64,000 nt of DNA from Chitinophagaceae bacterium (lineage in GTDB: Bacteria; Bacteroidota; Bacteroidia; Chitinophagales; Chitinophagaceae). This document shows, piece by piece, positions 1 through 64,000 of this stretch (the first letter of the stretch is position 1; each line of letters starts with the position of its first letter). Made by a program: the position numbers and the translations under genes. The stretch covers positions 74,233 through 138,232 of the forward strand of contig JANNRE010000018.1 in assembly GCA_031401115.1 (NCBI GenBank), read 5' to 3'. A model generated the notes under the pieces. It searched no databases. It saw only the letters and a program-made list of their open reading frames with translations, and had not been told where the DNA came from.

Positions 1-394
1 GAGACATGCTTTTCAAAACAGAAAGTTTTTTATCATAATATTTATAAAGAGAGTTGAAATGAGATGAATCAGTTAACAAATCTTCATAAAATGAAAACGT
101 ATACTGTTTACCTCTATCTTTTTCTATTTTATGTTCTAGCTGGTATTCTGCAAGAAAACCACAGAACACTGCCAAGAACAACATTAAAAATTCCCAGAAA
201 TAGGATTTCCAGCTTTTTTTGTGATGTGGTGGTGCTGCAGGGTCATGTGCATGATGATGTACTTCCATATTTTCAGTTTCTTGATTTGGGGTAATAGTTT
301 CTGCGTCCTTAGCAGGAGTAATATTGTCAGAAGGATTTTCCGATTGGTTATTTGTCTGATTTTCAAAATGCTCTTCTTCTGTATTGTCTGCCAT
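1..394 (-). CDS. Hypothetical membrane-anchored protein (MEVHHH...KKxWKxYFWEFLMLFLAVFCGFLAE family), truncated by the window edge
   Basis: Manual translation from the ATG at 394 is open to base 2: MADNTEEEHFENQ...MEVHHHAHDPAAPPHHKKSWKSYFWEFLMLFLAVFCGFLAEYQLEHKIEKDR... It is absent from the ORF track because no stop lies inside the window. Confidence 0.8.
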   Translation of the reverse strand, partial: MADNTEEEHFENQTNNQSENPSDNITPAKDAETITPNQETENMEVHHHAHDPAAPPHHKKSWKSYFWEFLMLFLAVFCGFLAEYQLEHKIEKDRGKQYTFSFYEDLLTDSSHFNSLYKYYDKKLSVLKSMS

Positions 395-489
395 TTAGTT
401 TTGGTTGGTTAAACTGTTAGTGTTTTCAATTACAATACGAACAATGTACATTTTAAATCTAAAGTCTTACATCAAAAATCATTCATCTG

Positions 490-1554
490 CTACCACCCAA
501 TCTTCTCACCCCATTTACCCAGTCCAAAATATTTATTAAGCGGAAGATTTATTCCGATTTGATTATAGGCAGTTGTATTTTGAAAATAACTTCTTGCATA
601 ACGTAATTGTAATTTGGGAAGTATCGCCCCTACTCCAAATGACAATCCGGTTAATCCGTTAGGTACATTGGTAATACGAAGCTGACTACGGCGCATTACA
701 TTATAACCTACAGTTACTTCCACCCTTTGCCCAAGTAACAACTGTGTAGAAAAAATAAAATGCTGAAATAACTTTTCTGCAGTAAACTTTTTTGCAGATG
801 GATTAGTGAAACCATTGTCATTATTAAACGTAGTATCATTGTACAAAATATCAAACTGGTGCAGGTGATGTGCAGTAAGTGAAAATCGAATAGGTGCTTT
901 ATCTAATTGTTTTGAAATGCCAAAGACTACATCAAAAGGTAATTCCTCGGGTACAGCATCGTTGTATTTTTTTAATTGTCCGCCCATATTCATTGCCACC
1001 AATCCTATTTGCAAAAGATTAGCACTGTCTTTATACAACACACCTACATCTGCTGCAATGGCGTTGGAACGATACAATCCATAATTAGAGGAAATATATT
1101 TTGCAGAAATTCCATAATTCCATTTTTCTAAATATTTTCTACTGGCTGTAATTTGAATGGAATAATCTCTAGGTTTAAATGCGCCGAGTATATTGCCCGA
1201 TGCATCCGTTTGTGTAGTGGCGCCATAATCAAAAAACAAAATGGATGCGGCAAAATTGGTTTGTAATTTTTCGCTGCGGTAAGCAAGCATCCAATGATAA
1301 TTTTTTAGTCCATCGTACAAACTGTTGAAGTTGGCAACCATTTGTGAGTGCATAGAAGAATCGAGCTGTGCAGGATTTTGAAACGCAAGCGACAAATCAT
1401 TAGAAGCATGAGAAACATTCAAACCTCCATGTGCTGCTAACTGAGGCGATGGCGGAAACCGTAAAAAATTATAGGTATTGCTGCCGCCTAAAGTTTGTGC
1501 ATTCAGCCAATGGCAAAAGAAAAGGAAACTTATAATAAAAACGAGTTGACGCAT
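490..1554 (-). CDS. porQ: Type IX secretion system outer-membrane beta-barrel PorQ
   Basis: Signal peptide, then GGSNTYNFL...AAHGG, NPAQL, ELPFDV..GISKQL..APIRFSLT and YNVMRRSQL, matching my recollection of the PorQ/PorV barrel family, closest to PorQ. Confidence 0.75.
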   Translation of the reverse strand: MRQLVFIISFLFFCHWLNAQTLGGSNTYNFLRFPPSPQLAAHGGLNVSHASNDLSLAFQNPAQLDSSMHSQMVANFNSLYDGLKNYHWMLAYRSEKLQTNFAASILFFDYGATTQTDASGNILGAFKPRDYSIQITASRKYLEKWNYGISAKYISSNYGLYRSNAIAADVGVLYKDSANLLQIGLVAMNMGGQLKKYNDAVPEELPFDVVFGISKQLDKAPIRFSLTAHHLHQFDILYNDTTFNNDNGFTNPSAKKFTAEKLFQHFIFSTQLLLGQRVEVTVGYNVMRRSQLRITNVPNGLTGLSFGVGAILPKLQLRYARSYFQNTTAYNQIGINLPLNKYFGLGKWGEKIGW

Positions 1555-1619
1555 TGGCTAATTCAATAAGCCTGTAAATTAATCAATTACTGCTTACCAT
1601 TCTTTTGCCGTGCATAAAC

Positions 1620-1644
1620 AAAAATCCTCCATAGATATGGAGGA
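1620..1644 (-). terminator. Probable intrinsic terminator downstream of lon
   Basis: Stem TCCTCCATA-GA-TATGGAGGA, followed by a T-run on the minus strand. Confidence 0.55.
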
Positions 1645-1752
1645 AATTCTTTAACTCTTAGAACAACCAACATCAAATGGTTGACTTGATAATAACAGGA
1701 AATTTATAATTTGGTTTAAAAAAAGTCTCTTTTTTTAAGGTATAGAGTTCTC

Positions 1753-4158
1753 TTACATTAAAGCCAGATCTAAAACCTGCTGCATAGTTTTTATATAATG
1801 AAATTTCATGCCTTTTATGTACTGAGAATTTATTTCCTGTACATCTTTTTCGTTTTGCCAGCACATAATTACATCTTTAATACCTGCCCGTTTTGCCGCA
1901 AGTATCTTTTCTTTAATTCCACCTACGGGCAATACTTGTCCACGTAATGTAATTTCCCCCGTCATAGCTAAAAAAGGCTTAACCCGGCGGCCAGTAAATG
2001 CACTGGCAATAGAAGCAAGCATGGTAATACCTGCACTTGGCCCATCTTTAGGAACAGCTCCTTCTGGCACATGCAGGTGAATATTTTTCTTTTGAAAATC
2101 TTCAGGGTTAATATTTGCTTTTTTTGCATTGGCATTTAAATAGCTTAATGCAGTAGATGCACTTTCTTTCATTACATTACCCAGGTTTCCGGTTAGAGTG
2201 AGTAATCCTTTTCCATCGGATAAACTGGTTTCAATAAATAAAATATCTCCGCCCACAGAAGTCCATGCAAGCCCAACAGATACACCAGCCATATTTGCTG
2301 TTTTGTAAATCTCATTACTGTAACGTGGCTTGCCCAAAATCTTTTCAATATCACCAGCAGTAATGGTGGGTTTTAATTTATCTTTTGTAGCAAACTCTTT
2401 TGCCTGTGAACGCATGATAGCCGCCAACTGACGATCCAATTCTCTCACTCCGCTTTCACGGGTATAATCTTCTACAATTTTACGCAGCACAGCATCACTC
2501 ATTTTAAAATTGAGCTTTACTAAACCGTGTGCTTCTTTTTGTTTGGGTACTAAATAGTTTTTAGCGATCTCCATTTTTTCTTCTACTGCATACCCGCTGA
2601 GATCAATGATTTCCAAACGATCTCTTAATGCCGGTTGTATAGATGCTAAACTGTTTGCAGTGGCAATAAACAATACTTTACTTAAATCATATTCTGTTTC
2701 TAAATAATTATCATAGAATGTATGGTTCTGCTCAGGGTCTAATAACTCAAGCAATGCACTTGCAGGATCGCCACGAAAATCATTTCCTATTTTATCTATT
2801 TCATCTAAAATCATTACGGGGTTTGATGATTTTATTTTACGGATGGATTGTAAAATGCGGCCGGGCATTGCACCAATATATGTTTTACGATGACCTCTTA
2901 TTTCGCTTTCATCGTGCAAACCACCGAGACTGATGCGTACATATTTTCTACCGAGTGCTGAAGCAATACTTTTTCCTAAGCTTGTTTTACCAATACCCGG
3001 AGGGCCGAGCAAGCAAAGAATGGGGCTTTTCATATCACCTTTTAATTTCAGCACGGCGAGGTATTCAAGAATACGTTCTTTTACTTTATGAATTCCGTAA
3101 TGATCATGATCTAATACTTTTCTAGCTTTTTTTAAATCGTATTGATCAGTTGTAAATTCATTCCAGGGTAAATCAAGCAATAAATCAAGATGATTATATA
3201 CTACTGAATAATCAGGAGTTGATGGATGCATACGCTCCAGTTTCTCAATTCCTTTTTTAAACATTTCTTTTGCAGCCGCACTCCATTGTTTGGTTTCTGC
3301 TTTCTTTTTCATTTCCTGCAACTCCAGATCATTGGTATCGCCACCCAGTTCATCTTTAATGCTTTTCATTTGCTGCTGCAGAAAATATTCCCGCTGCTGC
3401 TTATCAAGTTCTGTTCTTGTTTTATTGGTTACCTGATTTTTTAATTCGGCAAACTGTAATTCTTTTTGTAATAGTGTAAGCAATAAATCAGCCCGCTCTT
3501 TTATGTTTTGTGTTTTAAGTAGTTTTTGTTTTTCTACAATATCTGCATTGAGGTTATTGCTTACAAAATGAATAAGGAACGATGGGTTCTCAATATTTTT
3601 TAAAATAATAGCTGCTTCGCTTGGAATATTGGGCGAGAGATGGATGATTTGTGCAGCTAAATCTTTAATGGAACCGGCCTGTGCTTTAAAATTTTCGTCT
3701 GTAGGTGTAGCTTCTTCTTTTAAAATTTCAATACCTGCTTTAAAAAAAGGGTCTTCTGCAGTAATAGCTGTAATCTTAAACCTTTTTTTACCCTGAATGA
3801 TTACGGTAGTTCCGCCATCGGGCATTTTTATCAGCTTCACTATTTTAGCAATGGTACCAATCTCTTCTATATCAGTAACAGTTGGATCCTCTACATTACT
3901 GTCTTTTTGAGCTACCACACCAATAAGCTTGCTCACTTTATAAGCTTCGTTCACTGCCTGTATGCTTTTATCTCTCCCCACTGTAATGGGCAACACAACA
4001 CCGGGAAAGAGCACCGTATTTCGTAAAGGCAGAAGTGGAAGTTCATCAGGAATCAGGTCGCTCTCATCATCCTCCGCTTCCGTTTCGTTTAGTGGAATAA
4101 TGGGCATAAAATCTAAATCTTCATCAGAGGATCTTAAAAACAAATTCTTTTCAGTCAT
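1753..4158 (-). CDS. lon: ATP-dependent Lon protease (endopeptidase La)
   Basis: N-terminal [11 protein letters not shown], Walker [10 protein letters not shown], Walker B MILDEIDK and catalytic PKDGPSAG; 801 aa. Confidence 0.98.
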
Positions 4159-4266
4159 AAATTATTCTTTGGTCAAATTGACAGATAAGCCCCTCACAAG
4201 GGGCTTTCTGAATGGTATAGCTTAAGGGTCAAGATTAATGCCAATGGGTTAAGGACTGCAATATTA

Positions 4267-5910
4267 TCACTCCCTCACAACCGCCTTTATCACCTTCCCC
4301 ACAGATCCGCTCGGCATTTGAATTCGTAACATAGCGGCAAGTGTTGCAGCAATATCTGTCATGTACACTTCTTCTGTACTGCGGCCAGATTTTATATTCC
4401 AGCCATACCAGAGTAATGGAATATGGCTGTCGTAAGGATTCCAGAGCCCATGTGTTGTTCCTGTAGCACCTCCATCTATCCAACCCGGTTTTAAAATGAT
4501 CTGAATATCTCCGCTTCGTTGCGGATGCCATCCATTTGCCAATCTGTTTTTTACATCGCTACTCATGGGTTGCTCCATCAATTCTTCCAATGCAAAAACC
4601 CGGTCAACTCCATTAATTTTTTGTACTTGGTTGATGATGTCTTCTACAATAGCTTCTTCATCAAGCTTTGCAGTATCTATTATTACTCTGTTTAAACTAA
4701 GCTGATAATTATAAACACTCAACACCAAATTACTTTTGCCATATTTATCTTTTAAAAGATTATTAAGATCAGCCAGCATTGTGTTATCATCAACTGCACC
4801 GCCGGGCAATTTATTTACGTTCATAAAACCGGGCACATGTGCCACTCCATGATCGGCAGTTAAAAAAATGAGGTATTCATTTTTACCCACTTGTTTATCT
4901 AAATAATCAAACAACTCACCAAAGTCTTTATCCAATCGTAAATAGGTATCTTCTATTTCAATAGAGTTGGGGCCGAACGCATGGCCAATATAGTCGGGGC
5001 TTGAAAAACTCAATGCTAAAAAATCTGTGATGGAATCTTTACCCATCTGCTCATTAACAATTGCCTCTTTTGCCATAAGCATTGTAAGCGTATTACCATA
5101 AGGGGTTTGCAAAACAGCACTGTAATTTTTTGTAGTAAACTGTTTTAGAGAATAAGGAAATCCTTTTTGCTCATTGCCAAATGGTTTTGCTTCATACTCA
5201 TTTTCATCTTTTGTACTTTGTGTATAGGTGTTGATGGGATATAAAGTGTTCCAACCTTTTTCATAAAAACCATCGGCCATTTTTTTATTGTTGAAATCAG
5301 TTACCCATTGTGGTAATGCAGTCATGTAATAAGTTGATGTAATCCAATCGCCTGATTTACTTTCATACCAGTAAGCACCATCAGCACTATGCCCTGCAGG
5401 CAAAATACTGCCACGATCTTTTGCAGCAATCCCAATTACTTTGCTTCTGAAATTTGTTGCCAGTTGTAATTCATCACAAATAGTAGTCGTGAGCATATTC
5501 TTTGGGCTCATTTCGCCGGAAGTGGAACTGCTGCCTACTGTTTTCACTGTTTTATCTTCACTGCAATAAACAATTCTGTTTTTATCATAATCCCACCATG
5601 CATTACCTGTAATTCCGTGTATGGCAGGTACGCTACCCGTATAAACAGTAGTATGGCCACAAGCAGTTACAGTGGGTGTGTAAGGAATAAAAGCATTTTC
5701 ACAACTAAAGCCCTTATTGAGTAATCTTTTAAAACCTCCGTTTGCAGCATAGCGGCTGTGATAACGATACAAAAAATCCCAGCGCATTTGATCTACCATA
5801 ATACCAACAACTAATTTTGGTCTTTGTACCGGAGGATTTTGGGTTGCTACTTTTTGAGCAAACCCAATGGAATTAAAAAGTAAAATGCAGCTTATCAAAA
5901 ACAATTTCAT
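4267..5910 (-). CDS. pafA: PafA-type alkaline phosphatase
   Basis: RPKLVVGIMVDQMRWD, Thr-nucleophile motif PTVTACGH, D..GH.FGP, LTADHG and THG motifs; signal peptide. Confidence 0.9.
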   Translation of the reverse strand: MKLFLISCILLFNSIGFAQKVATQNPPVQRPKLVVGIMVDQMRWDFLYRYHSRYAANGGFKRLLNKGFSCENAFIPYTPTVTACGHTTVYTGSVPAIHGITGNAWWDYDKNRIVYCSEDKTVKTVGSSSTSGEMSPKNMLTTTICDELQLATNFRSKVIGIAAKDRGSILPAGHSADGAYWYESKSGDWITSTYYMTALPQWVTDFNNKKMADGFYEKGWNTLYPINTYTQSTKDENEYEAKPFGNEQKGFPYSLKQFTTKNYSAVLQTPYGNTLTMLMAKEAIVNEQMGKDSITDFLALSFSSPDYIGHAFGPNSIEIEDTYLRLDKDFGELFDYLDKQVGKNEYLIFLTADHGVAHVPGFMNVNKLPGGAVDDNTMLADLNNLLKDKYGKSNLVLSVYNYQLSLNRVIIDTAKLDEEAIVEDIINQVQKINGVDRVFALEELMEQPMSSDVKNRLANGWHPQRSGDIQIILKPGWIDGGATGTTHGLWNPYDSHIPLLWYGWNIKSGRSTEEVYMTDIAATLAAMLRIQMPSGSVGKVIKAVVRE

Positions 5911-5991
5911 TGTATAAATATTGAGTTGTAAAGATAGCCGTGAAAGAACCCATAAATTACTATTTTGTTAATAAAACTCATTCTTTCAACC

Positions 5992-6022
5992 TTGCCCTTT
6001 CACCCTCAATCCCTTAACTTTG
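5992..6022 (+). promoter_or_regulatory. Bacteroidota sigma70 promoter (-33 TTG, -7 TAACTTTG)
   Basis: TTG at 5992-5994 and TAACTTTG at 6015-6022, 20-nt spacing, about 30 nt upstream of the ATG at 6055. Confidence 0.7.
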
Positions 6023-6054
6023 CGCCAATTTTAGGCACATAACAATTTCATAAT

Positions 6055-7356
6055 ATGGCAGATATTTTTGAGAAATTAATTAAGAATTCAGGACCGCTTG
6101 GTCAGCACAGAGAAAGAGCACATGGCTATTTTGCATTTCCAAAACTGGAAGGAGAAATTAACAGCCGCATGATGTTTCGTGGCAAAGAAAAAATAGTGTG
6201 GAGCTTAAATAACTATCTCGGTTTAGCAAACCATCCTGAAATCAGAAAGATTGATGCTGATGCTTCCAAACAGTTTGGACTTGCGTATCCAATGGGAGCA
6301 AGAATGATGAGTGGAAATTCCAATTATCATGAGCAGCTCGAAAGAGAACTGGCTGAATTTGAAATGAAGGAAGATGCTATTCTGTTGAATTTTGGCTATC
6401 AGGGAATCATGAGTACCATTGATGCAATTTGTGGAAGGCATGATGTAATTGTTTATGATGCTGAGAGCCATGCCTGTATCATTGATGGTTTGCGTTTACA
6501 CCCCGGCCATAGATATGTGTTTAAACATAACGATGTAGAAGATTGCGAAAAACAACTGCAGCGTGCAACTGCTTTAATTGAAAAACAAAAAGCTGGTGGC
6601 ATTCTTGTAATTACAGAAGGTGTGTTTGGCATGGCTGGTGATCAGGGAAAGTTAAAAGAAATTGCTGTGCTGAAAAGTAAGTATGAGTTCAGGATTTTGG
6701 TAGATGATGCACATGGTTTTGGTACACTTGGCAAAACAGGTGCAGGTGCAGGTGAAGAACAGGGTTGTCAGGATGATATGGATTTATACTTCAGCACATT
6801 TGCAAAATCAATGGCATCTATCGGAGCATTTCTTGCGGGGCCTAAAGTGATTATTGATTTTATACGATACAATATCCGCTCACAAATTTTTGCCAAGAGC
6901 TTACCCATGCCCATTGTTATTGGTAATCTCAAGCGTTTGGAAATGCTCAAAACAATGCCTGAGCTAAAAGAAAAATTGTGGAGCAATGCAAGAAAATTAC
7001 AAAGCGGTTTAAAAGAAAGAGGTTTTGATATTGGTAAAACTGACAGCCCGGTTACTCCTGTTTATATGGTTGGAGGAGTAGAAGAGGCAACGGCAATGGT
7101 GATGGATTTGAGAGAGAATTATAATATCTTTTGCTCTATTGTTATTTATCCGGTAATTCCGAAAGGGCATATCATCTACCGTTTAATTCCATCTGCTGCA
7201 CATACAGATGCTGATATTGAAGAAACATTAATTGCTTTTACTGAAACAAAACAAAAGCTGGATGCGGGTGCCTATAAAGTAGAGGCAATACCAGATATGG
7301 CTGAAGTAGGTGGTAAACGTTTTGATTATATGCTTGACAGGCCAAAGAATAAATAA
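6055..7356 (+). CDS. PLP-dependent alpha-oxoamine synthase (BioF/Kbl/SPT family), probable cysteate:fatty-acyl transferase of sulfonolipid synthesis
   Basis: NNYLGLANHP, DDAHG, PLP lysine in STFAK(251)S and a second lysine in RSQIFAK(281)S. The family is certain; the substrate is inferred. Confidence 0.85.
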   Translation: MADIFEKLIKNSGPLGQHRERAHGYFAFPKLEGEINSRMMFRGKEKIVWSLNNYLGLANHPEIRKIDADASKQFGLAYPMGARMMSGNSNYHEQLERELAEFEMKEDAILLNFGYQGIMSTIDAICGRHDVIVYDAESHACIIDGLRLHPGHRYVFKHNDVEDCEKQLQRATALIEKQKAGGILVITEGVFGMAGDQGKLKEIAVLKSKYEFRILVDDAHGFGTLGKTGAGAGEEQGCQDDMDLYFSTFAKSMASIGAFLAGPKVIIDFIRYNIRSQIFAKSLPMPIVIGNLKRLEMLKTMPELKEKLWSNARKLQSGLKERGFDIGKTDSPVTPVYMVGGVEEATAMVMDLRENYNIFCSIVIYPVIPKGHIIYRLIPSAAHTDADIEETLIAFTETKQKLDAGAYKVEAIPDMAEVGGKRFDYMLDRPKNK

Positions 7357-7371
7357 GTTCACATTGTATTT

Positions 7372-7408
7372 AATAAAAAACCATCCAATTGCGGATGGTT
7401 TTTTTATT
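7372..7408. terminator. Bidirectional intrinsic terminator
   Basis: AAAAAACCATCC-aattgc-GGATGGTTTTTT between convergent genes, with A/T runs on both sides. Confidence 0.85.
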
Positions 7409-7424
7409 TATTTCAATTGCATTT

Positions 7425-8173
7425 TTATTTTTGATTTGTTCCTTGCGCAGGAATATTGAATAAAGCAGCCACTTCTTTGTAGCTCATTGCTTTAATTTGG
7501 TTCACATTATAACCTGCCGCAGGGCCGGTTGTAAAACGACCACCTGAAACTAAACCAGGAACAATAACATATCTTAAAAATCCACTTACTGTTACAGTTG
7601 AAATACCAGTTGATAAATTAGCAACGGTAATAATAACACGGTTTACAGCACCCACAAAACCCCAACTAAAGGTACCTGCAATACCAAATGGAGAACCGGA
7701 GAAATCATAAGGTAAAGAAACAACTGCAGAAGCATTAGCAGGTGTAGGAGTAATTGTTCCGCTGTTTAAACCATACACTAATAATATACCATTGTTTAAA
7801 ACAGCTTGAGTTAAACTCGGAGCAGGCACATTGGCTCTTGTTACTCTGTTTTGCAAGCCCATTACAGTATCACCGGCAACGTAGGGATAATTAATGTATC
7901 CAGCTGAGGCCGAACCAACTCTAAACCATGCAGAATAAATTACGTTTGCATTTTGCCCAGCCGGACCTTGAATACCCTGAACACCCTGAATTCCTTGAGG
8001 GCCTTGCGGACCAACAGGGCCAGTGGGGCCAATAATACCTTGTGCGCGCCGATAGATCCTACCGGACCTTGAATGCCTTGAGGGCCTACTGCACCAGTAT
8101 CGCCCTTTTTGCAGGCATTAAAAGCTATTGCCATAAATAACAGCAAAGTGGTGTTGTAAATAATTTTTTTCAT
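7425..8173 (-). pseudogene. Collagen-like (Gly-X-Y) lipoprotein split by a 2-nt frameshift
   Basis: ORF 7940-8173 has a lipobox (AFNA-C) and G-X-Y repeats. Removing 2 nt in the GCGCGC run at 8044-8049 continues G-X-Y (AQGIIGPTGPVGPQGPQGIQG...NANVIYSAW) in frame with ORF 7425-7862, giving about 248 aa. Confidence 0.85.
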
Positions 8174-8230
8174 AATACTTTGTTTTTGGTTAAAAAGTTA
8201 TTGAGAATATTGAAGGTAAGGAATTGAAAT

Positions 8231-8255
8231 AAAAAAAACGCCTATTGGGCGTTTT
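8231..8255 (-). terminator. Intrinsic terminator downstream of lolA
   Basis: AAAACGCC-tattg-GGCGTTTT hairpin with an 8-T tail on the minus strand. Confidence 0.7.
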
Positions 8256-8273
8256 GAATATTTTTTGTTTTAC

Positions 8274-8939
8274 TTACCGCAAATCAATAACATCTACACC
8301 GGGGTATTTCTTTTTGTCAAATACAAATTGTGCATCCGTTAAAGCAGCATTCGATTTCAGGGAGGCAACAGTATAAGTATATCGGTTGCCGGCTTTTTCC
8401 ATCACCTTGGTTCGGTAAATGGTTTGTGTTGCTTTATCAATCCATACATATACTTTAAAGAAAGGTTTCGATTTATCATAAGGAGTTAATTCAATTTCCT
8501 GTAAAGTGCGACTTCCTTCTTTCTTTTCACCATTGAGTTTATACAAAAAATCTTTATCGTAAAAATTTGTAAATAGTTTTTGTGGTGTGATGGTGTTTTG
8601 CCCGGGATCGAATTTAGAAAGTGTTACTTCATTTGCACCTTTATCGTAAGTCCAGATATTCAATCCATCGCAAAAAATATCTTGTGCAGCTACTAAGGTT
8701 ACACGGTATTTATTTCCTTTCATAAACAAAGTACCCTTCTTAGTTCCTTGTACTTTGCCTTTTGCATCTTCAGTTGTAAAAGAAAACGTTGCTTGTACAC
8801 CTTTGTAGGTTTTAAACTTGGCACTTACAGCATCTAATATTTTTTTTGCATTGGGGTCACTTTGAGTGGCTGGTTTTGTTTGAGCAAAAGAGTTGCATAC
8901 AATCAAAACAAAAAGCAAAGAGGATACACTTTTTTTCAT
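8274..8939 (-). CDS. lolA: Outer-membrane lipoprotein carrier protein LolA
   Basis: Signal peptide, KGNKYR, DG.NIWTYD..ANEV, FDKKKYPGV..IDLR; directly downstream of ftsK. Start set at MKKSV (8939). Confidence 0.85.
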   Translation of the reverse strand: MKKSVSSLLFVLIVCNSFAQTKPATQSDPNAKKILDAVSAKFKTYKGVQATFSFTTEDAKGKVQGTKKGTLFMKGNKYRVTLVAAQDIFCDGLNIWTYDKGANEVTLSKFDPGQNTITPQKLFTNFYDKDFLYKLNGEKKEGSRTLQEIELTPYDKSKPFFKVYVWIDKATQTIYRTKVMEKAGNRYTYTVASLKSNAALTDAQFVFDKKKYPGVDVIDLR

Positions 8940-8974
8940 TCTTGGTTTTATTTGTCTGTTCAATGATGTGGCCG

Positions 8975-8982
8975 CAAAGATA
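8975..8982 (-). promoter_or_regulatory. -7 element (TATCTTTG) of the lolA promoter
   Basis: Exact TAnnTTTG match 36 nt upstream of the ATG at 8939. Confidence 0.55.
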
Positions 8983-9035
8983 AGTGTTGCAGGTTGACGA
9001 ATAATAAAAGGACATCTTGGGAATGATTTAACAGC

Positions 9036-11531
9036 TTATCCTAAAAGCTGAATCAAATGATCTAATTCCGACTCTGTTTTTACCAATACATCTCTGGCCT
9101 TACTTCCCTGGCTGCCGCCCACAACTCCGGCAGCTTCCAGTTGATCCATTAACCGGCCGGCACGGTTATAACCCAGCTTCATTCTTCGTTGCAGCAGAGA
9201 AGTAGAGCCTACCTGATTTTGTACAATCAATCTGGCAGCGTCATTAAAAAGAGGATCCCGATCGCTCAAATCAAAATCCTTTCCTTCCATTTCTTTTTCA
9301 TCAACATACTCCGGTAATAAAAAAGGTTGAGCATAGCCTCTTTGTTTACTGATGAAGGAAACAATTTCATCTACTTCAGGTGTATCAACAAAAGCACATT
9401 GCAAACGGGTAAGCTCACCATTATAACTGATTAACATATCGCCTTTACCAATCAATTGCTCAGCGCCACCAATATCAAGAATGGTTCGGCTGTCAATTTT
9501 TGATGAAACTTTAAACGCAACTCTTGCAGGAAAGTTTGCTTTAATTGTTCCGGTAATAATATTTACTGAAGGCCGCTGTGTAGCAATGATTAAATGAATT
9601 CCTACTGCTCTTGCAAGCTGTGCAAGCCTTGCGATGGGCATTTCAATTTCTTTTCCTGCCGTCATAATTAAATCAGCAAACTCATCTACCACTAAAACAA
9701 TAAATGGCAGGTACTGATGACCTTTCAGCGGATTGAGTTTTCTGCCTACAAATTTTTCATTATACTCTCTTATGTTTCTGCAACCGGCTTCTTTCAATAA
9801 ATCATACCGGTTATCCATTTCAATACAAAGTGCATTAAGTGTATTGATTACTTTTTTTGTATCGGTAATAATCGCATCTTCTTCGCCCGGAAGTTTTGCA
9901 AGAAAATGATTTTCGATGTGGCGGTATAAACTCAGCTCTACTTTCTTGGGATCAACCAATACAAGTTTTAATTGCGACGGATGTTTTTTGTAGAGTAACG
10001 ATACAAGTACTGCATTTAGCCCTACTGATTTACCCTGCCCTGTAGCACCGGCCATAAGCAAATGCGGCATAGAGGCGAGATCAACAATAAAATTTTCATT
10101 ATCAATTTTTTTACCAATAGCAATAGGCAAAGCAAAATTATTATGTTGAAATTTTTCTGAAGACAACAGCGTCTTCATACTCACTATCGTTTTCTTTACA
10201 TTGGGAACTTCGATACCAATAGTTCCTTTACCGGGTATAGGAGCAATGATACGAATGCCCAATGCTGCAAGGCTTAATGCAATGTCATCCTCTAAATTTT
10301 TTATACGGGAGATACGAACACCTGCTGCCGGAACAATTTCATAAAGTGTAACTGTGGGACCAACTGTGGCATAAATTTTTTGAATTTCAATATCATAATT
10401 CCTCAGTGTACTGATGATTTGATTTTTATAATTCTCCAGTTCATTGGCATCCTGAACAATTTTTTCACTACCATGATTTTCAAGTAAGTTGAGCGATGGG
10501 AATTTGTAATCTTTCAAATCAAGAAAGGGATCATAAGGCGGCATGTTTTCAACTGCTTCTTTTGCTGAGATTGGTTCAGCAGCAATATCAGGAACAGATT
10601 TAATTTCCAGTTCCAAACCATCGGTTGATGCATTTTTTTTCTTTGGCTCTGGAGCTGAATTAATTTCCTGGGGCAATTCTTTTGCAAGTTCAAATACAGA
10701 TCCTGCATTTTCAACAGGCAATACTGTTACCTGCTCTTGCTTTTCAGAAACCTGAAAATCATGCAAAGGATTTTTTTCTTCTGCAATTGGGTTTAGTATC
10801 AATCTGCTACCATCTTGTTTTAATTGATTGCTTTTCACAGAAGATGATTGATGCATTCCTGATTCTTCAATATTTGTTGTAACAGGTGCTTCGTCTTTTA
10901 TTTCAACAGGAATATTTTTTATTTTTCTTGCAGGCATTTGAAACACAGGATTAAATCTCCAGATTAAATAGCTGAGTGCTGCCACCACAAGCAAAATTCC
11001 GGTTCCGGTTTTCCCTGCAAAACCATTAAGCCAGTTTGCTGCATAGTTTCCCATGGCACCACCCCAGGGAAAATCATAACTCTTAAAAAAAAATGAAAAG
11101 AAAACGGGCAATACCAACAAACCTATTAAAACATATTTCAGGTTTCTTGCAAGTGAAAATATTTTTTTGCCGAATAAGAAATTAATACCCAGTATAAAAA
11201 ACATACTGCAAATGAGATAGGAAGCTATGCCAAAAGATTTGTAAAAAAATAAATGAGCCAGCCAGGCTCCAATACGACCCAATAAATTTTCAACGCTTAC
11301 ATCATCTGTAAACAAAAACCGGGATGCGCTGCGTAAAACTTTATCCTGATCCTGCTGCCATGTAAACAAATACGAAGTAAACGAGATGAATAAAATCAAA
11401 GCTACAAGCAACAGCAGCGTACCGGCAATCTTATGCGTTCGCTCATCTTTTACTAATTGCTTTACGGTTACTGATTCTTCTTTTTCCTGAGTAAGCTGTT
11501 CTGATTTTGCGGTTTTTCTTTTTTCCTTCAT
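9036..11531 (-). CDS. ftsK: DNA translocase FtsK/SpoIIIE
   Basis: 4TM N-terminus, Walker A GATGQGKS, VDEFADL, ATQRPS and gamma domain LQRRMKLGYNRAGR. Start moved to 11531 because a promoter lies at 11552-11585. Confidence 0.97.
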   Translation of the reverse strand: MKEKRKTAKSEQLTQEKEESVTVKQLVKDERTHKIAGTLLLLVALILFISFTSYLFTWQQDQDKVLRSASRFLFTDDVSVENLLGRIGAWLAHLFFYKSFGIASYLICSMFFILGINFLFGKKIFSLARNLKYVLIGLLVLPVFFSFFFKSYDFPWGGAMGNYAANWLNGFAGKTGTGILLVVAALSYLIWRFNPVFQMPARKIKNIPVEIKDEAPVTTNIEESGMHQSSSVKSNQLKQDGSRLILNPIAEEKNPLHDFQVSEKQEQVTVLPVENAGSVFELAKELPQEINSAPEPKKKNASTDGLELEIKSVPDIAAEPISAKEAVENMPPYDPFLDLKDYKFPSLNLLENHGSEKIVQDANELENYKNQIISTLRNYDIEIQKIYATVGPTVTLYEIVPAAGVRISRIKNLEDDIALSLAALGIRIIAPIPGKGTIGIEVPNVKKTIVSMKTLLSSEKFQHNNFALPIAIGKKIDNENFIVDLASMPHLLMAGATGQGKSVGLNAVLVSLLYKKHPSQLKLVLVDPKKVELSLYRHIENHFLAKLPGEEDAIITDTKKVINTLNALCIEMDNRYDLLKEAGCRNIREYNEKFVGRKLNPLKGHQYLPFIVLVVDEFADLIMTAGKEIEMPIARLAQLARAVGIHLIIATQRPSVNIITGTIKANFPARVAFKVSSKIDSRTILDIGGAEQLIGKGDMLISYNGELTRLQCAFVDTPEVDEIVSFISKQRGYAQPFLLPEYVDEKEMEGKDFDLSDRDPLFNDAARLIVQNQVGSTSLLQRRMKLGYNRAGRLMDQLEAAGVVGGSQGSKARDVLVKTESELDHLIQLLG

Positions 11532-11551
11532 GCGTTTTACTGCTATAAAAA

Positions 11552-11585
11552 CAAAGATAAAGAAAGCCCGATAGAGAAAGCCAAA
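11552..11585 (-). promoter_or_regulatory. Sigma70 promoter of ftsK (-33 TTTG, -7 TATCTTTG)
   Basis: TATCTTTG at 11552-11559 and TTTG at 11582-11585 on the minus strand. Confidence 0.55.
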
Positions 11586-11643
11586 CAAATAAGGTTATAA
11601 AAACATTGAAAAGTTTTATCTTTTCCCTGCCAACCCAGCTTGT

Positions 11644-13563
11644 ATGAGAAAAATTCTGCTTCTAAAAGCACTCTTTCTTTTTTTTGCAAATGCACTCCAT
11701 GCACATGAGGATCCTCAATTTAATGTTGTAAAAACCTCGGGTGTAATCAATACCTACTTTCTACCTCAAAATATGCATGTGTATATTGATACTAATCAAA
11801 ATACACCACTGCAAACACTCAGAGGCGGACTTTTTCTTCATTTGGAAAACTTCCCAAAGAAACGGATACGTAAGCATTTTATGATTGATGGATATGTGTA
11901 CCTCATGTTCTGGATTGTAAACGATGAAGCTATTGAGCGCTCCTTTTATTTTACTGCCGGAAGTTTTGCCACTGAAACATTTTTGTACACAAGAGATTCT
12001 ACTGATCAGTTTTGGGAAGAAATAAAACCAATACTAACAGAATACAATGAACAAGCCTATCGCCAGTTAATCATAAAACCACAAAAAGAAGTGGCCTTAC
12101 TGGTAAAAGCAAAGTTTGCCAGAACTAACGTTTCAATCCTGAGGCCATATCTTATTAACACTACATTTTTTAAATACCATTTAACGGAGATTCGTTCCAA
12201 ACTTTACGGGTTAGATATTATTACCTATATCTTATCAGGTGTTTTGCTAATGATGTTGTTGTTTTCATTAGCCAACTATGTGCAAACCAGAAAACGGGAA
12301 TTTCTGTATTACTCAGTTTATACATTATGTGTGGCTACATTGCTTAGTTTAAAAGCAGTGTACTTTGGTTTATCATCGCCTTTTACAGTACTGTACGAAG
12401 AGTTTATTGATTACGCACTCTTAATGGTTGGCTATATTTTCTATATAAGTTTTACTAGAATGTTTTTAAATACACCTGAAAAATATCCCGGTTTAAATAA
12501 ATTGTTTATTGGTGCTGAAGTAATTCTTGGTATGTTTCTTATCAGTTTTATTTGGATGTATTATAACGGACAAAACTTTAAGATGCTGGACAACACAGAA
12601 AACTACAGCAAATATTTTATGATTTTTCTTGGTATTACGTATGTAGTACTTGGTATATCTCACAAAAATAAACTCATGAATTTTTTAGTGGCCGGCAATA
12701 TTGCCAATCTCATTTTTTCAGGTTTTTCTCAGTTCATCATTATTGCACCCACTTCTTCTTTTACACCCAAGTCGGGTTTATTTAAACAATCCCTTCTTTA
12801 TTTTGAAATTGGTATTTTTTTAGAACTGGTATTATTTTTATTGGGATTGGTTTATAAAAACAAAGTGGAGCTGATAGAAAAAGTAAAAATGGATGAAGTA
12901 TTAAAACAGGAAGCAAAAAAGCAGGAGTACGAAAAAGAAATTGCAGTGCTGCGTGCACAACAGGACGAACGGACACGTATATCAGCAGACATGCACGACG
13001 AACTCGGCAGCGGTGTTACCTCTATTCGCCTGCTAAGTGAAATTGCCATGCAAAAAACAAAGGAGCAACCTTTGAGTGAAATATCAAAAATTTCTTACAG
13101 TGCCAATGAATTAATGAGTAAAATGAATGGCATCATCTGGAGTATGAATCCCGGCAACGATACACTGAGCAGCACACTGGCTTATATAAGATCAAATGCA
13201 TCAGAATACCTTGCTAACTTAAATATGGATTATACTATTTCAATTCCGCCGGATATTCCTGAAGTACAAATAAGTGGTGTAAAACGGCGCAATATTTTTC
13301 TTGTTGTAAAAGAATCACTCAATAATATTTTAAAACATGCACATGCAACAAAAGTTAATATTGTGGTTACTTACAACCATAGTTTAGAAATTAAGATAAC
13401 AGATAATGGAAAAGGAATGGATAAAGAAAAACTAAATGAATTTGGAAACGGTTTAAAAAACATGCAGCGGAGAATGGAAAATATTGGAGGAACATTTGCA
13501 ATAGTATCAGAAAACGGAACCACAGTTATACTTCGTTTGCCTATGAGCGATGCACATTTTTAG
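11644..13563 (+). CDS. Membrane sensor histidine kinase (7TM-DISM-like sensor, HisKA_3, HATPase)
   Basis: Signal peptide, periplasmic domain, about 7 TM helices, H-box ISADMHDELG, N-box ESLNNILKHA, DNGKG and GNGLKNM. Confidence 0.9.
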   Translation: MRKILLLKALFLFFANALHAHEDPQFNVVKTSGVINTYFLPQNMHVYIDTNQNTPLQTLRGGLFLHLENFPKKRIRKHFMIDGYVYLMFWIVNDEAIERSFYFTAGSFATETFLYTRDSTDQFWEEIKPILTEYNEQAYRQLIIKPQKEVALLVKAKFARTNVSILRPYLINTTFFKYHLTEIRSKLYGLDIITYILSGVLLMMLLFSLANYVQTRKREFLYYSVYTLCVATLLSLKAVYFGLSSPFTVLYEEFIDYALLMVGYIFYISFTRMFLNTPEKYPGLNKLFIGAEVILGMFLISFIWMYYNGQNFKMLDNTENYSKYFMIFLGITYVVLGISHKNKLMNFLVAGNIANLIFSGFSQFIIIAPTSSFTPKSGLFKQSLLYFEIGIFLELVLFLLGLVYKNKVELIEKVKMDEVLKQEAKKQEYEKEIAVLRAQQDERTRISADMHDELGSGVTSIRLLSEIAMQKTKEQPLSEISKISYSANELMSKMNGIIWSMNPGNDTLSSTLAYIRSNASEYLANLNMDYTISIPPDIPEVQISGVKRRNIFLVVKESLNNILKHAHATKVNIVVTYNHSLEIKITDNGKGMDKEKLNEFGNGLKNMQRRMENIGGTFAIVSENGTTVILRLPMSDAHF

Positions 13564-13936
13564 CAGCAACAAACAAACAAATCCACCCACAAATAAAACT
13601 TACACCACCAAAAGGTGTAATGGCTCCCAGCCAATTCATATTGTCAATTCCTGCTGCCTTACATAAACTAAGTGCATACAACGATCCACTGAATAAAATA
13701 ATACCTGCTGTAAAAAAGCCTCCTGCATAGCCAACAGTTTTATGTTTTGTATGCAGATATAATAAACCTGTTACTGTTAAAGCAAGTGCATGATAAAAAT
13801 GATACTGTACTGCTGTTTCATAAGTGTGCATACCGCTTTCATCGAGTAGTTCTTTTAACGCATGTGCCCCAAATGCACCCAATGCAACAGCAAGTGCTGC
13901 CAATAAAAAAGAAAATTTTAAATAATTACTTTGCAT
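13541..13936 (-). CDS. DUF423 (YgdD/TMEM256) small membrane protein
   Basis: GAFGAH, YHFYHALAL, LFSGSLY and GAITPFGG motifs. Confidence 0.9.
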   Translation of the reverse strand: MQSNYLKFSFLLAALAVALGAFGAHALKELLDESGMHTYETAVQYHFYHALALTVTGLLYLHTKHKTVGYAGGFFTAGIILFSGSLYALSLCKAAGIDNMNWLGAITPFGGVSFICGWICLFVAAKNVHRS

Positions 13937-14435
13937 GCCGGTATAAAATTCGATGAAAGTTTTCGTTAGATAAATTCAGAGTGGGGAAATGATACATTGC
14001 TTGCGAATAACAGGTAACTCGTTGTTCTAACCGTTGCTCAATAAATTCATGCAATACATCATCAGCCACATCTTTTATTAAAGGTCTGGTTTCTTTTTCG
14101 GTTGCTAAACGTTGTACCAGTTCATCAACGGTGCTTTTAAGATATATAGTAACTCCATGTTTATTCATTCGGTTCATATTATTATGAAAGCAGGGAGTCC
14201 CTCCACCGCAACTCATAATAAAGTTATCTAAATGCAAAAAAGTTTTGAGCACCTCTTTTTCAATTTCCCGAAAGGTATCTTCTCCATCTTCTTTAAAAAT
14301 CAAATTGATACTCTTTCCCTGCCTCTGTTCTATTTCGGCATCCAGATCAAAACACTTAAGCCCATAAACTGTACTCCATTGCTTAGCCCAATAGGTTTTA
14401 CCACTGCCCATATATCCAATTAAAAAATAACGCAT
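13926..14435 (-). CDS. aroK: Shikimate kinase
   Basis: GYMGSGKT P-loop, DLD..IE, FREIE, GGGTPCF and RPL. Start set at MRYFLIG (14435). Confidence 0.93.
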   Translation of the reverse strand: MRYFLIGYMGSGKTYWAKQWSTVYGLKCFDLDAEIEQRQGKSINLIFKEDGEDTFREIEKEVLKTFLHLDNFIMSCGGGTPCFHNNMNRMNKHGVTIYLKSTVDELVQRLATEKETRPLIKDVADDVLHEFIEQRLEQRVTCYSQAMYHFPTLNLSNENFHRILYRHAK

Positions 14436-14547
14436 CTTTTGCGAAGATACTTGAATCAGCAAATGAAAAAGTAACAACCAGGTTCTTACTGCCAATAAAA
14501 AACCCACTGTTTGCACAATGGGTTTTAATTTATCTTTTTGTTAGAAA

Positions 14548-16488
14548 TTAACTTTCAGGAGTTTCAGCAGATGCTTCACCGTCTAATTTCTTTTTCAGAT
14601 CGGCTAACACACCTAAGTCACCAAGAGTTGTTTTTTCAACTTTGCTTTGTACTTCTTTCACTGCTTTTTTAGTACGTACGGCATCTTCACGCTTTTCTTT
14701 TGCTTCAGCATTCTTTTCATCTGCAATTGCCTGCTCCCAAATACGTGAATGACTTAATACTACACGCTTCTCATTACGGTCAAATTCAATAACCATAAAT
14801 GTTGCAGTTTCTTCTGGCATTACTGTTTTACCATCTTCTTTATTTAAGTGGCGTGCAGGAGCAAAACCTTCAATACCGTAAGGCAATTGAATCAATGCAC
14901 CTTTATCGTCTTTCTTTAAAACAGTTCCTTCATGCACACTTCCAATTGCAAAACTTTGTTCCAGTGCATTCCATGGATCTTCTTCCAGTTGCTTATGGCC
15001 CAATTGTAATTTGCGATTGTCTTTATCAATGCTTAAAATAGCCACTTCAATATCGGTTCCTACTTTAGTATACTCACCCGGATGATTGAAACGTTTTGTC
15101 CAGCTTAAATCGCTGATATGAATCATACCACCGATGCCGGCTTGTAACTCAACAAACACACCGTAAGGAGTAATATTTTTTACCAAACCTTTGTGCTTGC
15201 TGTTTACAGGAAACTGATCTTCAATTGTACTCCATGGATCTTTGCTCATTTGCTTAATAGAAAGACTCATTTTGCGTGCATCTTTATCAAGGGTTACAAC
15301 TTTCGCTTCATGTTCATCACCCATTTTAAAGAATTCTTTTGCATTTACCGGCGTATTAGCCCAGCTAATTTCACTTACGTGAACCAAGCCTTCTACACCA
15401 GGATAAATTTCTAAGAACGCTCCATAATCTTCAATATTTACCACCTTACCTTTCACCATTTCATTTTCTACAACAGTTTCTGGCAATGTATCCCAAGGAT
15501 GAGGAGTTAATTGTTTCAAACCAAGGCTGATACGCTTTTTCTCATCATCAAAATCAAGAACAACCACATTCAATTTCTGATCCATCTTCAACACTTCTGT
15601 AGGATGGTTTATGCGGCCCCAACTGATATCTGTGATGTATAACAAACCATCTACACCACCTAAATCAAGGAAGGCGCCAAAGTCTGTAATGTTCTTAATA
15701 GTTCCTTCAAGCACCTGGCCTTTTTCCAGCTTGCTCATAATAGCTACACGTTGTTGCTCAATATCGCTTTCAATTAAAGCTTTATGACTTACAACAGCGT
15801 TCTTAATATTTTCGTTGATTTTTACAACTTTAAATTCCATTGTTTTACCTACAAACTGATCGTAATCAGTTACAGGCTTCACATCAATTTGAGAACCCGG
15901 TAAGAATGTTTCCATTCCAAACACATCCACAATCAATCCACCTTTTGTTTTGCTGGTAACAAGGCCGGTAACAATTTCTCCGGTTTTATGAATTTCAACA
16001 ATACGCTCCCAAGCACGACTGATACGAGCAAGTTTGCGGCTTAAGTGAAGGTTGCCATCTCTGTCTTCCTTTTCTACCACCATTACTTCTACTGTGTCGC
16101 CTACTTTTAAACCTACTAAGTCACGGAACTCGTTTGAAGAAACAAGACCATCACTTTTAAACCCAATGTTTACTACCACATCAGTTTTAGTAAGCGCTAC
16201 TACCTGACCTTCTACAATTTCGCCATCATTTACCTGCTTAAATGTGCCATCATAAACTGAGTCGTATTTTTCACGCTCTGCTTTGTCGTAAATAGCCACA
16301 TTGCGTTTGTCTCTGCTCCAGTCAAAATCATCGTGAGGAGTTTCTACAAATTTCGGTGCCGGTGCCTCAGCAACAACAGTTGCTTCTTCAGGTGCATTTG
16401 TTACCGCTGTAGAAGTTTCAGTAACCTCGGTTACCGCCACATTCTCCTGAGCATCAGCGTTTGAGTTAAGAATTTGATTTTCAGACAT
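14548..16488 (-). CDS. rpsA: 30S ribosomal protein S1
   Basis: Six S1 repeats (e.g. ITDFGAFLDLGGVDGLLYITDISW, NIEDYGAFLEI..GVEGLVHVSEISW). Start set at MSENQ (16488), downstream of the promoter. Confidence 0.97.
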   Translation of the reverse strand: MSENQILNSNADAQENVAVTEVTETSTAVTNAPEEATVVAEAPAPKFVETPHDDFDWSRDKRNVAIYDKAEREKYDSVYDGTFKQVNDGEIVEGQVVALTKTDVVVNIGFKSDGLVSSNEFRDLVGLKVGDTVEVMVVEKEDRDGNLHLSRKLARISRAWERIVEIHKTGEIVTGLVTSKTKGGLIVDVFGMETFLPGSQIDVKPVTDYDQFVGKTMEFKVVKINENIKNAVVSHKALIESDIEQQRVAIMSKLEKGQVLEGTIKNITDFGAFLDLGGVDGLLYITDISWGRINHPTEVLKMDQKLNVVVLDFDDEKKRISLGLKQLTPHPWDTLPETVVENEMVKGKVVNIEDYGAFLEIYPGVEGLVHVSEISWANTPVNAKEFFKMGDEHEAKVVTLDKDARKMSLSIKQMSKDPWSTIEDQFPVNSKHKGLVKNITPYGVFVELQAGIGGMIHISDLSWTKRFNHPGEYTKVGTDIEVAILSIDKDNRKLQLGHKQLEEDPWNALEQSFAIGSVHEGTVLKKDDKGALIQLPYGIEGFAPARHLNKEDGKTVMPEETATFMVIEFDRNEKRVVLSHSRIWEQAIADEKNAEAKEKREDAVRTKKAVKEVQSKVEKTTLGDLGVLADLKKKLDGEASAETPES

Positions 16489-16524
16489 AAAATTATCCCG
16501 ATTTTGTTTTTTAGTTCGGGGCAG

Positions 16525-16555
16525 CAAAGGTAAGGTGAAACTGCTTGTGGGCAAA
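16525..16555 (-). promoter_or_regulatory. Sigma70 promoter of rpsA (-33 TTTG, -7 TACCTTTG)
   Basis: TTTG at 16552-16555 and TACCTTTG at 16525-16532, 19-nt spacing. Confidence 0.8.
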
Positions 16556-16827
16556 GCTTTTAAAGGATAAAAATACAAGGAATACAGGTTTTTGTTACAG
16601 GCTGGGTTTTTATGGCATCGGTTTTTGGGGCCTGCCCGTTCGTAGCTTTAGCGAAGATGGGTCACTCATTTATACATCGTACCTTTTTTATGAGCCGGGG
16701 CTTTATACCAGGTTGAATGCTACGGTGTACTTTTCTGTTCAATTGCAGGGATACAGTAATGCTCACAAACTTCAGCTAATACAACAAACATCATTAGTAC
16801 GTTATTGCTTACGAATAAGCTTTAGAA

Positions 16828-16857
16828 CGTCTTTGCAAGCTTTGCTGTTTGGCGAAG
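16828..16857 (-). repeat. 30-bp REP-like element, inverted copy of 25348-25377
   Basis: Reverse complement CTTCGCCAAACAGCAAAGCTTGCAAAGACG matches CTTCGCCAAACAACAAGGCTCGCAAAGACG at 27/30. Confidence 0.75.
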
Positions 16858-17026
16858 AAATCTGAGAAACTGGTGGGTGAATACTTCAAGCTTGGCGAAA
16901 TGTATGAATTGTATAATAAATTTTTAGAATTGTACAAGTATAGCTAAGAAATGAAATCCATCTTTACTATGTATGATTTTCATACGTAGGCTATAAAAAT
17001 GAATAACAGTTTTTGCGTATTGCTAT

Positions 17027-17491
17027 ATGAAAAGTAATCAACCCCAAATTCCATTCAATATCCTGCTTGCAGATGATGATATGGACGATCGTTTATTCTT
17101 TGCTAAAGCATTAAAAGAAATAACCGTTTTTACAAATCTTGTAACTGTAAATAACGGAGATGAGTTAATGGACTACCTTTTTAAAAATGAAACCCAGCTT
17201 CCACATGTTCTTTTTCTGGATTTGAGTATGCCCCGTAAAACTGGCTTTGAATGTTTGGCTGAAATAAAAGAAAACTACAACCTTAAAAAACTGCCTGTTG
17301 TTATGTACACTACATCCTATACTAAAAGTATTGATTTTGAAGATAACCTTAAAAGCACGCTCCATAGAATGGGTGCCCAGAACTATATAAGAAAGCCCGG
17401 CGATTTTAAGGTGTTGAAACAAGTAATTCATGAAGCACTTATTAAAGTAATACAGGAAACTAACTTTGAACAACAACTAAAAGAAATATAA
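17027..17491 (+). CDS. Stand-alone response regulator (receiver domain) 1
   Basis: ILLADDD, LFLDLSMP (phospho-Asp), YTTS, YIRKP; no output domain. Confidence 0.92.
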   Translation: MKSNQPQIPFNILLADDDMDDRLFFAKALKEITVFTNLVTVNNGDELMDYLFKNETQLPHVLFLDLSMPRKTGFECLAEIKENYNLKKLPVVMYTTSYTKSIDFEDNLKSTLHRMGAQNYIRKPGDFKVLKQVIHEALIKVIQETNFEQQLKEI

Positions 17492-17549
17492 TTATAAAAC
17501 AGGAAAGCGCATTTAGTAAATGATAAACATCTAGCTTAAAACTACAGCA

Positions 17550-17993
17550 ATGAATGAAAAAAAGTTAAATATACTGCTTGCAGATGACGATACAGATGAT
17601 TGTAACTTTTTTAAAGAAGCATTACAAGCTTTACCAATTACTACGCAACTTAACACCGTTCGTAATGGAGATGAATTGATGAGTTATTTGAACGAAAATA
17701 TAGAACGTCTTCCGCATGTACTTTTTTTAGATATTAATATGCCACGGAAAAATGGCTTAGAATGTTTAGCCGAAATAAAGAAAAATGAACAACTAAAAGA
17801 TTTGCCGGTAGTGATGTATTCTACATCAGGCGCTTATGATAAAATAAATATTCTCTTTAAAACCGGGGCTGATGTGTATATCCGCAAGCCCAGCAATTTT
17901 GCACAGCTTGTACAGGTTATTCACCATGCATTACCAATGGCCGCCGAAAATATTTTTTCCAATGGAAAATTAAAATATATCCTTAACGCATGA
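17550..17993 (+). CDS. Stand-alone response regulator (receiver domain) 2
   Basis: ILLADDD, LFLDINMP, YSTS, YIRKP. Confidence 0.92.
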   Translation: MNEKKLNILLADDDTDDCNFFKEALQALPITTQLNTVRNGDELMSYLNENIERLPHVLFLDINMPRKNGLECLAEIKKNEQLKDLPVVMYSTSGAYDKINILFKTGADVYIRKPSNFAQLVQVIHHALPMAAENIFSNGKLKYILNA

Positions 17994-18457
17994 AAATAAA
18001 TCAACTGAATGTGCTGCTTGCAGATGACGATATAGACGATTGTCTTTTTTTTGAGCAAGCCATTACAGAATTAGCAGCATCAACAAGTTTTACCGCCGTA
18101 CATGACGGAGAACAGCTCATGCAGTTGCTCACAAATGAAACTTACCAACTTCCGCATATACTTTTTTTAGACCTTAATATGCCCCGAAAAAATGGTTTTG
18201 AATGTTTAGATGAAATAAAGCAACACGAAAAATTAAAAAATCTTCCTGTTGTTATTTTTTCCACTTCATTTGAGCAGGACGTAGTAAACTTACTTTATGA
18301 TAACGGAGCAAACTATTTTATAAGAAAGCCATCAGAATTTGCATTATTCAAAAAAATAATACTGCATACTTTTAAACTTTTTATTCAGGATGGAAATATA
18401 GTACAACCCCCTAAAGAAAGTTTTGTACTAACTGTAGAAAACAGTTTAGCTATTTAG
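17990..18457 (+). CDS. Stand-alone response regulator (receiver domain) 3
   Basis: VLLADDD, LFLDLNMP, FSTS, FIRKP; overlaps the previous stop (ATGA). Confidence 0.92.
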   Translation: MKINQLNVLLADDDIDDCLFFEQAITELAASTSFTAVHDGEQLMQLLTNETYQLPHILFLDLNMPRKNGFECLDEIKQHEKLKNLPVVIFSTSFEQDVVNLLYDNGANYFIRKPSEFALFKKIILHTFKLFIQDGNIVQPPKESFVLTVENSLAI

Positions 18458-18477
18458 CGTATTACTAAAAAAAGAAA

Positions 18478-20391
18478 ATGGGTAAAACAATTAAACCAAA
18501 TGAGGAGAAATTAAATAATGCGTATAAAGAGCTTGTTTTTCAAAATGAAGAAAAAGAAAAACGGGCAGCAGAATTAATCATTGCAAATAAAGAACTGACT
18601 TTTCAAAACGAAGAAAAAGAAAAACGGGCAGCAGAATTAATCATTGCCAATAAAGAACTTGCATTTCAAAATGAAGAAAAGGAAAAGCGGGCAGCAGAAT
18701 TAATTATTGCAAATAAAGAACTTGTCTTTCAAAACGAAGAGAAAGAAAAACGTGCAGCAGAGTTAATCATTGCTAACTATGCCCGTAGTTTAATTGAAGC
18801 AAGTTTAGATCCCCTTGTTACCATCAGTGCCGCTGGAAAAATTTTAGATGTGAATGAGGCATCAATAAAAGTTACCGGTGTTGAGCGTGAAAAATTAATT
18901 GATACAGACTTCTCCAATTATTTTACAGAACCTAAAAAAGCACAGGAGGGTTATCGTCAGGTTTTTGAGAAAGGTTTTGTAGCAGATTATCCGTTAACCA
19001 TAAAACATAAAAATGGAAATTTGACAGATGTTTTATACAATGCTTCAGTTTATAAAGATGATAAAGGAAATGTTCTTGGAGTTTTTGCAGCAGCACGGGA
19101 TATTACTGAGCAAAAACAATCTTCACAATATGCCCGTAGTTTAATTGAAGCAAGTTTAGACCCCCTTGTTACCATCAGTGCAACAGGAAAGATTTTAGAT
19201 GTAAATGAAGCATCAATAAAAGTTACCGGTGTTGATCGTGAAAAATTAATTGATACAGACTTCTCCAATTATTTTACAGAACCTAAAAAAGCACAGGAGG
19301 GTTATCGTCAGGTTTTTGAAAAAGGTTTTGTAGCAGATTATCCGTTAACCATAAAACATAAAAATGGAAATCTTACAGATGTTTTATACAATGCTTCAGT
19401 TTATAAAGATGATAAAGGAAATGTTCTTGGAGTTTTTGCAGCAGCACGGGATGTAACAGAGCAAAAATGGGCCAAAGATTTACGAATTGCTAACAAAGAA
19501 CTGGCTTTTCAAAATGAAGAAAAAGAAAAAAGAGCAGCAGAATTAATTATTGCGAATAAAGAACTGGCTTTTCAAAATGAAGAAAAAGAAAAAAGAGCAG
19601 CAGAATTAATTATTGCCAACAAAGAACTGGCTTTTCAAAATGAAGAAAAAGAAAAACGGGCAGCAGAATTAATTATTGCCAATAAAGAGCTACTGGCATT
19701 CACTTATATTTCAAGCCACGATTTACAGGAGCCACTAAGAAAAATACAAACCTTTGTTACCATTATTTTAGAATATGAAAGTGAAAACCTGTCTGATAAA
19801 GGGAAATATAATTTTCAGCGCATGCAATTAGCCGCTGGCAGAATGCAACAATTGATTGATGATCTGCTAGCCTTCTCCCGTATTAATAGCTCCGATCATC
19901 AATTTGAGCCTACAGACCTAAACACCATTATTGAAGAAGTAAAAAATGAATTAAGAGATACCATCCTTGAAAAAAAAGCTATTCTTGAATTCTCCGAACT
20001 CTGCTCTGCCAATATTATTGTTTTTCAGTTTCGCCAATTAATGTACAACCTTGTAAGCAACGCACTTAAATTTTCAAACCCCGGCATTCCATCTCATATC
20101 ATCATAACTGCCAGCGTTTCAGATGGAAGTGCTTTAAATAACAAGGAGCTTTCTCCAGAAAAAAATTATTGCCACATTATGGTTAAAGATAATGGCATCG
20201 GTTTTGAACCACATTTTAACGAACGCATTTTTGGTGTATTTCAAAAACTTCATGGCAAAGAAGAATATGCTGGCACAGGTATTGGACTTGCTATTGTAAA
20301 AAAAATAGTAGAAAATCACAGAGGAGTTATTACGGCAACTGCTGAATTAAATAAAGGAGCTCAATTTGATATTTACATTCCTGCAAAATAA
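18478..20391 (+). CDS. Cytoplasmic PAS-domain histidine kinase with 21-aa coiled-coil tandem repeats
   Basis: 4 repeats, 2 PAS domains, 3 repeats, H-box SHDLQEPLRKI, NLVSNALKF, DNGIGF, GTGIGL; no TM segment. Confidence 0.93.
   Translation: MGKTIKPNEEKLNNAYKELVFQNEEKEKRAAELIIANKELTFQNEEKEKRAAELIIANKELAFQNEEKEKRAAELIIANKELVFQNEEKEKRAAELIIANYARSLIEASLDPLVTISAAGKILDVNEASIKVTGVEREKLIDTDFSNYFTEPKKAQEGYRQVFEKGFVADYPLTIKHKNGNLTDVLYNASVYKDDKGNVLGVFAAARDITEQKQSSQYARSLIEASLDPLVTISATGKILDVNEASIKVTGVDREKLIDTDFSNYFTEPKKAQEGYRQVFEKGFVADYPLTIKHKNGNLTDVLYNASVYKDDKGNVLGVFAAARDVTEQKWAKDLRIANKELAFQNEEKEKRAAELIIANKELAFQNEEKEKRAAELIIANKELAFQNEEKEKRAAELIIANKELLAFTYISSHDLQEPLRKIQTFVTIILEYESENLSDKGKYNFQRMQLAAGRMQQLIDDLLAFSRINSSDHQFEPTDLNTIIEEVKNELRDTILEKKAILEFSELCSANIIVFQFRQLMYNLVSNALKFSNPGIPSHIIITASVSDGSALNNKELSPEKNYCHIMVKDNGIGFEPHFNERIFGVFQKLHGKEEYAGTGIGLAIVKKIVENHRGVITATAELNKGAQFDIYIPAK
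18526..18777 (+). repeat. 4 x 63-bp in-frame tandem repeat (KELxFQNEEKEKRAAELIIAN)
   Basis: Visible in DNA and protein; exactly 252 bp. Confidence 0.95.
18778..19452 (+). repeat. Near-identical internal duplication of the PAS domain (351-bp period)
   Basis: 18778-19101 is repeated at 19129-19452 with only scattered substitutions (YARSLIEASLDPLVTIS...VFAAARD twice). Confidence 0.95.
19495..19683 (+). repeat. 3 x 63-bp in-frame tandem repeat (KELAFQNEEKEKRAAELIIAN)
   Basis: 189 bp directly before the HisKA helix. Confidence 0.95.
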
Positions 20392-20403
20392 ATTTATTAG
20401 CTC

Positions 20404-20476
20404 ATGTTGGTGTCCCCGCTAACATGAAAATCCTAAAGCAATAAGTTGATTGGCAGATACGCCAACAACAATAAGA
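20404..20476 (+). repeat. Palindromic intergenic element, direct copy of ~25267-25339
   Basis: Shared AAATCCTAAAGCA, TAAGTTGATTG, GCCAACAA and TAAGA blocks. GTTGGTGTCC...AAC arms resemble Bacteroidota REP doublets. Confidence 0.65.
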
Positions 20477-20492
20477 GCTTTTGCAAAAAACA

Positions 20493-21497
20493 TCAGTAAC
20501 AAAACCATTGCCATAAGGAAGCGCCAATAAAACCGGCTATCCGTTTTTTTACTTCCTCCTGTGCATCAAAAACTTTCATTGCCTCCATCAATTCAGAAAT
20601 TACTACATCACTTAACTGTACTGCGGTATTCAACTCTTTCAATTTTAATGTAAGCACCTCTTTGGAAGTAATTCCTGAAACCTCAGCATCAGTTGTTAAC
20701 AACCAATTCCATTTTTGTACGTCTACATCATCCCACAAATCCCGGGCATCATCAATCAACCAATAACAATGCCCCATTGCTTTTCCAAATTGCTGCAAAT
20801 AAGAAAGTAAAGGTTCCTGAATGTTGCCACTAAGTCCTGCATAAACTGCCATCACCCTGAAAGGTTCAGCCGATTTTAAATACAAAGCTTGAGTAATGGT
20901 TTTCAAATCTGCATGTTTATAAATTTTACTTTCTGCATGCAGAAGTTCCGCCTCCATCATTGTCTTCATTGCCTTTTCAATTTCAACAGAGCCAAGTGTT
21001 TTTACATCTTTAAAAACAGAAGCGGCCAATAAGCTGAGTAACTGTACGGCAGGGTTTATTGATTCAATTGATTTATACGGAGCAGAAAAAAAAGTTTGAA
21101 ACACCGGCAATGAACGAACAAGCTCCTGCCCGTTGAGTTCATCGCATATATAATCAAACAAACTGATACCTAAGTTAAAACGGCCGCACCAATCAGCTAC
21201 GTTCAATGTTGTTTCTTTTGAAAGACCTGATAATTCAGCCAACAACTCACCTGTTACTTTTCCAAACCCATAAACTGATTTGAGCTGATTATAAGGGATA
21301 CCGCTTTCGTTTGCCATATCCGTTTCAAGAAATGAAACGTTTTGCAAGTGATGTTCCCTAGCATCAACATAAGCAGCAGTATAAAGTTGCGGATGCGGCA
21401 ACCCCGCTGCCTGCCACCGCTCAAAAAAAACCTGTTGAAAATGTTGATGCCAATCCATTTGTGAAAAAAAAGAATTTAGCTGATGATCCGCACCCAT
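20493..21497 (-). CDS. Class I isoprenoid synthase-fold protein (trans-prenyltransferase / terpene synthase-like)
   Basis: Degenerate first motif LFDYICDE, KT-like YLKSAEPF, and intact second motif GHCYWLIDDARDLWDD (DDxxD). Confidence 0.6.
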   Translation of the reverse strand: MGADHQLNSFFSQMDWHQHFQQVFFERWQAAGLPHPQLYTAAYVDAREHHLQNVSFLETDMANESGIPYNQLKSVYGFGKVTGELLAELSGLSKETTLNVADWCGRFNLGISLFDYICDELNGQELVRSLPVFQTFFSAPYKSIESINPAVQLLSLLAASVFKDVKTLGSVEIEKAMKTMMEAELLHAESKIYKHADLKTITQALYLKSAEPFRVMAVYAGLSGNIQEPLLSYLQQFGKAMGHCYWLIDDARDLWDDVDVQKWNWLLTTDAEVSGITSKEVLTLKLKELNTAVQLSDVVISELMEAMKVFDAQEEVKKRIAGFIGASLWQWFCY

Positions 21498-22504
21498 CGA
21501 TTGAGTGCGTAACAGGCAATAGCAGTAGTGAACAAACCCTGTTCATCACAAATAAATGAATTGCCGCCGCCGTTCATATTGTTCCAATCGGTGATAGTTT
21601 CAGGATCCATGATAAAAGGTGCAGGTATGCGAAGCAAATCATCGCCCTGCCAGCTACCATCTTCATTTTGATGCTGCAACAAAATAATGGCACAACGCTC
21701 TGCTTCTGCTTCAGCATTTGAAAGAGATTTGTACAATTCCAAAGCCAGTGCTGTTGCAAATGAGTTATAAGTACCGGAACCGTCTAATGAAAAACCTCCT
21801 TCTTCAAGTTGCCTTTTAGCAAGTGTCTGTTTCAGCAATTGCTGATGAACTGAAGAACCTTCTTTTTGTAAAAAATGTAAAGTGCGAAAGAGAAGAGCAA
21901 TTGTATAAAACTTACTGCGCCACCAATAGGCAGGCAGTAATCCTTCTGTTGTTTGCAATTGCAGCAGTTGTTCAATAACTCCATCCGCATTTGAATGATG
22001 AGGATCAGAAAGAAGAGCGGCGGCAGTTACATCAGCATGGGCAGACGTCCATCCTGCAATTAGCTGCGGATCGTTTGCACCGATAAAAGCAAGAATGCCC
22101 GAATCTGCACGATACGTTGAAATACCATTGTTTGCAAAATGGCTCCATAAAAAATGTTCACTTTGTTTTTGCAGATCTGCATTGAAATCTTTGTTGCCCG
22201 TTAATGCCATCCTGCACCATGAAGTTGAATCAGCATCGGGAGGTACAAGAGTACTGTAGGACCATCCCCCCGTTGCATGTTGTGCAGCTAACAAAAAATT
22301 TTGTGCCTGCTGCAGCCAATTTTCATCTGTTGAAAATTCCCTTAGATGTGCTGTTACAAAGCCCGTAACCCAAACATCAGATTGGCCTGCAAGAGTTGGA
22401 AAACCTTTCCAATGACCGTTATGCTGCAAAGAAAGAAGATAATATTTTCCCCGCTCAACAGCAGTTTGTATTGCAGCGTGGTTTTTGATGAAATGCTGAT
22501 TCAT
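21476..22504 (-). CDS. Prenyltransferase/squalene-cyclase repeat protein, single-domain class II terpene cyclase-like
   Basis: Five QW-like repeats (QHNGHW, QHATGGW, QTTEG, QLEEGGF, QNEDGSW) and PDADST at the DxDD position. Start set at MNQHF (22504), about 342 aa. Confidence 0.7.
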   Translation of the reverse strand: MNQHFIKNHAAIQTAVERGKYYLLSLQHNGHWKGFPTLAGQSDVWVTGFVTAHLREFSTDENWLQQAQNFLLAAQHATGGWSYSTLVPPDADSTSWCRMALTGNKDFNADLQKQSEHFLWSHFANNGISTYRADSGILAFIGANDPQLIAGWTSAHADVTAAALLSDPHHSNADGVIEQLLQLQTTEGLLPAYWWRSKFYTIALLFRTLHFLQKEGSSVHQQLLKQTLAKRQLEEGGFSLDGSGTYNSFATALALELYKSLSNAEAEAERCAIILLQHQNEDGSWQGDDLLRIPAPFIMDPETITDWNNMNGGGNSFICDEQGLFTTAIACYALNRWVRIIS

Positions 22505-22798
22505 GTGTAATAATAAATGTAAATCATAAATAGTTGTACAAATAGTTGTTGCAATCAATTATTTGGATTGTGAAAGTATTTTGCTATTTTACACAAAAAA
22601 TCAGTAACAGCGATCTCCGTTTGAAGAACAATCTCTGTTTAACCTGTTCATTTGAATTTTGATTTTTTACACCAGCCAATCCTTTTTCTGAAAAGCCAAA
22701 ACAACAACCGGTGACAGTACTCGGCAAAGTAAATTATTTTTATATTTTTAAAATAAGCGTTTCAGACATCTACATTTTATAACCAAAAACTTACAACT

Positions 22799-23164
22799 AT
22801 GGGTGATATCATCATCACAATTACAGGCAGTAACCCAACCACAGGTGCTTTAACATTATCAGATTCGGGCACTACCAATGCACATCAGGGCGATCAGGTA
22901 ACATGGGTTATCGGCCCCGGCTCAGGCGTGGCCGCTATTACAGGCATTGTGGAAAAACCAAACTCTTCTGATGTATTCAGCCCCGACCCTGCTCAATTGC
23001 CAAACAGTACCAGCTGGGAGGGTACCATTAACCAGACTATTCCAATCGGAACTGAGGAAGCTTACTCCATCAACTGGACAGTTGCCAACTCAGGTTGGTT
23101 AAACAATGGAGGAGGTGCAGCAAAAACCTTTGATCCGATCATCAGAATTCAACCAAAACAATAA
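22799..23164 (+). CDS. Small beta-rich hypothetical protein (GDQVTWV...FDPIIRI), loosely AidA/PixA- or cupredoxin-like
   Basis: Clean 121-aa ORF with an A-rich leader and no signal peptide; stops 2 nt before the cyclase ATG. Confidence 0.75.
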   Translation: MGDIIITITGSNPTTGALTLSDSGTTNAHQGDQVTWVIGPGSGVAAITGIVEKPNSSDVFSPDPAQLPNSTSWEGTINQTIPIGTEEAYSINWTVANSGWLNNGGGAAKTFDPIIRIQPKQ

Positions 23165-23166
23165 AA

Positions 23167-24951
23167 ATGTTGTTGAAAAGAAAAGCCTGTTGCTTTGTAA
23201 TAGGCTTTTTTTATTTTATTGCCAACCATCTTTCGGCCCAGGACCAGCGAATTGCTGATAGCTTGTATAAAATCTACAAATCAGATACTTCATCAGGTTT
23301 GGTAAAATTAGAATTATTAAGCGACCTCTCCTTTAATGAAATTAAAGATTATAAACAGGGACTGCACTACGCAGAAGAATTGATAAAGCTATCTCTTGCA
23401 GCAAACAACAATTCTTACTTATCACAGGGTTACTTTCAAAAAGGCAGTACAAAAAGATTATTAGGAGATCTGGATGATGCAGTAGATGCTTTTTTCAAAT
23501 GCGCCGAAGTAGCAAAAAAAAACAAATTGGTTTCTTTGGAAGGAAGTGCCTATGGCTCCATTGCAGATATTTATGCCATCTCCAACAATCATAAAAATGC
23601 AATGCTATATTACCGAAAAGCGATTTACAGTTTGAGAAGATCGAACGACTCAGTTGCCCTTGCATCGGTTATTTTAAATGCAGGAGATGCATTTCTAAAA
23701 AGCAAGCTTTTCGATTCCGCTTATTCATATTTTAAAGAATCCAAAAAAATATTTGAGAACCTCAACTACCAAATGGGAGTTGGTTACAGTTTGGGAAATA
23801 TCGGTATGGTATATGCTAACACCGGCAATAAACAACTGGCAGAAAAAAACATTAATGATGCTACTAAGATATTGGAAGATGCACAAGACTATTATCCTAT
23901 TTGTGTTTATCTCATTTCCATGTGCAATATCTATGTAGAAAAAGGTGATCAGCAAACGGCACTCAATTATGCACTCCGCAGTCTTCAACTGGCGCTCAAT
24001 TATGATTTGAAAGAACAAATAAGTGATGCCAATCTTAAACTTTCACAACTCTATGAAAAAGCAGGCAATCAAAAATTGTCCCTGATGTATTATAAAAATC
24101 ACATCGCATTCAGGGATAGTGTAAACAATATTACATCTGTTCAAAAAATGGCCGACCTGCGTACCGACTATGAAGTATCTCAAAAACAAATTGAAGTGGA
24201 TTTGCTCAATCAGCAAAAACGCAACCAGCGTATCATCCTCTTTTCAATGTATATCATTCTTGGATTAACAGTTATCATTCTGGGCACTTTGTATTGGTAT
24301 TACAGAAGTATTTCAAGAGAAAAGAAACGATCAGAAAGTTTGCTGCTCAACATCCTTCCTGCAGAAACAGCTCATGAACTGAAACAGAAAGGAAGTGTGG
24401 AAGCAGTGAAGTTTGATGAAGTAACTGTTTTATTTACTGATTTTGTTTCGTTTTCAAAGTACGCCGAGCATATTGAACCGGTGCAATTGGTAAAGAGTAT
24501 TGATTTTTATTTTAAAGGGTTTGATGAGATCACTACAAAGTACGGGCTTGAAAAAATTAAAACTATCGGCGACTCTTATATGTGTGCCTGCGGTTTACCA
24601 ACGCCCAATCCTGCCCATGCCGCAAATGCAATAATGGCTGCACGTGAAATGATTGAGCTGGTAAGCAGTTCTTTACATGCAGATGATGGCCTTAACCATT
24701 TCGACATCAGAATAGGAATACACACTGGGCCCGTGGTGGCGGGTATTGTAGGTATCAAAAAATGGCAATATGATATTTGGGGCGACTCGGTAAATATTGC
24801 ATCGAGAATGGAATCAAAGTCGGAGCCCGGAAGAATTAACATGTCTGAAACTACTTACAGCATCATAAAAGATCAATTTGCATGTGAGTACCGTGGCGAA
24901 ATTGAAGTAAAGAACAGAGGTCTGTTGAAAATGTATTTTTTAAAAAGCTGA
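23167..24951 (+). CDS. TPR-sensor, single-TM class III adenylate cyclase
   Basis: Signal peptide, TPR helices and TM at ~aa 356-378. Catalytic motifs VLFTDFVSFS, EKIKTIGDSYM and YDIWGDSVNIASRMES; the K and D specificity residues point to ATP. Confidence 0.92.
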   Translation: MLLKRKACCFVIGFFYFIANHLSAQDQRIADSLYKIYKSDTSSGLVKLELLSDLSFNEIKDYKQGLHYAEELIKLSLAANNNSYLSQGYFQKGSTKRLLGDLDDAVDAFFKCAEVAKKNKLVSLEGSAYGSIADIYAISNNHKNAMLYYRKAIYSLRRSNDSVALASVILNAGDAFLKSKLFDSAYSYFKESKKIFENLNYQMGVGYSLGNIGMVYANTGNKQLAEKNINDATKILEDAQDYYPICVYLISMCNIYVEKGDQQTALNYALRSLQLALNYDLKEQISDANLKLSQLYEKAGNQKLSLMYYKNHIAFRDSVNNITSVQKMADLRTDYEVSQKQIEVDLLNQQKRNQRIILFSMYIILGLTVIILGTLYWYYRSISREKKRSESLLLNILPAETAHELKQKGSVEAVKFDEVTVLFTDFVSFSKYAEHIEPVQLVKSIDFYFKGFDEITTKYGLEKIKTIGDSYMCACGLPTPNPAHAANAIMAAREMIELVSSSLHADDGLNHFDIRIGIHTGPVVAGIVGIKKWQYDIWGDSVNIASRMESKSEPGRINMSETTYSIIKDQFACEYRGEIEVKNRGLLKMYFLKS

Positions 24952-25266
24952 TGAAATGTATTTGAAAATAAAAGCAACATAGAATTTTTTCCAATGTTGT
25001 TTTTCAGTTCCACCGTTTGCTCATACTGGCGTCCTCGTCAATCAACTTTTTCATATTACCCGGCTTTCAAAACAATATCAGGTGCAACAAAAATTACAAA
25101 ATAGAAACCAATGATTGCCTTGAAAATAGAATTCCATCTGCTCAAATTGCAGTAGCACAAAAGCCCCACATAGCTGCTTCCGAAATCGGGCTGTATTTCG
25201 AATTCGGGCGGTTTTTATTTACCTATTTTGCGCCAAAAAATTGTAAAAGAAAAAATTATAGACTGT

Positions 25267-25339
25267 GTAGGCGTGTGTATTCGCCAACTTTGAAATCCTA
25301 AAGCATTTAAGTTGATTGACGAAGATGCCAACAATAAGA
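25267..25339 (+). repeat. Palindromic intergenic element, direct copy of ~20404-20476
   Basis: GAAATCCTAAAGCATTTAAGTTGATTGACGAAGATGCCAACAATAAGA. Confidence 0.65.
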
Positions 25340-25347
25340 ATAGTTTG

Positions 25348-25377
25348 CTTCGCCAAACAACAAGGCTCGCAAAGACG
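25348..25377 (+). repeat. 30-bp REP-like element, inverted copy of 16828-16857
   Basis: 27/30 identity to the reverse complement of 16828-16857. Confidence 0.75.
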
Positions 25378-25507
25378 CTCTGATGATAATTTTCTTCTTT
25401 GCGTGCCATAATACGAGCTTGAATTACCAGAAACTTACATGGCGAAGCCCGTCCGACCTATACATACAGGCGGTCAATTTGTAAAAAAAAGGTTACTCTA
25501 ATTACTC

Positions 25508-25885
25508 TTATTCAAACTTAGCATCAAAAAACGCAACCAGTTTTTCATCACTCATTTTGTGCGAAGTACTTTCCTGTGTAAGCGTATTTTTAAACTGCGG
25601 AGTATCGGCCATAAAATGAATGAACTGTTCCTGAGCAGTACCCGTGCCGGTTATATGTACCAGCTCAGCATTTTGCATAAAAGCCAGTATTGTTTTAAAA
25701 TATTTGCGCTGCAAAGCCCGTTCATCATTGTGCTGATTTTTTTCACTGGTATTATATTCAGCACCTGCATTATCTGCAATGCCCAGTACTATAAAATCTT
25801 CACTGCTTTCACCATCTCTTCCTACCACAGTTGCGTGATGGCCATCCAACCATACACCAAATTGTTTTTTGTTTTTTTGCGTCAT
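25508..25885 (-). CDS. Hypothetical protein, eRF1-middle-domain / host-attachment-like single domain
   Basis: N-terminal GVWLDGHHATVV strand and KYFKTIL...VHITGTGTAQEQF pattern, recalled from Bacteroidota eRF1_2-like proteins. Confidence 0.6.
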   Translation of the reverse strand: MTQKNKKQFGVWLDGHHATVVGRDGESSEDFIVLGIADNAGAEYNTSEKNQHNDERALQRKYFKTILAFMQNAELVHITGTGTAQEQFIHFMADTPQFKNTLTQESTSHKMSDEKLVAFFDAKFE

Positions 25886-26037
25886 ACCTAAAGATGTGAT
25901 TATTTATGACTGTAATTATTATATACTGCTTTGTATGATTTATATAATTCGCACATTACTGATTTATTGTAATATCACTCAAAAAAAATGTACTGGCTTT
26001 AAGTTCTAAGTATATTTCATTGAACAAATTAAAAATA

Positions 26038-26934
26038 CTAAGACCTCATTTTCCCCAATTTTTTGATTTTTATTAATTGAAATATGAGATAAATTAAAGT
26101 ACCCCACACACTCAATACAATTGAATAAGCCATGAACAACAGCCAATATGGAGTTTTAAAACGGGTTGACCATAATGTTCTGCGGTTAAAAAAATCAGTA
26201 TTCTGTACAGATGGCACACCCCAGGCAACCGTTTTTTGCACCAGCAGGTTACCAATGGCATCATTATTTTCTACTTTAACAGCAAGAATAATATTTCCTT
26301 TTGCATCACCCGGCAAACTGTCTTTGGTTACCGCAATTGTAACAGTTCCTGTTGAATCAGTTGTATAAGTTGTTTCGTCACCGGCAGAAAGAATACTACC
26401 AAGCCGCTGATAACCTGCTTTCATTTCCATTTCATTCACAGGAATCCATTCACCATTTTCATACTTTGTTACTTTTACTGTTATACTCCTTACTCCATCA
26501 TCAGAAGATGTATCAATTTCAATTTTAGCTTTTGTAATTTTAAGTTCTGCAACAACTTCCTCTTCTTTATTAACAACCACTGCAATAAAGGTATGCTGCG
26601 GAGATGCATCCCATTTTTGTTTTAAGCCAACAGGCAAAAAACTTTTTGCTTTTCCTATACCATCAGTTGTTACTTTACTAATTAAATTTTCATTAGCAAC
26701 ACTATCAAGATAAAGCTGAAATGATTTATTTTTTACCGGCTCCAGCTTCCTCCCTTTTTTAAGCATCGTTTCCACTACAAGGTATTGCATGCTGTTGTTC
26801 TCACTGTAATAGTTCAGTTTTATCACCTCTTCTGCTATTACTGAATCTTTCTGTGCTATAGCTGGTGTATGAATCAGCATGAATAGATTGCACAACAACA
26901 GTAATACGTATTTATTTCTTTTCATCTTTTTCAT
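26038..26934 (-). CDS. Secreted beta-rich protein with C-terminal membrane anchor
   Basis: Signal peptide, beta-rich body and C-terminal TM (LWSTRFKTPYWLLFMAYSIVLSVWGTLIYL). Start at 26934 or 26925, overlapping the NrfD-like gene stop. Confidence 0.75.
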   Translation of the reverse strand: MKKMKRNKYVLLLLCNLFMLIHTPAIAQKDSVIAEEVIKLNYYSENNSMQYLVVETMLKKGRKLEPVKNKSFQLYLDSVANENLISKVTTDGIGKAKSFLPVGLKQKWDASPQHTFIAVVVNKEEEVVAELKITKAKIEIDTSSDDGVRSITVKVTKYENGEWIPVNEMEMKAGYQRLGSILSAGDETTYTTDSTGTVTIAVTKDSLPGDAKGNIILAVKVENNDAIGNLLVQKTVAWGVPSVQNTDFFNRRTLWSTRFKTPYWLLFMAYSIVLSVWGTLIYLIFQLIKIKKLGKMRS

Positions 26935-28231
26935 GTTGCTCAGAAATTGTTTCGTGAATTGGAATAATGGGGTAAACTCTTGCAAAAAAAGTAATTACGA
27001 GTAATGCGCCGGAAAGAGAACCAATGGCTATGGCCCACTCTTCCCAACTGGGAAAGTAATAATGATAACTTTCAGGTACATCCTGCATTGGTAAAAAAGG
27101 ATGCAGTAAAGTGGGGGTTACAATGAGGTAACGTTTAAACCATGCACCAACCACAATCATTATGCCTGCAATAAACATGGGGAGTGGCTTTCTTCCTTTT
27201 TTAAATAAAAGTATAATGATGGGAATAATCATTCCAACGATTATGGCAAACCAAAACATTACCGCATACTCGCCGGTAAACAATCCTGTTAAATGCGCCT
27301 CTTCCGATTTTTTCATTTTAAACGCAGGAACCAAATATTCATTAACATTAAAATACAAATAAAGAAGAGCAAGCATTACCACAATTCTTCCCATTTTTTC
27401 AAAATGCATTTCAGTAATATATTTTTCCAGCTTATAATAGTTTCGAAAAACATACATGGCTACTACCACACCGCCTGCACCTACCAAAAAAGCACCTGAA
27501 ATAAAATAAGCCCCAAAATTTGTACTGTCCCATCCAGCCCGGTACGTGGTTGCAAACAACCAGGATGTAACAGTGTGGATACTAAAAGCAACTGGTATAA
27601 TGGTAATGCACAGAATGGTAATAGCTTTCTCGCTTACTTTAAATTGTTCTTTTGTGCCTTGCCAAAAAGAACCCTGAAACTTATATAATTTATGTAATGC
27701 ATTGCCAGATTTCTCTTTGAACCTAAGCAGTATTTTAAGGTCGGGCAACAAAGGGAAATACAATAGTAATAAACTAATGCAGAAATAAGTACCAATAACG
27801 ATTACATCCCACATAATGGGAGATTGAATACGGCCATGTATAAATAAATTCAACATCCTTTCTGGACGACCCATGTCCACAATAATAATAAGTGAAGCAA
27901 ATACAATGGCAGATACAGCAATTATTTCGGATATACGTGTAAGTGGTGTTGCCCACTTTACATTAGCCAGTCTGAATATGGCCGTGATAAGGGAACCCAC
28001 TAAACTAATAGCCACAAAAAAAACAAAATTTGAAATGTAAATACCCCAGGAAACATAGTCGCCCATGTTGGTTACTGCCAGTCCGTACCTTAATTGACGG
28101 TAATATGCAAATGCTCCTATGAGGCATAGAACAATAAGTACCATTGTCCATATTTTACCACGCCTACCAAATTTTTGGGGTAAAAGATCAAGGGTTATTT
28201 GGTCATTTACTTTTGAAGATGAATTTTCCAC
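26912..28231 (-). CDS. NrfD/PsrC/ActC-family integral membrane quinol-interacting subunit
   Basis: WGIYISNFVFF, DMGRPER, SPIMWDV, HTVTSWLF and GWDST..GAYFISGA; about 10 TM helices. Confidence 0.9.
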   Translation of the reverse strand: MENSSSKVNDQITLDLLPQKFGRRGKIWTMVLIVLCLIGAFAYYRQLRYGLAVTNMGDYVSWGIYISNFVFFVAISLVGSLITAIFRLANVKWATPLTRISEIIAVSAIVFASLIIIVDMGRPERMLNLFIHGRIQSPIMWDVIVIGTYFCISLLLLYFPLLPDLKILLRFKEKSGNALHKLYKFQGSFWQGTKEQFKVSEKAITILCITIIPVAFSIHTVTSWLFATTYRAGWDSTNFGAYFISGAFLVGAGGVVVAMYVFRNYYKLEKYITEMHFEKMGRIVVMLALLYLYFNVNEYLVPAFKMKKSEEAHLTGLFTGEYAVMFWFAIIVGMIIPIIILLFKKGRKPLPMFIAGIMIVVGAWFKRYLIVTPTLLHPFLPMQDVPESYHYYFPSWEEWAIAIGSLSGALLVITFFARVYPIIPIHETISEQHEKDEKK

Positions 28232-28242
28232 AATGAAAATTT

Positions 28243-29208
28243 TTAATGATGTTGTTTATCAGCAGGGGTTTCATTTTCCAATCCGGATTCATAAGGGAAA
28301 TTGCGGTTTGCAGGTGGCAGGTAATACACACTTGGCTTTGTACCCAAATCTTCCATAAGCCTGTAGCCAGCTTTATCTTTTATTAAATCGCTAAAGCGAA
28401 ATGTTTCTGCCCCATTTGTTACTGAGTCTTCATTCATATCGCCAAACATAAAAACACCGTTGGGGCAGGCAGATACACAATGCGGCAGTTCGCCCTTTCG
28501 TGCCATATCAGGGCAGAAATCGCATTTACTAACGGTACCAATTTTTTGTGGCATACTGGTTTCGCAAGAGTAATGCTGTACAGCAACCGCTTCTTCAAGT
28601 ATTGGTTCCTGCCAGTTAAAAACTCTGGTTGAATATGGACAGGCAGCCATACAGAAACGGCAACCAATACACCTGTCACTATCAATTAAAACTATCCCAT
28701 CCTGCCTTTTAAAAGTTGCATCAACCGGACAAACTTTTACACAAGGTGGTTCATCGCAATGCATACAGGTTGTGGGCTGCCAATAAGGAGCAGTTTGATC
28801 AGCATCCTGCATAGAAAGAACTTTTATCCAATTTTGTCCCGGGTTTAATCCGTGTGCATGGTTGCAGGCTGTTTTGCAAGCGCCCACATTTTTACACCTG
28901 CCAAGATCAATAACCATTACAAATTTTTTGCCTTCAATCCCTTTTCTTTCTTCGCTATTTGAAATCTTTGGTAAATCGGGTACAGGTTTTAAAAATGCTT
29001 TATCTATTTCAATAATCTCACCATCAACTGATAATAATTTCACTTTTTCACCTGATGCCTTTACATGCTCACCAGCATAATCTTCAAAAGGATTTTTTGG
29101 GGAGTTGCAACCCACAGCGGCCATTGTTGCCAGCAAACCAGTAAGCAGAAATTCTTTTCTTGAATTCGTATTGTTACATCCGTTTTCCTTATTGCAGTTA
29201 CAACTCAT
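28243..29208 (-). CDS. 4Fe-4S dicluster protein (NrfC/DsrO/QrcC-like), putative Tat lipoprotein
   Basis: SRKEFL + AAVG-C signal; CKNVGACKTAC, CMHCDEPPCVKVCP, CIGCRFCMAACP and KCDFC...PHCVSACP. Confidence 0.92.
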   Translation of the reverse strand: MSCNCNKENGCNNTNSRKEFLLTGLLATMAAVGCNSPKNPFEDYAGEHVKASGEKVKLLSVDGEIIEIDKAFLKPVPDLPKISNSEERKGIEGKKFVMVIDLGRCKNVGACKTACNHAHGLNPGQNWIKVLSMQDADQTAPYWQPTTCMHCDEPPCVKVCPVDATFKRQDGIVLIDSDRCIGCRFCMAACPYSTRVFNWQEPILEEAVAVQHYSCETSMPQKIGTVSKCDFCPDMARKGELPHCVSACPNGVFMFGDMNEDSVTNGAETFRFSDLIKDKAGYRLMEDLGTKPSVYYLPPANRNFPYESGLENETPADKQHH

Positions 29209-29234
29209 AATAAAATAATTTAATAGTAATTGAT

Positions 29235-29474
29235 TTATTTCTTAATCCAATTCTGCAATTCTTCATTACTGATTTTTTTAGCCCCAGCAGTCAACAGATT
29301 TTTATTAATTTCAACAAGTTTCCCTTCACTCGTAAGCATCTTAACTGTATCAGTTTCTGATTCAGTTTTTTTCTTACCACCAGTAATAAATTTTAGCAAT
29401 GTAATAGAAGAGAGAAGAGCAGCACCCCAGAGCAGGAATTTTTTTCTGGTGCCGGTTGATTTGTTTTGCTCCAT
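29235..29474 (-). CDS. Small membrane protein with Tat-like leader
   Basis: TRKKFL + TM helix, then VKMLTSEGKLVEINKNLL, which resembles VKLLSVDGEIIEIDKAFL of the downstream Fe-S protein. Confidence 0.75.
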   Translation of the reverse strand: MEQNKSTGTRKKFLLWGAALLSSITLLKFITGGKKKTESETDTVKMLTSEGKLVEINKNLLTAGAKKISNEELQNWIKK

Positions 29475-29549
29475 AAATAGTTTGTTATTTTAACAACACA
29501 AAGTAAAAAGCCTTAACTATTTTAAAGACAATTGAACTCATATACAACT

Positions 29550-29563
29550 ATGATTATCATCAT
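29550..29563. promoter_or_regulatory. FNR/CRP-like palindromic box ATGAT-N4-ATCAT
   Basis: Perfect palindrome ATGAT-TATC-ATCAT, 76 nt upstream of the operon starting at 29474. Confidence 0.55.
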
Positions 29564-29581
29564 GTAATTCAATTGGACTAT

Positions 29582-29626
29582 AATACAAAAGACCGGTTTG
29601 GAATTTCCAAACCGGTCTTTTGTATT
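29582..29626 (-). terminator. Terminator hairpin (22-bp perfect inverted repeat)
   Basis: AATACAAAAGACCGGTTTGGAA-T-TTCCAAACCGGTCTTTTGTATT, just downstream of the cytochrome c stop. Confidence 0.8.
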
Positions 29627-29638
29627 TTAATAAGTGGT

Positions 29639-30058
29639 TTACTTTTTTAATGTTCTCATAAAATTAACAACACTCCACCTGTCATCTTCATCAGGTATTT
29701 TCTTTTTGAAACTTGGCATATCATCACGGCCTTCTGATGTTTTATAAAACAAACTGCCGTCAGTCTGGGATTGAAAAGCTGCTTTTGAAAAATCGCCTGC
29801 CTCTGTTTTTAATTGGGCAGCCTTGGGGCCATCCCCCAAACCCTTAGTACCATGGCAGGATTTACAATGTGTGCCATACAGGGCCTTACCTGTGGCAATA
29901 GTCTGGGCAACTGAGGCTACAGGGTTTTTCTTATTTTTAGCAACATCCGGAACCACCCATGGATCTTGCAGAGTAGAAGATGTAAATCCAGAAATAAATG
30001 TGAACGAAAACATTCCCGATATGATTAAAGCAACTGTAACAAGAAGATTCTTTTTCAT
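29639..30058 (-). CDS. Monoheme cytochrome c
   Basis: Signal peptide, NPV..., CKSCH heme motif, GDGP and distal Met in DDMPSF. Confidence 0.92.
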   Translation of the reverse strand: MKKNLLVTVALIISGMFSFTFISGFTSSTLQDPWVVPDVAKNKKNPVASVAQTIATGKALYGTHCKSCHGTKGLGDGPKAAQLKTEAGDFSKAAFQSQTDGSLFYKTSEGRDDMPSFKKKIPDEDDRWSVVNFMRTLKK

Positions 30059-30162
30059 AATAACTATTTTGTTTTAAAAGTTTTAATTAATTGAATTACC
30101 TAATTTCAGAAGGCAATTTAAAAGAACTACCCTGCAATGACGCTGATATTGGAAACTAAGTT

Positions 30163-30180
30163 GTATGATTGTTGTCATAC
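30163..30180. promoter_or_regulatory. FNR/CRP-like palindromic box
   Basis: GTATGAT-TGTT-GTCATAC, about 105 nt upstream of the cytochrome c ATG. Confidence 0.55.
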
Positions 30181-30237
30181 AATTTTTTAAAAAACCTATA
30201 TTATCTACTCAATTTTTATGATAGCTATATCGTTCTG

Positions 30238-30765
30238 TTATTTTTCAAAATAAAAACCAAGGAAAGTATCAATATTCATCATATCTGTAAGTTCCGGTTC
30301 TTTTTTCCCATCGAATAAAAATATTCCACAGATATCACCTTTTGTGTTCAAATCTATAATAGTGCTTGTTTTATTCATTTTAACAAATTGCAGAAACCTG
30401 TGTGTTGAGGTTTCAATTATATGAATTTTTGGCCAGTACTGCTTCATCACCATTTGTGCATTTCTCATTTGAAAAAAGCAATCATGCATGTTGCTTTCAA
30501 ATTGATTTTCATCACTTAACCCCTTTATTTTTTGCAGTTGCAGGCTATCGGAGTTATAAAAAACGGCAGATGGGTAAGTGATTACTAGCGTATCCTCAAA
30601 ACTGCCTGGTGGTTTTCTTCGATTGGTATCCTGCTGTTGAAAATTTGAATTTTGCGAAATTTTATTCCGTTTTTTTTCTATGCAGGCACTGTAAAGAATA
30701 AAACAAAATAAAAAAAACCACCAACCTGAAAAATATATTTTACGTTTTACTGTAACCTTATGCAT
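30238..30765 (-). CDS. Hypothetical lipoprotein
   Basis: Hydrophobic leader ending YSA-C; 175-aa ORF. Confidence 0.65.
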   Translation of the reverse strand: MHKVTVKRKIYFSGWWFFLFCFILYSACIEKKRNKISQNSNFQQQDTNRRKPPGSFEDTLVITYPSAVFYNSDSLQLQKIKGLSDENQFESNMHDCFFQMRNAQMVMKQYWPKIHIIETSTHRFLQFVKMNKTSTIIDLNTKGDICGIFLFDGKKEPELTDMMNIDTFLGFYFEK

Positions 30766-30805
30766 AAATAAATTTAAATATACAAACTAAGTATTTTGAA
30801 TTGAT

Positions 30806-30833
30806 AAGAGCCCCGTAAATAATTACAGGGCTC
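30806..30833 (-). terminator. Possible terminator after the DUF5777 gene
   Basis: GAGCCC-cGTAA...TTACa-GGGCTC hairpin. Confidence 0.45.
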
Positions 30834-30875
30834 GTTTACTACGTTGATTTAGTAGTTATTCAATTTTTATCTTTC

Positions 30876-31895
30876 TTAATAATTCCATAAACGGGTAATA
30901 TTAAACCCAATCAAGAATCGACCACCCGGCACTTCTGTATTTGTTGATTTATCAGTATACTTAAACGGATTATTTCTGTTAAACATATTATTGATAGAAG
31001 GGTTTAGATAATAGTAATTGGTAAAAAATAACTGGAAGGAGTGGCTGCTTGTATTAAATTCCAATCCAAAAGACAGGCTTGGGTTAGGGTTGCTGGTAGC
31101 ATGTTTGGTAATTGGCTGATCATAATTTACCATTACCGATGTTACATTAGTTAATTTATACCTTGCAGAAAGTGCTACAGCAAAATGATCAAACTTCATA
31201 GAAGGATTTATTTTCAAAGTAGAATCATTTAACTTGGTAAAATAGCCATTCACTACGTTTTGATGCGAAACACTTGGTGCTACCTGAACAGATAACTTCT
31301 CTGTAACTTTTCGGGCAATCAACACTTGATTAAAATAGTTGAGGCGATCACTTGAGTATCTGTAAATTTCCTTATTCGGATCTTTCTTGTCGTTATAAGC
31401 AACATTCACATAATAACTTACACTAACTGGGTATTTCCCTTTCGTTTGTGTAATAATTGCATATTTCAAATTTACATCCCACAATGGGCCTGAAATTGAT
31501 GAAGTAGTTGCTCCCGGAATAACTGCAGCAGTTGTTTTTGTAAATCCGATTCCAACATTCAATTTATTTACAGGAACATAATTAAACCCGATGCGGATAT
31601 TTGATGGTGCAAAGAAACCCCAAAAATCTTCGTAGCCATTATTCCAAGTGCCAAATCGATGCATGATATCCATTTCCAATGTTTTTTTAACAGGAACCAT
31701 CACGGTTTGGTTATCGCTAATCCATATACTCTGAAATGTATTTTTAACGGGTTTTACTTTAACTGGTTCTGGTTTATCAGCTACTTCCTGCAGTGAATCC
31801 TGTGCCTGTAACCCGGTATTTAAAAGGAACACGCAAATAGATAGCAATGTTGCCGGCTTCAACCAACTTTTCGCTTTATATAATATAAGTTTCAT
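30876..31895 (-). CDS. DUF5777 family outer-membrane beta-barrel
   Basis: Signal peptide, HRFG, NIRIGF, QVLIARK, HSFQLFFTN and C-terminal GFNITRLW (aromatic end). Confidence 0.8.
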   Translation of the reverse strand: MKLILYKAKSWLKPATLLSICVFLLNTGLQAQDSLQEVADKPEPVKVKPVKNTFQSIWISDNQTVMVPVKKTLEMDIMHRFGTWNNGYEDFWGFFAPSNIRIGFNYVPVNKLNVGIGFTKTTAAVIPGATTSSISGPLWDVNLKYAIITQTKGKYPVSVSYYVNVAYNDKKDPNKEIYRYSSDRLNYFNQVLIARKVTEKLSVQVAPSVSHQNVVNGYFTKLNDSTLKINPSMKFDHFAVALSARYKLTNVTSVMVNYDQPITKHATSNPNPSLSFGLEFNTSSHSFQLFFTNYYYLNPSINNMFNRNNPFKYTDKSTNTEVPGGRFLIGFNITRLWNY

Positions 31896-31916
31896 TTGAT
31901 TTATTTTTTAAGTCAA

Positions 31917-32309
31917 TTAATTTTTTGGTGCACCGTTGCGAATCCAGTCATACACTTTTTGTTGATTTGCTTTAACGGGGCTTGGCATATACTGTGCCAT
32001 TTCACCAGTGATCAATTGATACAGCTTGCTTTTTTTAGGATCTGTTAGGTTAACAAAACCCCCATTTACAATTTCTGAATAAGAAACTGAACTTATAAGA
32101 GAAGGGCTATGAGCTCCTGAAACATGGCATCCTGCAAGAGCACAATTCGCACTAAAGATTGGTGCTAACTCATTTTGAAAACTTACCTGTTGAGCTGGAA
32201 GATCATCTGGACCTGAGGCTATTTCTGGCTTAATAATATCCTTGTAACAACTAAATAAAGTAATCATTAAAGTAAGCAGCGCACTTATATAAATAGTTTT
32301 TCGTTTCAT
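31917..32309 (-). CDS. Lipoprotein cytochrome c-like protein (CxxxxCH, Planctomycete cytochrome C-like)
   Basis: Lipobox LFS-C; VSFQNELAPIF..NCALAGCH, P..SKL, YMP and WIRNGA. Confidence 0.75.
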   Translation of the reverse strand: MKRKTIYISALLTLMITLFSCYKDIIKPEIASGPDDLPAQQVSFQNELAPIFSANCALAGCHVSGAHSPSLISSVSYSEIVNGGFVNLTDPKKSKLYQLITGEMAQYMPSPVKANQQKVYDWIRNGAPKN

Positions 32310-32329
32310 GATCGTTGATTTTTGATAAA

Positions 32330-33145
32330 TTATTTATTATTAAAATTCATGTTGCATTCAATGTTAATGTTGTCTGCAATACTTGTACTACTTATACCAA
32401 ACTCACGGCAATTGAAACTAAATTTTAATTGAAGTCCAAAAACATCATATGGGGATCCAGTTGCAGGAGTTACTGTTTTTTTGCTTACATAACTAAGTTT
32501 ACCAATAATAGATTTTGTAATGGGTACCAGCGCTACAGTGGGGCTATATTTATTATGCCAAGTAAGATCTAATGTTACAATATAACCGTTGCTACTGGGA
32601 TCGAATTCTACCTTGGTGGTTCTAATCTTGGCCAAATTGGTATCAACAAGATTTTGGAATCCTGATCTGATAGCTATGGTATTCATACCAGCTACATTAC
32701 AACCTGCATCACGGCCAGGCTCTCCTGTATTAGAAGTATTGATCTGAACATAGCCATTGAAATAAGTTTTGCTCGGATCATTTTCATAAAAAGCCCATGA
32801 ACTATCTTTTAGTGGTTGCCCTGTAACAGCATAAGCTAACATTTTATCAGTTGTTACATTGTGCATACCAAACTGGTTAAAACGACCAGTTAAAAGGCCA
32901 GCCGCTCCTACATAATCTGTTGACCAAAGCACACTTGAGTGCGACTTATCCATTTTCCATTCAGTAGCATTTCCAGCAGTCATATTACCAGGCAAATGAA
33001 CATTAGAACCTCTTGTTGCAACAAATGGTTTGTTTAGTTGAATGGGAACAATTAAGTCATTATCACGGGTACAACTTACAATGTATCCCAGAAAACTTGT
33101 AAGGATTACAAATACCATCAGAATTTTACTACTTAGCAGTTTCAT
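32330..33145 (-). CDS. YceI-like lipoprotein
   Basis: Lipobox IVS-C; WKMDKSHSSV...LTGRFNQF and FNCREFGI match the YceI pattern (W.iD..HS.v...G.F; in R.dFG). Confidence 0.65.
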   Translation of the reverse strand: MKLLSSKILMVFVILTSFLGYIVSCTRDNDLIVPIQLNKPFVATRGSNVHLPGNMTAGNATEWKMDKSHSSVLWSTDYVGAAGLLTGRFNQFGMHNVTTDKMLAYAVTGQPLKDSSWAFYENDPSKTYFNGYVQINTSNTGEPGRDAGCNVAGMNTIAIRSGFQNLVDTNLAKIRTTKVEFDPSSNGYIVTLDLTWHNKYSPTVALVPITKSIIGKLSYVSKKTVTPATGSPYDVFGLQLKFSFNCREFGISSTSIADNINIECNMNFNNK

Positions 33146-33213
33146 AACATATTTTTTAAGTGACTAATATTTTAAATTCTTAGTAAAACTATTTCAGACT
33201 GGCCTAAGCATAT

Positions 33214-33249
33214 ATGACTTCCATCAAAAATGGAGGTGACATCAATCAT
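33214..33249. promoter_or_regulatory. Two tandem FNR/CRP-like boxes
   Basis: ATGAC-TTCC-ATCAA (33214-33227) and GTGAC-ATCA-ATCAT (33236-33249), upstream of the ATG at 33145. Confidence 0.5.
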
Positions 33250-33335
33250 AAAATAATAAATGGAGCGTATGAAAGAATACAACACTTTTTCATTAAATGT
33301 GTTGAAAAGGAAATGATACTATTTTGTAGAAGGAA

Positions 33336-33857
33336 TTAATTGATCTGTTTTGATTTCAGCTTCGATATTATAAAATCAACCAGACAAATAATAACAAAAG
33401 CAAAAAGGTTGATGAGCAGGCTGATGGAATAAATATGCATACCGTTTTTAACTGCATCGCTTTGATTTGACTGTAATGTTTCCTTAACAATGGATCCTGC
33501 AAAAAAAAAGAAAAATAATAAGCTATGCCACAAACTAAAAACTGTTTTTCTATTGAGCAGGGGAATAAAAAAAAGGAGAGAAAGAACACCCCATATTTTA
33601 AAAAAAGGCTGGTGAACTGAAAGCTGAATATTGTGTAAGCTATAATGGGGATATAAATTTTTGAGTAACAAACCAAGATATAACAAACCTGTAAATGCAT
33701 GTGAAACCGGCAGAAGTATTACACCCCTGTTGTAGAAAAAGCGTTTTACAAATTGAGTTGAACTAAAAAGATGTACAAGCAAATAAATAAAAGGATACCC
33801 GCAGAAAAAAGCTATTAATTCAAGCCTTTCTATGTAAGCAAAAAAATCAATACCCAT
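33336..33857 (-). CDS. Hypothetical integral membrane protein
   Basis: Four or five hydrophobic segments; in an operon with the upstream gene (4-nt gap). Confidence 0.7.
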   Translation of the reverse strand: MGIDFFAYIERLELIAFFCGYPFIYLLVHLFSSTQFVKRFFYNRGVILLPVSHAFTGLLYLGLLLKNLYPHYSLHNIQLSVHQPFFKIWGVLSLLFFIPLLNRKTVFSLWHSLLFFFFFAGSIVKETLQSNQSDAVKNGMHIYSISLLINLFAFVIICLVDFIISKLKSKQIN

Positions 33858-33861
33858 TTTT

Positions 33862-34656
33862 TTAAATAATCCCTTCTAAGGGAGTTTTTTTATTCCATCT
33901 TAAAAATCCAACCAACGCAAACAGTAAACACAAAACAGAGGAAATAATAGCTGTATAACCTACTGCAGCATTCGCATCAAACTGCCCTTTATAAATTCCA
34001 AACAAAGCCCATGCTGCTACCAGGCCAAAAGCAAATTCACCTTTTACATAAGTAAAAAAAACAGTGAGCAAAAAAGCAACCGTAATCATAATACAACTCC
34101 AGAGCCAGGGTTCAATTCCAAAACCATTCCATTGTGCATATATCAAAACGGCGGTGGCATTCGCAATAGTGGCCACACATATCCAGGCTAAATAAATTAC
34201 AAAGGGACTGTACAAAGTAAGCAGCGGCCATCCGGTAATAGAGGATCTGTTTACCTGCATCACTCTGTAAATTTTAATTAATGATCTTAAAAACCAAGCC
34301 ATAATTACTAAAGAAACGCCAACCATTAAATAATGCCAGGCAATAATCCAGCCTGCATTTAAAACACTGGTAAGCAAAAAGAGCGGAGCCACTTTATTTA
34401 TATGTTCACAAATGGGATCTTTTTTTTCTCCCTTCCACAATAACATGCCACTATACACAACCCATAAAAGCAGAAGCAAATAAATTACACTCCAAATACC
34501 GAATGTAAATCCGGCAGGTACAAACAGGTTCGGAAATAAAGCACTTACTTCTCCTGTGTTTAACCCGTTAATGGGTAAAATATTGGCGAGGGCATTCACA
34601 ACAATCATTGCAATAAAGAAAATGGGCTGCAGTACTGCAAGAGTTTTATTATTCAT
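33862..34656 (-). CDS. Tryptophan-rich sensory (TspO/MBR-like) membrane protein
   Basis: VNALAN..PING..TGEVS, FVPAGFTFGIWSVIY, NAGWI.AWHY and YLAWICVATIAN. Confidence 0.75.
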   Translation of the reverse strand: MNNKTLAVLQPIFFIAMIVVNALANILPINGLNTGEVSALFPNLFVPAGFTFGIWSVIYLLLLLWVVYSGMLLWKGEKKDPICEHINKVAPLFLLTSVLNAGWIIAWHYLMVGVSLVIMAWFLRSLIKIYRVMQVNRSSITGWPLLTLYSPFVIYLAWICVATIANATAVLIYAQWNGFGIEPWLWSCIMITVAFLLTVFFTYVKGEFAFGLVAAWALFGIYKGQFDANAAVGYTAIISSVLCLLFALVGFLRWNKKTPLEGII

Positions 34657-34668
34657 GATAGATTATTT

Positions 34669-35580
34669 TTATTTCCACAAAACATAGGCTTTTGCCAAAA
34701 ATGGCAAGAGCAATACAATTGCCACAGCCAATATACTATTAAAAATACAATAAGCTGTTATAGATAATGCCACTAAGTAAAACGGGTAAGCAAATGCGAT
34801 GACAACAAATAAAATACTATGGTAGTGTATAGGACCTTTAAAATTTTTTGCAAGCATTTTTACTGGTAGAAAAAAAAGTAGGTGTGTAATCACTCCCAGC
34901 ATTGCAGGTAAAAACAGTAAATATTTGTTTACACTTTTCTTTGGTTCTGCATGGATAGTTGACAATTGCTGCAATTGTTCTTCTGTTTCTTTGTTGATGT
35001 TTTGCATAACAATTGCCGTTTCTTCAATACCGTTTTTTACTTCTTTGCCAAAAGGTTTTCCAAAATTAATTTCCACTCCAAGCGGAAAATCAAAGAAGGA
35101 ATTATAACGCAGCCACACAGGAATTAATTGAACATCTACCCCATCTGCCCAACCCTGAACCATTAAACGGGGAGCTCCTTTTTTAAGTGGCACTTGCAAA
35201 GTGGTTTGGTAATTACAAAAGCCTTCAACAAAAATTAAAACATCTTCCCCTTTTAGTAAAACTTGTCTGCACAATTCAAATGTTACATCATTCTTGCCTA
35301 AATTTTCTTTTCCATCCCTTATACGGTAAATAGGAATCATATTTACTGATTGCAAAAGTTTTACTGCCCATTTTTTATGAAACACATCACCTCTTGTAAG
35401 AAAATGTACACGTTTCTTCATTAGAGAACCTACAAGTATAGCATCTAAAAAAGAATTGGGATGATTACAACCAATTACTAATGGAGTTTGAATAGCTGTT
35501 GCCTCCCTGTTGTAAACATAAAAGCGTTTACAAACAAGCCATGTAGTGAAATGAGTAAGCAGTTTTACAAGTAAGTACAT
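34669..35580 (-). CDS. 1-acyl-sn-glycerol-3-phosphate acyltransferase (PlsC family)
   Basis: NHPNSFLDA (HxxxxD), FVEG motif and C-terminal TM helices. Confidence 0.88.
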   Translation of the reverse strand: MYLLVKLLTHFTTWLVCKRFYVYNREATAIQTPLVIGCNHPNSFLDAILVGSLMKKRVHFLTRGDVFHKKWAVKLLQSVNMIPIYRIRDGKENLGKNDVTFELCRQVLLKGEDVLIFVEGFCNYQTTLQVPLKKGAPRLMVQGWADGVDVQLIPVWLRYNSFFDFPLGVEINFGKPFGKEVKNGIEETAIVMQNINKETEEQLQQLSTIHAEPKKSVNKYLLFLPAMLGVITHLLFFLPVKMLAKNFKGPIHYHSILFVVIAFAYPFYLVALSITAYCIFNSILAVAIVLLLPFLAKAYVLWK

Positions 35581-35645
35581 GGAGGAAGATATATGAGTGA
35601 AAATTAAGATAAAATCAAGTAACTTCCTTTTCTAAAACTACCGCC

Positions 35646-37358
35646 ATGAAGTTTTTCATTCTTACATCTTACTTCCTCCTTCTTACATCTCTTGTTTTCT
35701 GTCAAACAAAATTCCTGATTCCCTATCCTTCCAAATTTGGAAATAAACCATTGGATGGAAGATTGCTTTTACTCATCAGTACCAATAAAAATGCAGAGCC
35801 AAGGTTTCAAATAAGCGATGGCCCACAAACACAACAGGTGTTTGGTATAAACGTAGATAACTGGAAACCCGGCGAAACAAAAACCATAGATGCCAAAGCT
35901 TTTGGTTACCCTGTTGAAAATATGAAGCAACTAAAAAGTGCCACCTATTCTGTGCAAGTAGTACTGCATAAATATGAAACCTTTAAACGCAAAGATGGAC
36001 ACACAATAAAACTTCCTATGGACAGAGGCGAAGGCCAACACTGGAATGAAGCACCTGGCAATTTGTACAACAAACCTCTACTGCTTCGTTTTAATAATGC
36101 AGGTGCTGATGCACATACCGTTAATCTTGATTCAGAAATACCACCCATTAAAGAACCGGAGGATACGAAGTACATCAAGCATATTAAAATACAAAGTAAG
36201 CTACTAACGGAGTTCTGGGGACGACCGATGTTTATTGGTGCACATGTATTGTTACCCGAAGGTTGGGACACACATCCCAATGTAAAATATCCGTTGGCTA
36301 TTTTTCATGGACATTTTCCTGATAACTTCAGCGGTTTCAGAACCACTCCCCCCGACCCCAATTTAAAACCCGACTACATTGCACGTTTTAATTTAACTGG
36401 CTATAACAAAATTGTACAGCAAGAAGAATATGATTTTTATAAACTGTGGAGTGGCCCCAATTTTCCAAGAGTGCTTGCCATAGAAATTCAACATCCTACT
36501 CCTTACTATGATGACAGCTATGCAGTAAACAGTGCCAACAATGGCCCTTATGGTGATGCCATTACATACGAACTGATTCCTGAAATTGAAAAACGATTTC
36601 GTGGTATCGGTGAAGGATGGGCGAGATTTATGTATGGCGGCAGTACAGGAGGATGGGAGGTGTTGGCTACACAACTATTTTATCCTGATGAGTACAATGG
36701 TTGTTATAGTGCCTGCCCCGACCCAATTGATTTCAGAGCTTATACTGTTGTAGATATTTACAAAGATAAAAATGCTTATTACATTGAAGGGCCTTTCAGA
36801 AAAACAGCACGGCCATCACACAGAAATTATCTTGGTCACATAGATGCATACTTAAGAGATTCTAATTTAAGAGAACTTGCATTAGGTACTAATAGCAGAA
36901 GCGGAGATCAATGGGATGTATGGGAAAGTGTGTACTCACCTGTGGGTGCTGATGGATATCCGCAACCCATTTGGAATAAGTACACTGGTGACATTGATTC
37001 AACTGTTGCACGCTATTGGAGAGACAATTATGATTTGGGCTATATACTGGAACGTGACTGGAGCAAGCTTGGCAATAAACTCAAAGGCAAAATCAAAATC
37101 TATTGTGGCGATATGGATAATTATTATTTGAACAATGCGGTGTATTTGTTTGAAGAGCGATTGAAGCGTTTAACCAATCCAAGTGCTGATGCATTTGTTG
37201 ACTATGGCGACAGGGCAGAGCATTGCTGGAATGGCGATCATACGCAACCGAATTATATTAGTCGTTTACGTTACAACCGATACTTTATTACCAAGTGGGC
37301 AGAAGAAGTAAAAACAAGAAGCCCGCAGGGAGTTGATTTGCAGAGTTGGAGGTATTAG
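35646..37358 (+). CDS. Secreted alpha/beta-hydrolase (putative esterase)
   Basis: Signal peptide, SKLLTEFWGR..HVLLP, GGSTGG nucleophile elbow, GDMD and GDRAEH. Confidence 0.8.
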   Translation: MKFFILTSYFLLLTSLVFCQTKFLIPYPSKFGNKPLDGRLLLLISTNKNAEPRFQISDGPQTQQVFGINVDNWKPGETKTIDAKAFGYPVENMKQLKSATYSVQVVLHKYETFKRKDGHTIKLPMDRGEGQHWNEAPGNLYNKPLLLRFNNAGADAHTVNLDSEIPPIKEPEDTKYIKHIKIQSKLLTEFWGRPMFIGAHVLLPEGWDTHPNVKYPLAIFHGHFPDNFSGFRTTPPDPNLKPDYIARFNLTGYNKIVQQEEYDFYKLWSGPNFPRVLAIEIQHPTPYYDDSYAVNSANNGPYGDAITYELIPEIEKRFRGIGEGWARFMYGGSTGGWEVLATQLFYPDEYNGCYSACPDPIDFRAYTVVDIYKDKNAYYIEGPFRKTARPSHRNYLGHIDAYLRDSNLRELALGTNSRSGDQWDVWESVYSPVGADGYPQPIWNKYTGDIDSTVARYWRDNYDLGYILERDWSKLGNKLKGKIKIYCGDMDNYYLNNAVYLFEERLKRLTNPSADAFVDYGDRAEHCWNGDHTQPNYISRLRYNRYFITKWAEEVKTRSPQGVDLQSWRY

Positions 37359-37537
37359 AAAGAAAATCAACAAAAAACAAGATGTAAAATTATTTGTGTT
37401 AGATAATGGCGGTGACGTCATTATCAACTAAATAAGAAAGCATCCCTAAATTTTATCAGGTTAAAATTTTTTAATACTTTAGTGCAAGCCATCTGTTGAT
37501 AACATAGAGTGAAAAACTGAAAACAAATTAAAAAACC

Positions 37538-38938
37538 ATGAAAAATATCTTATTACTTCAATTCGTTCATCTAATGTGTATTACTGGCTACTCGCAAACC
37601 ATAAATTTTAATTTAGCTAATCCGCAGCCCAACTTAGAGGAGGTTTGGGCTGGAACATTTGCCAGTGGCGACATTGATGGCGATGGTGATAAGGATTTAT
37701 TTATGACTGGTCAGACCCCTGCTATTCGAACAAAGCTTTATAAAAACGATGGAGCTGGAAATTTTACAGAAGTTACTACTGCTAATTTTCCTCTTTCAAG
37801 TACCAGTCAGGCCATTTTAAAGGATTTAGATAAAGATGGTGATTTAGATTTATTTTTCGCCGGACGAAGCCCATCAGGAGTAGTATTTACAAATATTTAT
37901 AAAAACGATGGCTTGGGTGGTTTTACCCAAGTTACCAATAATGCACTGCCAAAATTTTTCTGGACTTCTGGAGCAGCTATTGAAGATGTAGATAATGATG
38001 GAGACCAGGATATTGTCATTTCTGCTTCAGCAACTACAGGTTTTGTAGCTGATGTGTATTTAAACGACGGCAATGCCGTTTTTTCTGCTCAAGGCAGCAC
38101 TACTTTTACTGCAGTTAGAGGAGCTGTAGAATTTATAGATATTGAGAAAGATGGCGATAAAGACGTTGTTATCTCTGGCAGTGACGCCAGTAACGTTTCT
38201 TCCATTAAATTGTATCAAAATGATGGCTCAGGTAATTTTACATTGAATACTAATTCAACATTCGCTCCTCTTCGGGGAGAAGATATTGACGTAGCAGATA
38301 CAGATAATGATGGTGATTTTGACTTTCTGGTAAATGGAAATAATCAAAACCTATTGTATACCAATAATGGTTCGGGTATTTTTACACAAATTATCACTAC
38401 GCTACAACCAACTACAGCCGGACAAAACGCTATTGCAGATTTAGATAATGATGGTGATCAAGATTTACTAATTGTAGGTACTCAACCAGGTGGATTACCA
38501 AACATTTACAATATTGTTTACCAAAATATAGGCAATAATATATTTATTCCTGCAGATACATTGGGCGGTGAATATATAGCTAACTGTGTTGTAGACGATT
38601 TTACCGGTGATGGATTTAAAGACATTATTATTCAAGGATTTGCAGCTCAAACAAATGTGTACTGGAATTCTTCAATAATTTCAAGTGTATCGAACTCAAT
38701 TGCATCAAATCTAATAATAACTTATTTTCCAAATCCAACACATGATTTTGTTACTTTCAATTTGAAAGAAAAAGTTGAAAGTCTTGTATTATTTAATTTA
38801 TCAGGCCAAGAAGTTTTAACGAAACAAATTAATAGCAAACAATTTGTTTTAGATATTAGCACTCTATCAAACGGGATTTATTTTGCTAAGTTGAATTCAA
38901 AGAGAAACTCACAAACCGTTAAATTAATGAAATTTTAA
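37538..38938 (+). CDS. FG-GAP/VCBS-repeat protein with T9SS type A sorting domain
   Basis: Seven DxDxDGDxD repeats; C-terminal YFPNPTHD...LSNGIYFAK...TVKLMK. Confidence 0.9.
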   Translation: MKNILLLQFVHLMCITGYSQTINFNLANPQPNLEEVWAGTFASGDIDGDGDKDLFMTGQTPAIRTKLYKNDGAGNFTEVTTANFPLSSTSQAILKDLDKDGDLDLFFAGRSPSGVVFTNIYKNDGLGGFTQVTNNALPKFFWTSGAAIEDVDNDGDQDIVISASATTGFVADVYLNDGNAVFSAQGSTTFTAVRGAVEFIDIEKDGDKDVVISGSDASNVSSIKLYQNDGSGNFTLNTNSTFAPLRGEDIDVADTDNDGDFDFLVNGNNQNLLYTNNGSGIFTQIITTLQPTTAGQNAIADLDNDGDQDLLIVGTQPGGLPNIYNIVYQNIGNNIFIPADTLGGEYIANCVVDDFTGDGFKDIIIQGFAAQTNVYWNSSIISSVSNSIASNLIITYFPNPTHDFVTFNLKEKVESLVLFNLSGQEVLTKQINSKQFVLDISTLSNGIYFAKLNSKRNSQTVKLMKF

Positions 38939-38991
38939 ATTTAACCGCTGATAATGAGATGGCCCGTGAAGAAACAAACAGAAGTAACTCT

Positions 38992-40278
38992 TTACCCTAC
39001 CATCTCTCTCACCGCCTTCACCAATCGATCCAAATCTTTTGTTGATGTGTACACATGCGGTGTTACTCTTGTGCCGTGTATATTTTCCCAGTCAATAGAA
39101 ACAGTATGAATTTTATGCTTAGAATGCAAAATTCCTGCAACCTCAGCCGGCTTGATTCCTTCAATGGCAAAATTTGAAATGGCGCAATAGAATTTTTTAT
39201 TCTTTGGTTGAAGAAAAGAAACACGTTTTAAATCTTTCACTTTATCATTCCAGTAATCGGTTAAAAAACGCAGCCGTTCTTCTTTGCGTTTGCTGCCCAT
39301 CACATTATGAAAATCCACCGCATTTCCAATGGCCATTTCACTAGCAAAAGATCTTGTACCAAGGCTTTCAAATTTTCGTATGTCTGTTCCATCGGGTTCG
39401 GTATTACTCAACAATGCCCAGATGTTTTTTATTTTTTCTTTCTTAATCCAAAGCAGTCCACTACCAAACGGAGCACATAACCACTTGTGAAGTGATGTAG
39501 CAAAATAATCGCAACCCAGCTCTGGTATTTTAAAATCTGTATGCCCAAAAGAATGGGCACCATCGCTAATTACTTCTATTCCACGTTTATGTGCTTCATC
39601 AGCTATCTTTTTTATAGGCAAAAATTGTCCAGTCCAATTAATTAAATGTGTTACATGCACAATTTTTGTTTTGGAAGTAAACGCATTGACATATTGCTGT
39701 ACAATTGCATCTTCATTTTCTTCAGGTAAATTTAAATTGAGCCACACTAATTTTATTCCATCCCGTTTTTCTCTTTGCTTCCAGGCATTGATCATGTTGG
39801 GATAATCCTGTTTAGTCAACACAATTTCATCCCCTGCTTTTAAATTCAAACCAAAGATCACAGTGTTTAATCCTTCTGTTGCATTGCGGTTAATGGCGAG
39901 TTCTTCTGCACTGCATCCTGCCAACTCTGCCAGTTTATTACGCAGTCCTTCTCTTCCCTCATCCAGTGTGCGCCACATATAATAACTCGGCGCTTCATTG
40001 CTGAACTGATAAAAACGGATATGCGCATCTTGTACCACCTTTGGCTGCGGACTTACACCACCATTGTTGAGGTTTAATAAATTGGGTGATACAGTGAATT
40101 GTTCTTTTATCCATCCCCAAAAATCTTCATCCTGCACCGCATCAACATCATTCAATAAATGAAAATGCCGAAAGCGATATTCTGCTTCGGTTGCAAAAGC
40201 TTTATTTGCTAAAGGAAAAAAAGTGAATGCTCCTGTTGCAGCAGTGAGCTGACTTAAAAATTTTCTGCGGGATGGCAT
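38992..40278 (-). CDS. Class V PLP-dependent aminotransferase (cysteine desulfurase / isopenicillin-N epimerase-like) with Tat signal
   Basis: SRRKFL leader, LNNGGVSP, DGAH and SLHKWL (PLP Lys). Confidence 0.88.
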   Translation of the reverse strand: MPSRRKFLSQLTAATGAFTFFPLANKAFATEAEYRFRHFHLLNDVDAVQDEDFWGWIKEQFTVSPNLLNLNNGGVSPQPKVVQDAHIRFYQFSNEAPSYYMWRTLDEGREGLRNKLAELAGCSAEELAINRNATEGLNTVIFGLNLKAGDEIVLTKQDYPNMINAWKQREKRDGIKLVWLNLNLPEENEDAIVQQYVNAFTSKTKIVHVTHLINWTGQFLPIKKIADEAHKRGIEVISDGAHSFGHTDFKIPELGCDYFATSLHKWLCAPFGSGLLWIKKEKIKNIWALLSNTEPDGTDIRKFESLGTRSFASEMAIGNAVDFHNVMGSKRKEERLRFLTDYWNDKVKDLKRVSFLQPKNKKFYCAISNFAIEGIKPAEVAGILHSKHKIHTVSIDWENIHGTRVTPHVYTSTKDLDRLVKAVREMVG

Positions 40279-40368
40279 GGCAGTTTAGTTTGTTTAAAGT
40301 TAGGAATATAGATTCACTGATTCAAATGATGCAACTGATGAACACAGATAAAATCAGTGAATAATCCT

Positions 40369-41610
40369 TTACATCTGCTTCATCTGTGAATCTATCGCCT
40401 TGGCTGCAATAAACCCGCTCGTCCATGCATGTTGAAAATTGAATCCTCCTGTTACTCCATCCACATCCAAAATTTCACCTGCAAAAAACAAGTTGGGCTG
40501 CAGTTTACTTTGCATGGTATTAGCGTCCACTTCTTTTAAATCAACACCACCTGCTGTAACAAACTCTTCCTTAAAAGTTGTTTTGCCCTGGACGTTAAAT
40601 TCATGATTGATTAAAAGCTGAATGAGTTTATTTTGTGCTTTTACCGGCAAATCAGCCCAACGCATATCTTCTGTTATTGCTGATTGCTGTAATAAAAATT
40701 GCCACAAACGGTTGGGCAGTTGAAATAAATTACTGTTGCTTATTTTTTTTGACCCATTATTGTTTCTTGTTTCTTGCGTTTTATTTTTTATTTCTTCCTC
40801 TTTTGCATCACCCAGCCAGTTCACAGAAATTGTGAAATGATAATTCATCTTCTGCAATTCTCTAGCACCCCATGCAGAAAGTTTTAATACACAGGGACCG
40901 CTCATTCCCCAATGAGTAATGAGCAATGGGCCGCTGTTTTTTAATTTGGTTGCTTGAATTTTTATTGTTGCATTGGGCACACTCACTCCCATCAGTTCAG
41001 TAATAGGATGCTTTGGAATATTAAAAGTGAACAAAGATGGAACAGGTTCAACAATTGTATGACCTGTTTCTTTTAACCAATCAAATTGAGACAACTTTGG
41101 GAAACCACCACTTGCTACACAAACAAAATCTGCAGTAAAATTTTCTCCCGATTTTAAAGCAATTCTCCATTGTCCATTATCCATTATTAATTCAACAACC
41201 TCACGGTTCATCAAAATTTCCACTCCATAAACATTTACTTCTTTCATTAAACAATCAATAATGGTTTGCGATGAATTGGTAACAGGAAACATTCTGCCAT
41301 CTGTTTCTGTCTTTAACTTCACTCCACAGTTTTCAAACCACTCAATAGTATCTGTTGTAAAAAATTGATGAAATGCTTTGCGTACAAAATGTTCTCCTCT
41401 GGGGTATTTTGTACTCATCTCTTTCATATCAAAGCAAGCATGCGTTACATTACATCGTCCGCCACCACTTACTTTTACTTTAGAAAGAAGTTTGTTTGAT
41501 TTTTCTAATAGTACAACTTTCAATGCAGGGTTCATCCTTGCTGCATTCACTGCACAAAAAAAACCTGCTGCGCCGCCGCCGATTACAATTAAGGTTTTAG
41601 AATTATTCAT
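40369..41610 (-). CDS. HI0933/YhiN/BaiN family flavoprotein
   Basis: GGGAAG, SGGGRCNVT, GRMFP, THWGMSGP, VTAGGV and GGFNFQHAW. Confidence 0.93.
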   Translation of the reverse strand: MNNSKTLIVIGGGAAGFFCAVNAARMNPALKVVLLEKSNKLLSKVKVSGGGRCNVTHACFDMKEMSTKYPRGEHFVRKAFHQFFTTDTIEWFENCGVKLKTETDGRMFPVTNSSQTIIDCLMKEVNVYGVEILMNREVVELIMDNGQWRIALKSGENFTADFVCVASGGFPKLSQFDWLKETGHTIVEPVPSLFTFNIPKHPITELMGVSVPNATIKIQATKLKNSGPLLITHWGMSGPCVLKLSAWGARELQKMNYHFTISVNWLGDAKEEEIKNKTQETRNNNGSKKISNSNLFQLPNRLWQFLLQQSAITEDMRWADLPVKAQNKLIQLLINHEFNVQGKTTFKEEFVTAGGVDLKEVDANTMQSKLQPNLFFAGEILDVDGVTGGFNFQHAWTSGFIAAKAIDSQMKQM

Positions 41611-43145
41611 CACTTCATCATCATCAATGCTGCAAAAGTTTCTATCCCATTCCAGAAATTCAGCAAACGTATATTTTCATTCTCCGCATGTTGGTTATTG
41701 TCATGATTGGCAATAGGAACTGTAATTGTTTTTGCTTTTAAATATTGTTCAAATACAAACAATGGCAAACTGCCCCCCAGTGTAGGCATCAGTACTACTT
41801 TTTCTTTCATGGTTGATTGTACTGCCGCAATTACTTTTTGTGCAATGGGCAAATCCAAAGATGTTTTTTGTGCATTGTATCCACTACTCAAGGTTACTTT
41901 CGCAATTTTTGTGTACTTGCTTCTTTCCTCATCTGTAGGTTCATTTTCTGTAACATAATATCCTTCAGCTTTAATATGAGCTACTACTTTTTGTTGCTGC
42001 TTTTTCCAATCATTCCCTGCTACCAATCTCAAATCAAGAACGGCTGTTGCCGAAGTATTAATTACATTGCTTGCATTCTTGCCAACATTGCCACTTTGCA
42101 TTCCGTTGATATTAAGCGTCGGCAGATTTATTGCTTCTGCCAGTGACATGCCTGGTATTTCCTGCTGACTAAAACCAAGTTCTTCTTTCATTTGTATATC
42201 CACAGGCGGAACTTCGTTCAATGCTTTTTTTTCACCGGCTGTTAATGGAATCACATCACTATAAAAATCCTTAACCAATACTTTCCCGTTTTTATCTTTC
42301 ATAGATGTAAGCAACTGACTTAACAGCATGGCAGGGTTTGGTGCCCAGTTTCCATAATGGCCGCTGTGCAAAGGACGCTTGCTTCCATATACTGTAACAG
42401 TCACATGTGCATCGCCTCTAACGCCAAACACCACTTGCTTTAATCCTGATTGATGCACCGGCCCATCGCAGATAATCCATAAATCACTTTGCAGTAATGA
42501 AATATTTGATTGCAGTATTTCAAATAAATGATCACTGCCTGTTTCTTCTTCGCCTTCAAAAAAGAATTTGATATTCACCGTTGGTTTCATTCCACTTTTT
42601 ACAATTGCATCATAGGCATTGAGTATGGCCATCACACCTGCTTTATCATCACTTGCACCTCTGCTGTAAATTCTCCATTGCGGATCGTAAGCTTTTTCTT
42701 TTGTTGGAAATTCGATGATCGTTCCATTTTTCTCTATAGAAGCATTCATTAAAGTGGGTACAAAAGGAGAAAGTCCTTTTGCCCATTGTGCAGCATTCAC
42801 CGGTTGTCCGTCGTAATGTGCATAAAAGATAATTGTTTGAGTGGCACCAGGTGTAATCACTTCACCATACACAGCAGGAAATGCTTTTGAAGTGGTGGCA
42901 TGAAGCAGTTGTACTTTTCCAATTCCTCTTGCATTCATGGCCTGCATTATGAACTCTGCATTACGTTGAATGTTTACAGAATCATTGGTAACGTTTGGTA
43001 TAGAAAGTAGCGAAACAAACTCTGAAATCATTTTATGTTCGTTGGCTTCTCTGTACTTTCTGATTTTTAATACATCAGCAGTTTGCCCAAATAAAAAATG
43101 AGTGAAGCAAACAGCCACACTCATTGTTATCATTTTTTTTATCAT
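41610..43145 (-). CDS. M20/M25/M40 metallopeptidase (secreted)
   Basis: Signal peptide, AHYDGQP, RGASDDK, EGEEETGS, HSGHYG and NQHAENEN. Confidence 0.9.
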   Translation of the reverse strand: MIKKMITMSVAVCFTHFLFGQTADVLKIRKYREANEHKMISEFVSLLSIPNVTNDSVNIQRNAEFIMQAMNARGIGKVQLLHATTSKAFPAVYGEVITPGATQTIIFYAHYDGQPVNAAQWAKGLSPFVPTLMNASIEKNGTIIEFPTKEKAYDPQWRIYSRGASDDKAGVMAILNAYDAIVKSGMKPTVNIKFFFEGEEETGSDHLFEILQSNISLLQSDLWIICDGPVHQSGLKQVVFGVRGDAHVTVTVYGSKRPLHSGHYGNWAPNPAMLLSQLLTSMKDKNGKVLVKDFYSDVIPLTAGEKKALNEVPPVDIQMKEELGFSQQEIPGMSLAEAINLPTLNINGMQSGNVGKNASNVINTSATAVLDLRLVAGNDWKKQQQKVVAHIKAEGYYVTENEPTDEERSKYTKIAKVTLSSGYNAQKTSLDLPIAQKVIAAVQSTMKEKVVLMPTLGGSLPLFVFEQYLKAKTITVPIANHDNNQHAENENIRLLNFWNGIETFAALMMMK

Positions 43146-43179
43146 ACACTTTTGTTAGAAGTGTAATTTACATAAACCA

Positions 43180-43986
43180 TTAATAATAACTGGCATCCAA
43201 ATTTGGATTGCTTTTCTCCGCTGCCTCAATAGCAACAAACGAAGAAAGTATATCAGCCTTGCCCTTCTTTACGCAAACAGTATGTTCATAGTGTGCGCTG
43301 GGCTTGTGATCAGTTGTTACCACTGTCCATCCGTCTTCTGCATGATACACATCTTTTGTACCGAGGTTAATCATTGGCTCAATACAGATCACGGTTCCTT
43401 CTTTAATCTTTGGGCCTGTTCCTCTCTTACCATAGTTAGGCACTTGTGGTTCTTCATGCAAATTTCTTCCAATACCATGACCAACTAATTCTCTCACCAC
43501 ACCATATCCATTTTCTTTTTCTGTGTAATGTTGTATTGCATAACCAATATCTCCAACCCTATTTCCATGTACTGCTTTTTCAATTCCTTTGTAAAGCGAT
43601 TCTTTAGTAATACGCAACAGTTTTTTTACTTCATCAGTGGTGCTGCCAATAATAAATGTATAAGCACTATCGCCGTGATAGCCATTGATAAATGCACCGG
43701 CATCAACCGATATAATATCTCCTTCCTTTAATGGAATATTTGTTGGAAAACCATGCACCACCGCTTCATTAACCGAAATGCAACTTGCAAACGGGTAACT
43801 ATTTTGATAATTTTTAAAAGAAGGGATGGCTTTGTTATCAAGAAAAAATTGTTCCAGCCTTGCATCTACCTGCATGGTGGTAACTCCTGCTTTGAGCATT
43901 TTTCCTGCTTCAGCAATAGCATCACCCACAAGCAATGCGCTTTTGCGGATCAATTCAATTTCAACAGGTGAACGATAATGTATCAT
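43180..43986 (-). CDS. map: Methionine aminopeptidase type I
   Basis: CISVNEAVVHG, DAG, DSAYT, GHGIG...HEEP, IEPMIN and SAHYEHT. Start set at MIHYR. Confidence 0.97.
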   Translation of the reverse strand: MIHYRSPVEIELIRKSALLVGDAIAEAGKMLKAGVTTMQVDARLEQFFLDNKAIPSFKNYQNSYPFASCISVNEAVVHGFPTNIPLKEGDIISVDAGAFINGYHGDSAYTFIIGSTTDEVKKLLRITKESLYKGIEKAVHGNRVGDIGYAIQHYTEKENGYGVVRELVGHGIGRNLHEEPQVPNYGKRGTGPKIKEGTVICIEPMINLGTKDVYHAEDGWTVVTTDHKPSAHYEHTVCVKKGKADILSSFVAIEAAEKSNPNLDASYY

Positions 43987-43998
43987 AATTTTTTTATC

Positions 43999-44028
43999 AA
44001 AAAACCCCGGCAATGATCGCCGGGGTTT
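43999..44028 (-). terminator. Terminator hairpin after secY
   Basis: AAACCCCGGC-aatgatc-GCCGGGGTTT with a minus-strand T-run. Confidence 0.75.
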
Positions 44029-44049
44029 CATTGTATTACAAACAAGTTA

Positions 44050-45390
44050 TTAAATAGTTGAGGAAGATACTGTTTGGCGACTTTGTATCTTTCCACCTTT
44101 CATTAAACCATCATACTGACGCATGAGTAAATGTGTTTCAATTTGCTGGAGTGTATCTAATACCACACCAACCATAATCAATAAAGAAGTACCTCCAAAA
44201 AATGTAGAGAATCCACTTGTTACTCCCAGATTTTTTGCAATACCAGGCATGATACCAACAATAGCAAGAAAGATGGCACCCGGCAACGTAATACGATCCA
44301 TGATTGATCCAATATAATCAGCAGTAGGTTGTCCTGGTTTTACACCCGGAATAAACCCATTGTTCTGTTTCAAATTATCAGCAATTTGCTTTGGATTAAA
44401 AATCAAAGCTGTGTACAGGAAGGTAAATCCAATAACAAGAATTGAATAAATAACCATGTACCAAATATTTCCATGATCGCTCAATGTAGCTGCAATTCCT
44501 TTTGTGGCCTGAAAGCCTACTAATAAAGTGGGCAAAAACATAATTGCCTGAGCAAAAATGATAGGCATTACACCACTGCTGTTTACTTTAATGGGCAAAA
44601 ATTGTCTGGCACCGCCAAACTGTTTATTACCTACAATTTGTTTTGCATAGTTAATGGCAATTTTTCGAACACCCTGTACCAGCACAATTAATCCCATAAT
44701 GATTGCAATTAACACAGCAATTTCAATCATGAAAATTAAGAGACCACCACCACCACGGTTCATACGGGAATCAAATTCTGCTGCAATAGATGCAGGGAAA
44801 CGGGCAAGGATACCAATCATAATGATGAGTGAAGTGCCATTACCTAAACCTTTATCAGTAATACGTTCGCCGAGCCACATTACAAACAATGTACCTGCGG
44901 TTAATATGATAGTAGTAGATAACCAAAAGTAAGGAGTGAAAGATGCTGCAATTGCATTACCTGCCACATTCGGATCTCTCAAATAAGCAACATACGCACT
45001 CGCTTGAAAAATAGTAACAATTACGGTGAGGTATCTTGTCCACTGATTTATTTTCTTACGTCCGCTATCACCTTCTTTCTGCATTTTTTGTATCTGCGGA
45101 ACAAGGATGGTCATCAACTGCATAAAGATGGATGCAGAAATATAAGGCATAATACCCAATGCAAAAATGGAAGCACTCGAAAATGCACCACCTGCAAATG
45201 AATCAAAAATGCCAAGCAAACCGCCCTGTGCTTTTTTGCTGAATTCTTCTAATCCATTCGGATCAACACCGGGCAATACAATATGTGAGCCTATACGATA
45301 TACTAAAAGCAATAAAAGAGTGTAAATGATTTTATCTTTTAACTCTTCAATGCTCCAGATATTCTTAAAAGTTTGTATGAGTTTCTTCAC
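44050..45390 (-). CDS. secY: Preprotein translocase subunit SecY
   Basis: SIFALGIMPYISASI, WLGE.IT.KGLGNG.S, GFIPGVKPG and FGGTSLLI. Confidence 0.98.
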   Translation of the reverse strand: MKKLIQTFKNIWSIEELKDKIIYTLLLLLVYRIGSHIVLPGVDPNGLEEFSKKAQGGLLGIFDSFAGGAFSSASIFALGIMPYISASIFMQLMTILVPQIQKMQKEGDSGRKKINQWTRYLTVIVTIFQASAYVAYLRDPNVAGNAIAASFTPYFWLSTTIILTAGTLFVMWLGERITDKGLGNGTSLIIMIGILARFPASIAAEFDSRMNRGGGGLLIFMIEIAVLIAIIMGLIVLVQGVRKIAINYAKQIVGNKQFGGARQFLPIKVNSSGVMPIIFAQAIMFLPTLLVGFQATKGIAATLSDHGNIWYMVIYSILVIGFTFLYTALIFNPKQIADNLKQNNGFIPGVKPGQPTADYIGSIMDRITLPGAIFLAIVGIMPGIAKNLGVTSGFSTFFGGTSLLIMVGVVLDTLQQIETHLLMRQYDGLMKGGKIQSRQTVSSSTI

Positions 45391-45422
45391 TGTAAAATTT
45401 CTTTTATAAAATTACTCTTAAC

Positions 45423-45447
45423 AAAAAACGACGCAGTAAATGCGTCG
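45423..45447 (-). terminator. Terminator-like hairpin between rplO and secY
   Basis: CGACGCA-gtaaa-TGCGTCG followed by 6 T on the minus strand. Confidence 0.5.
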
Positions 45448-45464
45448 GGCAAATATCGGTAAAA

Positions 45465-45914
45465 TTATCTTACAACTTCTACTGTTCCGCCTGTAGCTTC
45501 AATAGCAGCTTTTGCTTTTTCACTTACTGCGTTAACTTTAAAAGTAAGCTTGGTTTTTATTTCACCATTTGATAATATTTTAACCCTATCAGTACGGTTC
45601 ACTAAACCATTGATGTATAAATTCTCAACAGAAAATTCTGTAAAGCCATATTTTTCTGAAAGAGTTTCTACCTGACCTAAGTTGAATACTTTGTACTCAA
45701 TACGATCCGGATTTTTAAATCCACGCTTTGGTACACGACGCTGAATAGGCATCTGCCCGCCTTCATGTGCTCTTTTGTTTTTAAAACCGGCACGACTTTG
45801 TCCGCCCTTATTACCTTTTGTAGATGTACCACCCTTACCGGATGCTTCACCACGACCTATACGCTTTTCTTTGTGAGTAGAACCTTCAGCAGGTTTTAAA
45901 TTGTGCAGTTTCAT
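45465..45914 (-). CDS. rplO: 50S ribosomal protein L15
   Basis: MKLHNLKPAEGS..KRIGRG, EGGQMP..RRVPKRGF. Confidence 0.97.
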   Translation of the reverse strand: MKLHNLKPAEGSTHKEKRIGRGEASGKGGTSTKGNKGGQSRAGFKNKRAHEGGQMPIQRRVPKRGFKNPDRIEYKVFNLGQVETLSEKYGFTEFSVENLYINGLVNRTDRVKILSNGEIKTKLTFKVNAVSEKAKAAIEATGGTVEVVR

Positions 45915-46001
45915 CTTTTATTGATTTTGTACTTTCGGGGAATCACCCCTCGCTTTTAATATTAAATAATGTATTACTTTATAAAAAAGTCAATACTTAC
46001 A

Positions 46002-46184
46002 TTAGCCTAATTCTTCCACTTTCAGTAAATGATTTACTTTCACAATCATTCCTAAAATTTGTGGTGTACCAATTACTTCTTTAGATGAATTTGTTTTATT
46101 CAATCCCAAAGCAATCAGTGTTTGCTTCTGACGTTCTGATCTGTCAATTGGGCTTTTTACTAAAGTTATTTTTATCTTTTTCAT
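46002..46184 (-). CDS. rpmD: 50S ribosomal protein L30
   Basis: IKITLVKSPI...QTLIALGL; expected position in the spc operon. Confidence 0.95.
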   Translation of the reverse strand: MKKIKITLVKSPIDRSERQKQTLIALGLNKTNSSKEVIGTPQILGMIVKVNHLLKVEELG

Positions 46185-46240
46185 ATCTCAGTCTTTTTTT
46201 GACTGCCGACTGCCGACTTGCGACTGACGACTGTATTCAA

Positions 46241-46759
46241 TTATCCGTTAAATACTTTCTTTAATGCAAGGTTTCTTGTTCTTGAAACATTAATGGGTTC
46301 ACGCAACATAGCTAATGCTTTAAAAGTTGCTTTTACCACGTTGTGTGGATTTGCACTTCCTAAAGATTTTGCAAGTACATCGGTAATACCTACGCTTTCT
46401 AATACAGCACGCATGCTACCTCCGGCAATTACACCAGTACCATGTGCAGCAGGCTTTATTAAAACTTTAGCAGCTCCTTCTTTAGCCAGTTGATCATGAG
46501 GAATAGTGCCTTTCATTACAGGAACTTTAATTAAGTTCTTTTTTGCATCTTCAATTCCTTTTGCAATTGCTTCCTGCACTTCTTTTGCTTTACCTAAACC
46601 ATGACCTACCACTCCGTTTGCATTACCTACTACAACTAATGCTGAGAAACTGAATGCACGACCACCTTTTGTTGTTTTTACAACACGGTTAATAGAAACT
46701 ACTTTTTCTTTCAGTTCCAGATCGCCTGCCTTTATTTTATTTACAATTACTTTCGACAT
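46241..46759 (-). CDS. rpsE: 30S ribosomal protein S5
   Basis: [35 protein letters not shown]. Confidence 0.98.
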
Positions 46760-46787
46760 TTATGATTTATTAAATGTTTACGATTGA

Positions 46788-47147
46788 TTAGAAATTTAAA
46801 CCTGCTTCACGTGCACCTTCTGCCACAGCTTTTACACGGCCATGATACAAGTTACCACCACGGTCAAAAACAATAGCTGCAATACCAAGTTCAGTTGCTT
46901 TGCGTGCAATAGATGCACCTACCATTTTGCTTTTTTCAATCTTGGTTACAGTTTGTGCATTAATGTCTTTGTCTTTTGATGAAGCTGATGCAATGGTAGT
47001 TCCGTTTACATCATCAATCAATTGAACATACACATCGGAGTTACTGCGAAACACACTTAAGCGTGGTTTTGCAGAAGTACCAGCCACTTTCTTACGAATG
47101 CTGTGGCGGATTTTTTGTCTCCTTACTAGTTTGTTACCTGTTTTCAT
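46788..47147 (-). CDS. rplR: 50S ribosomal protein L18
   Basis: PRLSVFRSN, FDRGGNLYHGRV. Confidence 0.97.
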   Translation of the reverse strand: MKTGNKLVRRQKIRHSIRKKVAGTSAKPRLSVFRSNSDVYVQLIDDVNGTTIASASSKDKDINAQTVTKIEKSKMVGASIARKATELGIAAIVFDRGGNLYHGRVKAVAEGAREAGLNF

Positions 47148-47195
47148 CTTTCTTTATTTATATCTCCTGATTCTGCCAGGAAAATAGTTTACATT

Positions 47196-47750
47196 TTATT
47201 TACCAGCCGCTTTACCTGCTTTTCTGCGGATGAATTCACCTTCATACTTCACACCTTTTCCTTTGTATGGTTCAGGCTTACGTAAGCTGCGGATTTTAGC
47301 TGCTACGGCTCCTACTAACTGCTTGTCAATTCCTTCCAGTACAATTGTTGGGTTCTGTCCTTTTTCCTGTGCAGTAGCGACTTTTAATTCTTTAGGAATA
47401 TCAAAAATAATATTGTGAGAATATCCCAATGCTAAATCAAGAACGTTACCTTGGTTAGCCGCTTTATAACCCACACCTACTAATTCTAATTTTCTAGAAT
47501 ATCCTTCTGTTACACCTTTTACCATGTTTGATACCAATGAACGGTACAAACCATGCATGGCACGATGACGTCCTTGATCAGTAGGGCGAGCAAATGTTAC
47601 TTCACCATCCTTTACTTCTACTGTAATATCACGGTCAATGCTTTCTTTTAATTCGCCTTTTGCACCTTTTACAGTAACCACATTATCCGATCCTACAGTG
47701 ATGGTAACTCCTTGTGGAATGGTTACCGGTTTTTTACCTATACGAGACAT
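47196..47750 (-). CDS. rplF: 50S ribosomal protein L6
   Basis: MSRIGKKPV, RKPEPYKGKGV. Confidence 0.98.
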   Translation of the reverse strand: MSRIGKKPVTIPQGVTITVGSDNVVTVKGAKGELKESIDRDITVEVKDGEVTFARPTDQGRHRAMHGLYRSLVSNMVKGVTEGYSRKLELVGVGYKAANQGNVLDLALGYSHNIIFDIPKELKVATAQEKGQNPTIVLEGIDKQLVGAVAAKIRSLRKPEPYKGKGVKYEGEFIRRKAGKAAGK

Positions 47751-47915
47751 AATAATTTTTATTTAAGAATTGATAATTTGAAAATTCAGCTTGTCGTTTT
47801 CAGTTGCCGTATAGAGAACTTAAAATTGTCGCTTAGCTTTTTTTGTTTTGAGACATGGAAAAATCATTTTCAATTTTTCAACCGGTCTGCCTTACTCCTC
47901 TTTAGGGATGAGGTC

Positions 47916-48314
47916 TTAATAAATGAAACAAAGAACTTCACCACCTACTTTGTTTGCCTTGGCCTGCTTATCAGTCATTACCCCTTTTGATGTACTGATG
48001 ATGGCAATACCCAAACCATTTTTTACTCTTCTAAAATCATCTGGTTTTGAATACTGACGTAAACCAGGGCGGCTGATTCTTTCTAAAGATTGAATTGCCG
48101 GTTGGCGAGTTGTAGGATCGTACTTCAAGGCAATTTTAATAAGGCCTTGCTTACTGTCATCTTCAAACTTATACTTTAAAATATATCCCTGATCGTATAG
48201 AATCTCAGTGATACGCTTTTTTAAATTCGATGCAGGAATTTCAACAATACGGTGGCCTGCCATTTGAGCGTTACGAACACGAGTTAAAAAATCTGCAATA
48301 GGATCTGTTACCAT
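47916..48314 (-). CDS. rpsH: 30S ribosomal protein S8
   Basis: DPIADFLTRVRNA, SRPGLRQY, STSKGVMT. Confidence 0.98.
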   Translation of the reverse strand: MVTDPIADFLTRVRNAQMAGHRIVEIPASNLKKRITEILYDQGYILKYKFEDDSKQGLIKIALKYDPTTRQPAIQSLERISRPGLRQYSKPDDFRRVKNGLGIAIISTSKGVMTDKQAKANKVGGEVLCFIY

Positions 48315-48409
48315 TTTAATTCTTTAGTTTGAATGATTCTAAAAATTGTTTTCTTTACTACTGTGCATCATATTCAATACCTGCACAATTGTTTTCCTTT
48401 CGGATGTTT

Positions 48410-48679
48410 TTACCAGCTTGCTTTTTTAACACCCGGTATAATTCCATTAAGTGCCATATCCCGAAACATAATACGGCTGATACCGAAGTAACGGATATAA
48501 CCTCTTGGTCTACCGGTTAACTGGCATCTGTTTTTAAGGCGAACAGGAGAAGCATTTTTTGGCAATGCATCCAATCCTGCATAATCACCGGCAGCTTTTA
48601 ATGCAGCACGCTTATCAGCATACTGAGCTACCATTTTTTCTCTTTTCTTTTGACGGGCTGTGATTGATTTTTTAGCCAT
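48410..48679 (-). CDS. rpsN: 30S ribosomal protein S14 (zinc-independent, 89 aa)
   Basis: [10 protein letters not shown], only one Cys, IPGVKKASW. Confidence 0.97.
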
Positions 48680-48758
48680 AATTGTATTTTAAGTTCCAAT
48701 CCTCAAATAACGAATTCCAAAAGTTGGTTCTTGTAATTTGGTTCTTGTAATTTTTTCT

Positions 48759-49328
48759 TTAGTCTTTTTTAGCGTTTTTAAAAGGCATACCCATTTCTTT
48801 CAAAAGTTCGTAAGCTTCTTCATTTGTTCCTGCTGTTGTTACAAACGTAATATCCAAACCGGTAATTTTATTTACCTTATCAATATCAATTTCAGGAAAA
48901 ATAATTTGTTCTGTTACAGCCATGGTATAATTGCCACGGCCATCAAATGCTTTTTCGTTAATACCTTTAAAGTCACGTACACGAGGTAGAGCAGATGAAA
49001 TAAAACGATCTAAAAATTCATACATATTTACACCACGCAATGTTACACGGGCACCAATAGGCATTCCTTTTCTCAACTTAAAGTTTGAGATGTCTTTTTT
49101 ACTCATGGTAGAAACTGCTTTTTGTCCGGTGATGGTTGTTAACTCATCTAAAGCAATATCTATAAGTTTTTTATCATTTACAGCTCCGTTAACCCCACGG
49201 TTCAAACAAATTTTTTCAAGTTTAGGAACCTGCATTACGCTTTTATAACCAAAACGCTTCATCATAGCAGGAACAACTTCTGCTTTGTATTTGCTTGCTA
49301 AACGGGGAGTATATTTTGTAGTGCTCAT
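48759..49328 (-). CDS. rplE: 50S ribosomal protein L5
   Basis: [32 protein letters not shown]. Confidence 0.98.
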
Positions 49329-49354
49329 TGTTTACTTTTTATTCTGTTTCAGAA

Positions 49355-49687
49355 TTACTTAATGGGCTGACCTGATTTTTTTGATACACGAACCAGCTTT
49401 CCGTTTTCACGGGTGCGTTGTACTTTAGTAGCCTGCTTACCGTCCCAAATCATAAGATTACTTATGTGAATGGGTGCTTCCTTTTTTACAATACCACCTT
49501 TGGTATTTTGTGCACTTGGCTTGGTATGCTTGGTAATAATATTTACACCTTCTACCAGCACACGTGCTTTTTCAGGAAATACTTCCAGCACTATACGTGG
49601 CTTCTTCACATCCTTATCATCACCGGTAATTACAACTACTGAATCACCTTTCTTGATGTTGAACTTTGGTTGAAATCTTGTCTTCAT
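49355..49687 (-). CDS. rplX: 50S ribosomal protein L24
   Basis: IKKGDSV.VITG, VEGVN, EAPIHISN. Confidence 0.97.
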   Translation of the reverse strand: MKTRFQPKFNIKKGDSVVVITGDDKDVKKPRIVLEVFPEKARVLVEGVNIITKHTKPSAQNTKGGIVKKEAPIHISNLMIWDGKQATKVQRTRENGKLVRVSKKSGQPIK

Positions 49688-49787
49688 GTTTTATTAAGCT
49701 TTGAGCTGTCAGCCATGTGCTTCGAGCATTTAAAAACTTTATTTATTTGTGGCTCGTAGCTATCAGCTAAAAGCTCACCGCTTTTTC

Positions 49788-50156
49788 TTACAATACCTCA
49801 GGAGCCAATGAAATAATTTTCATGTATCCTTTATCACGCAACTCACGGGCTACCGGCCCAAAAATACGTGTACCACGGGGTTCATCTGATGCATTTAAGA
49901 TTACAACAGCGTTGTCATCAAAACGGATATAAGAACCATCCTTACGGCGTAATTTATTTTTAGTGCGAACAATAACAGCTTTTGCCACAGTTCCTTTTTT
50001 AATACCACCACCCGGTAAAGCATCTTTAACAGTTACAACAATCTTATCGCCAATCTTAGCGTAATCCTGTCCGCTGTTTCCTAATACTTTAATACAGAGC
50101 ACTTCTTTGGCACCACTGTTATCGGCAACGTTTAATCTACTTTCTTGCTGAATCAT
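49788..50156 (-). CDS. rplN: 50S ribosomal protein L14
   Basis: [29 protein letters not shown]. Confidence 0.98.
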
Positions 50157-50246
50157 CTTACAATTATTTTAGATTTCAGATTTTTGATTTCAGATGGTGA
50201 ACAGTGCAAACAAATCTGCAATCTGCAATCGCCAATCTGCAATTTC

Positions 50247-50504
50247 TTATTTAGCTTTCTCTACAACTTCAATCAGTCTCCAGCGCTTTGTTTTACTCAG
50301 CGGACGGCTCTCCATGATTTTTACCGTATCGCCAAGTCCGCACTCATTCTTTTCATCATGAGCATGAAACTTGTTTGTTTTCTTTACAAACTTTCCATAA
50401 ATAGGATGCTTTACTTTACGCTCTACCGCAACAGTAATGGTTTTATCCATTTTGCTGCTGGTAACAACACCCAATTTCGTTTTACGCAAATTTCTTTCTT
50501 CCAT
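50247..50504 (-). CDS. rpsQ: 30S ribosomal protein S17
   Basis: [29 protein letters not shown]. Start set at MEERN. Confidence 0.97.
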
Positions 50505-50537
50505 TTTTTTTATTTTTTGCTTTAGCACTCAGCTTTA

Positions 50538-50747
50538 TCAAATACCCGCTTTCTTTTTTGTTAACTCCGTTTTTAAACGGGCAATATCCTTACGCAATCC
50601 ACGAATTGTCATTGGATTTTCCAACGGTGATATTACATGAGCAAACTCCAATTTTTTAAGGCGCAGCTCATCTTCACTAATACGTGCCGATAAATCAGTA
50701 ACGCTTAAATCCTGAATACTTTTTAAATAATCTCTTTTCTTAGCCAT
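50538..50747 (-). CDS. rpmC: 50S ribosomal protein L29
   Basis: LENPMTIRGLRKDIARLKT; expected position in the S10 operon. Confidence 0.95.
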   Translation of the reverse strand: MAKKRDYLKSIQDLSVTDLSARISEDELRLKKLEFAHVISPLENPMTIRGLRKDIARLKTELTKKKAGI

Positions 50748-50771
50748 TTGAATCAATTTATCAGTTCTGCA

Positions 50772-51188
50772 TTATGCCAGATCTCTGCGCACAATGAATT
50801 TTGTTTTAATTGGTAGTTTTTGTGCAGCTAATGCCATCGCATCTTTTGCAATTGTTTCAGAAACGCCATCTGCTTCAAACAAAATACGTCCCGGTTCAAT
50901 AACAGCCGCCCATCCTTCAGGATTTCCTTTACCCTTACCCATACGTACTTCGGCAGGTTTACGTGTAATGATTTTATCAGGAAATACTCTGATCCAAACA
51001 TTTCCTTCACGCTTCATGGCACGGGTCATTGCCTGGCGGGCACTTTCAATCTGGCGATTGGTTAACCATATCGGCTCTAATGCTTTTAAGGCATACGATC
51101 CAAAAGATATAGTTGTACCACGCTTTGCCACAGCACGGATGCGTCCTTTCTGCTGCTTTCTATGTTTTGTTCTTTTCGGCTGTAACAT
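50772..51188 (-). CDS. rplP: 50S ribosomal protein L16
   Basis: [20 protein letters not shown]. Confidence 0.98.
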
Positions 51189-51266
51189 TGTTAATTATGT
51201 TTCGTGTTACTGTTTTTATTTATTTACATCGTACTTCTGTAACAGTGTATATCAGTACTTAATTTT

Positions 51267-52064
51267 TTACCCTTTTCTGCTATCTCTGCGTGGGCCACCT
51301 GCACCTCCACCGCCTCTTCGATCATCTCTTCTGTCGCCACCACCACCTCTGCGGTCATCTCTTCTATCATCTCTTCTTTCACCGGCACCACCTTCTTTTT
51401 GACCACCAATAATGTTGGGATTCAAGTCACGCTTTGCCAATACTTCACCTTTACAGATCCAAACTTTAATTCCTATTTTACCATAAACAGTTAAAGCAAA
51501 TACATTTGCATAATCAATATCCATACGGAATGTATGCAATGGTGTACGGCCCTGTTTAATTTCTTCGCTTCGTGCAATTTCAGCTCCACCTAAACGACCG
51601 CTTGCTTTAATTTTAATTCCTTCAGCTCCCATTCTCATTGCAGAAGCAATTGCCATTTTTATTGCTCTTTTAAAATTGATACGGTTCTCAATTTGACGGG
51701 CAATGGTATCTGCAACAATGTTTGCATCTATTTCCGGACGACGGATCTCCAAAATGTTGATCTGTACGTCTTCATTGCTGGTAAGCTTTTTCAATTCTTC
51801 TTTTACACGATCAACCTCACCGCCGCCTTTACCAATGATGATACCCGGCTTTGATGTATGAATAGTAACAATTAATTTGTTAAGTGTACGTTCAATAACA
51901 ATTTTAGAAATACCGCCTTTGTTGATACGGGCATTGAGGTAGTTTCTGATTTTATTATCTTCAATCAACTTTCCGGCAAAATCTTTTTTATTGCCATACC
52001 AGTTGCTGTCCCATCCGCGGATGATACCTAACCTGTTACCAATTGGATTTGCTTTCTGACCCAT
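51267..52064 (-). CDS. rpsC: 30S ribosomal protein S3
   Basis: [26 protein letters not shown]; R/D/G-rich tail. Confidence 0.98.
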
Positions 52065-52072
52065 AGAATGGT

Positions 52073-52432
52073 TTAATTATTTTTTTCAATTAATATCTGA
52101 TCTACAATAATGGTTACGTGGTTGCTGCGCTTACGAACTCTGTAGGCTCTACCTTGTGGGGCAGGACGTAAACGTTTTACCATACGGGCACCATCAACAA
52201 AAATTGTTTTTACAATAAGTGCTGCATCGGCTGCGCTTTGTCCGCTGTTTTTTTGCTCCCAGTTATTGATGGCGCTTTTTAAAAGCTTACTAAGTGGCGT
52301 AGATGAATGTTGCGGATGAAACTCTAACAATGCCAGAGCTTTTTCAACATTCAGTCCACGAATTTCATCGGCCAATAAACGCATCCTGCGTGGCGATGTG
52401 GGATAATTTCTAAGTTTTGCTACTGCTTCCAT
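52073..52432 (-). CDS. rplV: 50S ribosomal protein L22
   Basis: [31 protein letters not shown]. Confidence 0.97.
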
Positions 52433-52443
52433 TTTCATTCAGT

Positions 52444-52716
52444 TTATGAAATCTTCTTGCTTGAGTGTCCTTTAAAATTTCTTGTGGGTGCAAATTCTCC
52501 CAGCTTATGTCCTACCATAAATTCAGTTACATAAACAGGAATAAACTTGTTGCCGTTGTGCACAGCAAATGTGTGCCCCACAAAATCGGGAGTAATTGTA
52601 GAGCGGCGGCTCCATGTCTTAATTACACCTTTTTTTACTTTTCCTTCGTTTACAGCCAGCACCTTGTTTTCAAGATGAGAAGCTACATAAGGACCTTTTT
52701 TAATCGAACGAGCCAT
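52444..52716 (-). CDS. rpsS: 30S ribosomal protein S19
   Basis: [28 protein letters not shown]. Confidence 0.98.
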
Positions 52717-52752
52717 AATATATTTTCGATTTTAGAATTTCGATTTACGATT

Positions 52753-53592
52753 TTATTTCGCTAATTTTTTACCATCCTTACGTTGAATGATCAGTTTGTT
52801 AGAACCTTTATGCTTAATACGTGTTTTTTCACCTTTTGCATATTTACCAGTTCTGCTTCTTGGATGACCACCGCTTGAACGGCCTTCACCACCACCCATC
52901 GGATGATCAACCGGGTTCATTGCCACACCACGTGTACGTGGACGAATACCCTTCCAACGATTTACACCTGCTTTACCTGCTGTTTCCAAATTGTGATCGC
53001 TGTTAGAAACCACACCCACTGTTGCACAACAATTAATTAATATTTTACGCAATTCGCCACTTGGCATTTTTAAAATAGCATACTTCTCTTCTTTGTTTGT
53101 AAGCTGTGCACTTGTACCTGCACTGCGAACCAATTTACCACCCTGGCCAGGTTGCATTTCCACATTATGAATATTTGTACCCAGTGGCATAAACTTCATT
53201 TGAAGAGCATTACCTAAATCAGGAGCTACTGTATCACCAGCAATAACTGTGGCACCAACCTTTAAACCATTTGGTGCAAGGATATAACGCTTTTCACCAT
53301 CCACATAATTCAACAAAGCGATGAATGCTGTACGGTTTGGATCGTACTCTATAGAAGCAACAGTTGCAGGAATATCTTTCTTGTTTCTTTTAAAATCTAT
53401 TACACGGTATTTCTTTTTGTTACCACCACCAATATAGCGCATAGATCTGCGACCCTGAGCGTTACGACCGCCTGTGTTCTTTGTAACTTCAAGCAAAGAC
53501 TTTTCAGGTGTGTCTGTAGTAATCTCAGCATAAGCATTCCCGATTCTCCATCTTGTTCCTGCTGTTACCGGTTTGTATTTCTTTAATGCCAT
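52753..53592 (-). CDS. rplB: 50S ribosomal protein L2
   Basis: [29 protein letters not shown]. Confidence 0.98.
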
Positions 53593-53660
53593 TTTAAATT
53601 TCTTTTCAGTTTAGTAATGTCAATTCTTTGCGGCGTTTGACCCGCCATTCCTTTTATATA

Positions 53661-53960
53661 TTATACTGTTCCGTACAAATCAATTGTTTCACCTTCAGAA
53701 ACAGTTACGTAAGCTTTTTTATAAGCCGGTTTGCTACCCTGTATGTAACCCGCTTTAGTCATACGGTTTTTACTTTTACGTGGAGCCACCATAGTACGCA
53801 CATCATCTACTTTTACATTGTAGAACTCTTCAATTGCTTTTTTAATTTCAAGCTTATTGGCTTTGCGGCCAACACGAAAAGCGTATGTGTTTCTTTTTTC
53901 CGTTAAACGATTGCTTTTTTCAGAAACAATCGGCTTTACTAATACTTCACTCTGTCTCAT
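53661..53960 (-). CDS. rplW: 50S ribosomal protein L23
   Basis: PIVSEKS, ANKLEIKKAIE, YKKAYVT. Confidence 0.97.
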   Translation of the reverse strand: MRQSEVLVKPIVSEKSNRLTEKRNTYAFRVGRKANKLEIKKAIEEFYNVKVDDVRTMVAPRKSKNRMTKAGYIQGSKPAYKKAYVTVSEGETIDLYGTV

Positions 53961-53990
53961 TTGGACTTAGTTTATTCTTTCAATTATCAA

Positions 53991-54623
53991 TTAAGCAGCA
54001 ACTTCTTCTTCAGAGAAAATTTTTGCGGCACTTTCAGTTAATACTAATACATCGCTGTTAATCAAATCGTATGTATTTACATCAGCAAGCAATGAACCAA
54101 CTACACGGGGGACGTTGCGAAGGCTGAGGTATAAATTATCGTTGTATTCAGGTATTACGAACAATGTTTTTTTACCTGTAAGATTTAAGCTGGCAAGCAC
54201 ACCCATAAATTCTTTTGTTTTAGGAGCTTCTAAGTTGAAATCTTCTACAACAATGATTGCATTTGCCTGGGCTTTGTAAGAAAGAGCACCCATTTTAGCG
54301 AGGTCTTTTACTTTACGGTTTAATTTAAAATCATAACCGTGCGGTTTTGGTCCGAATATAGTACCACCACCTTTGTACAAAGGGTTACGAAGGTTACCCT
54401 TACGAGCGCCACCTGTACCTTTTTGACGGTGAAGTTTGCGGCTTGAACCTTTTACTTCGGCTCTAGTTTTTACTTTATGTGTACCCAAACGTTGAGCAGA
54501 TTGATACTGCTTAACAGCAAGGTAAATTACATGGTCGTTTGGCTCAATACCAAAAATATCTTCTGGCAATTCTACCTTGCGGCCTGTTGCTTTTCCTGAT
54601 TTATTTAAAACATCTACTTGCAT
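53991..54623 (-). CDS. rplD: 50S ribosomal protein L4
   Basis: GTHKVKTRAEV, RQKGTGGARKG, GGGTIFGPKP. Confidence 0.98.
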   Translation of the reverse strand: MQVDVLNKSGKATGRKVELPEDIFGIEPNDHVIYLAVKQYQSAQRLGTHKVKTRAEVKGSSRKLHRQKGTGGARKGNLRNPLYKGGGTIFGPKPHGYDFKLNRKVKDLAKMGALSYKAQANAIIVVEDFNLEAPKTKEFMGVLASLNLTGKKTLFVIPEYNDNLYLSLRNVPRVVGSLLADVNTYDLINSDVLVLTESAAKIFSEEEVAA

Positions 54624-54643
54624 GACTTCTTAAATTAGTTTGT

Positions 54644-55261
54644 TTACTTCTGGATGTATACGATTGAACCGTTATGACCCGGTACCGAGCCGCTCACAAG
54701 GATGTAATTTTTATCCGGGAATATTTTCAATACTTTCAAACCTTTAATTTTCACTCTGTCGGCACCCATACGCCCGGCCATACGCATACCTTTCATTACA
54801 CGGCTTGCATCGGATGAGTTACCCAAAGAACCCGGTGCACGGGAACGATCGTGCTGACCATGCGACTGGCCACCCACACCATGGAAACCATGACGTTTTA
54901 CTACACCCTGGAAACCTTTTCCTTTTGTAGTACCTACAACTTCTACATCATCGCCTTCAGCGAAAATTTCTGTAGTAATTGTTTCACCAATATTTTTTTC
55001 GAGAGAATAGTTGCGGAATTCTTTTACAAACTTCTTGGGAGGAGTGCTTGCTTTTACGAAGTGATTTTTTTCTGCAGCCGTAGTGTGTTTGTCTTTCTTA
55101 TCACCAAATGCCAGCTGAAGTGCGCTGTATCCGTCTGCATCCTGTGTTTTAACTTGCGTAACAACACAAGGGCCAGCTTCAATAATGGTGCAACTCTGCT
55201 GCTTGCCATCTGGACTGAAGATGCTGGTCATGCCAATTTTTTTGCCAATAATACCTTTCAT
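54644..55261 (-). CDS. rplC: 50S ribosomal protein L3
   Basis: GKKIGMT, GKGFQGVVKRHGF, KGMRMAGRMG. Confidence 0.98.
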   Translation of the reverse strand: MKGIIGKKIGMTSIFSPDGKQQSCTIIEAGPCVVTQVKTQDADGYSALQLAFGDKKDKHTTAAEKNHFVKASTPPKKFVKEFRNYSLEKNIGETITTEIFAEGDDVEVVGTTKGKGFQGVVKRHGFHGVGGQSHGQHDRSRAPGSLGNSSDASRVMKGMRMAGRMGADRVKIKGLKVLKIFPDKNYILVSGSVPGHNGSIVYIQK

Positions 55262-55547
55262 TTTATTTTACAGTTTATGCCCTGTAAGGTTGTTGAGACA
55301 TGATGCTGGCGGCATCATTCAATCTCCGTTTACCGCTGACCTTTTCCGTTGTTCCTCTATGGATTGGAAGTACCAGTGGTAAACTAACCACGAAGGGCTA
55401 GTTTATATGTTACTCATCTGCCAACAGGCAGATAAGAATGTTTTAAAGTTCAGAGCTCTTTTATCTTGTACTGTTACAAGGTTGAGAGATGAATCAAATA
55501 CTTATTTATAAGAACTTAAATGGTGACGCCGCTTTAACGGACAATCA

Positions 55548-55853
55548 TCATGCTTTAATTTCTACATCTACACCGCTTGGCAAGTCTAATTTGCTCAAAG
55601 CATCAACCGTACGGCTGCTGCTTGTATAGATATCCAGCAAACGCTTATGCGTACAAAGCTGAAACTGCTCACGGCTTTTTTTGTTTGCATGCGGTGAACG
55701 CAATACAGTAAAAATTCGCTTGTGTGTAGGTAAAGGAATAGGACCTGTAACTACTGCACCTGTGCTGCGAACCGTTTTAACGATTTTCTCAGCAGACTTA
55801 TCAACCAGATTATGGTCGTAAGATTGTAATTTTATTCTGATACGTTGCGCCAT
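55548..55853 (-). CDS. rpsJ: 30S ribosomal protein S10
   Basis: [29 protein letters not shown]. Confidence 0.98.
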
Positions 55854-55884
55854 AAGATCTATCCCAAATTTTCAATTGGGAGCG

Positions 55885-55915
55885 CAAAGGTAGGAGTTGA
55901 AGGAATGCAAGCAAA
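55885..55915 (-). promoter_or_regulatory. Sigma70 promoter of the S10 operon (-33 TTTG, -7 TACCTTTG)
   Basis: TTTG at 55912-55915 and TACCTTTG at 55885-55892, 19-nt spacing. Confidence 0.8.
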
Positions 55916-56092
55916 AACTTTGGGGAAGTATTTTTGAGAAAACCTCAATAAATTTTCAGGAAAATACAAAAAACAAGTCTTCTTATTTACAAAATGACCT
56001 TGATATGCACAAAAGTTCAATTACTATTCTCAATTCATTTGCGGTAATGCTCAGTGTGTTTTCATTATTTTTGGTGCTGCTAAATATATTTC

Positions 56093-56896
56093 ATGAATAA
56101 ATTTCTGTTAACAGCTATCCTTTTTTCCTTTGCTGCCTGTAATAATGGTGAAGAGGAAGAGCAAACTACCTTAACTGCAATACCCGCCCCTCAGCAACTC
56201 TCCTACTCCATTTTGAACTCATACCCGCATGATACTTCTTTTTACACACAGGGCTTGCAATATGCAGATGGTTTTTTATATGAAGGAAGTGGTAACCCGC
56301 AAAAAATAAAAAACAAATCGAAACTCAGAAAGGTTGATTATACAACCGGTAAGATTTTAAAAGAAACATTTTTACCCAATATCCTTTTTGGCGAAGGCAT
56401 TACTGTGTTAGGCGATAAAATTTACCAACTCACTTATGAGGAAAGAAGAGGGTTTGTTTACAACCTTGCAGACTTTAAACTGATAAAAGAATTTACTTAC
56501 AATACTGAAGGTTGGGGAATGACCAATGATGGCACTAACCTGCTAGTTAGCGATGGTTCTAATTTAATTTACTATTGGGATACCGTTACTTTAAAAGAAG
56601 TAAAACGCATCAGCGTGCAGGATAATAGCGGTTTGCGAAACAATATTAACGAACTGGAATACATCAATGGTTTTATTTATGCCAATGTATATCTTACTGA
56701 TGAGGTTATAAAAATTGATCCTGCTACAGGAATTGTAGTGGGCAAGATTGATTTTGCAGGTTTAAAATCAACCTATCCTGAATTAACCAACCCTCCAACA
56801 GAAGTGCTGAATGGCATTGCATGGGACAGCAGCCGAAACCGTTTGTTTATTACAGGAAAATATTGGAGTAAATTGTTTGAGGTTAGGTTGAATTGA
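56093..56896 (+). CDS. Glutaminyl-peptide cyclotransferase (type I QC), lipoprotein
   Basis: Lipobox FAA-C; YPHD...YTQGL, FGEGIT, EGWGMT, NELEY and VLNGIA. Confidence 0.92.
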   Translation: MNKFLLTAILFSFAACNNGEEEEQTTLTAIPAPQQLSYSILNSYPHDTSFYTQGLQYADGFLYEGSGNPQKIKNKSKLRKVDYTTGKILKETFLPNILFGEGITVLGDKIYQLTYEERRGFVYNLADFKLIKEFTYNTEGWGMTNDGTNLLVSDGSNLIYYWDTVTLKEVKRISVQDNSGLRNNINELEYINGFIYANVYLTDEVIKIDPATGIVVGKIDFAGLKSTYPELTNPPTEVLNGIAWDSSRNRLFITGKYWSKLFEVRLN

Positions 56897-56911
56897 ATTT
56901 GCACTCCGTAA

Positions 56912-56944
56912 TACGCAATGTCCCGAGGCGAAGACAATGCTGTG
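56912..56944 (+). repeat. 33-bp direct repeat, copy 1
   Basis: TACGCAATGTCCCGAGGCGAAGACAATGCTGTG; 27/33 identical to 57905-57937. Confidence 0.75.
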
Positions 56945-56958
56945 AAAAAAATCTGTCG

Positions 56959-57720
56959 TTATTGATTTGATTGGTCTTTATACTCCTTTTCAAAAAAAAC
57001 ACCTTTTGATTTTAATTTAAAGGAAGTTATGGCCTCTGTAGGATATATTTCGGTCACTGTATCCTTTGAATTATAAAAAAATATGTATTTATCAGTCTTA
57101 CCTATGAAGTAAAGACTATCTCGTGAAATAAGTTCTTTTGATTCTCCTATTTTAATAGCGGTTCCACTATACTTTCCTCTTGTAACAGAATCAATATCAA
57201 AAACTGTTTTTAAAATTATTGCTACAACCAAGAAGTAACAAAAAATCAAAGCATATGAAAGTTTAGGCGAAAAGTTATTCAATAAAACAGATTCAATAAA
57301 AGGGAAAACCAATAGAAGGAAAAGAATAGAGATTAATAATTGTTGTGGATATTGACGGAATATAAAAAGCAAAATTATTATGCCCACAATACTTATAAGA
57401 ACATAAATTACAATGGCCCAATCCCATTTAGTGAGAGAGTTATTACTAGAGCCATTTTCAATTTGGCTTTCAGCACCACTTGGTATTAATGGTTCGTTAT
57501 GTCTAATTGAAGTGAAAAGTATAATTGATATAAAGGCTAGTAGTATAAAAACCAAATCTTCGGAAAATAGTGCTCCAATTTCAGATATACCAATAAAATA
57601 TTTAATAGGCACGTTGTAGTTGCCATAAAAAAGGATTTGTTTTAATAATCCTAAGATTAAAACCATTACCGAGAGCAAAGGCAAATTGATTTCAAATTTT
57701 TCCGTCTTTTTTTGTTCCAT
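56959..57720 (-). CDS. Hypothetical AT-rich multi-pass membrane protein
   Basis: 253-aa ORF with about 5 TM helices, visibly more AT-rich than its neighbours. Confidence 0.75.
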   Translation of the reverse strand: MEQKKTEKFEINLPLLSVMVLILGLLKQILFYGNYNVPIKYFIGISEIGALFSEDLVFILLAFISIILFTSIRHNEPLIPSGAESQIENGSSNNSLTKWDWAIVIYVLISIVGIIILLFIFRQYPQQLLISILFLLLVFPFIESVLLNNFSPKLSYALIFCYFLVVAIILKTVFDIDSVTRGKYSGTAIKIGESKELISRDSLYFIGKTDKYIFFYNSKDTVTEIYPTEAITSFKLKSKGVFFEKEYKDQSNQ

Positions 57721-57904
57721 TTCTTACAATTTTAGATAAATTAAAATCTCTAATTTAAGTTTCATTAATCGACTACTCGACCAACCTCTCAGGCGAAGGT
57801 TTTCCGTCATGATGCGAAGAGTTACTTTCCTTCCCAGCAATTTTTCCTCCTCTGGACCTTTGAGTCAAATAAAATGATCACTTGTAAAAGAGCGATAAAC
57901 AATT

Positions 57905-57937
57905 TACGAAACGTCCCGAGGCGGAGAAAACGTTGTG
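57905..57937 (+). repeat. 33-bp direct repeat, copy 2
   Basis: TACGAAACGTCCCGAGGCGGAGAAAACGTTGTG. Confidence 0.75.
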
Positions 57938-58006
57938 TTGGTTATAGTTACCGTTTCCTTAAGCCAAGTAACATCTCAGCAGCAAATTGTTCGAGGTGAG
58001 GTTGAA

Positions 58007-58507
58007 TTAAATCAAATACGCTCCCATAATTTCTTCTCCTTTTAATTCTAAAAAAATATGTTCTTCTAAAGTAGTGGCAACAGAGAGACCCACATAATCG
58101 GGTTGTACAGGAAATGTTTTATGTGTACGTTCTACCAACGCCAATGTTTGAATTTTTTTAGGCTGATAATTTAAAAAAGGTTTTAAACCATAAAGCATTG
58201 TTTTGCCACTGTTGGCCACATCATCAATTAAAAGAATAGACTGATTGTTAAAACCAATCTCCCGGTTTAGAAATATTTCTGTAGGATATTTTTTATCTAA
58301 GGTAATTTCTACTAGCTCTACATGAATATTGCTGATGTCCATTACTTCCTTTGCAAGAATTTTTGCTACCGTGGCACCGTTTTCTTTGATGCCTGCAAAA
58401 AATAATTGCTGCTCATCATAATTCCGTTCTACAATTTCAAAAGCCAGTCGTTTTAATTTACGTACTGCTGTTTCTTTATCTAAAATGTATTTTTTCTCGG
58501 TATTCAT
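58007..58507 (-). CDS. PyrR-like phosphoribosyltransferase family protein
   Basis: KLKRLAFEIVE, PRPP-binding motif LLIDDVANSGKT and PDYVG. Confidence 0.85.
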   Translation of the reverse strand: MNTEKKYILDKETAVRKLKRLAFEIVERNYDEQQLFFAGIKENGATVAKILAKEVMDISNIHVELVEITLDKKYPTEIFLNREIGFNNQSILLIDDVANSGKTMLYGLKPFLNYQPKKIQTLALVERTHKTFPVQPDYVGLSVATTLEEHIFLELKGEEIMGAYLI

Positions 58508-58610
58508 AAATTAAAGATAAGAAAAGGAGTTTTGTGTTTTGAGTTTTGTGTTTTCCTTCTACCATCTACCCTACTCCTTTCCTCCTTATCTTAGCATAAC
58601 AATTTTGTAT

Positions 58611-59930
58611 ATGCAACTATTTCAACAAGTATCGTTTGCCTTGTGTTTAGGATTTTCAGTTTGGTTCTTTACTAAAAAAATTAAGGAAATACGCCGGAAT
58701 ATTTTCCTTGGTTTAGATGAAAACCTTACTGACAATAAACCCCAGCGATGGAAGAATATGATGCTGCTTGCATTCGGGCAAAAGAAGATGTTTAAAAACC
58801 CGGTGGTTGCCATATTACATCTGTTTATTTATGTGGGCTTTGTAGTAATTAATATTGAAGTACTTGAAATTGTATTGGATGGTTTGCTCGGCACACACCG
58901 TTTGTTTCTTCCCTTCCTTGGCGGCTTCTATACATTTTTGATCAATGTGTTTGAACTGCTTGCACTGAGTGTTTTGATTGGTTGTGTAATTTTTCTTGTT
59001 CGCCGTAACGTTATTAAATTAAAACGATTTATCAGCAAAGATTTAAACGGATGGCCAAGAACAGACGCCAATTATATTCTTATTACTGAAATTGTTTTAA
59101 TGAGTTTGTTTTTAACTATGAACGCAGCCGACAGAGCTTTGCAAATGAACGGCAGCACTCATTATCATGATGCAGGAAGCTTTCTCATTTCAGGAGCTAT
59201 TGCACCTGCTTTTCAAAATTTGAGCGAAGGAACTTTAATTGCCATTGAACGTAGTGCATGGTGGCTGCATATTTTGGGCATACTTGCTTTCTTAAATTAC
59301 TTACCGTGGAGCAAACACCTGCATATACTTCTTGCCTTCCCTAATGCATGGTATGCAAGGCTTACCAGTACCGGAGAAATGGCAAACATGACCAGTGTAC
59401 AAAATGAAGTGAAGTACATGATGCAGCCCGAACTTGCGCCAACAAACGCCACTCCCCCATCAAAATTTGGTGCAAGAGATGTAATGGATCTAAGCTGGAA
59501 AAGTTTACTTGATGCATACAGTTGTACTGAGTGTGGAAGATGCAGCACTGCCTGTCCTGCAAATACAACAGGCAAGTTGTTAAGCCCAAGAACAATCATA
59601 ATGAAAACAAGAGACCGTTTGGAAGAAGTGGGTCGCAACGTAAACACAAACAAAACATTTATAGAGGATGGAAAAACATTACTCAACGATTATATTACAG
59701 TAGAAGAACTTCGTGCATGTACCACCTGCAATGCATGTGTGGAAGAATGCCCTGTGAGTATAAATCCATTAAATATTATCCTTGAACTACGCCGCTCACT
59801 TATAATGGAAGACAGTAATGCACCGGGCGAATGGAATGCCATGTTCAGCAATGTAGAAAATAATTTTGCGCCGTGGAAGTTTAGTCCTGATGAAAGAGAT
59901 AAATGGGTGGAGGAGATGCAGGGTTCTTAA
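58611..59930 (+). CDS. Membrane (Fe-S)-binding oxidoreductase subunit (HdrE/DsrM-like TM domain plus 2x 4Fe-4S)
   Basis: TM domain with His residues (ILHLFIY, WWLHIL, KHLHI), CTECGRCSTACP and CTTCNACVEECP. Start set at MQLFQ. Confidence 0.88.
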   Translation: MQLFQQVSFALCLGFSVWFFTKKIKEIRRNIFLGLDENLTDNKPQRWKNMMLLAFGQKKMFKNPVVAILHLFIYVGFVVINIEVLEIVLDGLLGTHRLFLPFLGGFYTFLINVFELLALSVLIGCVIFLVRRNVIKLKRFISKDLNGWPRTDANYILITEIVLMSLFLTMNAADRALQMNGSTHYHDAGSFLISGAIAPAFQNLSEGTLIAIERSAWWLHILGILAFLNYLPWSKHLHILLAFPNAWYARLTSTGEMANMTSVQNEVKYMMQPELAPTNATPPSKFGARDVMDLSWKSLLDAYSCTECGRCSTACPANTTGKLLSPRTIIMKTRDRLEEVGRNVNTNKTFIEDGKTLLNDYITVEELRACTTCNACVEECPVSINPLNIILELRRSLIMEDSNAPGEWNAMFSNVENNFAPWKFSPDERDKWVEEMQGS

Positions 59931-59968
59931 TAAAAAAAGCAAAACTAAAAAATTACCTAACGGGTAAT

Positions 59969-60006
59969 AATAAAAATCCCGGCGTTTTACAGCCGGGATT
60001 TTTATT
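59969..60006. terminator. Bidirectional intrinsic terminator
   Basis: AATAAAAATCCCGGC-gttttaca-GCCGGGATTTTTATT between convergent genes. Confidence 0.85.
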
Positions 60007-60141
60007 TTGCAATGGATCTATTTTATTATTCGATTTACATTAGGTATAAAAGACCATTTGCAATCATTCTATAAACAATATCTATTCGTTTAATAGCGAA
60101 TAATTATCGAAACTGCTTATGCGCTTTCTTGCGTTTCTGTA

Positions 60142-62553
60142 TTAATTTGAAATCATAAGTTTAGCAGATTTAATTTCTCCTGTTTTTTGATTCGTTAATA
60201 CTACTATATACGATCCGGTTTTGAAAGCGGCTATGCCGGAAGTAATTTGAAGGTTTGAGACTGTTACATTTTTATTCATAACCAATTTTCCTTCATTGGT
60301 CATTAACCTGATATTTACCAGCACATTTTGCCATGAAGCGGGAACAGTTACTGTAAACTTATCTACAGCAGGGTTAGGGGTAATAATCAAAGGCATATCT
60401 GCCTGCGAAAAATGTACGGTCTGAATATCAGTATAAGCGTATGCCCCGTTTTGTTCATTCATTTTTACTCTGTAGTAATGAGTACTTGCTGAAACCGCTT
60501 TGTCATTCCAAGTATAAGAGCTTCCTGAACTATTATTTTTTGCAGGGATCAGTTTTAAAATTGCCCAGGTTCTTCCATCAAGGGAGCGCTCCAGCTGATA
60601 AGATTCCATATCTGATTCTTCCTTAACAGTGAGAACAGCTACGGCATTGAATTTATCTTTTCGTACCAGCAGTTGTGCATCACGTACAGGAAGAGTGCTA
60701 AACAAATCACCATTAGACAATTGCAAAACAATTGTTTGATTGTTATAGGACTGATACATGGTTGTATCAAAACTGCGGTACCGGTTAGTACCCGGGAGCT
60801 TAACTCTTACCGTATATTTTGCATAAAAGCCCCTGTAAGTAAATTCACCACTTCCGTTAAGAACAGCACTGTCTTTGGTTACCCATTCCTGTTTGATAAT
60901 TTTGGCAAGACTGTCTGCAGCAGGTTTGCGTGTAAAATCTGTACGCCACATCCCTGCACCTTGCAAAGCCCAGAAGGGATCGTTACGCCAGTGCTGGCCA
61001 TCCCAAAAACCCCACCAGTAAAGACCGGCAACTGCTGGATGCGAAAAACTAAAACGCATTAACTCCGCAGTGTTTTGTGCCTGCGTTGTCTCTGTACAAC
61101 CAGTGCAACTACCACCTGCGCCATTCACATTATTTGATGGCACATCAAACTCCGTAAACTTTACATCTTTCGCCATTGCAGTAAACCGATCAACGCTTCT
61201 GCGTATGTTGTTGATGCGTATTCTTCCAGCAGGTAAATTAGGCGACCAAAAATGCGCTTGCGTACCGGCAATGTCTATTTTTCCCAGACCACTTGCAGTT
61301 AGTTTACTATCAATTAAATTAATCAGGTTTTCATAAGCCGTCATATTAGCGGTAAAATTATCTTCCATTATATCAAAATCATTAATTGCCATTTTCATGT
61401 TAGGATCCGCCGTTTTTGCCCAGCGGAAAAACTGGTAATTGATTGAATCAGTGCCTCCTGTTCTATTCTTTACGTAAGGTTCATGCCCCGCTTCATTAAC
61501 CACATCCCATTCCGATATATTAGCTTTCCAGTAGTTTACATCTCTGGTAGCTCGTATTTGCCCAATCTGAAACCATTTTGCGGCTGTTAAAGCCGAACCG
61601 GGAAGAGTGGCAGGGCAGCCTCCATTTGCCATATCGTGCTCAGGTGCCTGCCATTGAGCCAAGTGAAAACTTTTACAACCACCCCATAACAAAGCATGCC
61701 CTCTTATTTTGTGCCAGCCCACACTATCGGCCCAGCGTACCATGGTATCCATTTTCAGGTAATTGGTTACGCCTTCAGTTCGCTCCTGCTGATACCACTT
61801 ACCGTCGTTTTCTGCAACACCTGTGTTAAAGTAAGTGGCCATGGTATCATGATATCTTTGTCTGTTTGCAGGGTTTAACACATTAGAACTGCGAGACATT
61901 GCGGTACCAAATGGATACTCATGCATGGTTTGAGTTACATAAACTGAATCGTTTACATAAGCAGTATTATCCGGTTTCACCACTTTAATTTTAAAACTTC
62001 CTTTGCGGGCAATATTAATGCGGTAGTTAGCATCATTAAACCAGTTTGCCTCGGTAATGATGCGACATTCATCTATCACAAAATTGGCAACTGACGTAAA
62101 GAAAAAACGCATATCCATCGTAGTTTTTCCGGCAGGCGTTAATACGTTGTATTGATAATATCTCCATTTATTAGAAATTGTAAACCCTCTTGACAAATTT
62201 CCACCTCCATTAAAAGCAGCTTCAACATTAAATCTGGCACCATCAACATTTGACTTGGCCCAAAATGAAATTACATAATTAGTATTTGCCGTAATTGCAA
62301 AAGCAGTTGAACCATAATAAATGCTGAAAGGAAAACCGCTGTTGTAATTGGTAACATTTGCTTTTAAGCTTTGTGCGCCCCAGATTGTATCACCCGGGCT
62401 CACTGTAAAAGTGGCGGCAGATCCGTTGGTAACATTAGAGGCCCATCCGGTACTGCCGTTTTCAAAACTTGGGTTAGTGGTTAAAAGGTTCTGCGCAACT
62501 AAAAGCTGGCAAAAAAACAAGGCAATTGCCAGTGAAAAGAGAATCTTTTTCAT
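60142..62553 (-). CDS. GH10 endo-1,4-beta-xylanase with N-terminal CBM (CBM4/22-like) and T9SS sorting domain
   Basis: NPSFENG CBM start, ENDGKW, RGHALLW, WDVVNE (acid/base), FTEFD (nucleophile), WGFWD; C-terminal ITPNPA...GSYIV. Confidence 0.92.
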   Translation of the reverse strand: MKKILFSLAIALFFCQLLVAQNLLTTNPSFENGSTGWASNVTNGSAATFTVSPGDTIWGAQSLKANVTNYNSGFPFSIYYGSTAFAITANTNYVISFWAKSNVDGARFNVEAAFNGGGNLSRGFTISNKWRYYQYNVLTPAGKTTMDMRFFFTSVANFVIDECRIITEANWFNDANYRINIARKGSFKIKVVKPDNTAYVNDSVYVTQTMHEYPFGTAMSRSSNVLNPANRQRYHDTMATYFNTGVAENDGKWYQQERTEGVTNYLKMDTMVRWADSVGWHKIRGHALLWGGCKSFHLAQWQAPEHDMANGGCPATLPGSALTAAKWFQIGQIRATRDVNYWKANISEWDVVNEAGHEPYVKNRTGGTDSINYQFFRWAKTADPNMKMAINDFDIMEDNFTANMTAYENLINLIDSKLTASGLGKIDIAGTQAHFWSPNLPAGRIRINNIRRSVDRFTAMAKDVKFTEFDVPSNNVNGAGGSCTGCTETTQAQNTAELMRFSFSHPAVAGLYWWGFWDGQHWRNDPFWALQGAGMWRTDFTRKPAADSLAKIIKQEWVTKDSAVLNGSGEFTYRGFYAKYTVRVKLPGTNRYRSFDTTMYQSYNNQTIVLQLSNGDLFSTLPVRDAQLLVRKDKFNAVAVLTVKEESDMESYQLERSLDGRTWAILKLIPAKNNSSGSSYTWNDKAVSASTHYYRVKMNEQNGAYAYTDIQTVHFSQADMPLIITPNPAVDKFTVTVPASWQNVLVNIRLMTNEGKLVMNKNVTVSNLQITSGIAAFKTGSYIVVLTNQKTGEIKSAKLMISN

Positions 62554-62594
62554 ACGTTCTGGTTTTAGATTTTGGTTAAGGTTTTAAACGATAA

Positions 62595-64000
62595 TTATTG
62601 GATGTTAATAAATGTACTCTGAATTTGAGCGTTTTGTTTGTTTACAAAAGATAAACGGTACATACCTGCGGGCAGCCCCATTTGCAATTGCTGGTGAGCC
62701 TGAAAATGTGCTTCTGTAAAATAAATGAGCGCACCTTTCATATCATGAACTTGCATGATGAGTTTTTTGCCCGCAAAATCAACCGGTAAATTCAATTGGA
62801 AATTACCGTTAGATGGATTGGGATATACAACAAGTAATGGCTGTAAAGAAGTATTGAATTGTAAAGCTTTTACGGCAGAGTAACTTACTGCACCGTTTTG
62901 ATCTACCATTTTTAAACGGTAGTAATGAATTCCGTTTGCAGGTTTATGCTGCACGTACTGCAAATTTGTTGATGCGGTATTTATAATCCCAAAAAGAGGA
63001 ATCCACAAAACTCTATTATCAGAGGTTTCAACAGTTACTTGTTTGTACTTGTAAGCTTCCGGCAACTTGCATGCTGCCACAGCTTGTTCGCCTTGTTTTT
63101 TTACATCAAATTCAATACCAGTTTCAAAAGGCAAAACGATTAATCTTGGAGATGGTCCAAACTCTGATGTGCTTCCATCACTATTGGTAGCAGTTGATGT
63201 TAAGCGCCAACCTAAATTAAACCCACTTGGCAAAGATGCTGCTGGTATAATAACCCGCCACCTGTTTTCAGTTCTTGCACCCAATATTCCTGTACCATCA
63301 TCATTGTAAGTTCTTGTACCTGTTTCTAAATCATTAATATCACCTTCAGTAAAGGAGTATAGTAATTGCCTCCCTTCTCCATAACCATTGATGCCAAGCG
63401 GCGATGTAAAGCCAGGAGGAATAGTTGCCGGGCTGGTAGCATAGGTTGGAGTAAAAGCAATATTATTGTCTGCGAGGTAAATTTCAACTGTAACGCCCGG
63501 TTGGCTTGTACCTGTGAGTTCCAAATCAGAACCAACATAACCTGCAAGAAAAATAATTGGGAAGTTAAGCCCGTCGTTTGGAAAGTTTACATCAACATCA
63601 CCATTATCATTAGTGTTTACAGAACCTGCTGAAACGCCTGATAAAATATTATTTGGAGCAAAATCAATCCCCAAACCACCATTGTTATACATTGCATTAG
63701 TTTTCATTGCAACTCTTACAGGATAACTGGAAGAAAGTTCAGTATTGAGTAATACACCTTGCCCTCTATTATCCCTGATAACATTATTAATAATTTGATT
63801 GCCGAAAGTTGGCAGAATAAGACGGGCCATAGTAATACCAACATTGCCTCTATAAATGGTGTTGTTTTCGATCTTTAATGAATCAATCCTGCCCGTTGTT
63901 TGAGCTACGTTAAAAGAGCCGTCCTTAATATTTATTTCAATGCAATTTTCGTACCCGGCACTGGTACCGGCGCAATCATGTATTACGTTATTACGGATGG
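62595..64000 (-). CDS. Right-handed beta-helix repeat protein with T9SS sorting domain, 5'-truncated by the window edge
   Basis: The frame stays open from 63830 to the edge (IRNNVIHDC...IENNTIYRGNVGITM). Contains INNVIRDN, TNAMYNNGGLGID, GSTSEFG and C-terminal VYPNPSNG...GMYRL. Confidence 0.85.
   Translation of the reverse strand, partial: IRNNVIHDCAGTSAGYENCIEINIKDGSFNVAQTTGRIDSLKIENNTIYRGNVGITMARLILPTFGNQIINNVIRDNRGQGVLLNTELSSSYPVRVAMKTNAMYNNGGLGIDFAPNNILSGVSAGSVNTNDNGDVDVNFPNDGLNFPIIFLAGYVGSDLELTGTSQPGVTVEIYLADNNIAFTPTYATSPATIPPGFTSPLGINGYGEGRQLLYSFTEGDINDLETGTRTYNDDGTGILGARTENRWRVIIPAASLPSGFNLGWRLTSTATNSDGSTSEFGPSPRLIVLPFETGIEFDVKKQGEQAVAACKLPEAYKYKQVTVETSDNRVLWIPLFGIINTASTNLQYVQHKPANGIHYYRLKMVDQNGAVSYSAVKALQFNTSLQPLLVVYPNPSNGNFQLNLPVDFAGKKLIMQVHDMKGALIYFTEAHFQAHQQLQMGLPAGMYRLSFVNKQNAQIQSTFINIQ

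Follow-up and report, generated by a model that had tools for sequence, protein, structure and literature searches.

A class II cyclase-like gene paired with a divergent trans-IDS-fold gene in a Chitinophagaceae genome: a candidate split prenyltransferase/cyclase module with tryptophan-bearing neighbours

The window analysed here, a 64,000-nt stretch of a Chitinophagaceae bacterium contig, carries two adjacent genes on its minus strand. Sequence comparison identifies the upstream one as a genuine homologue of the MstE-type monodomain class II cyclases, with its acid motif intact; sequence and predicted structure identify the downstream one (the partner) as a genuine class I isoprenoid-synthase fold whose metal-binding Asp motifs are intact. 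The reading tentatively favoured for the pair, at a little under an even chance, is by analogy: a split prenyltransferase/cyclase module following the logic of MstE and ChrPC, with a Trp of a protein encoded by a neighbouring gene as the acceptor. Positions referred to are those of the window, as follows.

20493..21458, minus strand: partner gene, trans-IDS fold, 321 aa from the conserved start (reading frame open to 21497)
20727..20753, minus strand: second Asp motif of the partner, D249-D250-A-R-D253-x-x-x-D257, SARM-like, with W246 before it; aligns with the SARM of 3ipi and 4jxy
20871..20876, minus strand: K208-S209 of the partner, counterpart of the trans-IDS "KT" diphosphate-binding motif; aligns with the KT of 3ipi (phmmer)
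21138..21155, minus strand: first Asp motif of the partner, D115-Y-I-C-D119-E120, a FARM-like DxxxDE at the C-terminal end of model helix 94-120
21476..22504, minus strand: cyclase-like gene, 342 aa from ATG, homologue of monodomain (beta-only) class II terpene cyclases
22223..22240, minus strand: PDADST acid motif, residues 89-94 of the cyclase-like protein; D92 is the counterpart of the general-acid Asp
22505..22798, no strand: divergent intergenic region between the enzyme pair and the operon of the small protein and TPR cyclase
22799..23164, plus strand: small beta-sandwich protein gene, leaderless, 121 aa; candidate acceptor of the modification
23084..23119, plus strand: Gly-rich surface loop, residues 96-107 of the small protein, ANSGWLNNGGGA (loop peptide TVANSGWLNNGGG); candidate prenylation site
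23096-23098, plus strand: codon of W100, the invariant Trp of this loop
23167..24951, plus strand: TPR adenylate/guanylate cyclase gene, 594 aa, signal peptide-TPR-TM-class III cyclase; co-transcribed with the small protein gene

On both enzymes Pfam, NCBIfam and PADLOC gave sub-threshold matches only, and their family assignment is therefore taken from PDB sequence matches and from the fold. For the cyclase-like protein the best solved-structure match (phmmer throughout) is PDB 6ij1, "Prenylcyclase" (E 1.3e-28), with residues 12-335 aligned to residues 10-338; residues 22-333 align with MstE 34-359 (6sbb-6sbg; E about 1e-26), and 8pak and 8paj match over the full length (E about 1e-19 and 6e-17). 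This end-to-end alignment with solved monodomain cyclases of 346-367 aa bears out an earlier sequence-only reading of this DNA, in which the ~342-aa upstream protein was taken to be a single (alpha/alpha)6 barrel. The five QW-like repeats described there are likewise found, three as canonical QxxxGxW/QxxGxW and two degenerate. So is PDADST with its middle Asp kept: it aligns with GDADTT of MstE and EDADST of 6IJ1, giving a general-acid motif of the DxD(S/T)T form instead of DxDD. A total of 150 homologues were found; across 31 of them D90, D92 and S93 are invariant, while A91 and T94 are at least 90% conserved. MstE itself works through a DxD motif (PMC12414744).

The same alignment of 31 homologues places the start of the cyclase-like protein at its ATG and not at a TTG further upstream (22558), which would give 360 aa. 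For the partner, the open reading frame as called (20493..21497, 334 aa) overlaps the cyclase-like gene by 22 nt, and this overlap had been reported as a feature of the pair. It is probably an artefact, since 32 of 32 aligned partner homologues start at the equivalent of Met14 (MDW...); the true start is then probably 21458, leaving a 17-nt gap after the TAA of the cyclase-like gene (21476-21478).

The class I isoprenoid-synthase fold proposed for the downstream protein is recovered in its AF2 model, which is all-alpha (pLDDT 90.2, pTM 0.90). The top 36 Foldseek matches are all trans-IDS (TM 0.47-0.63), with long-chain trans-polyprenyl-PP synthases best (0.55-0.63) and the Trp farnesyltransferase Ord1 among them (0.52-0.55); class I terpene cyclases stand far down the list (0.32-0.45; BcBOT2 0.32-0.38). 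By sequence, the partner matches PF00348 at E 2.5e-4 (20.8 bits, below the cut-off of 27), with DUF5685 as a second weak family match, and its clade is very small (90 relatives among 1.84 billion representatives).

The motifs named in the sequence-only reading (DDARD, a KT-like motif, here KS, and DYICD) are all present, and eight of their residues (D115, D119, E120, K208, S209, D249, D250 and D253) are invariant in 33 homologues; Y116, I117, C118, A251 and R252 fall outside this set, and D257 and W246 are at least 90% conserved. The only conserved basic residues are K208 and R106 (the latter at least 90%). Chain-elongation motifs are missing from the partner alignment (the first motif is not followed by RRG, nor the second by GK, and there is no GKRxR near the N-terminus), making it unlikely that the partner elongates chains with IPP. 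Two canonical polyprenyl synthases are present elsewhere in the genome; for this reason and for want of the IPP-binding motifs, the reading of the partner as a canonical polyprenyl synthase was rejected.

A trans-IDS fold that retains its Asp-rich motif and lacks the elongation apparatus is the combination that marks the tryptophan prenyltransferases, and it is what the partner has. A terpene cyclase would be expected to show DDxxD in helix D and NSE/DTE in helix H; the first motif of the partner is DxxxDE instead, while its second motif can be read as DTE-like, and its reaction might accordingly still be of the terpene-synthase kind. Directly upstream of the SARM, Trp prenyltransferases have a conserved Gln implicated in indole recognition (PMC13290415). 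In the partner consensus of 33 homologues, C-Y-W-L-I-D-D, this position is occupied by W246.

In all 30 testable loci the two enzyme genes lie next to each other, which answers in the affirmative the check on neighbourhood co-occurrence suggested earlier. These counts come from a GTDB-wide scan; a sample of 400 other genomes of the phylum, in which the partner was absent at E 1e-10 and the small protein gave one weak match, yielded no co-occurrence statistics because both are rare. There is also a natural fusion, P0289 (738 aa), in which an MstE-like cyclase makes up the N-terminal part and a domain resembling the partner the C-terminal part; the second-motif region of that domain reads F-W-V-T-D-D. 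A metagenome scan for the gene context of P0289 returned ordinary members of the pair only. A single cultured strain carrying the module, Muriicola jejuensis KCTC 22299, was identified.

The pair had also been described as having no tailoring genes adjacent. This is literally true, but it overlooks a conserved divergent gene pair (22799..24951) on the other strand. The resulting four-gene module, in which the enzyme pair diverges from a small protein and a periplasmic-TPR adenylate cyclase, occurs in 26 Bacteroidota loci including the window. A further 22 loci repeat the divergent arrangement, their spacers measuring 120-447 bp, and no conserved palindrome (CRP/FNR-like operator) was found in the divergent intergenic region across 23 loci. 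The TPR cyclase has a clear catalytic domain (Pfam Guanylate_cyc, E 1.5e-58) as well as TPR, and its orthologues, 55-86% identical, occupy the same position in related loci.

The small protein (163 homologues found) is modelled as a beta-sandwich (AF2 pLDDT 92.7). It is conserved along its whole length and folds as a domain, unlike a leader-core peptide. W100 in its Gly-rich loop is invariant, and G99 and G106 are at least 90% conserved; the pLDDT of the loop (78-85) is the lowest in the folded core, with only the last C-terminal residue of the protein scoring lower. The loop is present in 95 of 120 homologues and absent in 22 of 120. Five loop-less loci were examined, and each of them retains the TPR cyclase but has no enzyme pair; nor do the two loop-less paralogues in genome G017 have one. 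Presence of the loop thus tracks presence of the enzyme pair, a correlation amounting to about two evolutionary transitions, with the loop-less proteins forming one clade. In other genomes the small protein and TPR sensor do without the enzymes, which are therefore accessory to this pair.

Two other associations of the locus were considered and set aside. A histidine kinase and three response regulators lie downstream (an 8.5-kb block), but in the closest relative examined the four genes are in a different neighbourhood. A defence system is not indicated: the enzymes gave no credible PADLOC match, and the small protein gave only a weak one to MTase_II (E 0.028). Similarly, the match of the TPR cyclase to Pycsar cyclase models (E 1.7e-14) is no stronger than any class III cyclase would be expected to give.

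The enzyme pair has a second setting: at five loci, spread over four phyla (Acidobacteriota, Actinomycetota, Desulfobacterales and Bacteroidota), it follows a gene for an HExxH protein, 66-80% identical across phyla, whose C-terminus is PSPPxGGGGGW(I)-stop in five of five cases. Operons of this type have no adenylate cyclase gene. A BLASTP comparison of the small protein with the HExxH protein found no homology (E 0.45).

For the favoured reading, a split prenyltransferase/cyclase module, we infer which donor and acceptor are used, in what order the steps run and how they connect to cAMP signalling. Using DxxxDE, KS and DDxxD, the partner would hold an allylic polyprenyl diphosphate (FPP or GGPP, supplied by the two ordinary polyprenyl synthases of the genome) by its Mg2+-diphosphate, ionise this donor and pass the chain to an aromatic acceptor. 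D92 of the DADST motif would then protonate the terminal double bond, zipping the chain into rings. The acceptor would be a Trp of a ribosomally made protein from a neighbouring gene: in the window, W100 in the inserted Gly-rich loop of the 121-aa beta-sandwich protein, and in the HExxH operon type the GGGGGW(I) C-terminus. The assignment of these acceptors is one of guilt by association. By eye, neither the enzymes nor the small protein have an N-terminal signal-peptide-like hydrophobic stretch, which would place enzymes and candidate substrate together in the cytoplasm. The cyclised lipid might tether the small protein, or switch it, as a signalling partner of the periplasmic-TPR adenylate cyclase.

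The outcome in its fullest form would be protein lipidation, with a polycyclic, sterol- or hopanoid-like terpenoid on a Trp of a protein that is folded, cytoplasmic and the partner of a receptor adenylate cyclase, and on the GGGGGW(I) tail of the HExxH protein in the other operon type. This seems possible, if doubtful; a literature search found no precedent for the terpenylation of a folded bacterial protein. The conserved Trp-bearing neighbours nevertheless make a product bound to a protein or peptide at least as well indicated as a free terpenoid. The sequence-only reading had envisaged an isolated pair making a free terpenoid or meroterpenoid; the isolation is contradicted by the conserved modules with Trp-bearing members in which the pair is embedded, while the free terpenoid stays a serious rival.

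As such a rival, though a rather unlikely one, a free terpenoid pathway could take two forms. Either the class II cyclase turns GGPP or FPP into a bicyclic diphosphate that the partner ionises, in the manner of bacterial CPS/KS pairs, or the partner acts first, giving a linear or partly cyclised hydrocarbon that is left for the cyclase to finish, in the manner of YtpB/SqhC and sporulenol. In both enzymes the fold and the set of catalytic motifs are intact, the two are always found together, and the genome has a supply of prenyl-PP; moreover, the DDxxDxxxD of the partner also fits the terpene-synthase pattern (N/D)Dxx(S/T/D)xxx(E/D). The small protein and TPR adenylate cyclase could be sensing the lipid product as a signal or cofactor. 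The Trp loop, having been gained along with the enzymes, might in that case be a ligand-binding loop, its Trp binding the free terpenoid instead of being modified. Foldseek, however, places the partner with trans-IDS (TM about 0.6), far from BcBOT2, and no oxidases or other tailoring genes are conserved near the pair. The substrate of MstE, moreover, is a prenylated aromatic rather than a diphosphate (PMC12414744). A free terpenoid would also leave unexplained why a GGGGGW(I)-ending protein precedes the pair in all five loci of the second operon type.

An improbable alternative is a small-molecule meroterpenoid or indole-terpenoid, for which the partner would prenylate free Trp, like Ord1, or a benzoate, as in the MstE pathway, and the cyclase would cyclise the chain. 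The conserved Trp-bearing neighbours would again be unaccounted for, no genes for biosynthesis of an aromatic acceptor are conserved beside the pair, and the indole-recognition Gln of Ord1-type enzymes is a Trp in the partner, even though the free-Trp enzyme Ord1 is among its structural matches (PMC13290415) and MstE sets a precedent with its geranylgeranylated dihydroxybenzoate (PMC12414744). Finally, it is very improbable that both enzymes are catalytically dead and now serve as binding or regulatory subunits of an adenylate-cyclase signalling module: their Pfam and NCBIfam scores are far under the family cut-offs, and the small protein and TPR cyclase are more conserved than they are, but their presumed catalytic residues (D90/D92 and D115/D119/E120/K208/D249/D250/D253) are invariant across phyla, and the pair is also found without an adenylate cyclase gene in four phyla.

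The locus thus presents a split form of the cyclised-isoprenoid machinery, its transferase coming from a branch of the isoprenoid-synthase superfamily that is very rare and has no name. The pair is a fixed part of two distinct conserved gene modules, and the other proteins encoded in them are folded and have conserved tryptophans that stand out. The first account of ribosomal peptides modified with cyclised isoprenoids reportedly dates from 2024 and concerned fused enzymes; if the protein-lipidation reading is right, this terpenylated-RiPP chemistry would reach whole proteins and be tied to cyclic-nucleotide signalling. The candidate acceptor, if correctly chosen, would mean that bacteria can anchor proteins through a polycyclic lipid linked to Trp and that an adenylate cyclase system of the receptor type depends on this anchor. 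If it is wrong, the pair would be an uncharacterised minimal beta-plus-alpha terpenoid route, relevant to the origin of multi-domain terpene synthases.

Among known systems, bacterial class II/class I pairs include ent-CPS/KS, Rv3377c/Rv3378c and YtpB/SqhC. They resemble the present pair in that two genes, adjacent or cooperating, supply one enzyme that depends on protonation and one that depends on diphosphate ionisation, but their class II enzymes are beta-gamma didomain proteins with DxDD, and their class I partners have terpene-synthase or cis-prenyltransferase folds. Closer in form to the cyclase-like protein are 6IJ1 and the monodomain "squalene-hopene cyclase" entries 8PAK and 8PAJ, of about the same length and with an EDADST-type motif; a literature search found no useful papers describing 6IJ1, 8PAK, 8PAJ or DUF5685.

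MstE, the merosterolic acid synthase of Scytonema (PDB 6SBB-6SBG), reportedly described by Moosmann et al. (Nat Chem 2020), is likewise a single beta-domain of ~350 aa, alignable over its full length and with D-A-D-(S/T)-T instead of DxDD. Identity to the window protein is ~25-30%, estimated by eye from the alignment. [quoted passage not shown] It is the sole characterised member of its clade, whose reach into Bacteroidota is already known, and takes a prenylated aromatic, not a diphosphate, as its substrate, cyclising geranylgeranylated dihydroxybenzoate (PMC12414744). That substrate is a free prenylated benzoate, while in the window the cyclase has a soluble trans-IDS-fold partner and the pair has conserved protein neighbours, not genes for aromatic-acid biosynthesis.

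On the transferase side, ComQ, PalQ, Ord1 and the P domain of ChrPC are trans-IDS-like prenyltransferases that all have tryptophan as their target, free tryptophan in the case of the farnesyltransferase Ord1 (PMC13290415). The partner shares with ComQ, PalQ and Ord1 the all-alpha isoprenoid-synthase fold, which in those enzymes has been turned from chain elongation to aromatic prenylation, with Asp-rich motifs kept; it differs in having no Gln upstream of the second motif, and they in having no dedicated cyclase partner. The partner has no significant sequence match to any of the three. PalQ favours a C-terminal Trp (PMC10853753), a preference that recalls the GGGGGW(I) tail of the HExxH protein.

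The nearest parallel is with ChrPC and NctPC (Hubrich et al., Chem 2024, as summarised in PMC13290415): in that summary, each is a prenyltransferase fused to an MstE-like cyclase, and a prenyl group is put on a RiPP Trp and then cyclised. Ionisation or prenyl transfer followed by protonation-initiated cyclisation, the two-step route proposed as new in the sequence-only reading, remains the natural reading of the window pair, but going by the same summary a route of this kind is already published. Fusions matching the summarised description (P-C fusions) are present in Bacteroidota genomes; they adjoin an M50-like peptidase gene, and none was seen next to the window pair. The P domains of these Bacteroidota fusions and the partner have in common the motif order DxxxD(E/Q), KS, xxDDxxD, although hhalign of the partner family against six P domains gave only a weak match confined to the second motif region (probability 37%, E 3.6e-4). 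As far as the summary describes them, ChrPC and NctPC resemble the window pair in joining a prenyltransferase (trans-IDS-like in ChrPC) to an MstE-like cyclase with Trp as the target. On the same footing they differ from it in being fused, where the window has two genes, cyclase then transferase; in their transferase, that of the window belonging to a different, very small clade with Trp replacing Gln before the second Asp motif; and in their substrate, the candidate in the window being a folded 121-aa protein paired with an adenylate cyclase. By analogy with these summarised enzymes, the locus looks like a split, divergent variant of the ChrPC/NctPC kind, possibly acting on a folded protein.

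The two minus-strand ORFs picked out by the sequence-only reading were found at its positions, and two plus-strand genes diverge from them:

20493-21458, minus strand, partner (trans-IDS-fold protein; ORF open to 21497)
21476-22504, minus strand, cyclase (342 aa; full-length match to solved monodomain class II terpene cyclases)
22799-23164, plus strand, small protein (121 aa, beta-sandwich)
23167-24951, plus strand, TPR cyclase (adenylate/guanylate cyclase)

Pfam and NCBIfam squalene-cyclase models score below threshold against the upstream protein. In a search of solved structures, it aligned end to end with the “Prenylcyclase” 6IJ1 (E 1.3e-28), MstE (6SBB-6SBG; E about 1e-26), and 8PAK and 8PAJ (E 1e-19 and 6e-17), bearing out its description as a single-domain class II cyclase-like gene. 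Its PDADST (residues 89-94), which had been taken to stand where others have DxDD, with the middle Asp kept, does align with MstE GDADTT and 6IJ1 EDADST, and D90, D92, and S93 are invariant in 31 homologues. A DxD motif reportedly replaces DxDD in MstE (PMC12414744). A genome search found no class II cyclase in the window's genome besides this gene.

For the downstream protein, a class I isoprenoid-synthase fold had been proposed. Its AF2 model is confident and all helical (pLDDT 90.2, pTM 0.90), and structurally it comes closest to long-chain trans-polyprenyl diphosphate synthases (TM 0.55-0.63, 12-16% identity), in agreement with that assignment; the tryptophan farnesyltransferase Ord1 is also among the matches (TM 0.52-0.55), while class I terpene cyclases are poor ones (TM 0.32-0.45). 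The motifs noted by eye (DDARD, a KT-like motif, and DYICD as first motif) likewise hold up, their Asp/Glu/Lys/Ser positions being invariant in 33 homologues: D115/D119/E120 in DYICDE, K208/S209 in KS, and D249/D250/D253 in DDARD. Chain-elongating trans-IDS use RRG, GKRxR, and GK to bind IPP and diphosphate; in the homologue alignment, the partner family has neither RRG after the first motif, nor N-terminal GKRxR, nor GK after the second motif. Two ordinary polyprenyl synthases are present elsewhere in the window's genome. The family is tiny (90 relatives with E below 1e-3 among 1.84 billion representative proteins), and its named members are all “hypothetical” save one truncated 276-aa entry, labeled geranylgeranyl pyrophosphate synthase by JGI.

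In the alignment, all 32 partner homologues begin at the Met14 position, and in the window the cyclase stop (TAA, 21476-21478) is followed by a 17-nt T-rich spacer, then ATG GAT TGG; the 22-nt overlap originally read between the two genes is therefore probably an ORF-calling artefact. They are still tightly coupled; in Lutibacter, one base is common to the stop and the start. That the two genes might not co-occur elsewhere had been named as grounds for refutation, but a scan covering each GTDB species by one genome returned 31 loci, and the cyclase lies directly upstream of the partner in 30 of the 30 with flank present (tblastn, window proteins as queries). Most carriers are uncultured Chitinophagaceae, Flavobacteriaceae, and Saprospiraceae, and one is a cultured strain (Muriicola jejuensis KCTC 22299); MAGs assigned to Acidobacteriota, Actinomycetota, and Desulfobacterales have the pair too. 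A sample of 400 genomes from the window's phylum yielded no partner, and the pair is therefore rare and patchy. A single natural fusion was found (P0289, 738 aa), with an N-terminal MstE-like cyclase and a C-terminal partner-like domain that bears the same motifs.

The pair is found in two kinds of conserved module. Type 1 comprises 25 Bacteroidota loci besides the window. Here the pair is divergent from the gene of a leaderless ~120-aa protein; that of a signal-peptide–TPR–TM–class III cyclase protein begins no more than a few bases further on. The small protein (41-69% identity) and the TPR cyclase (61-86% in the class III cyclase domain) are better conserved than the two enzymes (41-51% and 33-44%; tblastn). 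In the closest relative examined, the same four genes have a different neighborhood, so that the unit is these four genes; the window's downstream histidine kinase and response regulators are outside it.

Several observations concern these neighborhoods. A 50-nt inverted repeat, 80% complementary (16814-16863 and 25342-25391), flanks an 8.5-kb block in which the four-gene module sits with a PAS histidine kinase and three response regulators; neither kinase nor regulators accompany the four genes in the closest relative examined. The translated kinase (18478-20391) carries near-identical 21-aa coiled-coil units, ELIIANKELAFQNEEKEKRAA, four before and three after a duplicated PAS module. At locus L058 (7001-9686), a loop-less small protein and TPR cyclase directly precede a gene with a PycTM domain (Pycsar effector), which hints at a membrane effector as the target of some receptor cyclases in this family.

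AF2 gives the small protein as a confident beta-sandwich (pLDDT 92.7) with a lower-confidence surface loop at residues 96-107. The loop reads ANSGWLNNGGGA in the window; most relatives have AGTGWLGKDGAG. W100, within it, is invariant. The Trp-containing loop is present in 95 of 120 database homologues; another 22 have a version that is 7-9 residues shorter and lacks the Trp. The enzyme pair is present at all 26 Trp-loop loci examined; at five of five loop-less loci the TPR cyclase is kept and the pair is absent, and in a sixth genome (G017) two loop-less paralogues lie beside a TPR–TM–histidine kinase, with no enzymes present. On the tree, all loop-less proteins fall into one clade and two changes suffice by parsimony, so this correlation goes back to one or two events rather than to many independent ones.

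The G017 paralogues (L056, 9053-12109), one with a hydrophobic C-terminal helix, lie upstream of the kinase, which shares 55% identity in its TPR region with the window TPR cyclase; the pairing of small protein with TPR sensor therefore extends beyond the cyclase output. The small protein's fold resembles SO1698 (3NJM, TM 0.62), a protein that self-cleaves between Asp and Pro close to the C-terminus, and also MakC/MakD (8RQY). It has an invariant Asp-Pro (D112-P113, window 23132-23137) 12 residues past the loop Trp; were it self-cleaved there, the Trp would end up near the new C-terminus. Two database paralogues, P0342 (Trp loop, 86% identical to the window protein) and P0390 (loop without Trp), are probably on one JGI contig (longest listed for both: 15,798 bases).

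Type 2 loci come from four phyla, and in them the pair closes a five-gene operon:

L018 (Terrimonas), 7427-8892, type 2 operon
L034 (Actinomycetota), 7474-8897, type 2 operon
L027 (Acidobacteria), L035 (Desulfobacterales), and L038 (Actinomycetota), further type 2 operons

These begin with two paralogous proteins of ~140 aa (motif GKWxGxLxDxxG), then a Cys-rich HExxH protein of ~190 aa, 66-80% identical between these phyla. Its tail reads ...FVDP(S/N)PPxGG(G/N/D)GGW(I)-stop at all five loci; the HExxH region weakly resembles eCIS core/DUF4157 and SprT-like models.

Of the possible readings, a split prenyltransferase/cyclase module is best supported, and we hold it tentatively. In it, the partner would bind and ionise FPP or GGPP and alkylate an aromatic acceptor, and the cyclase would then protonate the distal double bond via D92 and cyclise the chain. 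The likeliest acceptor would be the neighboring small protein's W100 or, in type 2 operons, the HExxH protein's terminal Trp. Judged by eye, the cyclase, partner, and small protein sequences have no N-terminal signal-peptide-like hydrophobic stretch. Speculatively, a polycyclic lipid attached to the small protein could hold it at the inner membrane beside the TPR cyclase catalytic domain.

The pair might instead release a free terpenoid that the signaling proteins sense, a credible though less likely alternative; a free meroterpenoid or indole terpenoid as its product seems improbable. Loss of catalysis in the pair is very hard to credit.

The characterised trans-IDS-like prenyltransferases (ComQ, PalQ, the ChrPC P domain, and Ord1) all act on tryptophan (PMC13290415), with PalQ preferring a C-terminal Trp (PMC10853753). 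ChrPC and NctPC are prenyltransferases fused to an MstE-like cyclase, which carry out C10-C20 prenylation of a peptide Trp first and chain cyclisation second (PMC13290415, summarising Hubrich et al., Chem 2024). Fusions matching this description occur among the sampled Bacteroidota genomes (L043-L048; G392, G013, G173, G123, G141, and G140). They are 570-740 aa long, with a trans-IDS-like domain and C-terminal MstE-like cyclase; five of six aligned P domains have an FQxxDD-type second motif, and several have a gene for an M50-like membrane metallopeptidase (HExGH) after them. These fusions are probably RiPP maturases of the ChrPC type. The partner shares with their P domains the motif order DxxxD(E/Q), KS, xxDDxxD, but profile-profile similarity is weak (probability 37%), and it has Trp where Trp prenyltransferases have the Gln before the second motif that is said to recognise indole (PMC13290415). 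The partner therefore lies outside the P-domain clade, and at best works like its enzymes. A prenyltransferase with a monodomain cyclase is a kind already known; to the extent of our searches, what is new is the split arrangement, the clade of the transferase, and both conserved modules, and possibly a folded-protein substrate.

Follow-up and report, generated by a model that had tools for sequence, protein, structure and literature searches.

The window, a stretch of 64,000 nucleotides from a Chitinophagaceae bacterium (GCA_031401115.1), carries on its minus strand a cluster of redox and envelope genes (Table 1). A preliminary description of this DNA had named seven of them, encoding an NrfD-like quinol module, a Tat-exported iron-sulfur (FeS) lipoprotein, a periplasmic cytochrome c, a CxxxxCH cytochrome lipoprotein, a DUF5777 barrel, a YceI-like lipoprotein and a membrane-anchored beta-protein, and all seven were recovered with these identities and positions, in agreement with their family matches. 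Three conserved parts had been missed, namely a 79-aa Tat-like protein, a 175-aa lipoprotein and a 173-aa membrane protein, and the conservation of the last of these extends the cluster beyond position 33145.

Table 1. Genes, hairpins and CRP/FNR-type boxes of the cluster (positions counted from the first letter of the window)
Feature	Position	Strand	Family match or score
Periplasmic Ig/FN3-like protein, two domains, C-terminal membrane anchor	26038..26931	-	
NrfD-family quinone-interacting membrane subunit, 439 aa	26912..28231	-	PF03916, 118 bits
Tat-exported lipid-anchored iron-sulfur subunit, NrfC/PsrB/ActB2/DsrO type, 321 aa	28243..29208	-	
79-aa protein with Tat-like TRKKFL signal	29235..29474	-	
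CRP/FNR-type box upstream of the small protein - FeS - NrfD - Ig operon	29550..29563		
Strong hairpin 3' of the cytochrome c gene	29582..29626	-	-32.4 kcal/mol, z -9.4
Periplasmic monohaem class I cytochrome c, 139 aa	29639..30058	-	PF00034, PF13442
CRP/FNR-type box upstream of the cytochrome c gene	30165..30178		
175-aa lipoprotein, function unassigned	30238..30765	-	no Pfam match
Hairpin 3' of the barrel gene, transcript end	30808..30833	-	-19.4 kcal/mol, z -6.1
DUF5777 outer-membrane beta-barrel	30876..31895	-	PF19089, 241 bits, above gathering score
Predicted monohaem c-type cytochrome lipoprotein, Cx4CH (C-ALAG-CH)	31917..32309	-	
YceI-like lipoprotein, 271 aa	32330..33145	-	PF04264, 32.1 bits vs cut-off 23.7
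Two CRP/FNR-type boxes upstream of the YceI operon, centres 22 nt apart	33236-33249, 33214-33227		
Four-helix membrane protein, 173 aa	33336..33857	-	no Pfam match

At least 597 Bacteroidota species representatives display a match to the NrfD subunit, and the NrfD orthologues, 83-90% identical, fall in more than 120 clusters. Co-occurrence was counted over 46 loci with sufficient flank, originating from several orders. The FeS subunit, NrfD and the anchored Ig-like protein, which is the third constant subunit, are present in all 46 loci; a separate cytochrome c gene is found in 42 and the 79-aa gene in 37, the DUF5777 barrel, like the CxnCH cytochrome lipoprotein, is encoded in 39, YceI or EB_dh in 29, and the 175-aa lipoprotein is limited to the YceI-type clusters of Chitinophagaceae (15/46). 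The barrel is absent from some well-flanked loci (L048, L067, L101; Bacteroidales type). In an even sample of 401 genomes of the phylum, the gene order is identical in the 12 genomes bearing orthologues (12/12). Co-conservation of the barrel, YceI and cytochrome genes with the NrfD and FeS genes had been named beforehand as a check able to refute the proposed conduit, and it was found in 39/46 loci, together with a common operator. The cluster is conserved and apparently undescribed, no paper on it having been found in the literature. Its host is a Bacteroidota bacterium of soil or freshwater, and cultured carriers include Niastella vici, Chryseolinea serpens, Pinibacter aurantiacus, Eudoraea adriatica and Pelagihabitans pacificus.

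Transcript units and CRP/FNR-type boxes

The cluster is composed of three separate transcripts and is not a single operon. All three boxes of the 64-kb window, of the TGA-N6-TCA operator type, fall at the three promoters (0.74 expected), and a box precedes 70/119 heads of cluster operons vs 50/348 other genes. Upstream of YceI, the paired boxes with their 22-nt spacing are retained in 17 of 21 loci, including other genera. The box upstream of the cytochrome c gene is kept in 15/28 related loci and that of the FeS-NrfD operon is kept 5' of the small gene in 15/25 loci and 5' of the FeS gene in 9/17; none was present in the nine regions upstream of the 175-aa lipoprotein gene. Regulator genes adjoin the cluster in seven loci and encode either FNR-like proteins with an N-terminal Cys cluster (three) or REC-Crp hybrids. 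In the same genome as the window, the ccoI-ccoNO-ccoP operon (cbb3 oxidase) is also headed by a box, beside genes for a PAS kinase and a REC-Crp regulator. Boxes of similar core are located upstream of sulfur-oxidation genes as well, the consensus not being specific to one regulator. Judging from these sequence features, the cluster is probably induced at low oxygen.

Composition of the inner and outer modules

The NrfD subunit has DsrP as its top NCBIfam match, at a score (136.9 bits) far below the cut-off of 350, and its sole relatives of solved structure are the ActC chains of alternative complex III (ACIII), from 2e-45 (6f0k_C) to 9e-39; it is also around 30% identical to the ActC of the same genome. 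The FeS protein is a four-cluster ferredoxin with only ferredoxin domains in Pfam, and scores 187.6 with the DsrO model of NCBIfam vs a cut-off of 200. Its Tat-like motif is SRKEFL vs SRRxFL in most orthologues, with a lipobox Cys downstream, and it has 15 invariant Cys, the first motif (C-x5-C-x3-C) being short by one. The motif KMLTxxGKLVEI of the 79-aa protein recurs in the FeS subunit, within its N-terminal extension, and the HMM of this small family matches the FeS protein at 6.5e-7. In the Ig-like protein, two Ig/FN3-like sandwiches lie between a signal peptide and a membrane helix at the C-terminus (AF2 pLDDT 89), and only generic Ig folds were retrieved among solved structures.

The preliminary description had excluded a canonical Psr, Nrf, Qrc or ACIII complex, having seen no molybdopterin subunit, multihaem ActA/NrfA or ActD-F, and the lack of a molybdopterin subunit held for the whole genome. 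The single PF00384 match is the ActB of an ACIII encoded on contig 20, other molybdopterin enzymes not being found. A catalytic subunit for the NrfC/NrfD pair, molybdo- or multihaem as in Psr, Nrf, Ttr, Arr and Soe enzymes, is absent from both the cluster and the genome, and no dedicated Mo-enzyme is encoded elsewhere to form a standard complex with it. The only further NrfD-family genes of the genome belong to the same ACIII (ActC and a weak ActF-like match), which is complete and coexists with the cluster. A distinct NrfD subgroup of other Bacteroidota is accompanied by a Mo subunit.

The 139-aa cytochrome c is the presumed electron-exit partner of the inner complex. In six loci of the Bacteroidales/anaerobe type, the anchored Ig protein carries a cytochrome c domain in place of its first Ig domain; this fused cytochrome domain is 42% identical to the window cytochrome c (8e-28) and the C-terminal part 30% identical to the window Ig protein (4e-12). 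In three of these six loci, the genes directly 3' of the inner set encode SCO1, COX1, COX3, COX2-cytochrome c and haem O synthase. This location directly 5' of a caa3 oxidase operon points to the inner half being most likely a minimal quinol:cytochrome c oxidoreductase, as had been proposed, and the proposal is thus strongly supported by both the fusion and the adjacency to the oxidase.

The barrel ends in an aromatic residue (...RLWNY) and is predicted to have around 12-14 strands (AF2 pLDDT 81.5), and would therefore be too small to enclose a cytochrome as MtrB and Cyc2 do. Barrels linked to the cluster form one separate clade (support 99/95), whose subclades track the type of partner. In the sample of 401 Bacteroidota genomes, DUF5777, cytochrome and YceI occur together in 162 vs around 13 for the NrfD module, so the outer set works without the inner one. 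Of the porin-cytochrome route that had been suggested, the link to the outer membrane is retained; the likely size of the barrel and the wide occurrence of the barrel-cytochrome-YceI set without NrfD speak against the rest.

The lipobox Cys and the C...CH motif are invariant in the CxnCH family, with a spacing of four residues in 42/54 orthologues and of two (CxxCH) in 12/54. The window protein has no match in Pfam; Cytochrome_CBB3 was recognised in 5/12 orthologues and PSCyt1 in 3/12. The best match of the family profile among solved structures is FoxE (5mab, 2.3e-6), a weak one that covers a single haem domain, and PccH is also among its best solved relatives and matches in Pfam. A Met acting as sixth haem ligand is not conserved in the family alignment, and haem attachment to Cx4CH is assumed. 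The gene preceding this lipoprotein varies and encodes YceI, a haem protein of the DOMON/EB_dh kind or a hexahaem lipoprotein, the latter being, in marine Flavobacteriaceae, a cytochrome with matches to MtrC-type domains. YceI starts with C-T-R-D-N-D from its lipid Cys on, which resembles the surface-export signal of Bacteroidota and would expose it on the cell surface, and a lipobox followed by CT[KHR][DE][DN] is kept in both YceI and EB_dh partners. The 173-aa protein, whose family lies directly 5' of YceI in 15/80 related loci, is a conserved partner immediately upstream of the YceI-type outer module; it has a single invariant His and no match to cytochrome b561 was found.

Proposed electron flow and its alternatives

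On balance, we lean towards two linked modules, both apparently induced when oxygen is scarce, a miniature ACIII and an outer-membrane electron set. The inner module would consist of the small Tat-like protein, the FeS subunit, NrfD, the anchored Ig-like protein and the monohaem cytochrome c, and could be regarded as a four-subunit, molybdopterin-free miniature of ACIII. Menaquinol would be oxidised at NrfD, its electrons travelling through the clusters of the lipid-anchored FeS protein as far as the cytochrome c, which would be kept close by the Ig-like protein and could in turn supply the cbb3 oxidase, NosZ or the outer module. The latter, made of the YceI lipoprotein, the Cx4CH cytochrome lipoprotein, the DUF5777 barrel and the 173-aa membrane protein, would be a specialised paralogue of the common cytochrome-YceI-barrel set of Bacteroidota, most likely acting as a one-electron shuttle that connects the periplasmic pool of cytochrome c with the outer membrane or cell surface. 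Its last carrier appears interchangeable, a role that would fall to YceI (probably with an isoprenoid quinone), to a haem b protein of the DOMON/EB_dh kind or to a hexahaem cytochrome. Electrons probably move among the membrane quinone pool, the small cytochrome c and the cell surface; we infer both their flow at the outer membrane and its direction. Much more tentatively, and with more doubt than belief, the DUF5777 barrel, the lipid-anchored monohaem cytochrome and the interchangeable surface carrier may together represent an outer-membrane electron route in Bacteroidota whose plan differs from that of porin-cytochrome conduits, equipped here with its own mini complex III and induced at low oxygen.

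The two halves could be independent of each other, the inner module alone being respiratory, as a low-oxygen quinol:cytochrome c oxidoreductase serving cbb3 and NosZ, and the barrel, cytochrome and YceI constituting a separate envelope cassette, co-located and co-regulated with it. In this cassette, YceI might carry a hydrophobic cargo (quinone, carotenoid or haem) towards the outer membrane, where the barrel would serve as a gate of the FadL kind. Such a separation is consistent with the outer set being ten times commoner than the inner one and standing alone in 20/21 sampled genomes, with the separate transcription of the units, with the Bacteroidales-type loci, where the inner module adjoins an oxidase but no barrel gene, with the small predicted barrel, fit for small or hydrophobic solutes, and with the binding of polyisoprenoids by YceI (PMC8981238). 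However, the c-type cytochrome is invariant in the outer set, the haem proteins (DOMON, hexahaem) at the orthologous position of YceI match electron carriage better than lipid carriage, and the cluster-linked barrel clade is kept with the NrfD module across orders; we therefore regard the separation as fairly unlikely.

Still less credence is given to an inward chain, in which a reductant such as Fe(II), passing through the barrel or meeting it, would deliver electrons to the FoxE-like Cx4CH cytochrome, then to the 139-aa cytochrome c and to cbb3 at low oxygen, NrfD feeding the pool or working in reverse to reduce menaquinone. Microaerobic iron oxidisers possess Cyc2-Cyc1-cbb3 chains regulated by low oxygen with cbb3, which the regulation and oxidase proposed here would match, and the best solved relatives of the CxnCH family come from Rhodobacter ferrooxidans (FoxE) and from Geobacter electron uptake (PccH). 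Nevertheless, the resemblance to FoxE is weak and confined to one haem domain, the organisms bearing the cluster live as ordinary heterotrophs, carbon-fixation or iron-specific genes occur in 0/80 loci, and the Bacteroidales loci with the inner module 5' of the oxidase have no outer donor module, in agreement with forward quinol oxidation. It is highly improbable, finally, that the FeS-NrfD pair is a DsrOP-like module coupling the oxidation of periplasmic sulfur compounds to the quinone pool. DsrO and DsrP are indeed the top NCBIfam matches, the former close to its cut-off, and boxes of the same core lie 5' of TauE, thioredoxin/persulfide dioxygenase and SQR genes in a sulfur-oxidation cluster that a Crp regulator heads; yet both scores are under their cut-offs, DsrMKJ or sulfur enzymes are encoded in 0/80 loci, the synteny is with oxidases and cytochromes, and the solved-structure matches of NrfD are limited to ActC.

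The Bacteroidota, whose respiratory chains are considered simple, with ACIII and oxidases, rank among the major degraders of soil, freshwater and sea. A second quinol:cytochrome c complex, of four subunits and free of molybdopterin, would be the smallest NrfD-family member in that role, and a useful model of how membrane subunits devoid of cofactors link the chemistry of quinones with the movement of ions. Should electrons reach or leave the surface by way of the outer module, hundreds of species not regarded as electroactive would join those capable of extracellular exchange, through conduit parts (small barrel, YceI, DOMON) that differ from those of all known conduits, and “aerobic” soil and water Bacteroidota could therefore respire on, or take electrons from, extracellular substances.

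Comparison with known systems

With ACIII (ActABCDEF; 6f0k, 6btm, 6lod, 8k9e), the cluster shares a long NrfD-family subunit related to ActC alone among solved structures, a periplasmic multi-cluster FeS subunit resembling the B2 part of ActB, a likely exit through a monohaem cytochrome c (cf. ActE), a gene location directly 5' of a caa3 oxidase operon in some taxa and, presumably, a menaquinol:cytochrome c oxidoreductase activity. It differs from ACIII by the lack of the molybdopterin-like B1 domain of ActB, by its anchored two-Ig-domain protein and small Tat-like protein and by its junction with outer-membrane genes; the pentahaem ActA, the second NrfD-like subunit ActF and ActD are absent from the cluster and from the core of the 80 related loci. 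The DsrJOP, Nhc and Qrc complexes of sulfate reducers, the last two being counted among NrfD-family complexes (PMC8076601), similarly do without a catalytic molybdoenzyme, their NrfC/NrfD-type pair being associated with a periplasmic cytochrome c that is anchored. In contrast with these, the cytochrome of the cluster is monohaem instead of tri-, hexa- or nonahaem, DsrMK and QrcB partners are lacking (no DsrMKJ-like gene in the window or related loci), the DsrO and DsrP scores stay under the family cut-offs and the host is an aerobic or microaerobic heterotroph.

As in MtrCAB, Pcc and Cyc2 systems, an inner-membrane quinone module, a periplasmic cytochrome, a barrel and possibly a surface redox lipoprotein are grouped together. 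The predicted barrel has around 12-14 strands vs 16-26 in these systems, and the outermost carrier may be the non-haem YceI. A conduit of the Mtr/Pcc type, in which a barrel of at least 20 strands surrounds a multihaem cytochrome, was rejected for this predicted barrel and its monohaem neighbour. FoxE is a soluble dihaem Fe(II) oxidoreductase with CxxCH motifs, whereas the window protein is a predicted monohaem lipoprotein with Cx4CH. In E. coli, the partner of YceI in yceI-yceJ is a small membrane protein. Redox proteins secreted by Cellvibrio carry ubiquinone-binding YceI-like domains alongside c-type cytochrome domains (PMC8981238), and Cbp2D and Cbp2E of Cellvibrio japonicus thereby resemble the cluster in associating an extracytoplasmic YceI-like quinone/isoprenoid domain with a c-type cytochrome for putative electron transfer (PMC8981238); the cluster differs in encoding separate lipoproteins and a dedicated barrel in place of a secreted multidomain protein with a carbohydrate-binding module.

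Gene organization and search for a catalytic partner

The cluster spans positions 26038-33857, with every gene on the minus strand, and is divided into more than one operon, as strong hairpins lie 3' of the barrel gene (-19.4 kcal/mol, z -6.1) and of the cytochrome c gene (-32.4 kcal/mol, z -9.4). These hairpins were established by folding, a simple sigma-70/terminator scan being uninformative and overlooking both. The NrfD, FeS, cytochrome c, DUF5777 and YceI identities proposed in the preliminary description are borne out by Pfam and NCBIfam, which gave no match for the anchored Ig-like protein, the 175-aa lipoprotein, the 173-aa membrane protein and the small Tat-like protein. The best NCBIfam matches are DsrO for the FeS protein (187.6 bits for a cut-off of 200) and DsrP for the NrfD protein (136.9 bits for a cut-off of 350), both below threshold, so that neither protein belongs to a named equivalog. 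The 173-aa membrane protein has just one invariant His, which gives no support to a role like that of cytochrome b561. The two genes immediately upstream of its gene showed no conservation with the cluster among 80 related loci.

Coordinates of the cluster genes in the window and of related gene sets at other loci (L-numbers; L102, L110 and L112 lie on contigs 15, 20 and 22 of the source genome)
Feature	Position	Strand	Remarks
264-aa multi-helix membrane protein and acyltransferase-domain membrane protein	33862-35580		4 nt from the 173-aa gene
Four-helix membrane protein, 173 aa	33336-33857	minus	First in transcription order
YceI-like lipoprotein	32330-33145	minus	Pfam/NCBIfam
Lipoprotein with C-ALAG-CH, 130 aa	31917-32309	minus	
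DUF5777 barrel	30876-31895	minus	Pfam/NCBIfam
Lipoprotein, 175 aa	30238-30765	minus	
Monohaem cytochrome c	29639-30058	minus	Pfam/NCBIfam
Protein with Tat-like signal, 79 aa	29235-29474	minus	Absent from the preliminary description
Ferredoxin-type FeS protein	28243-29208	minus	Pfam/NCBIfam
NrfD-family protein	26912-28231	minus	Pfam/NCBIfam
Exported protein, 297 aa, C-terminal membrane helix	26038-26931	minus	Last in transcription order
Stand-alone outer set	L110:7730-11301		OB-fold (tRNA_anti-like) protein, two PSCyt1-like cytochrome c ORFs, YceI, DUF5777 barrel, second YceI
cbb3 operon and regulators	L112:92-13599		ccoI, fused ccoNO, ccoP; PAS histidine kinase, receiver-Crp hybrid, Usp, Hsp20
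Sulfur-oxidation cluster	L102:4104-16867		Crp-family regulator at head; TauE, thioredoxin, persulfide dioxygenase-rhodanese fusion, rhodaneses, YeeE-type transporters, SoxA/TsdA-like cytochrome, SoxB-like protein, DsrE, OprD-type porin, MFS transporter, SQR
Separate NrfD subgroup	L013:7933-14368		c7-type multihaem cytochrome, 816-aa molybdopterin oxidoreductase, signal-less FeS, NrfD, small protein, dihaem cytochrome c

The claimed absence of a catalytic molybdenum subunit holds for the whole source genome (3.47 Mb, 100% complete), where the sole match to the molybdopterin family is the ActB of an ordinary alternative complex III (ACIII) on contig 20. The only NrfD-family genes found genome-wide outside the cluster are the ActC of the same complex and a weak ActF-like match. 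A caa3 oxidase follows this ACIII, and a cbb3 oxidase and a clade II-like nosZ are present on contigs 22 and 14, respectively. A catalytic-type partner does accompany a separate Bacteroidota NrfD subgroup (37-40% identical), at L013 and also at L015, L017 and L018.

Conservation and modularity across Bacteroidota

Cluster representatives matching the NrfD protein at 83-90% identity number more than 120 and belong, where named, to Chitinophagaceae or Chitinophagales. Among 401 Bacteroidota genomes sampled evenly and searched for NrfD orthologues, about 18 harbour a high-scoring one and the remainder ActC-level matches only; in 12 of those genomes, the 20-kb neighbourhoods contain the lipoprotein cytochrome of the CxnCH family, the barrel, the small protein, FeS, NrfD, the Ig protein and cytochrome c, and 5 further sampled genomes carry a different NrfD subgroup, accompanied by multihaem cytochromes and a true molybdopterin subunit. 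GTDB species representatives yielded at least 597 NrfD matches, the best 80 of which were examined with family HMMs trained on the first 13 loci. Their hosts are Chitinophagaceae, Cytophagales, Sphingobacteriales, Flavobacteriaceae, Saprospiraceae, Bacteroidales and one Chlorobiota MAG. Over the 46 well-flanked loci (6 kb or more upstream and 2.5 kb or more downstream), the association of the two sets of genes proposed in the preliminary description was recovered, with FeS, NrfD and Ig protein in 46/46, barrel and CxnCH cytochrome each in 39/46, cytochrome c as a separate gene in 42, the small Tat-like protein in 37, YceI in 19 and an EB_dh/DOMON protein in 14.

Either half of the cluster is affected by tandem duplication in some loci: the outer set is present in three copies in L032, the FeS-NrfD-Ig unit in two copies in L011, L074, L078 and L088, and L076 (a Lutibacter MAG, 1-15347) displays three tandem FeS-NrfD-Ig units behind a single barrel-cytochrome set, the first two with their own cytochrome c gene. 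Such duplications show the cluster to be composed of two modules, an inner one (small Tat-like protein, FeS, NrfD, Ig protein and cytochrome c) and an outer one (YceI, CxnCH cytochrome, barrel and 173-aa protein). The hemA gene (glutamyl-tRNA reductase, haem synthesis) directly adjoins the cluster in several Flavobacteriaceae (L066, L070, L078, L085 and L093, and also L011).

DUF5777 is far commoner than the NrfD module, being found in 162 of the 401 genomes, and in 20 NrfD-module-free genomes an OB-fold protein, a 180-aa YceI and PSCyt1-like cytochromes (one or two) accompany the barrel. In four or five of these stand-alone loci, the barrel set also adjoins a sensor kinase and a LytTR regulator. 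The source genome itself holds a second, stand-alone outer set on contig 20, with a LytTR regulator and a sensor kinase of the Y_Y_Y type as neighbours. The tree built on 79 barrels has a single branch (99/95) that divides them into 59 linked to the cluster and 20 standing alone, and subclades of the former track the partner type. This topology and the spread of DUF5777 indicate that the outer module is a specialised paralogue of an envelope set found generally in Bacteroidota, and that it has been retained alongside the NrfD module across orders.

Probable oxygen-linked regulation and possible directions of electron flow

Three boxes (CRP/FNR-type operator sequences) of the form RTGAY-N4-RTCAY occur in the 64-kb window for 0.74 expected, and all three correspond to promoters of the cluster, those of the YceI unit, of the cytochrome c gene and of the small-FeS-NrfD-Ig unit; the YceI promoter bears an additional box 22 nt away from the first. 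Over the 80 loci, TGAY-N4-RTCA was found upstream of 70/119 cluster operon heads versus 50/348 other genes (odds ratio 8.5), a difference whose p-value overstates the case since these loci are mutually related. The boxes are frequently paired with the same 22-nt spacing, and none was found in these loci upstream of the 175-aa lipoprotein gene and of NrfD. CRP-family regulator genes adjoin the cluster in seven loci, three being FNR-like with an N-terminal C-x2-C-x4-C-x6-C and three being receiver-Crp hybrids. The orthologue of these hybrids in the source genome adjoins a PAS histidine kinase, Usp, Hsp20 and the ccoI-ccoNO-ccoP operon, itself preceded by a box, an arrangement reminiscent of a FixL-FixJ/FixK-type oxygen circuit in compressed form. 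Boxes are also located upstream of nosL and a Usp gene. From the distribution of the boxes and the nature of the neighbouring regulators, it is reasonable to infer that the cluster would be induced at low oxygen.

Three boxes of a GTGAC-N4-RTCAY form were retrieved in the promoters of the sulfur-oxidation cluster on contig 15, upstream of the TauE, thioredoxin/persulfide dioxygenase and SQR genes. A role in sulfur oxidation, prompted by these boxes and by the DsrO/DsrP likeness, was set aside, no recurrent sulfur gene being found in the 80 loci.

The best supported interpretation is that of a low-oxygen respiratory unit in two parts, in which an ACIII-like four-subunit complex would pass electrons from quinol to cytochrome c and an outer-membrane cytochrome-barrel-carrier set would exchange electrons with the cytochrome c pool of the inner module. 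Our confidence in this exchange through a common pool is moderate. Both the lipobox Cys and the C...CH are invariant in the CxnCH family; of 54 members, 42 have the x4 spacing and 12 the x2 spacing. Matches of family members are to Cytochrome_CBB3, PSCyt1 and PccH. The gene preceding this cytochrome is interchangeable among loci and encodes either YceI, then accompanied by the 173-aa membrane protein (15 loci), a haem-type lipoprotein of the EB_dh/DOMON kind, or, in marine Flavobacteriaceae, a hexahaem lipoprotein with a Gly-rich tether. The YceI and EB_dh lipoproteins present T-[KHR]-[DEN]-[DN] directly after the lipid Cys, which we take to resemble the Bacteroidota lipoprotein surface-export signal. 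The barrel, modelled with a pLDDT of 81.5, about 12-14 strands and an aromatic residue at its end, is too small for enclosing a cytochrome.

Electrons may flow outward to an external acceptor, in agreement with the regulation and with the oxidase synteny of the inner module. They may equally enter from Fe(II)-like donors, in agreement with the likeness to PccH and to FoxE, the top solved match of the CxnCH family profile (2.3e-6). Alternatively, the outer set may serve a non-redox function in lipid trafficking.

The inner module and alternative complex III

The respiratory reading holds with fairly high confidence for the inner module, in which NrfD, FeS, the Ig anchor and cytochrome c would form a four-subunit, ACIII-like menaquinol:cytochrome c oxidoreductase. 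The FeS protein belongs to the PsrB/ArrB/ActB2 type and has 15 invariant Cys and a first motif, C-x5-C-x3-C, short by one Cys; by analogy with ActB and QrcC, this pattern would presumably fit one 3Fe-4S and three 4Fe-4S clusters. Its N-terminal extension has a KMLTxxGKLVEI-type motif in common with the small Tat-like protein, a Tat-like signal followed by (K/V)(M/L)L(T/S)xxG(K/E)(L/I)(V/I)E(I/V) being found in both, and the small gene resembles a duplicate of the FeS leader region. The AlphaFold model of the anchored protein (33 orthologues, pLDDT 89) has two Ig/FN3-like sandwiches between a signal helix and a membrane helix, and a fold search of solved structures returned generic immunoglobulin-type folds only, suggesting a scaffold rather than an enzyme. 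In six Bacteroidales-type loci devoid of a separate cytochrome c gene, a cytochrome c domain at the N terminus takes the place of the first Ig domain: in L100, residues 7-124 share 42% identity with the cytochrome c of the window (8e-28), while residues 205-292 share 30% with the C-terminal portion of its Ig protein (4e-12). Through this fusion the two proteins are functionally connected.

A NosGH-like role for the NrfCD-type pair was dropped, NosGH being relatives of NapGH and not of NrfCD. No description of the cluster was found in literature searches on DUF5777, on NrfD with YceI and cytochrome c, on Bacteroidota extracellular electron transfer with NrfD or on reduced ACIII, nor, among the papers searched, any mentioning DUF5777 or combining these parts, and a review of NrfD-family complexes includes no such complex (PMC8076601).

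The minimal quinol:cytochrome c oxidoreductase initially proposed is favoured by the cytochrome c-Ig fusion and by two resemblances to ACIII. ActC chains are the only matches of the NrfD protein among solved structures. Moreover, in three Bacteroidales-type loci the inner module is followed by genes for a small membrane protein, SCO1, COX1, COX3, a COX2-cytochrome c domain protein and haem O synthase, in the same way as ACIII genes also precede those of a caa3 oxidase.
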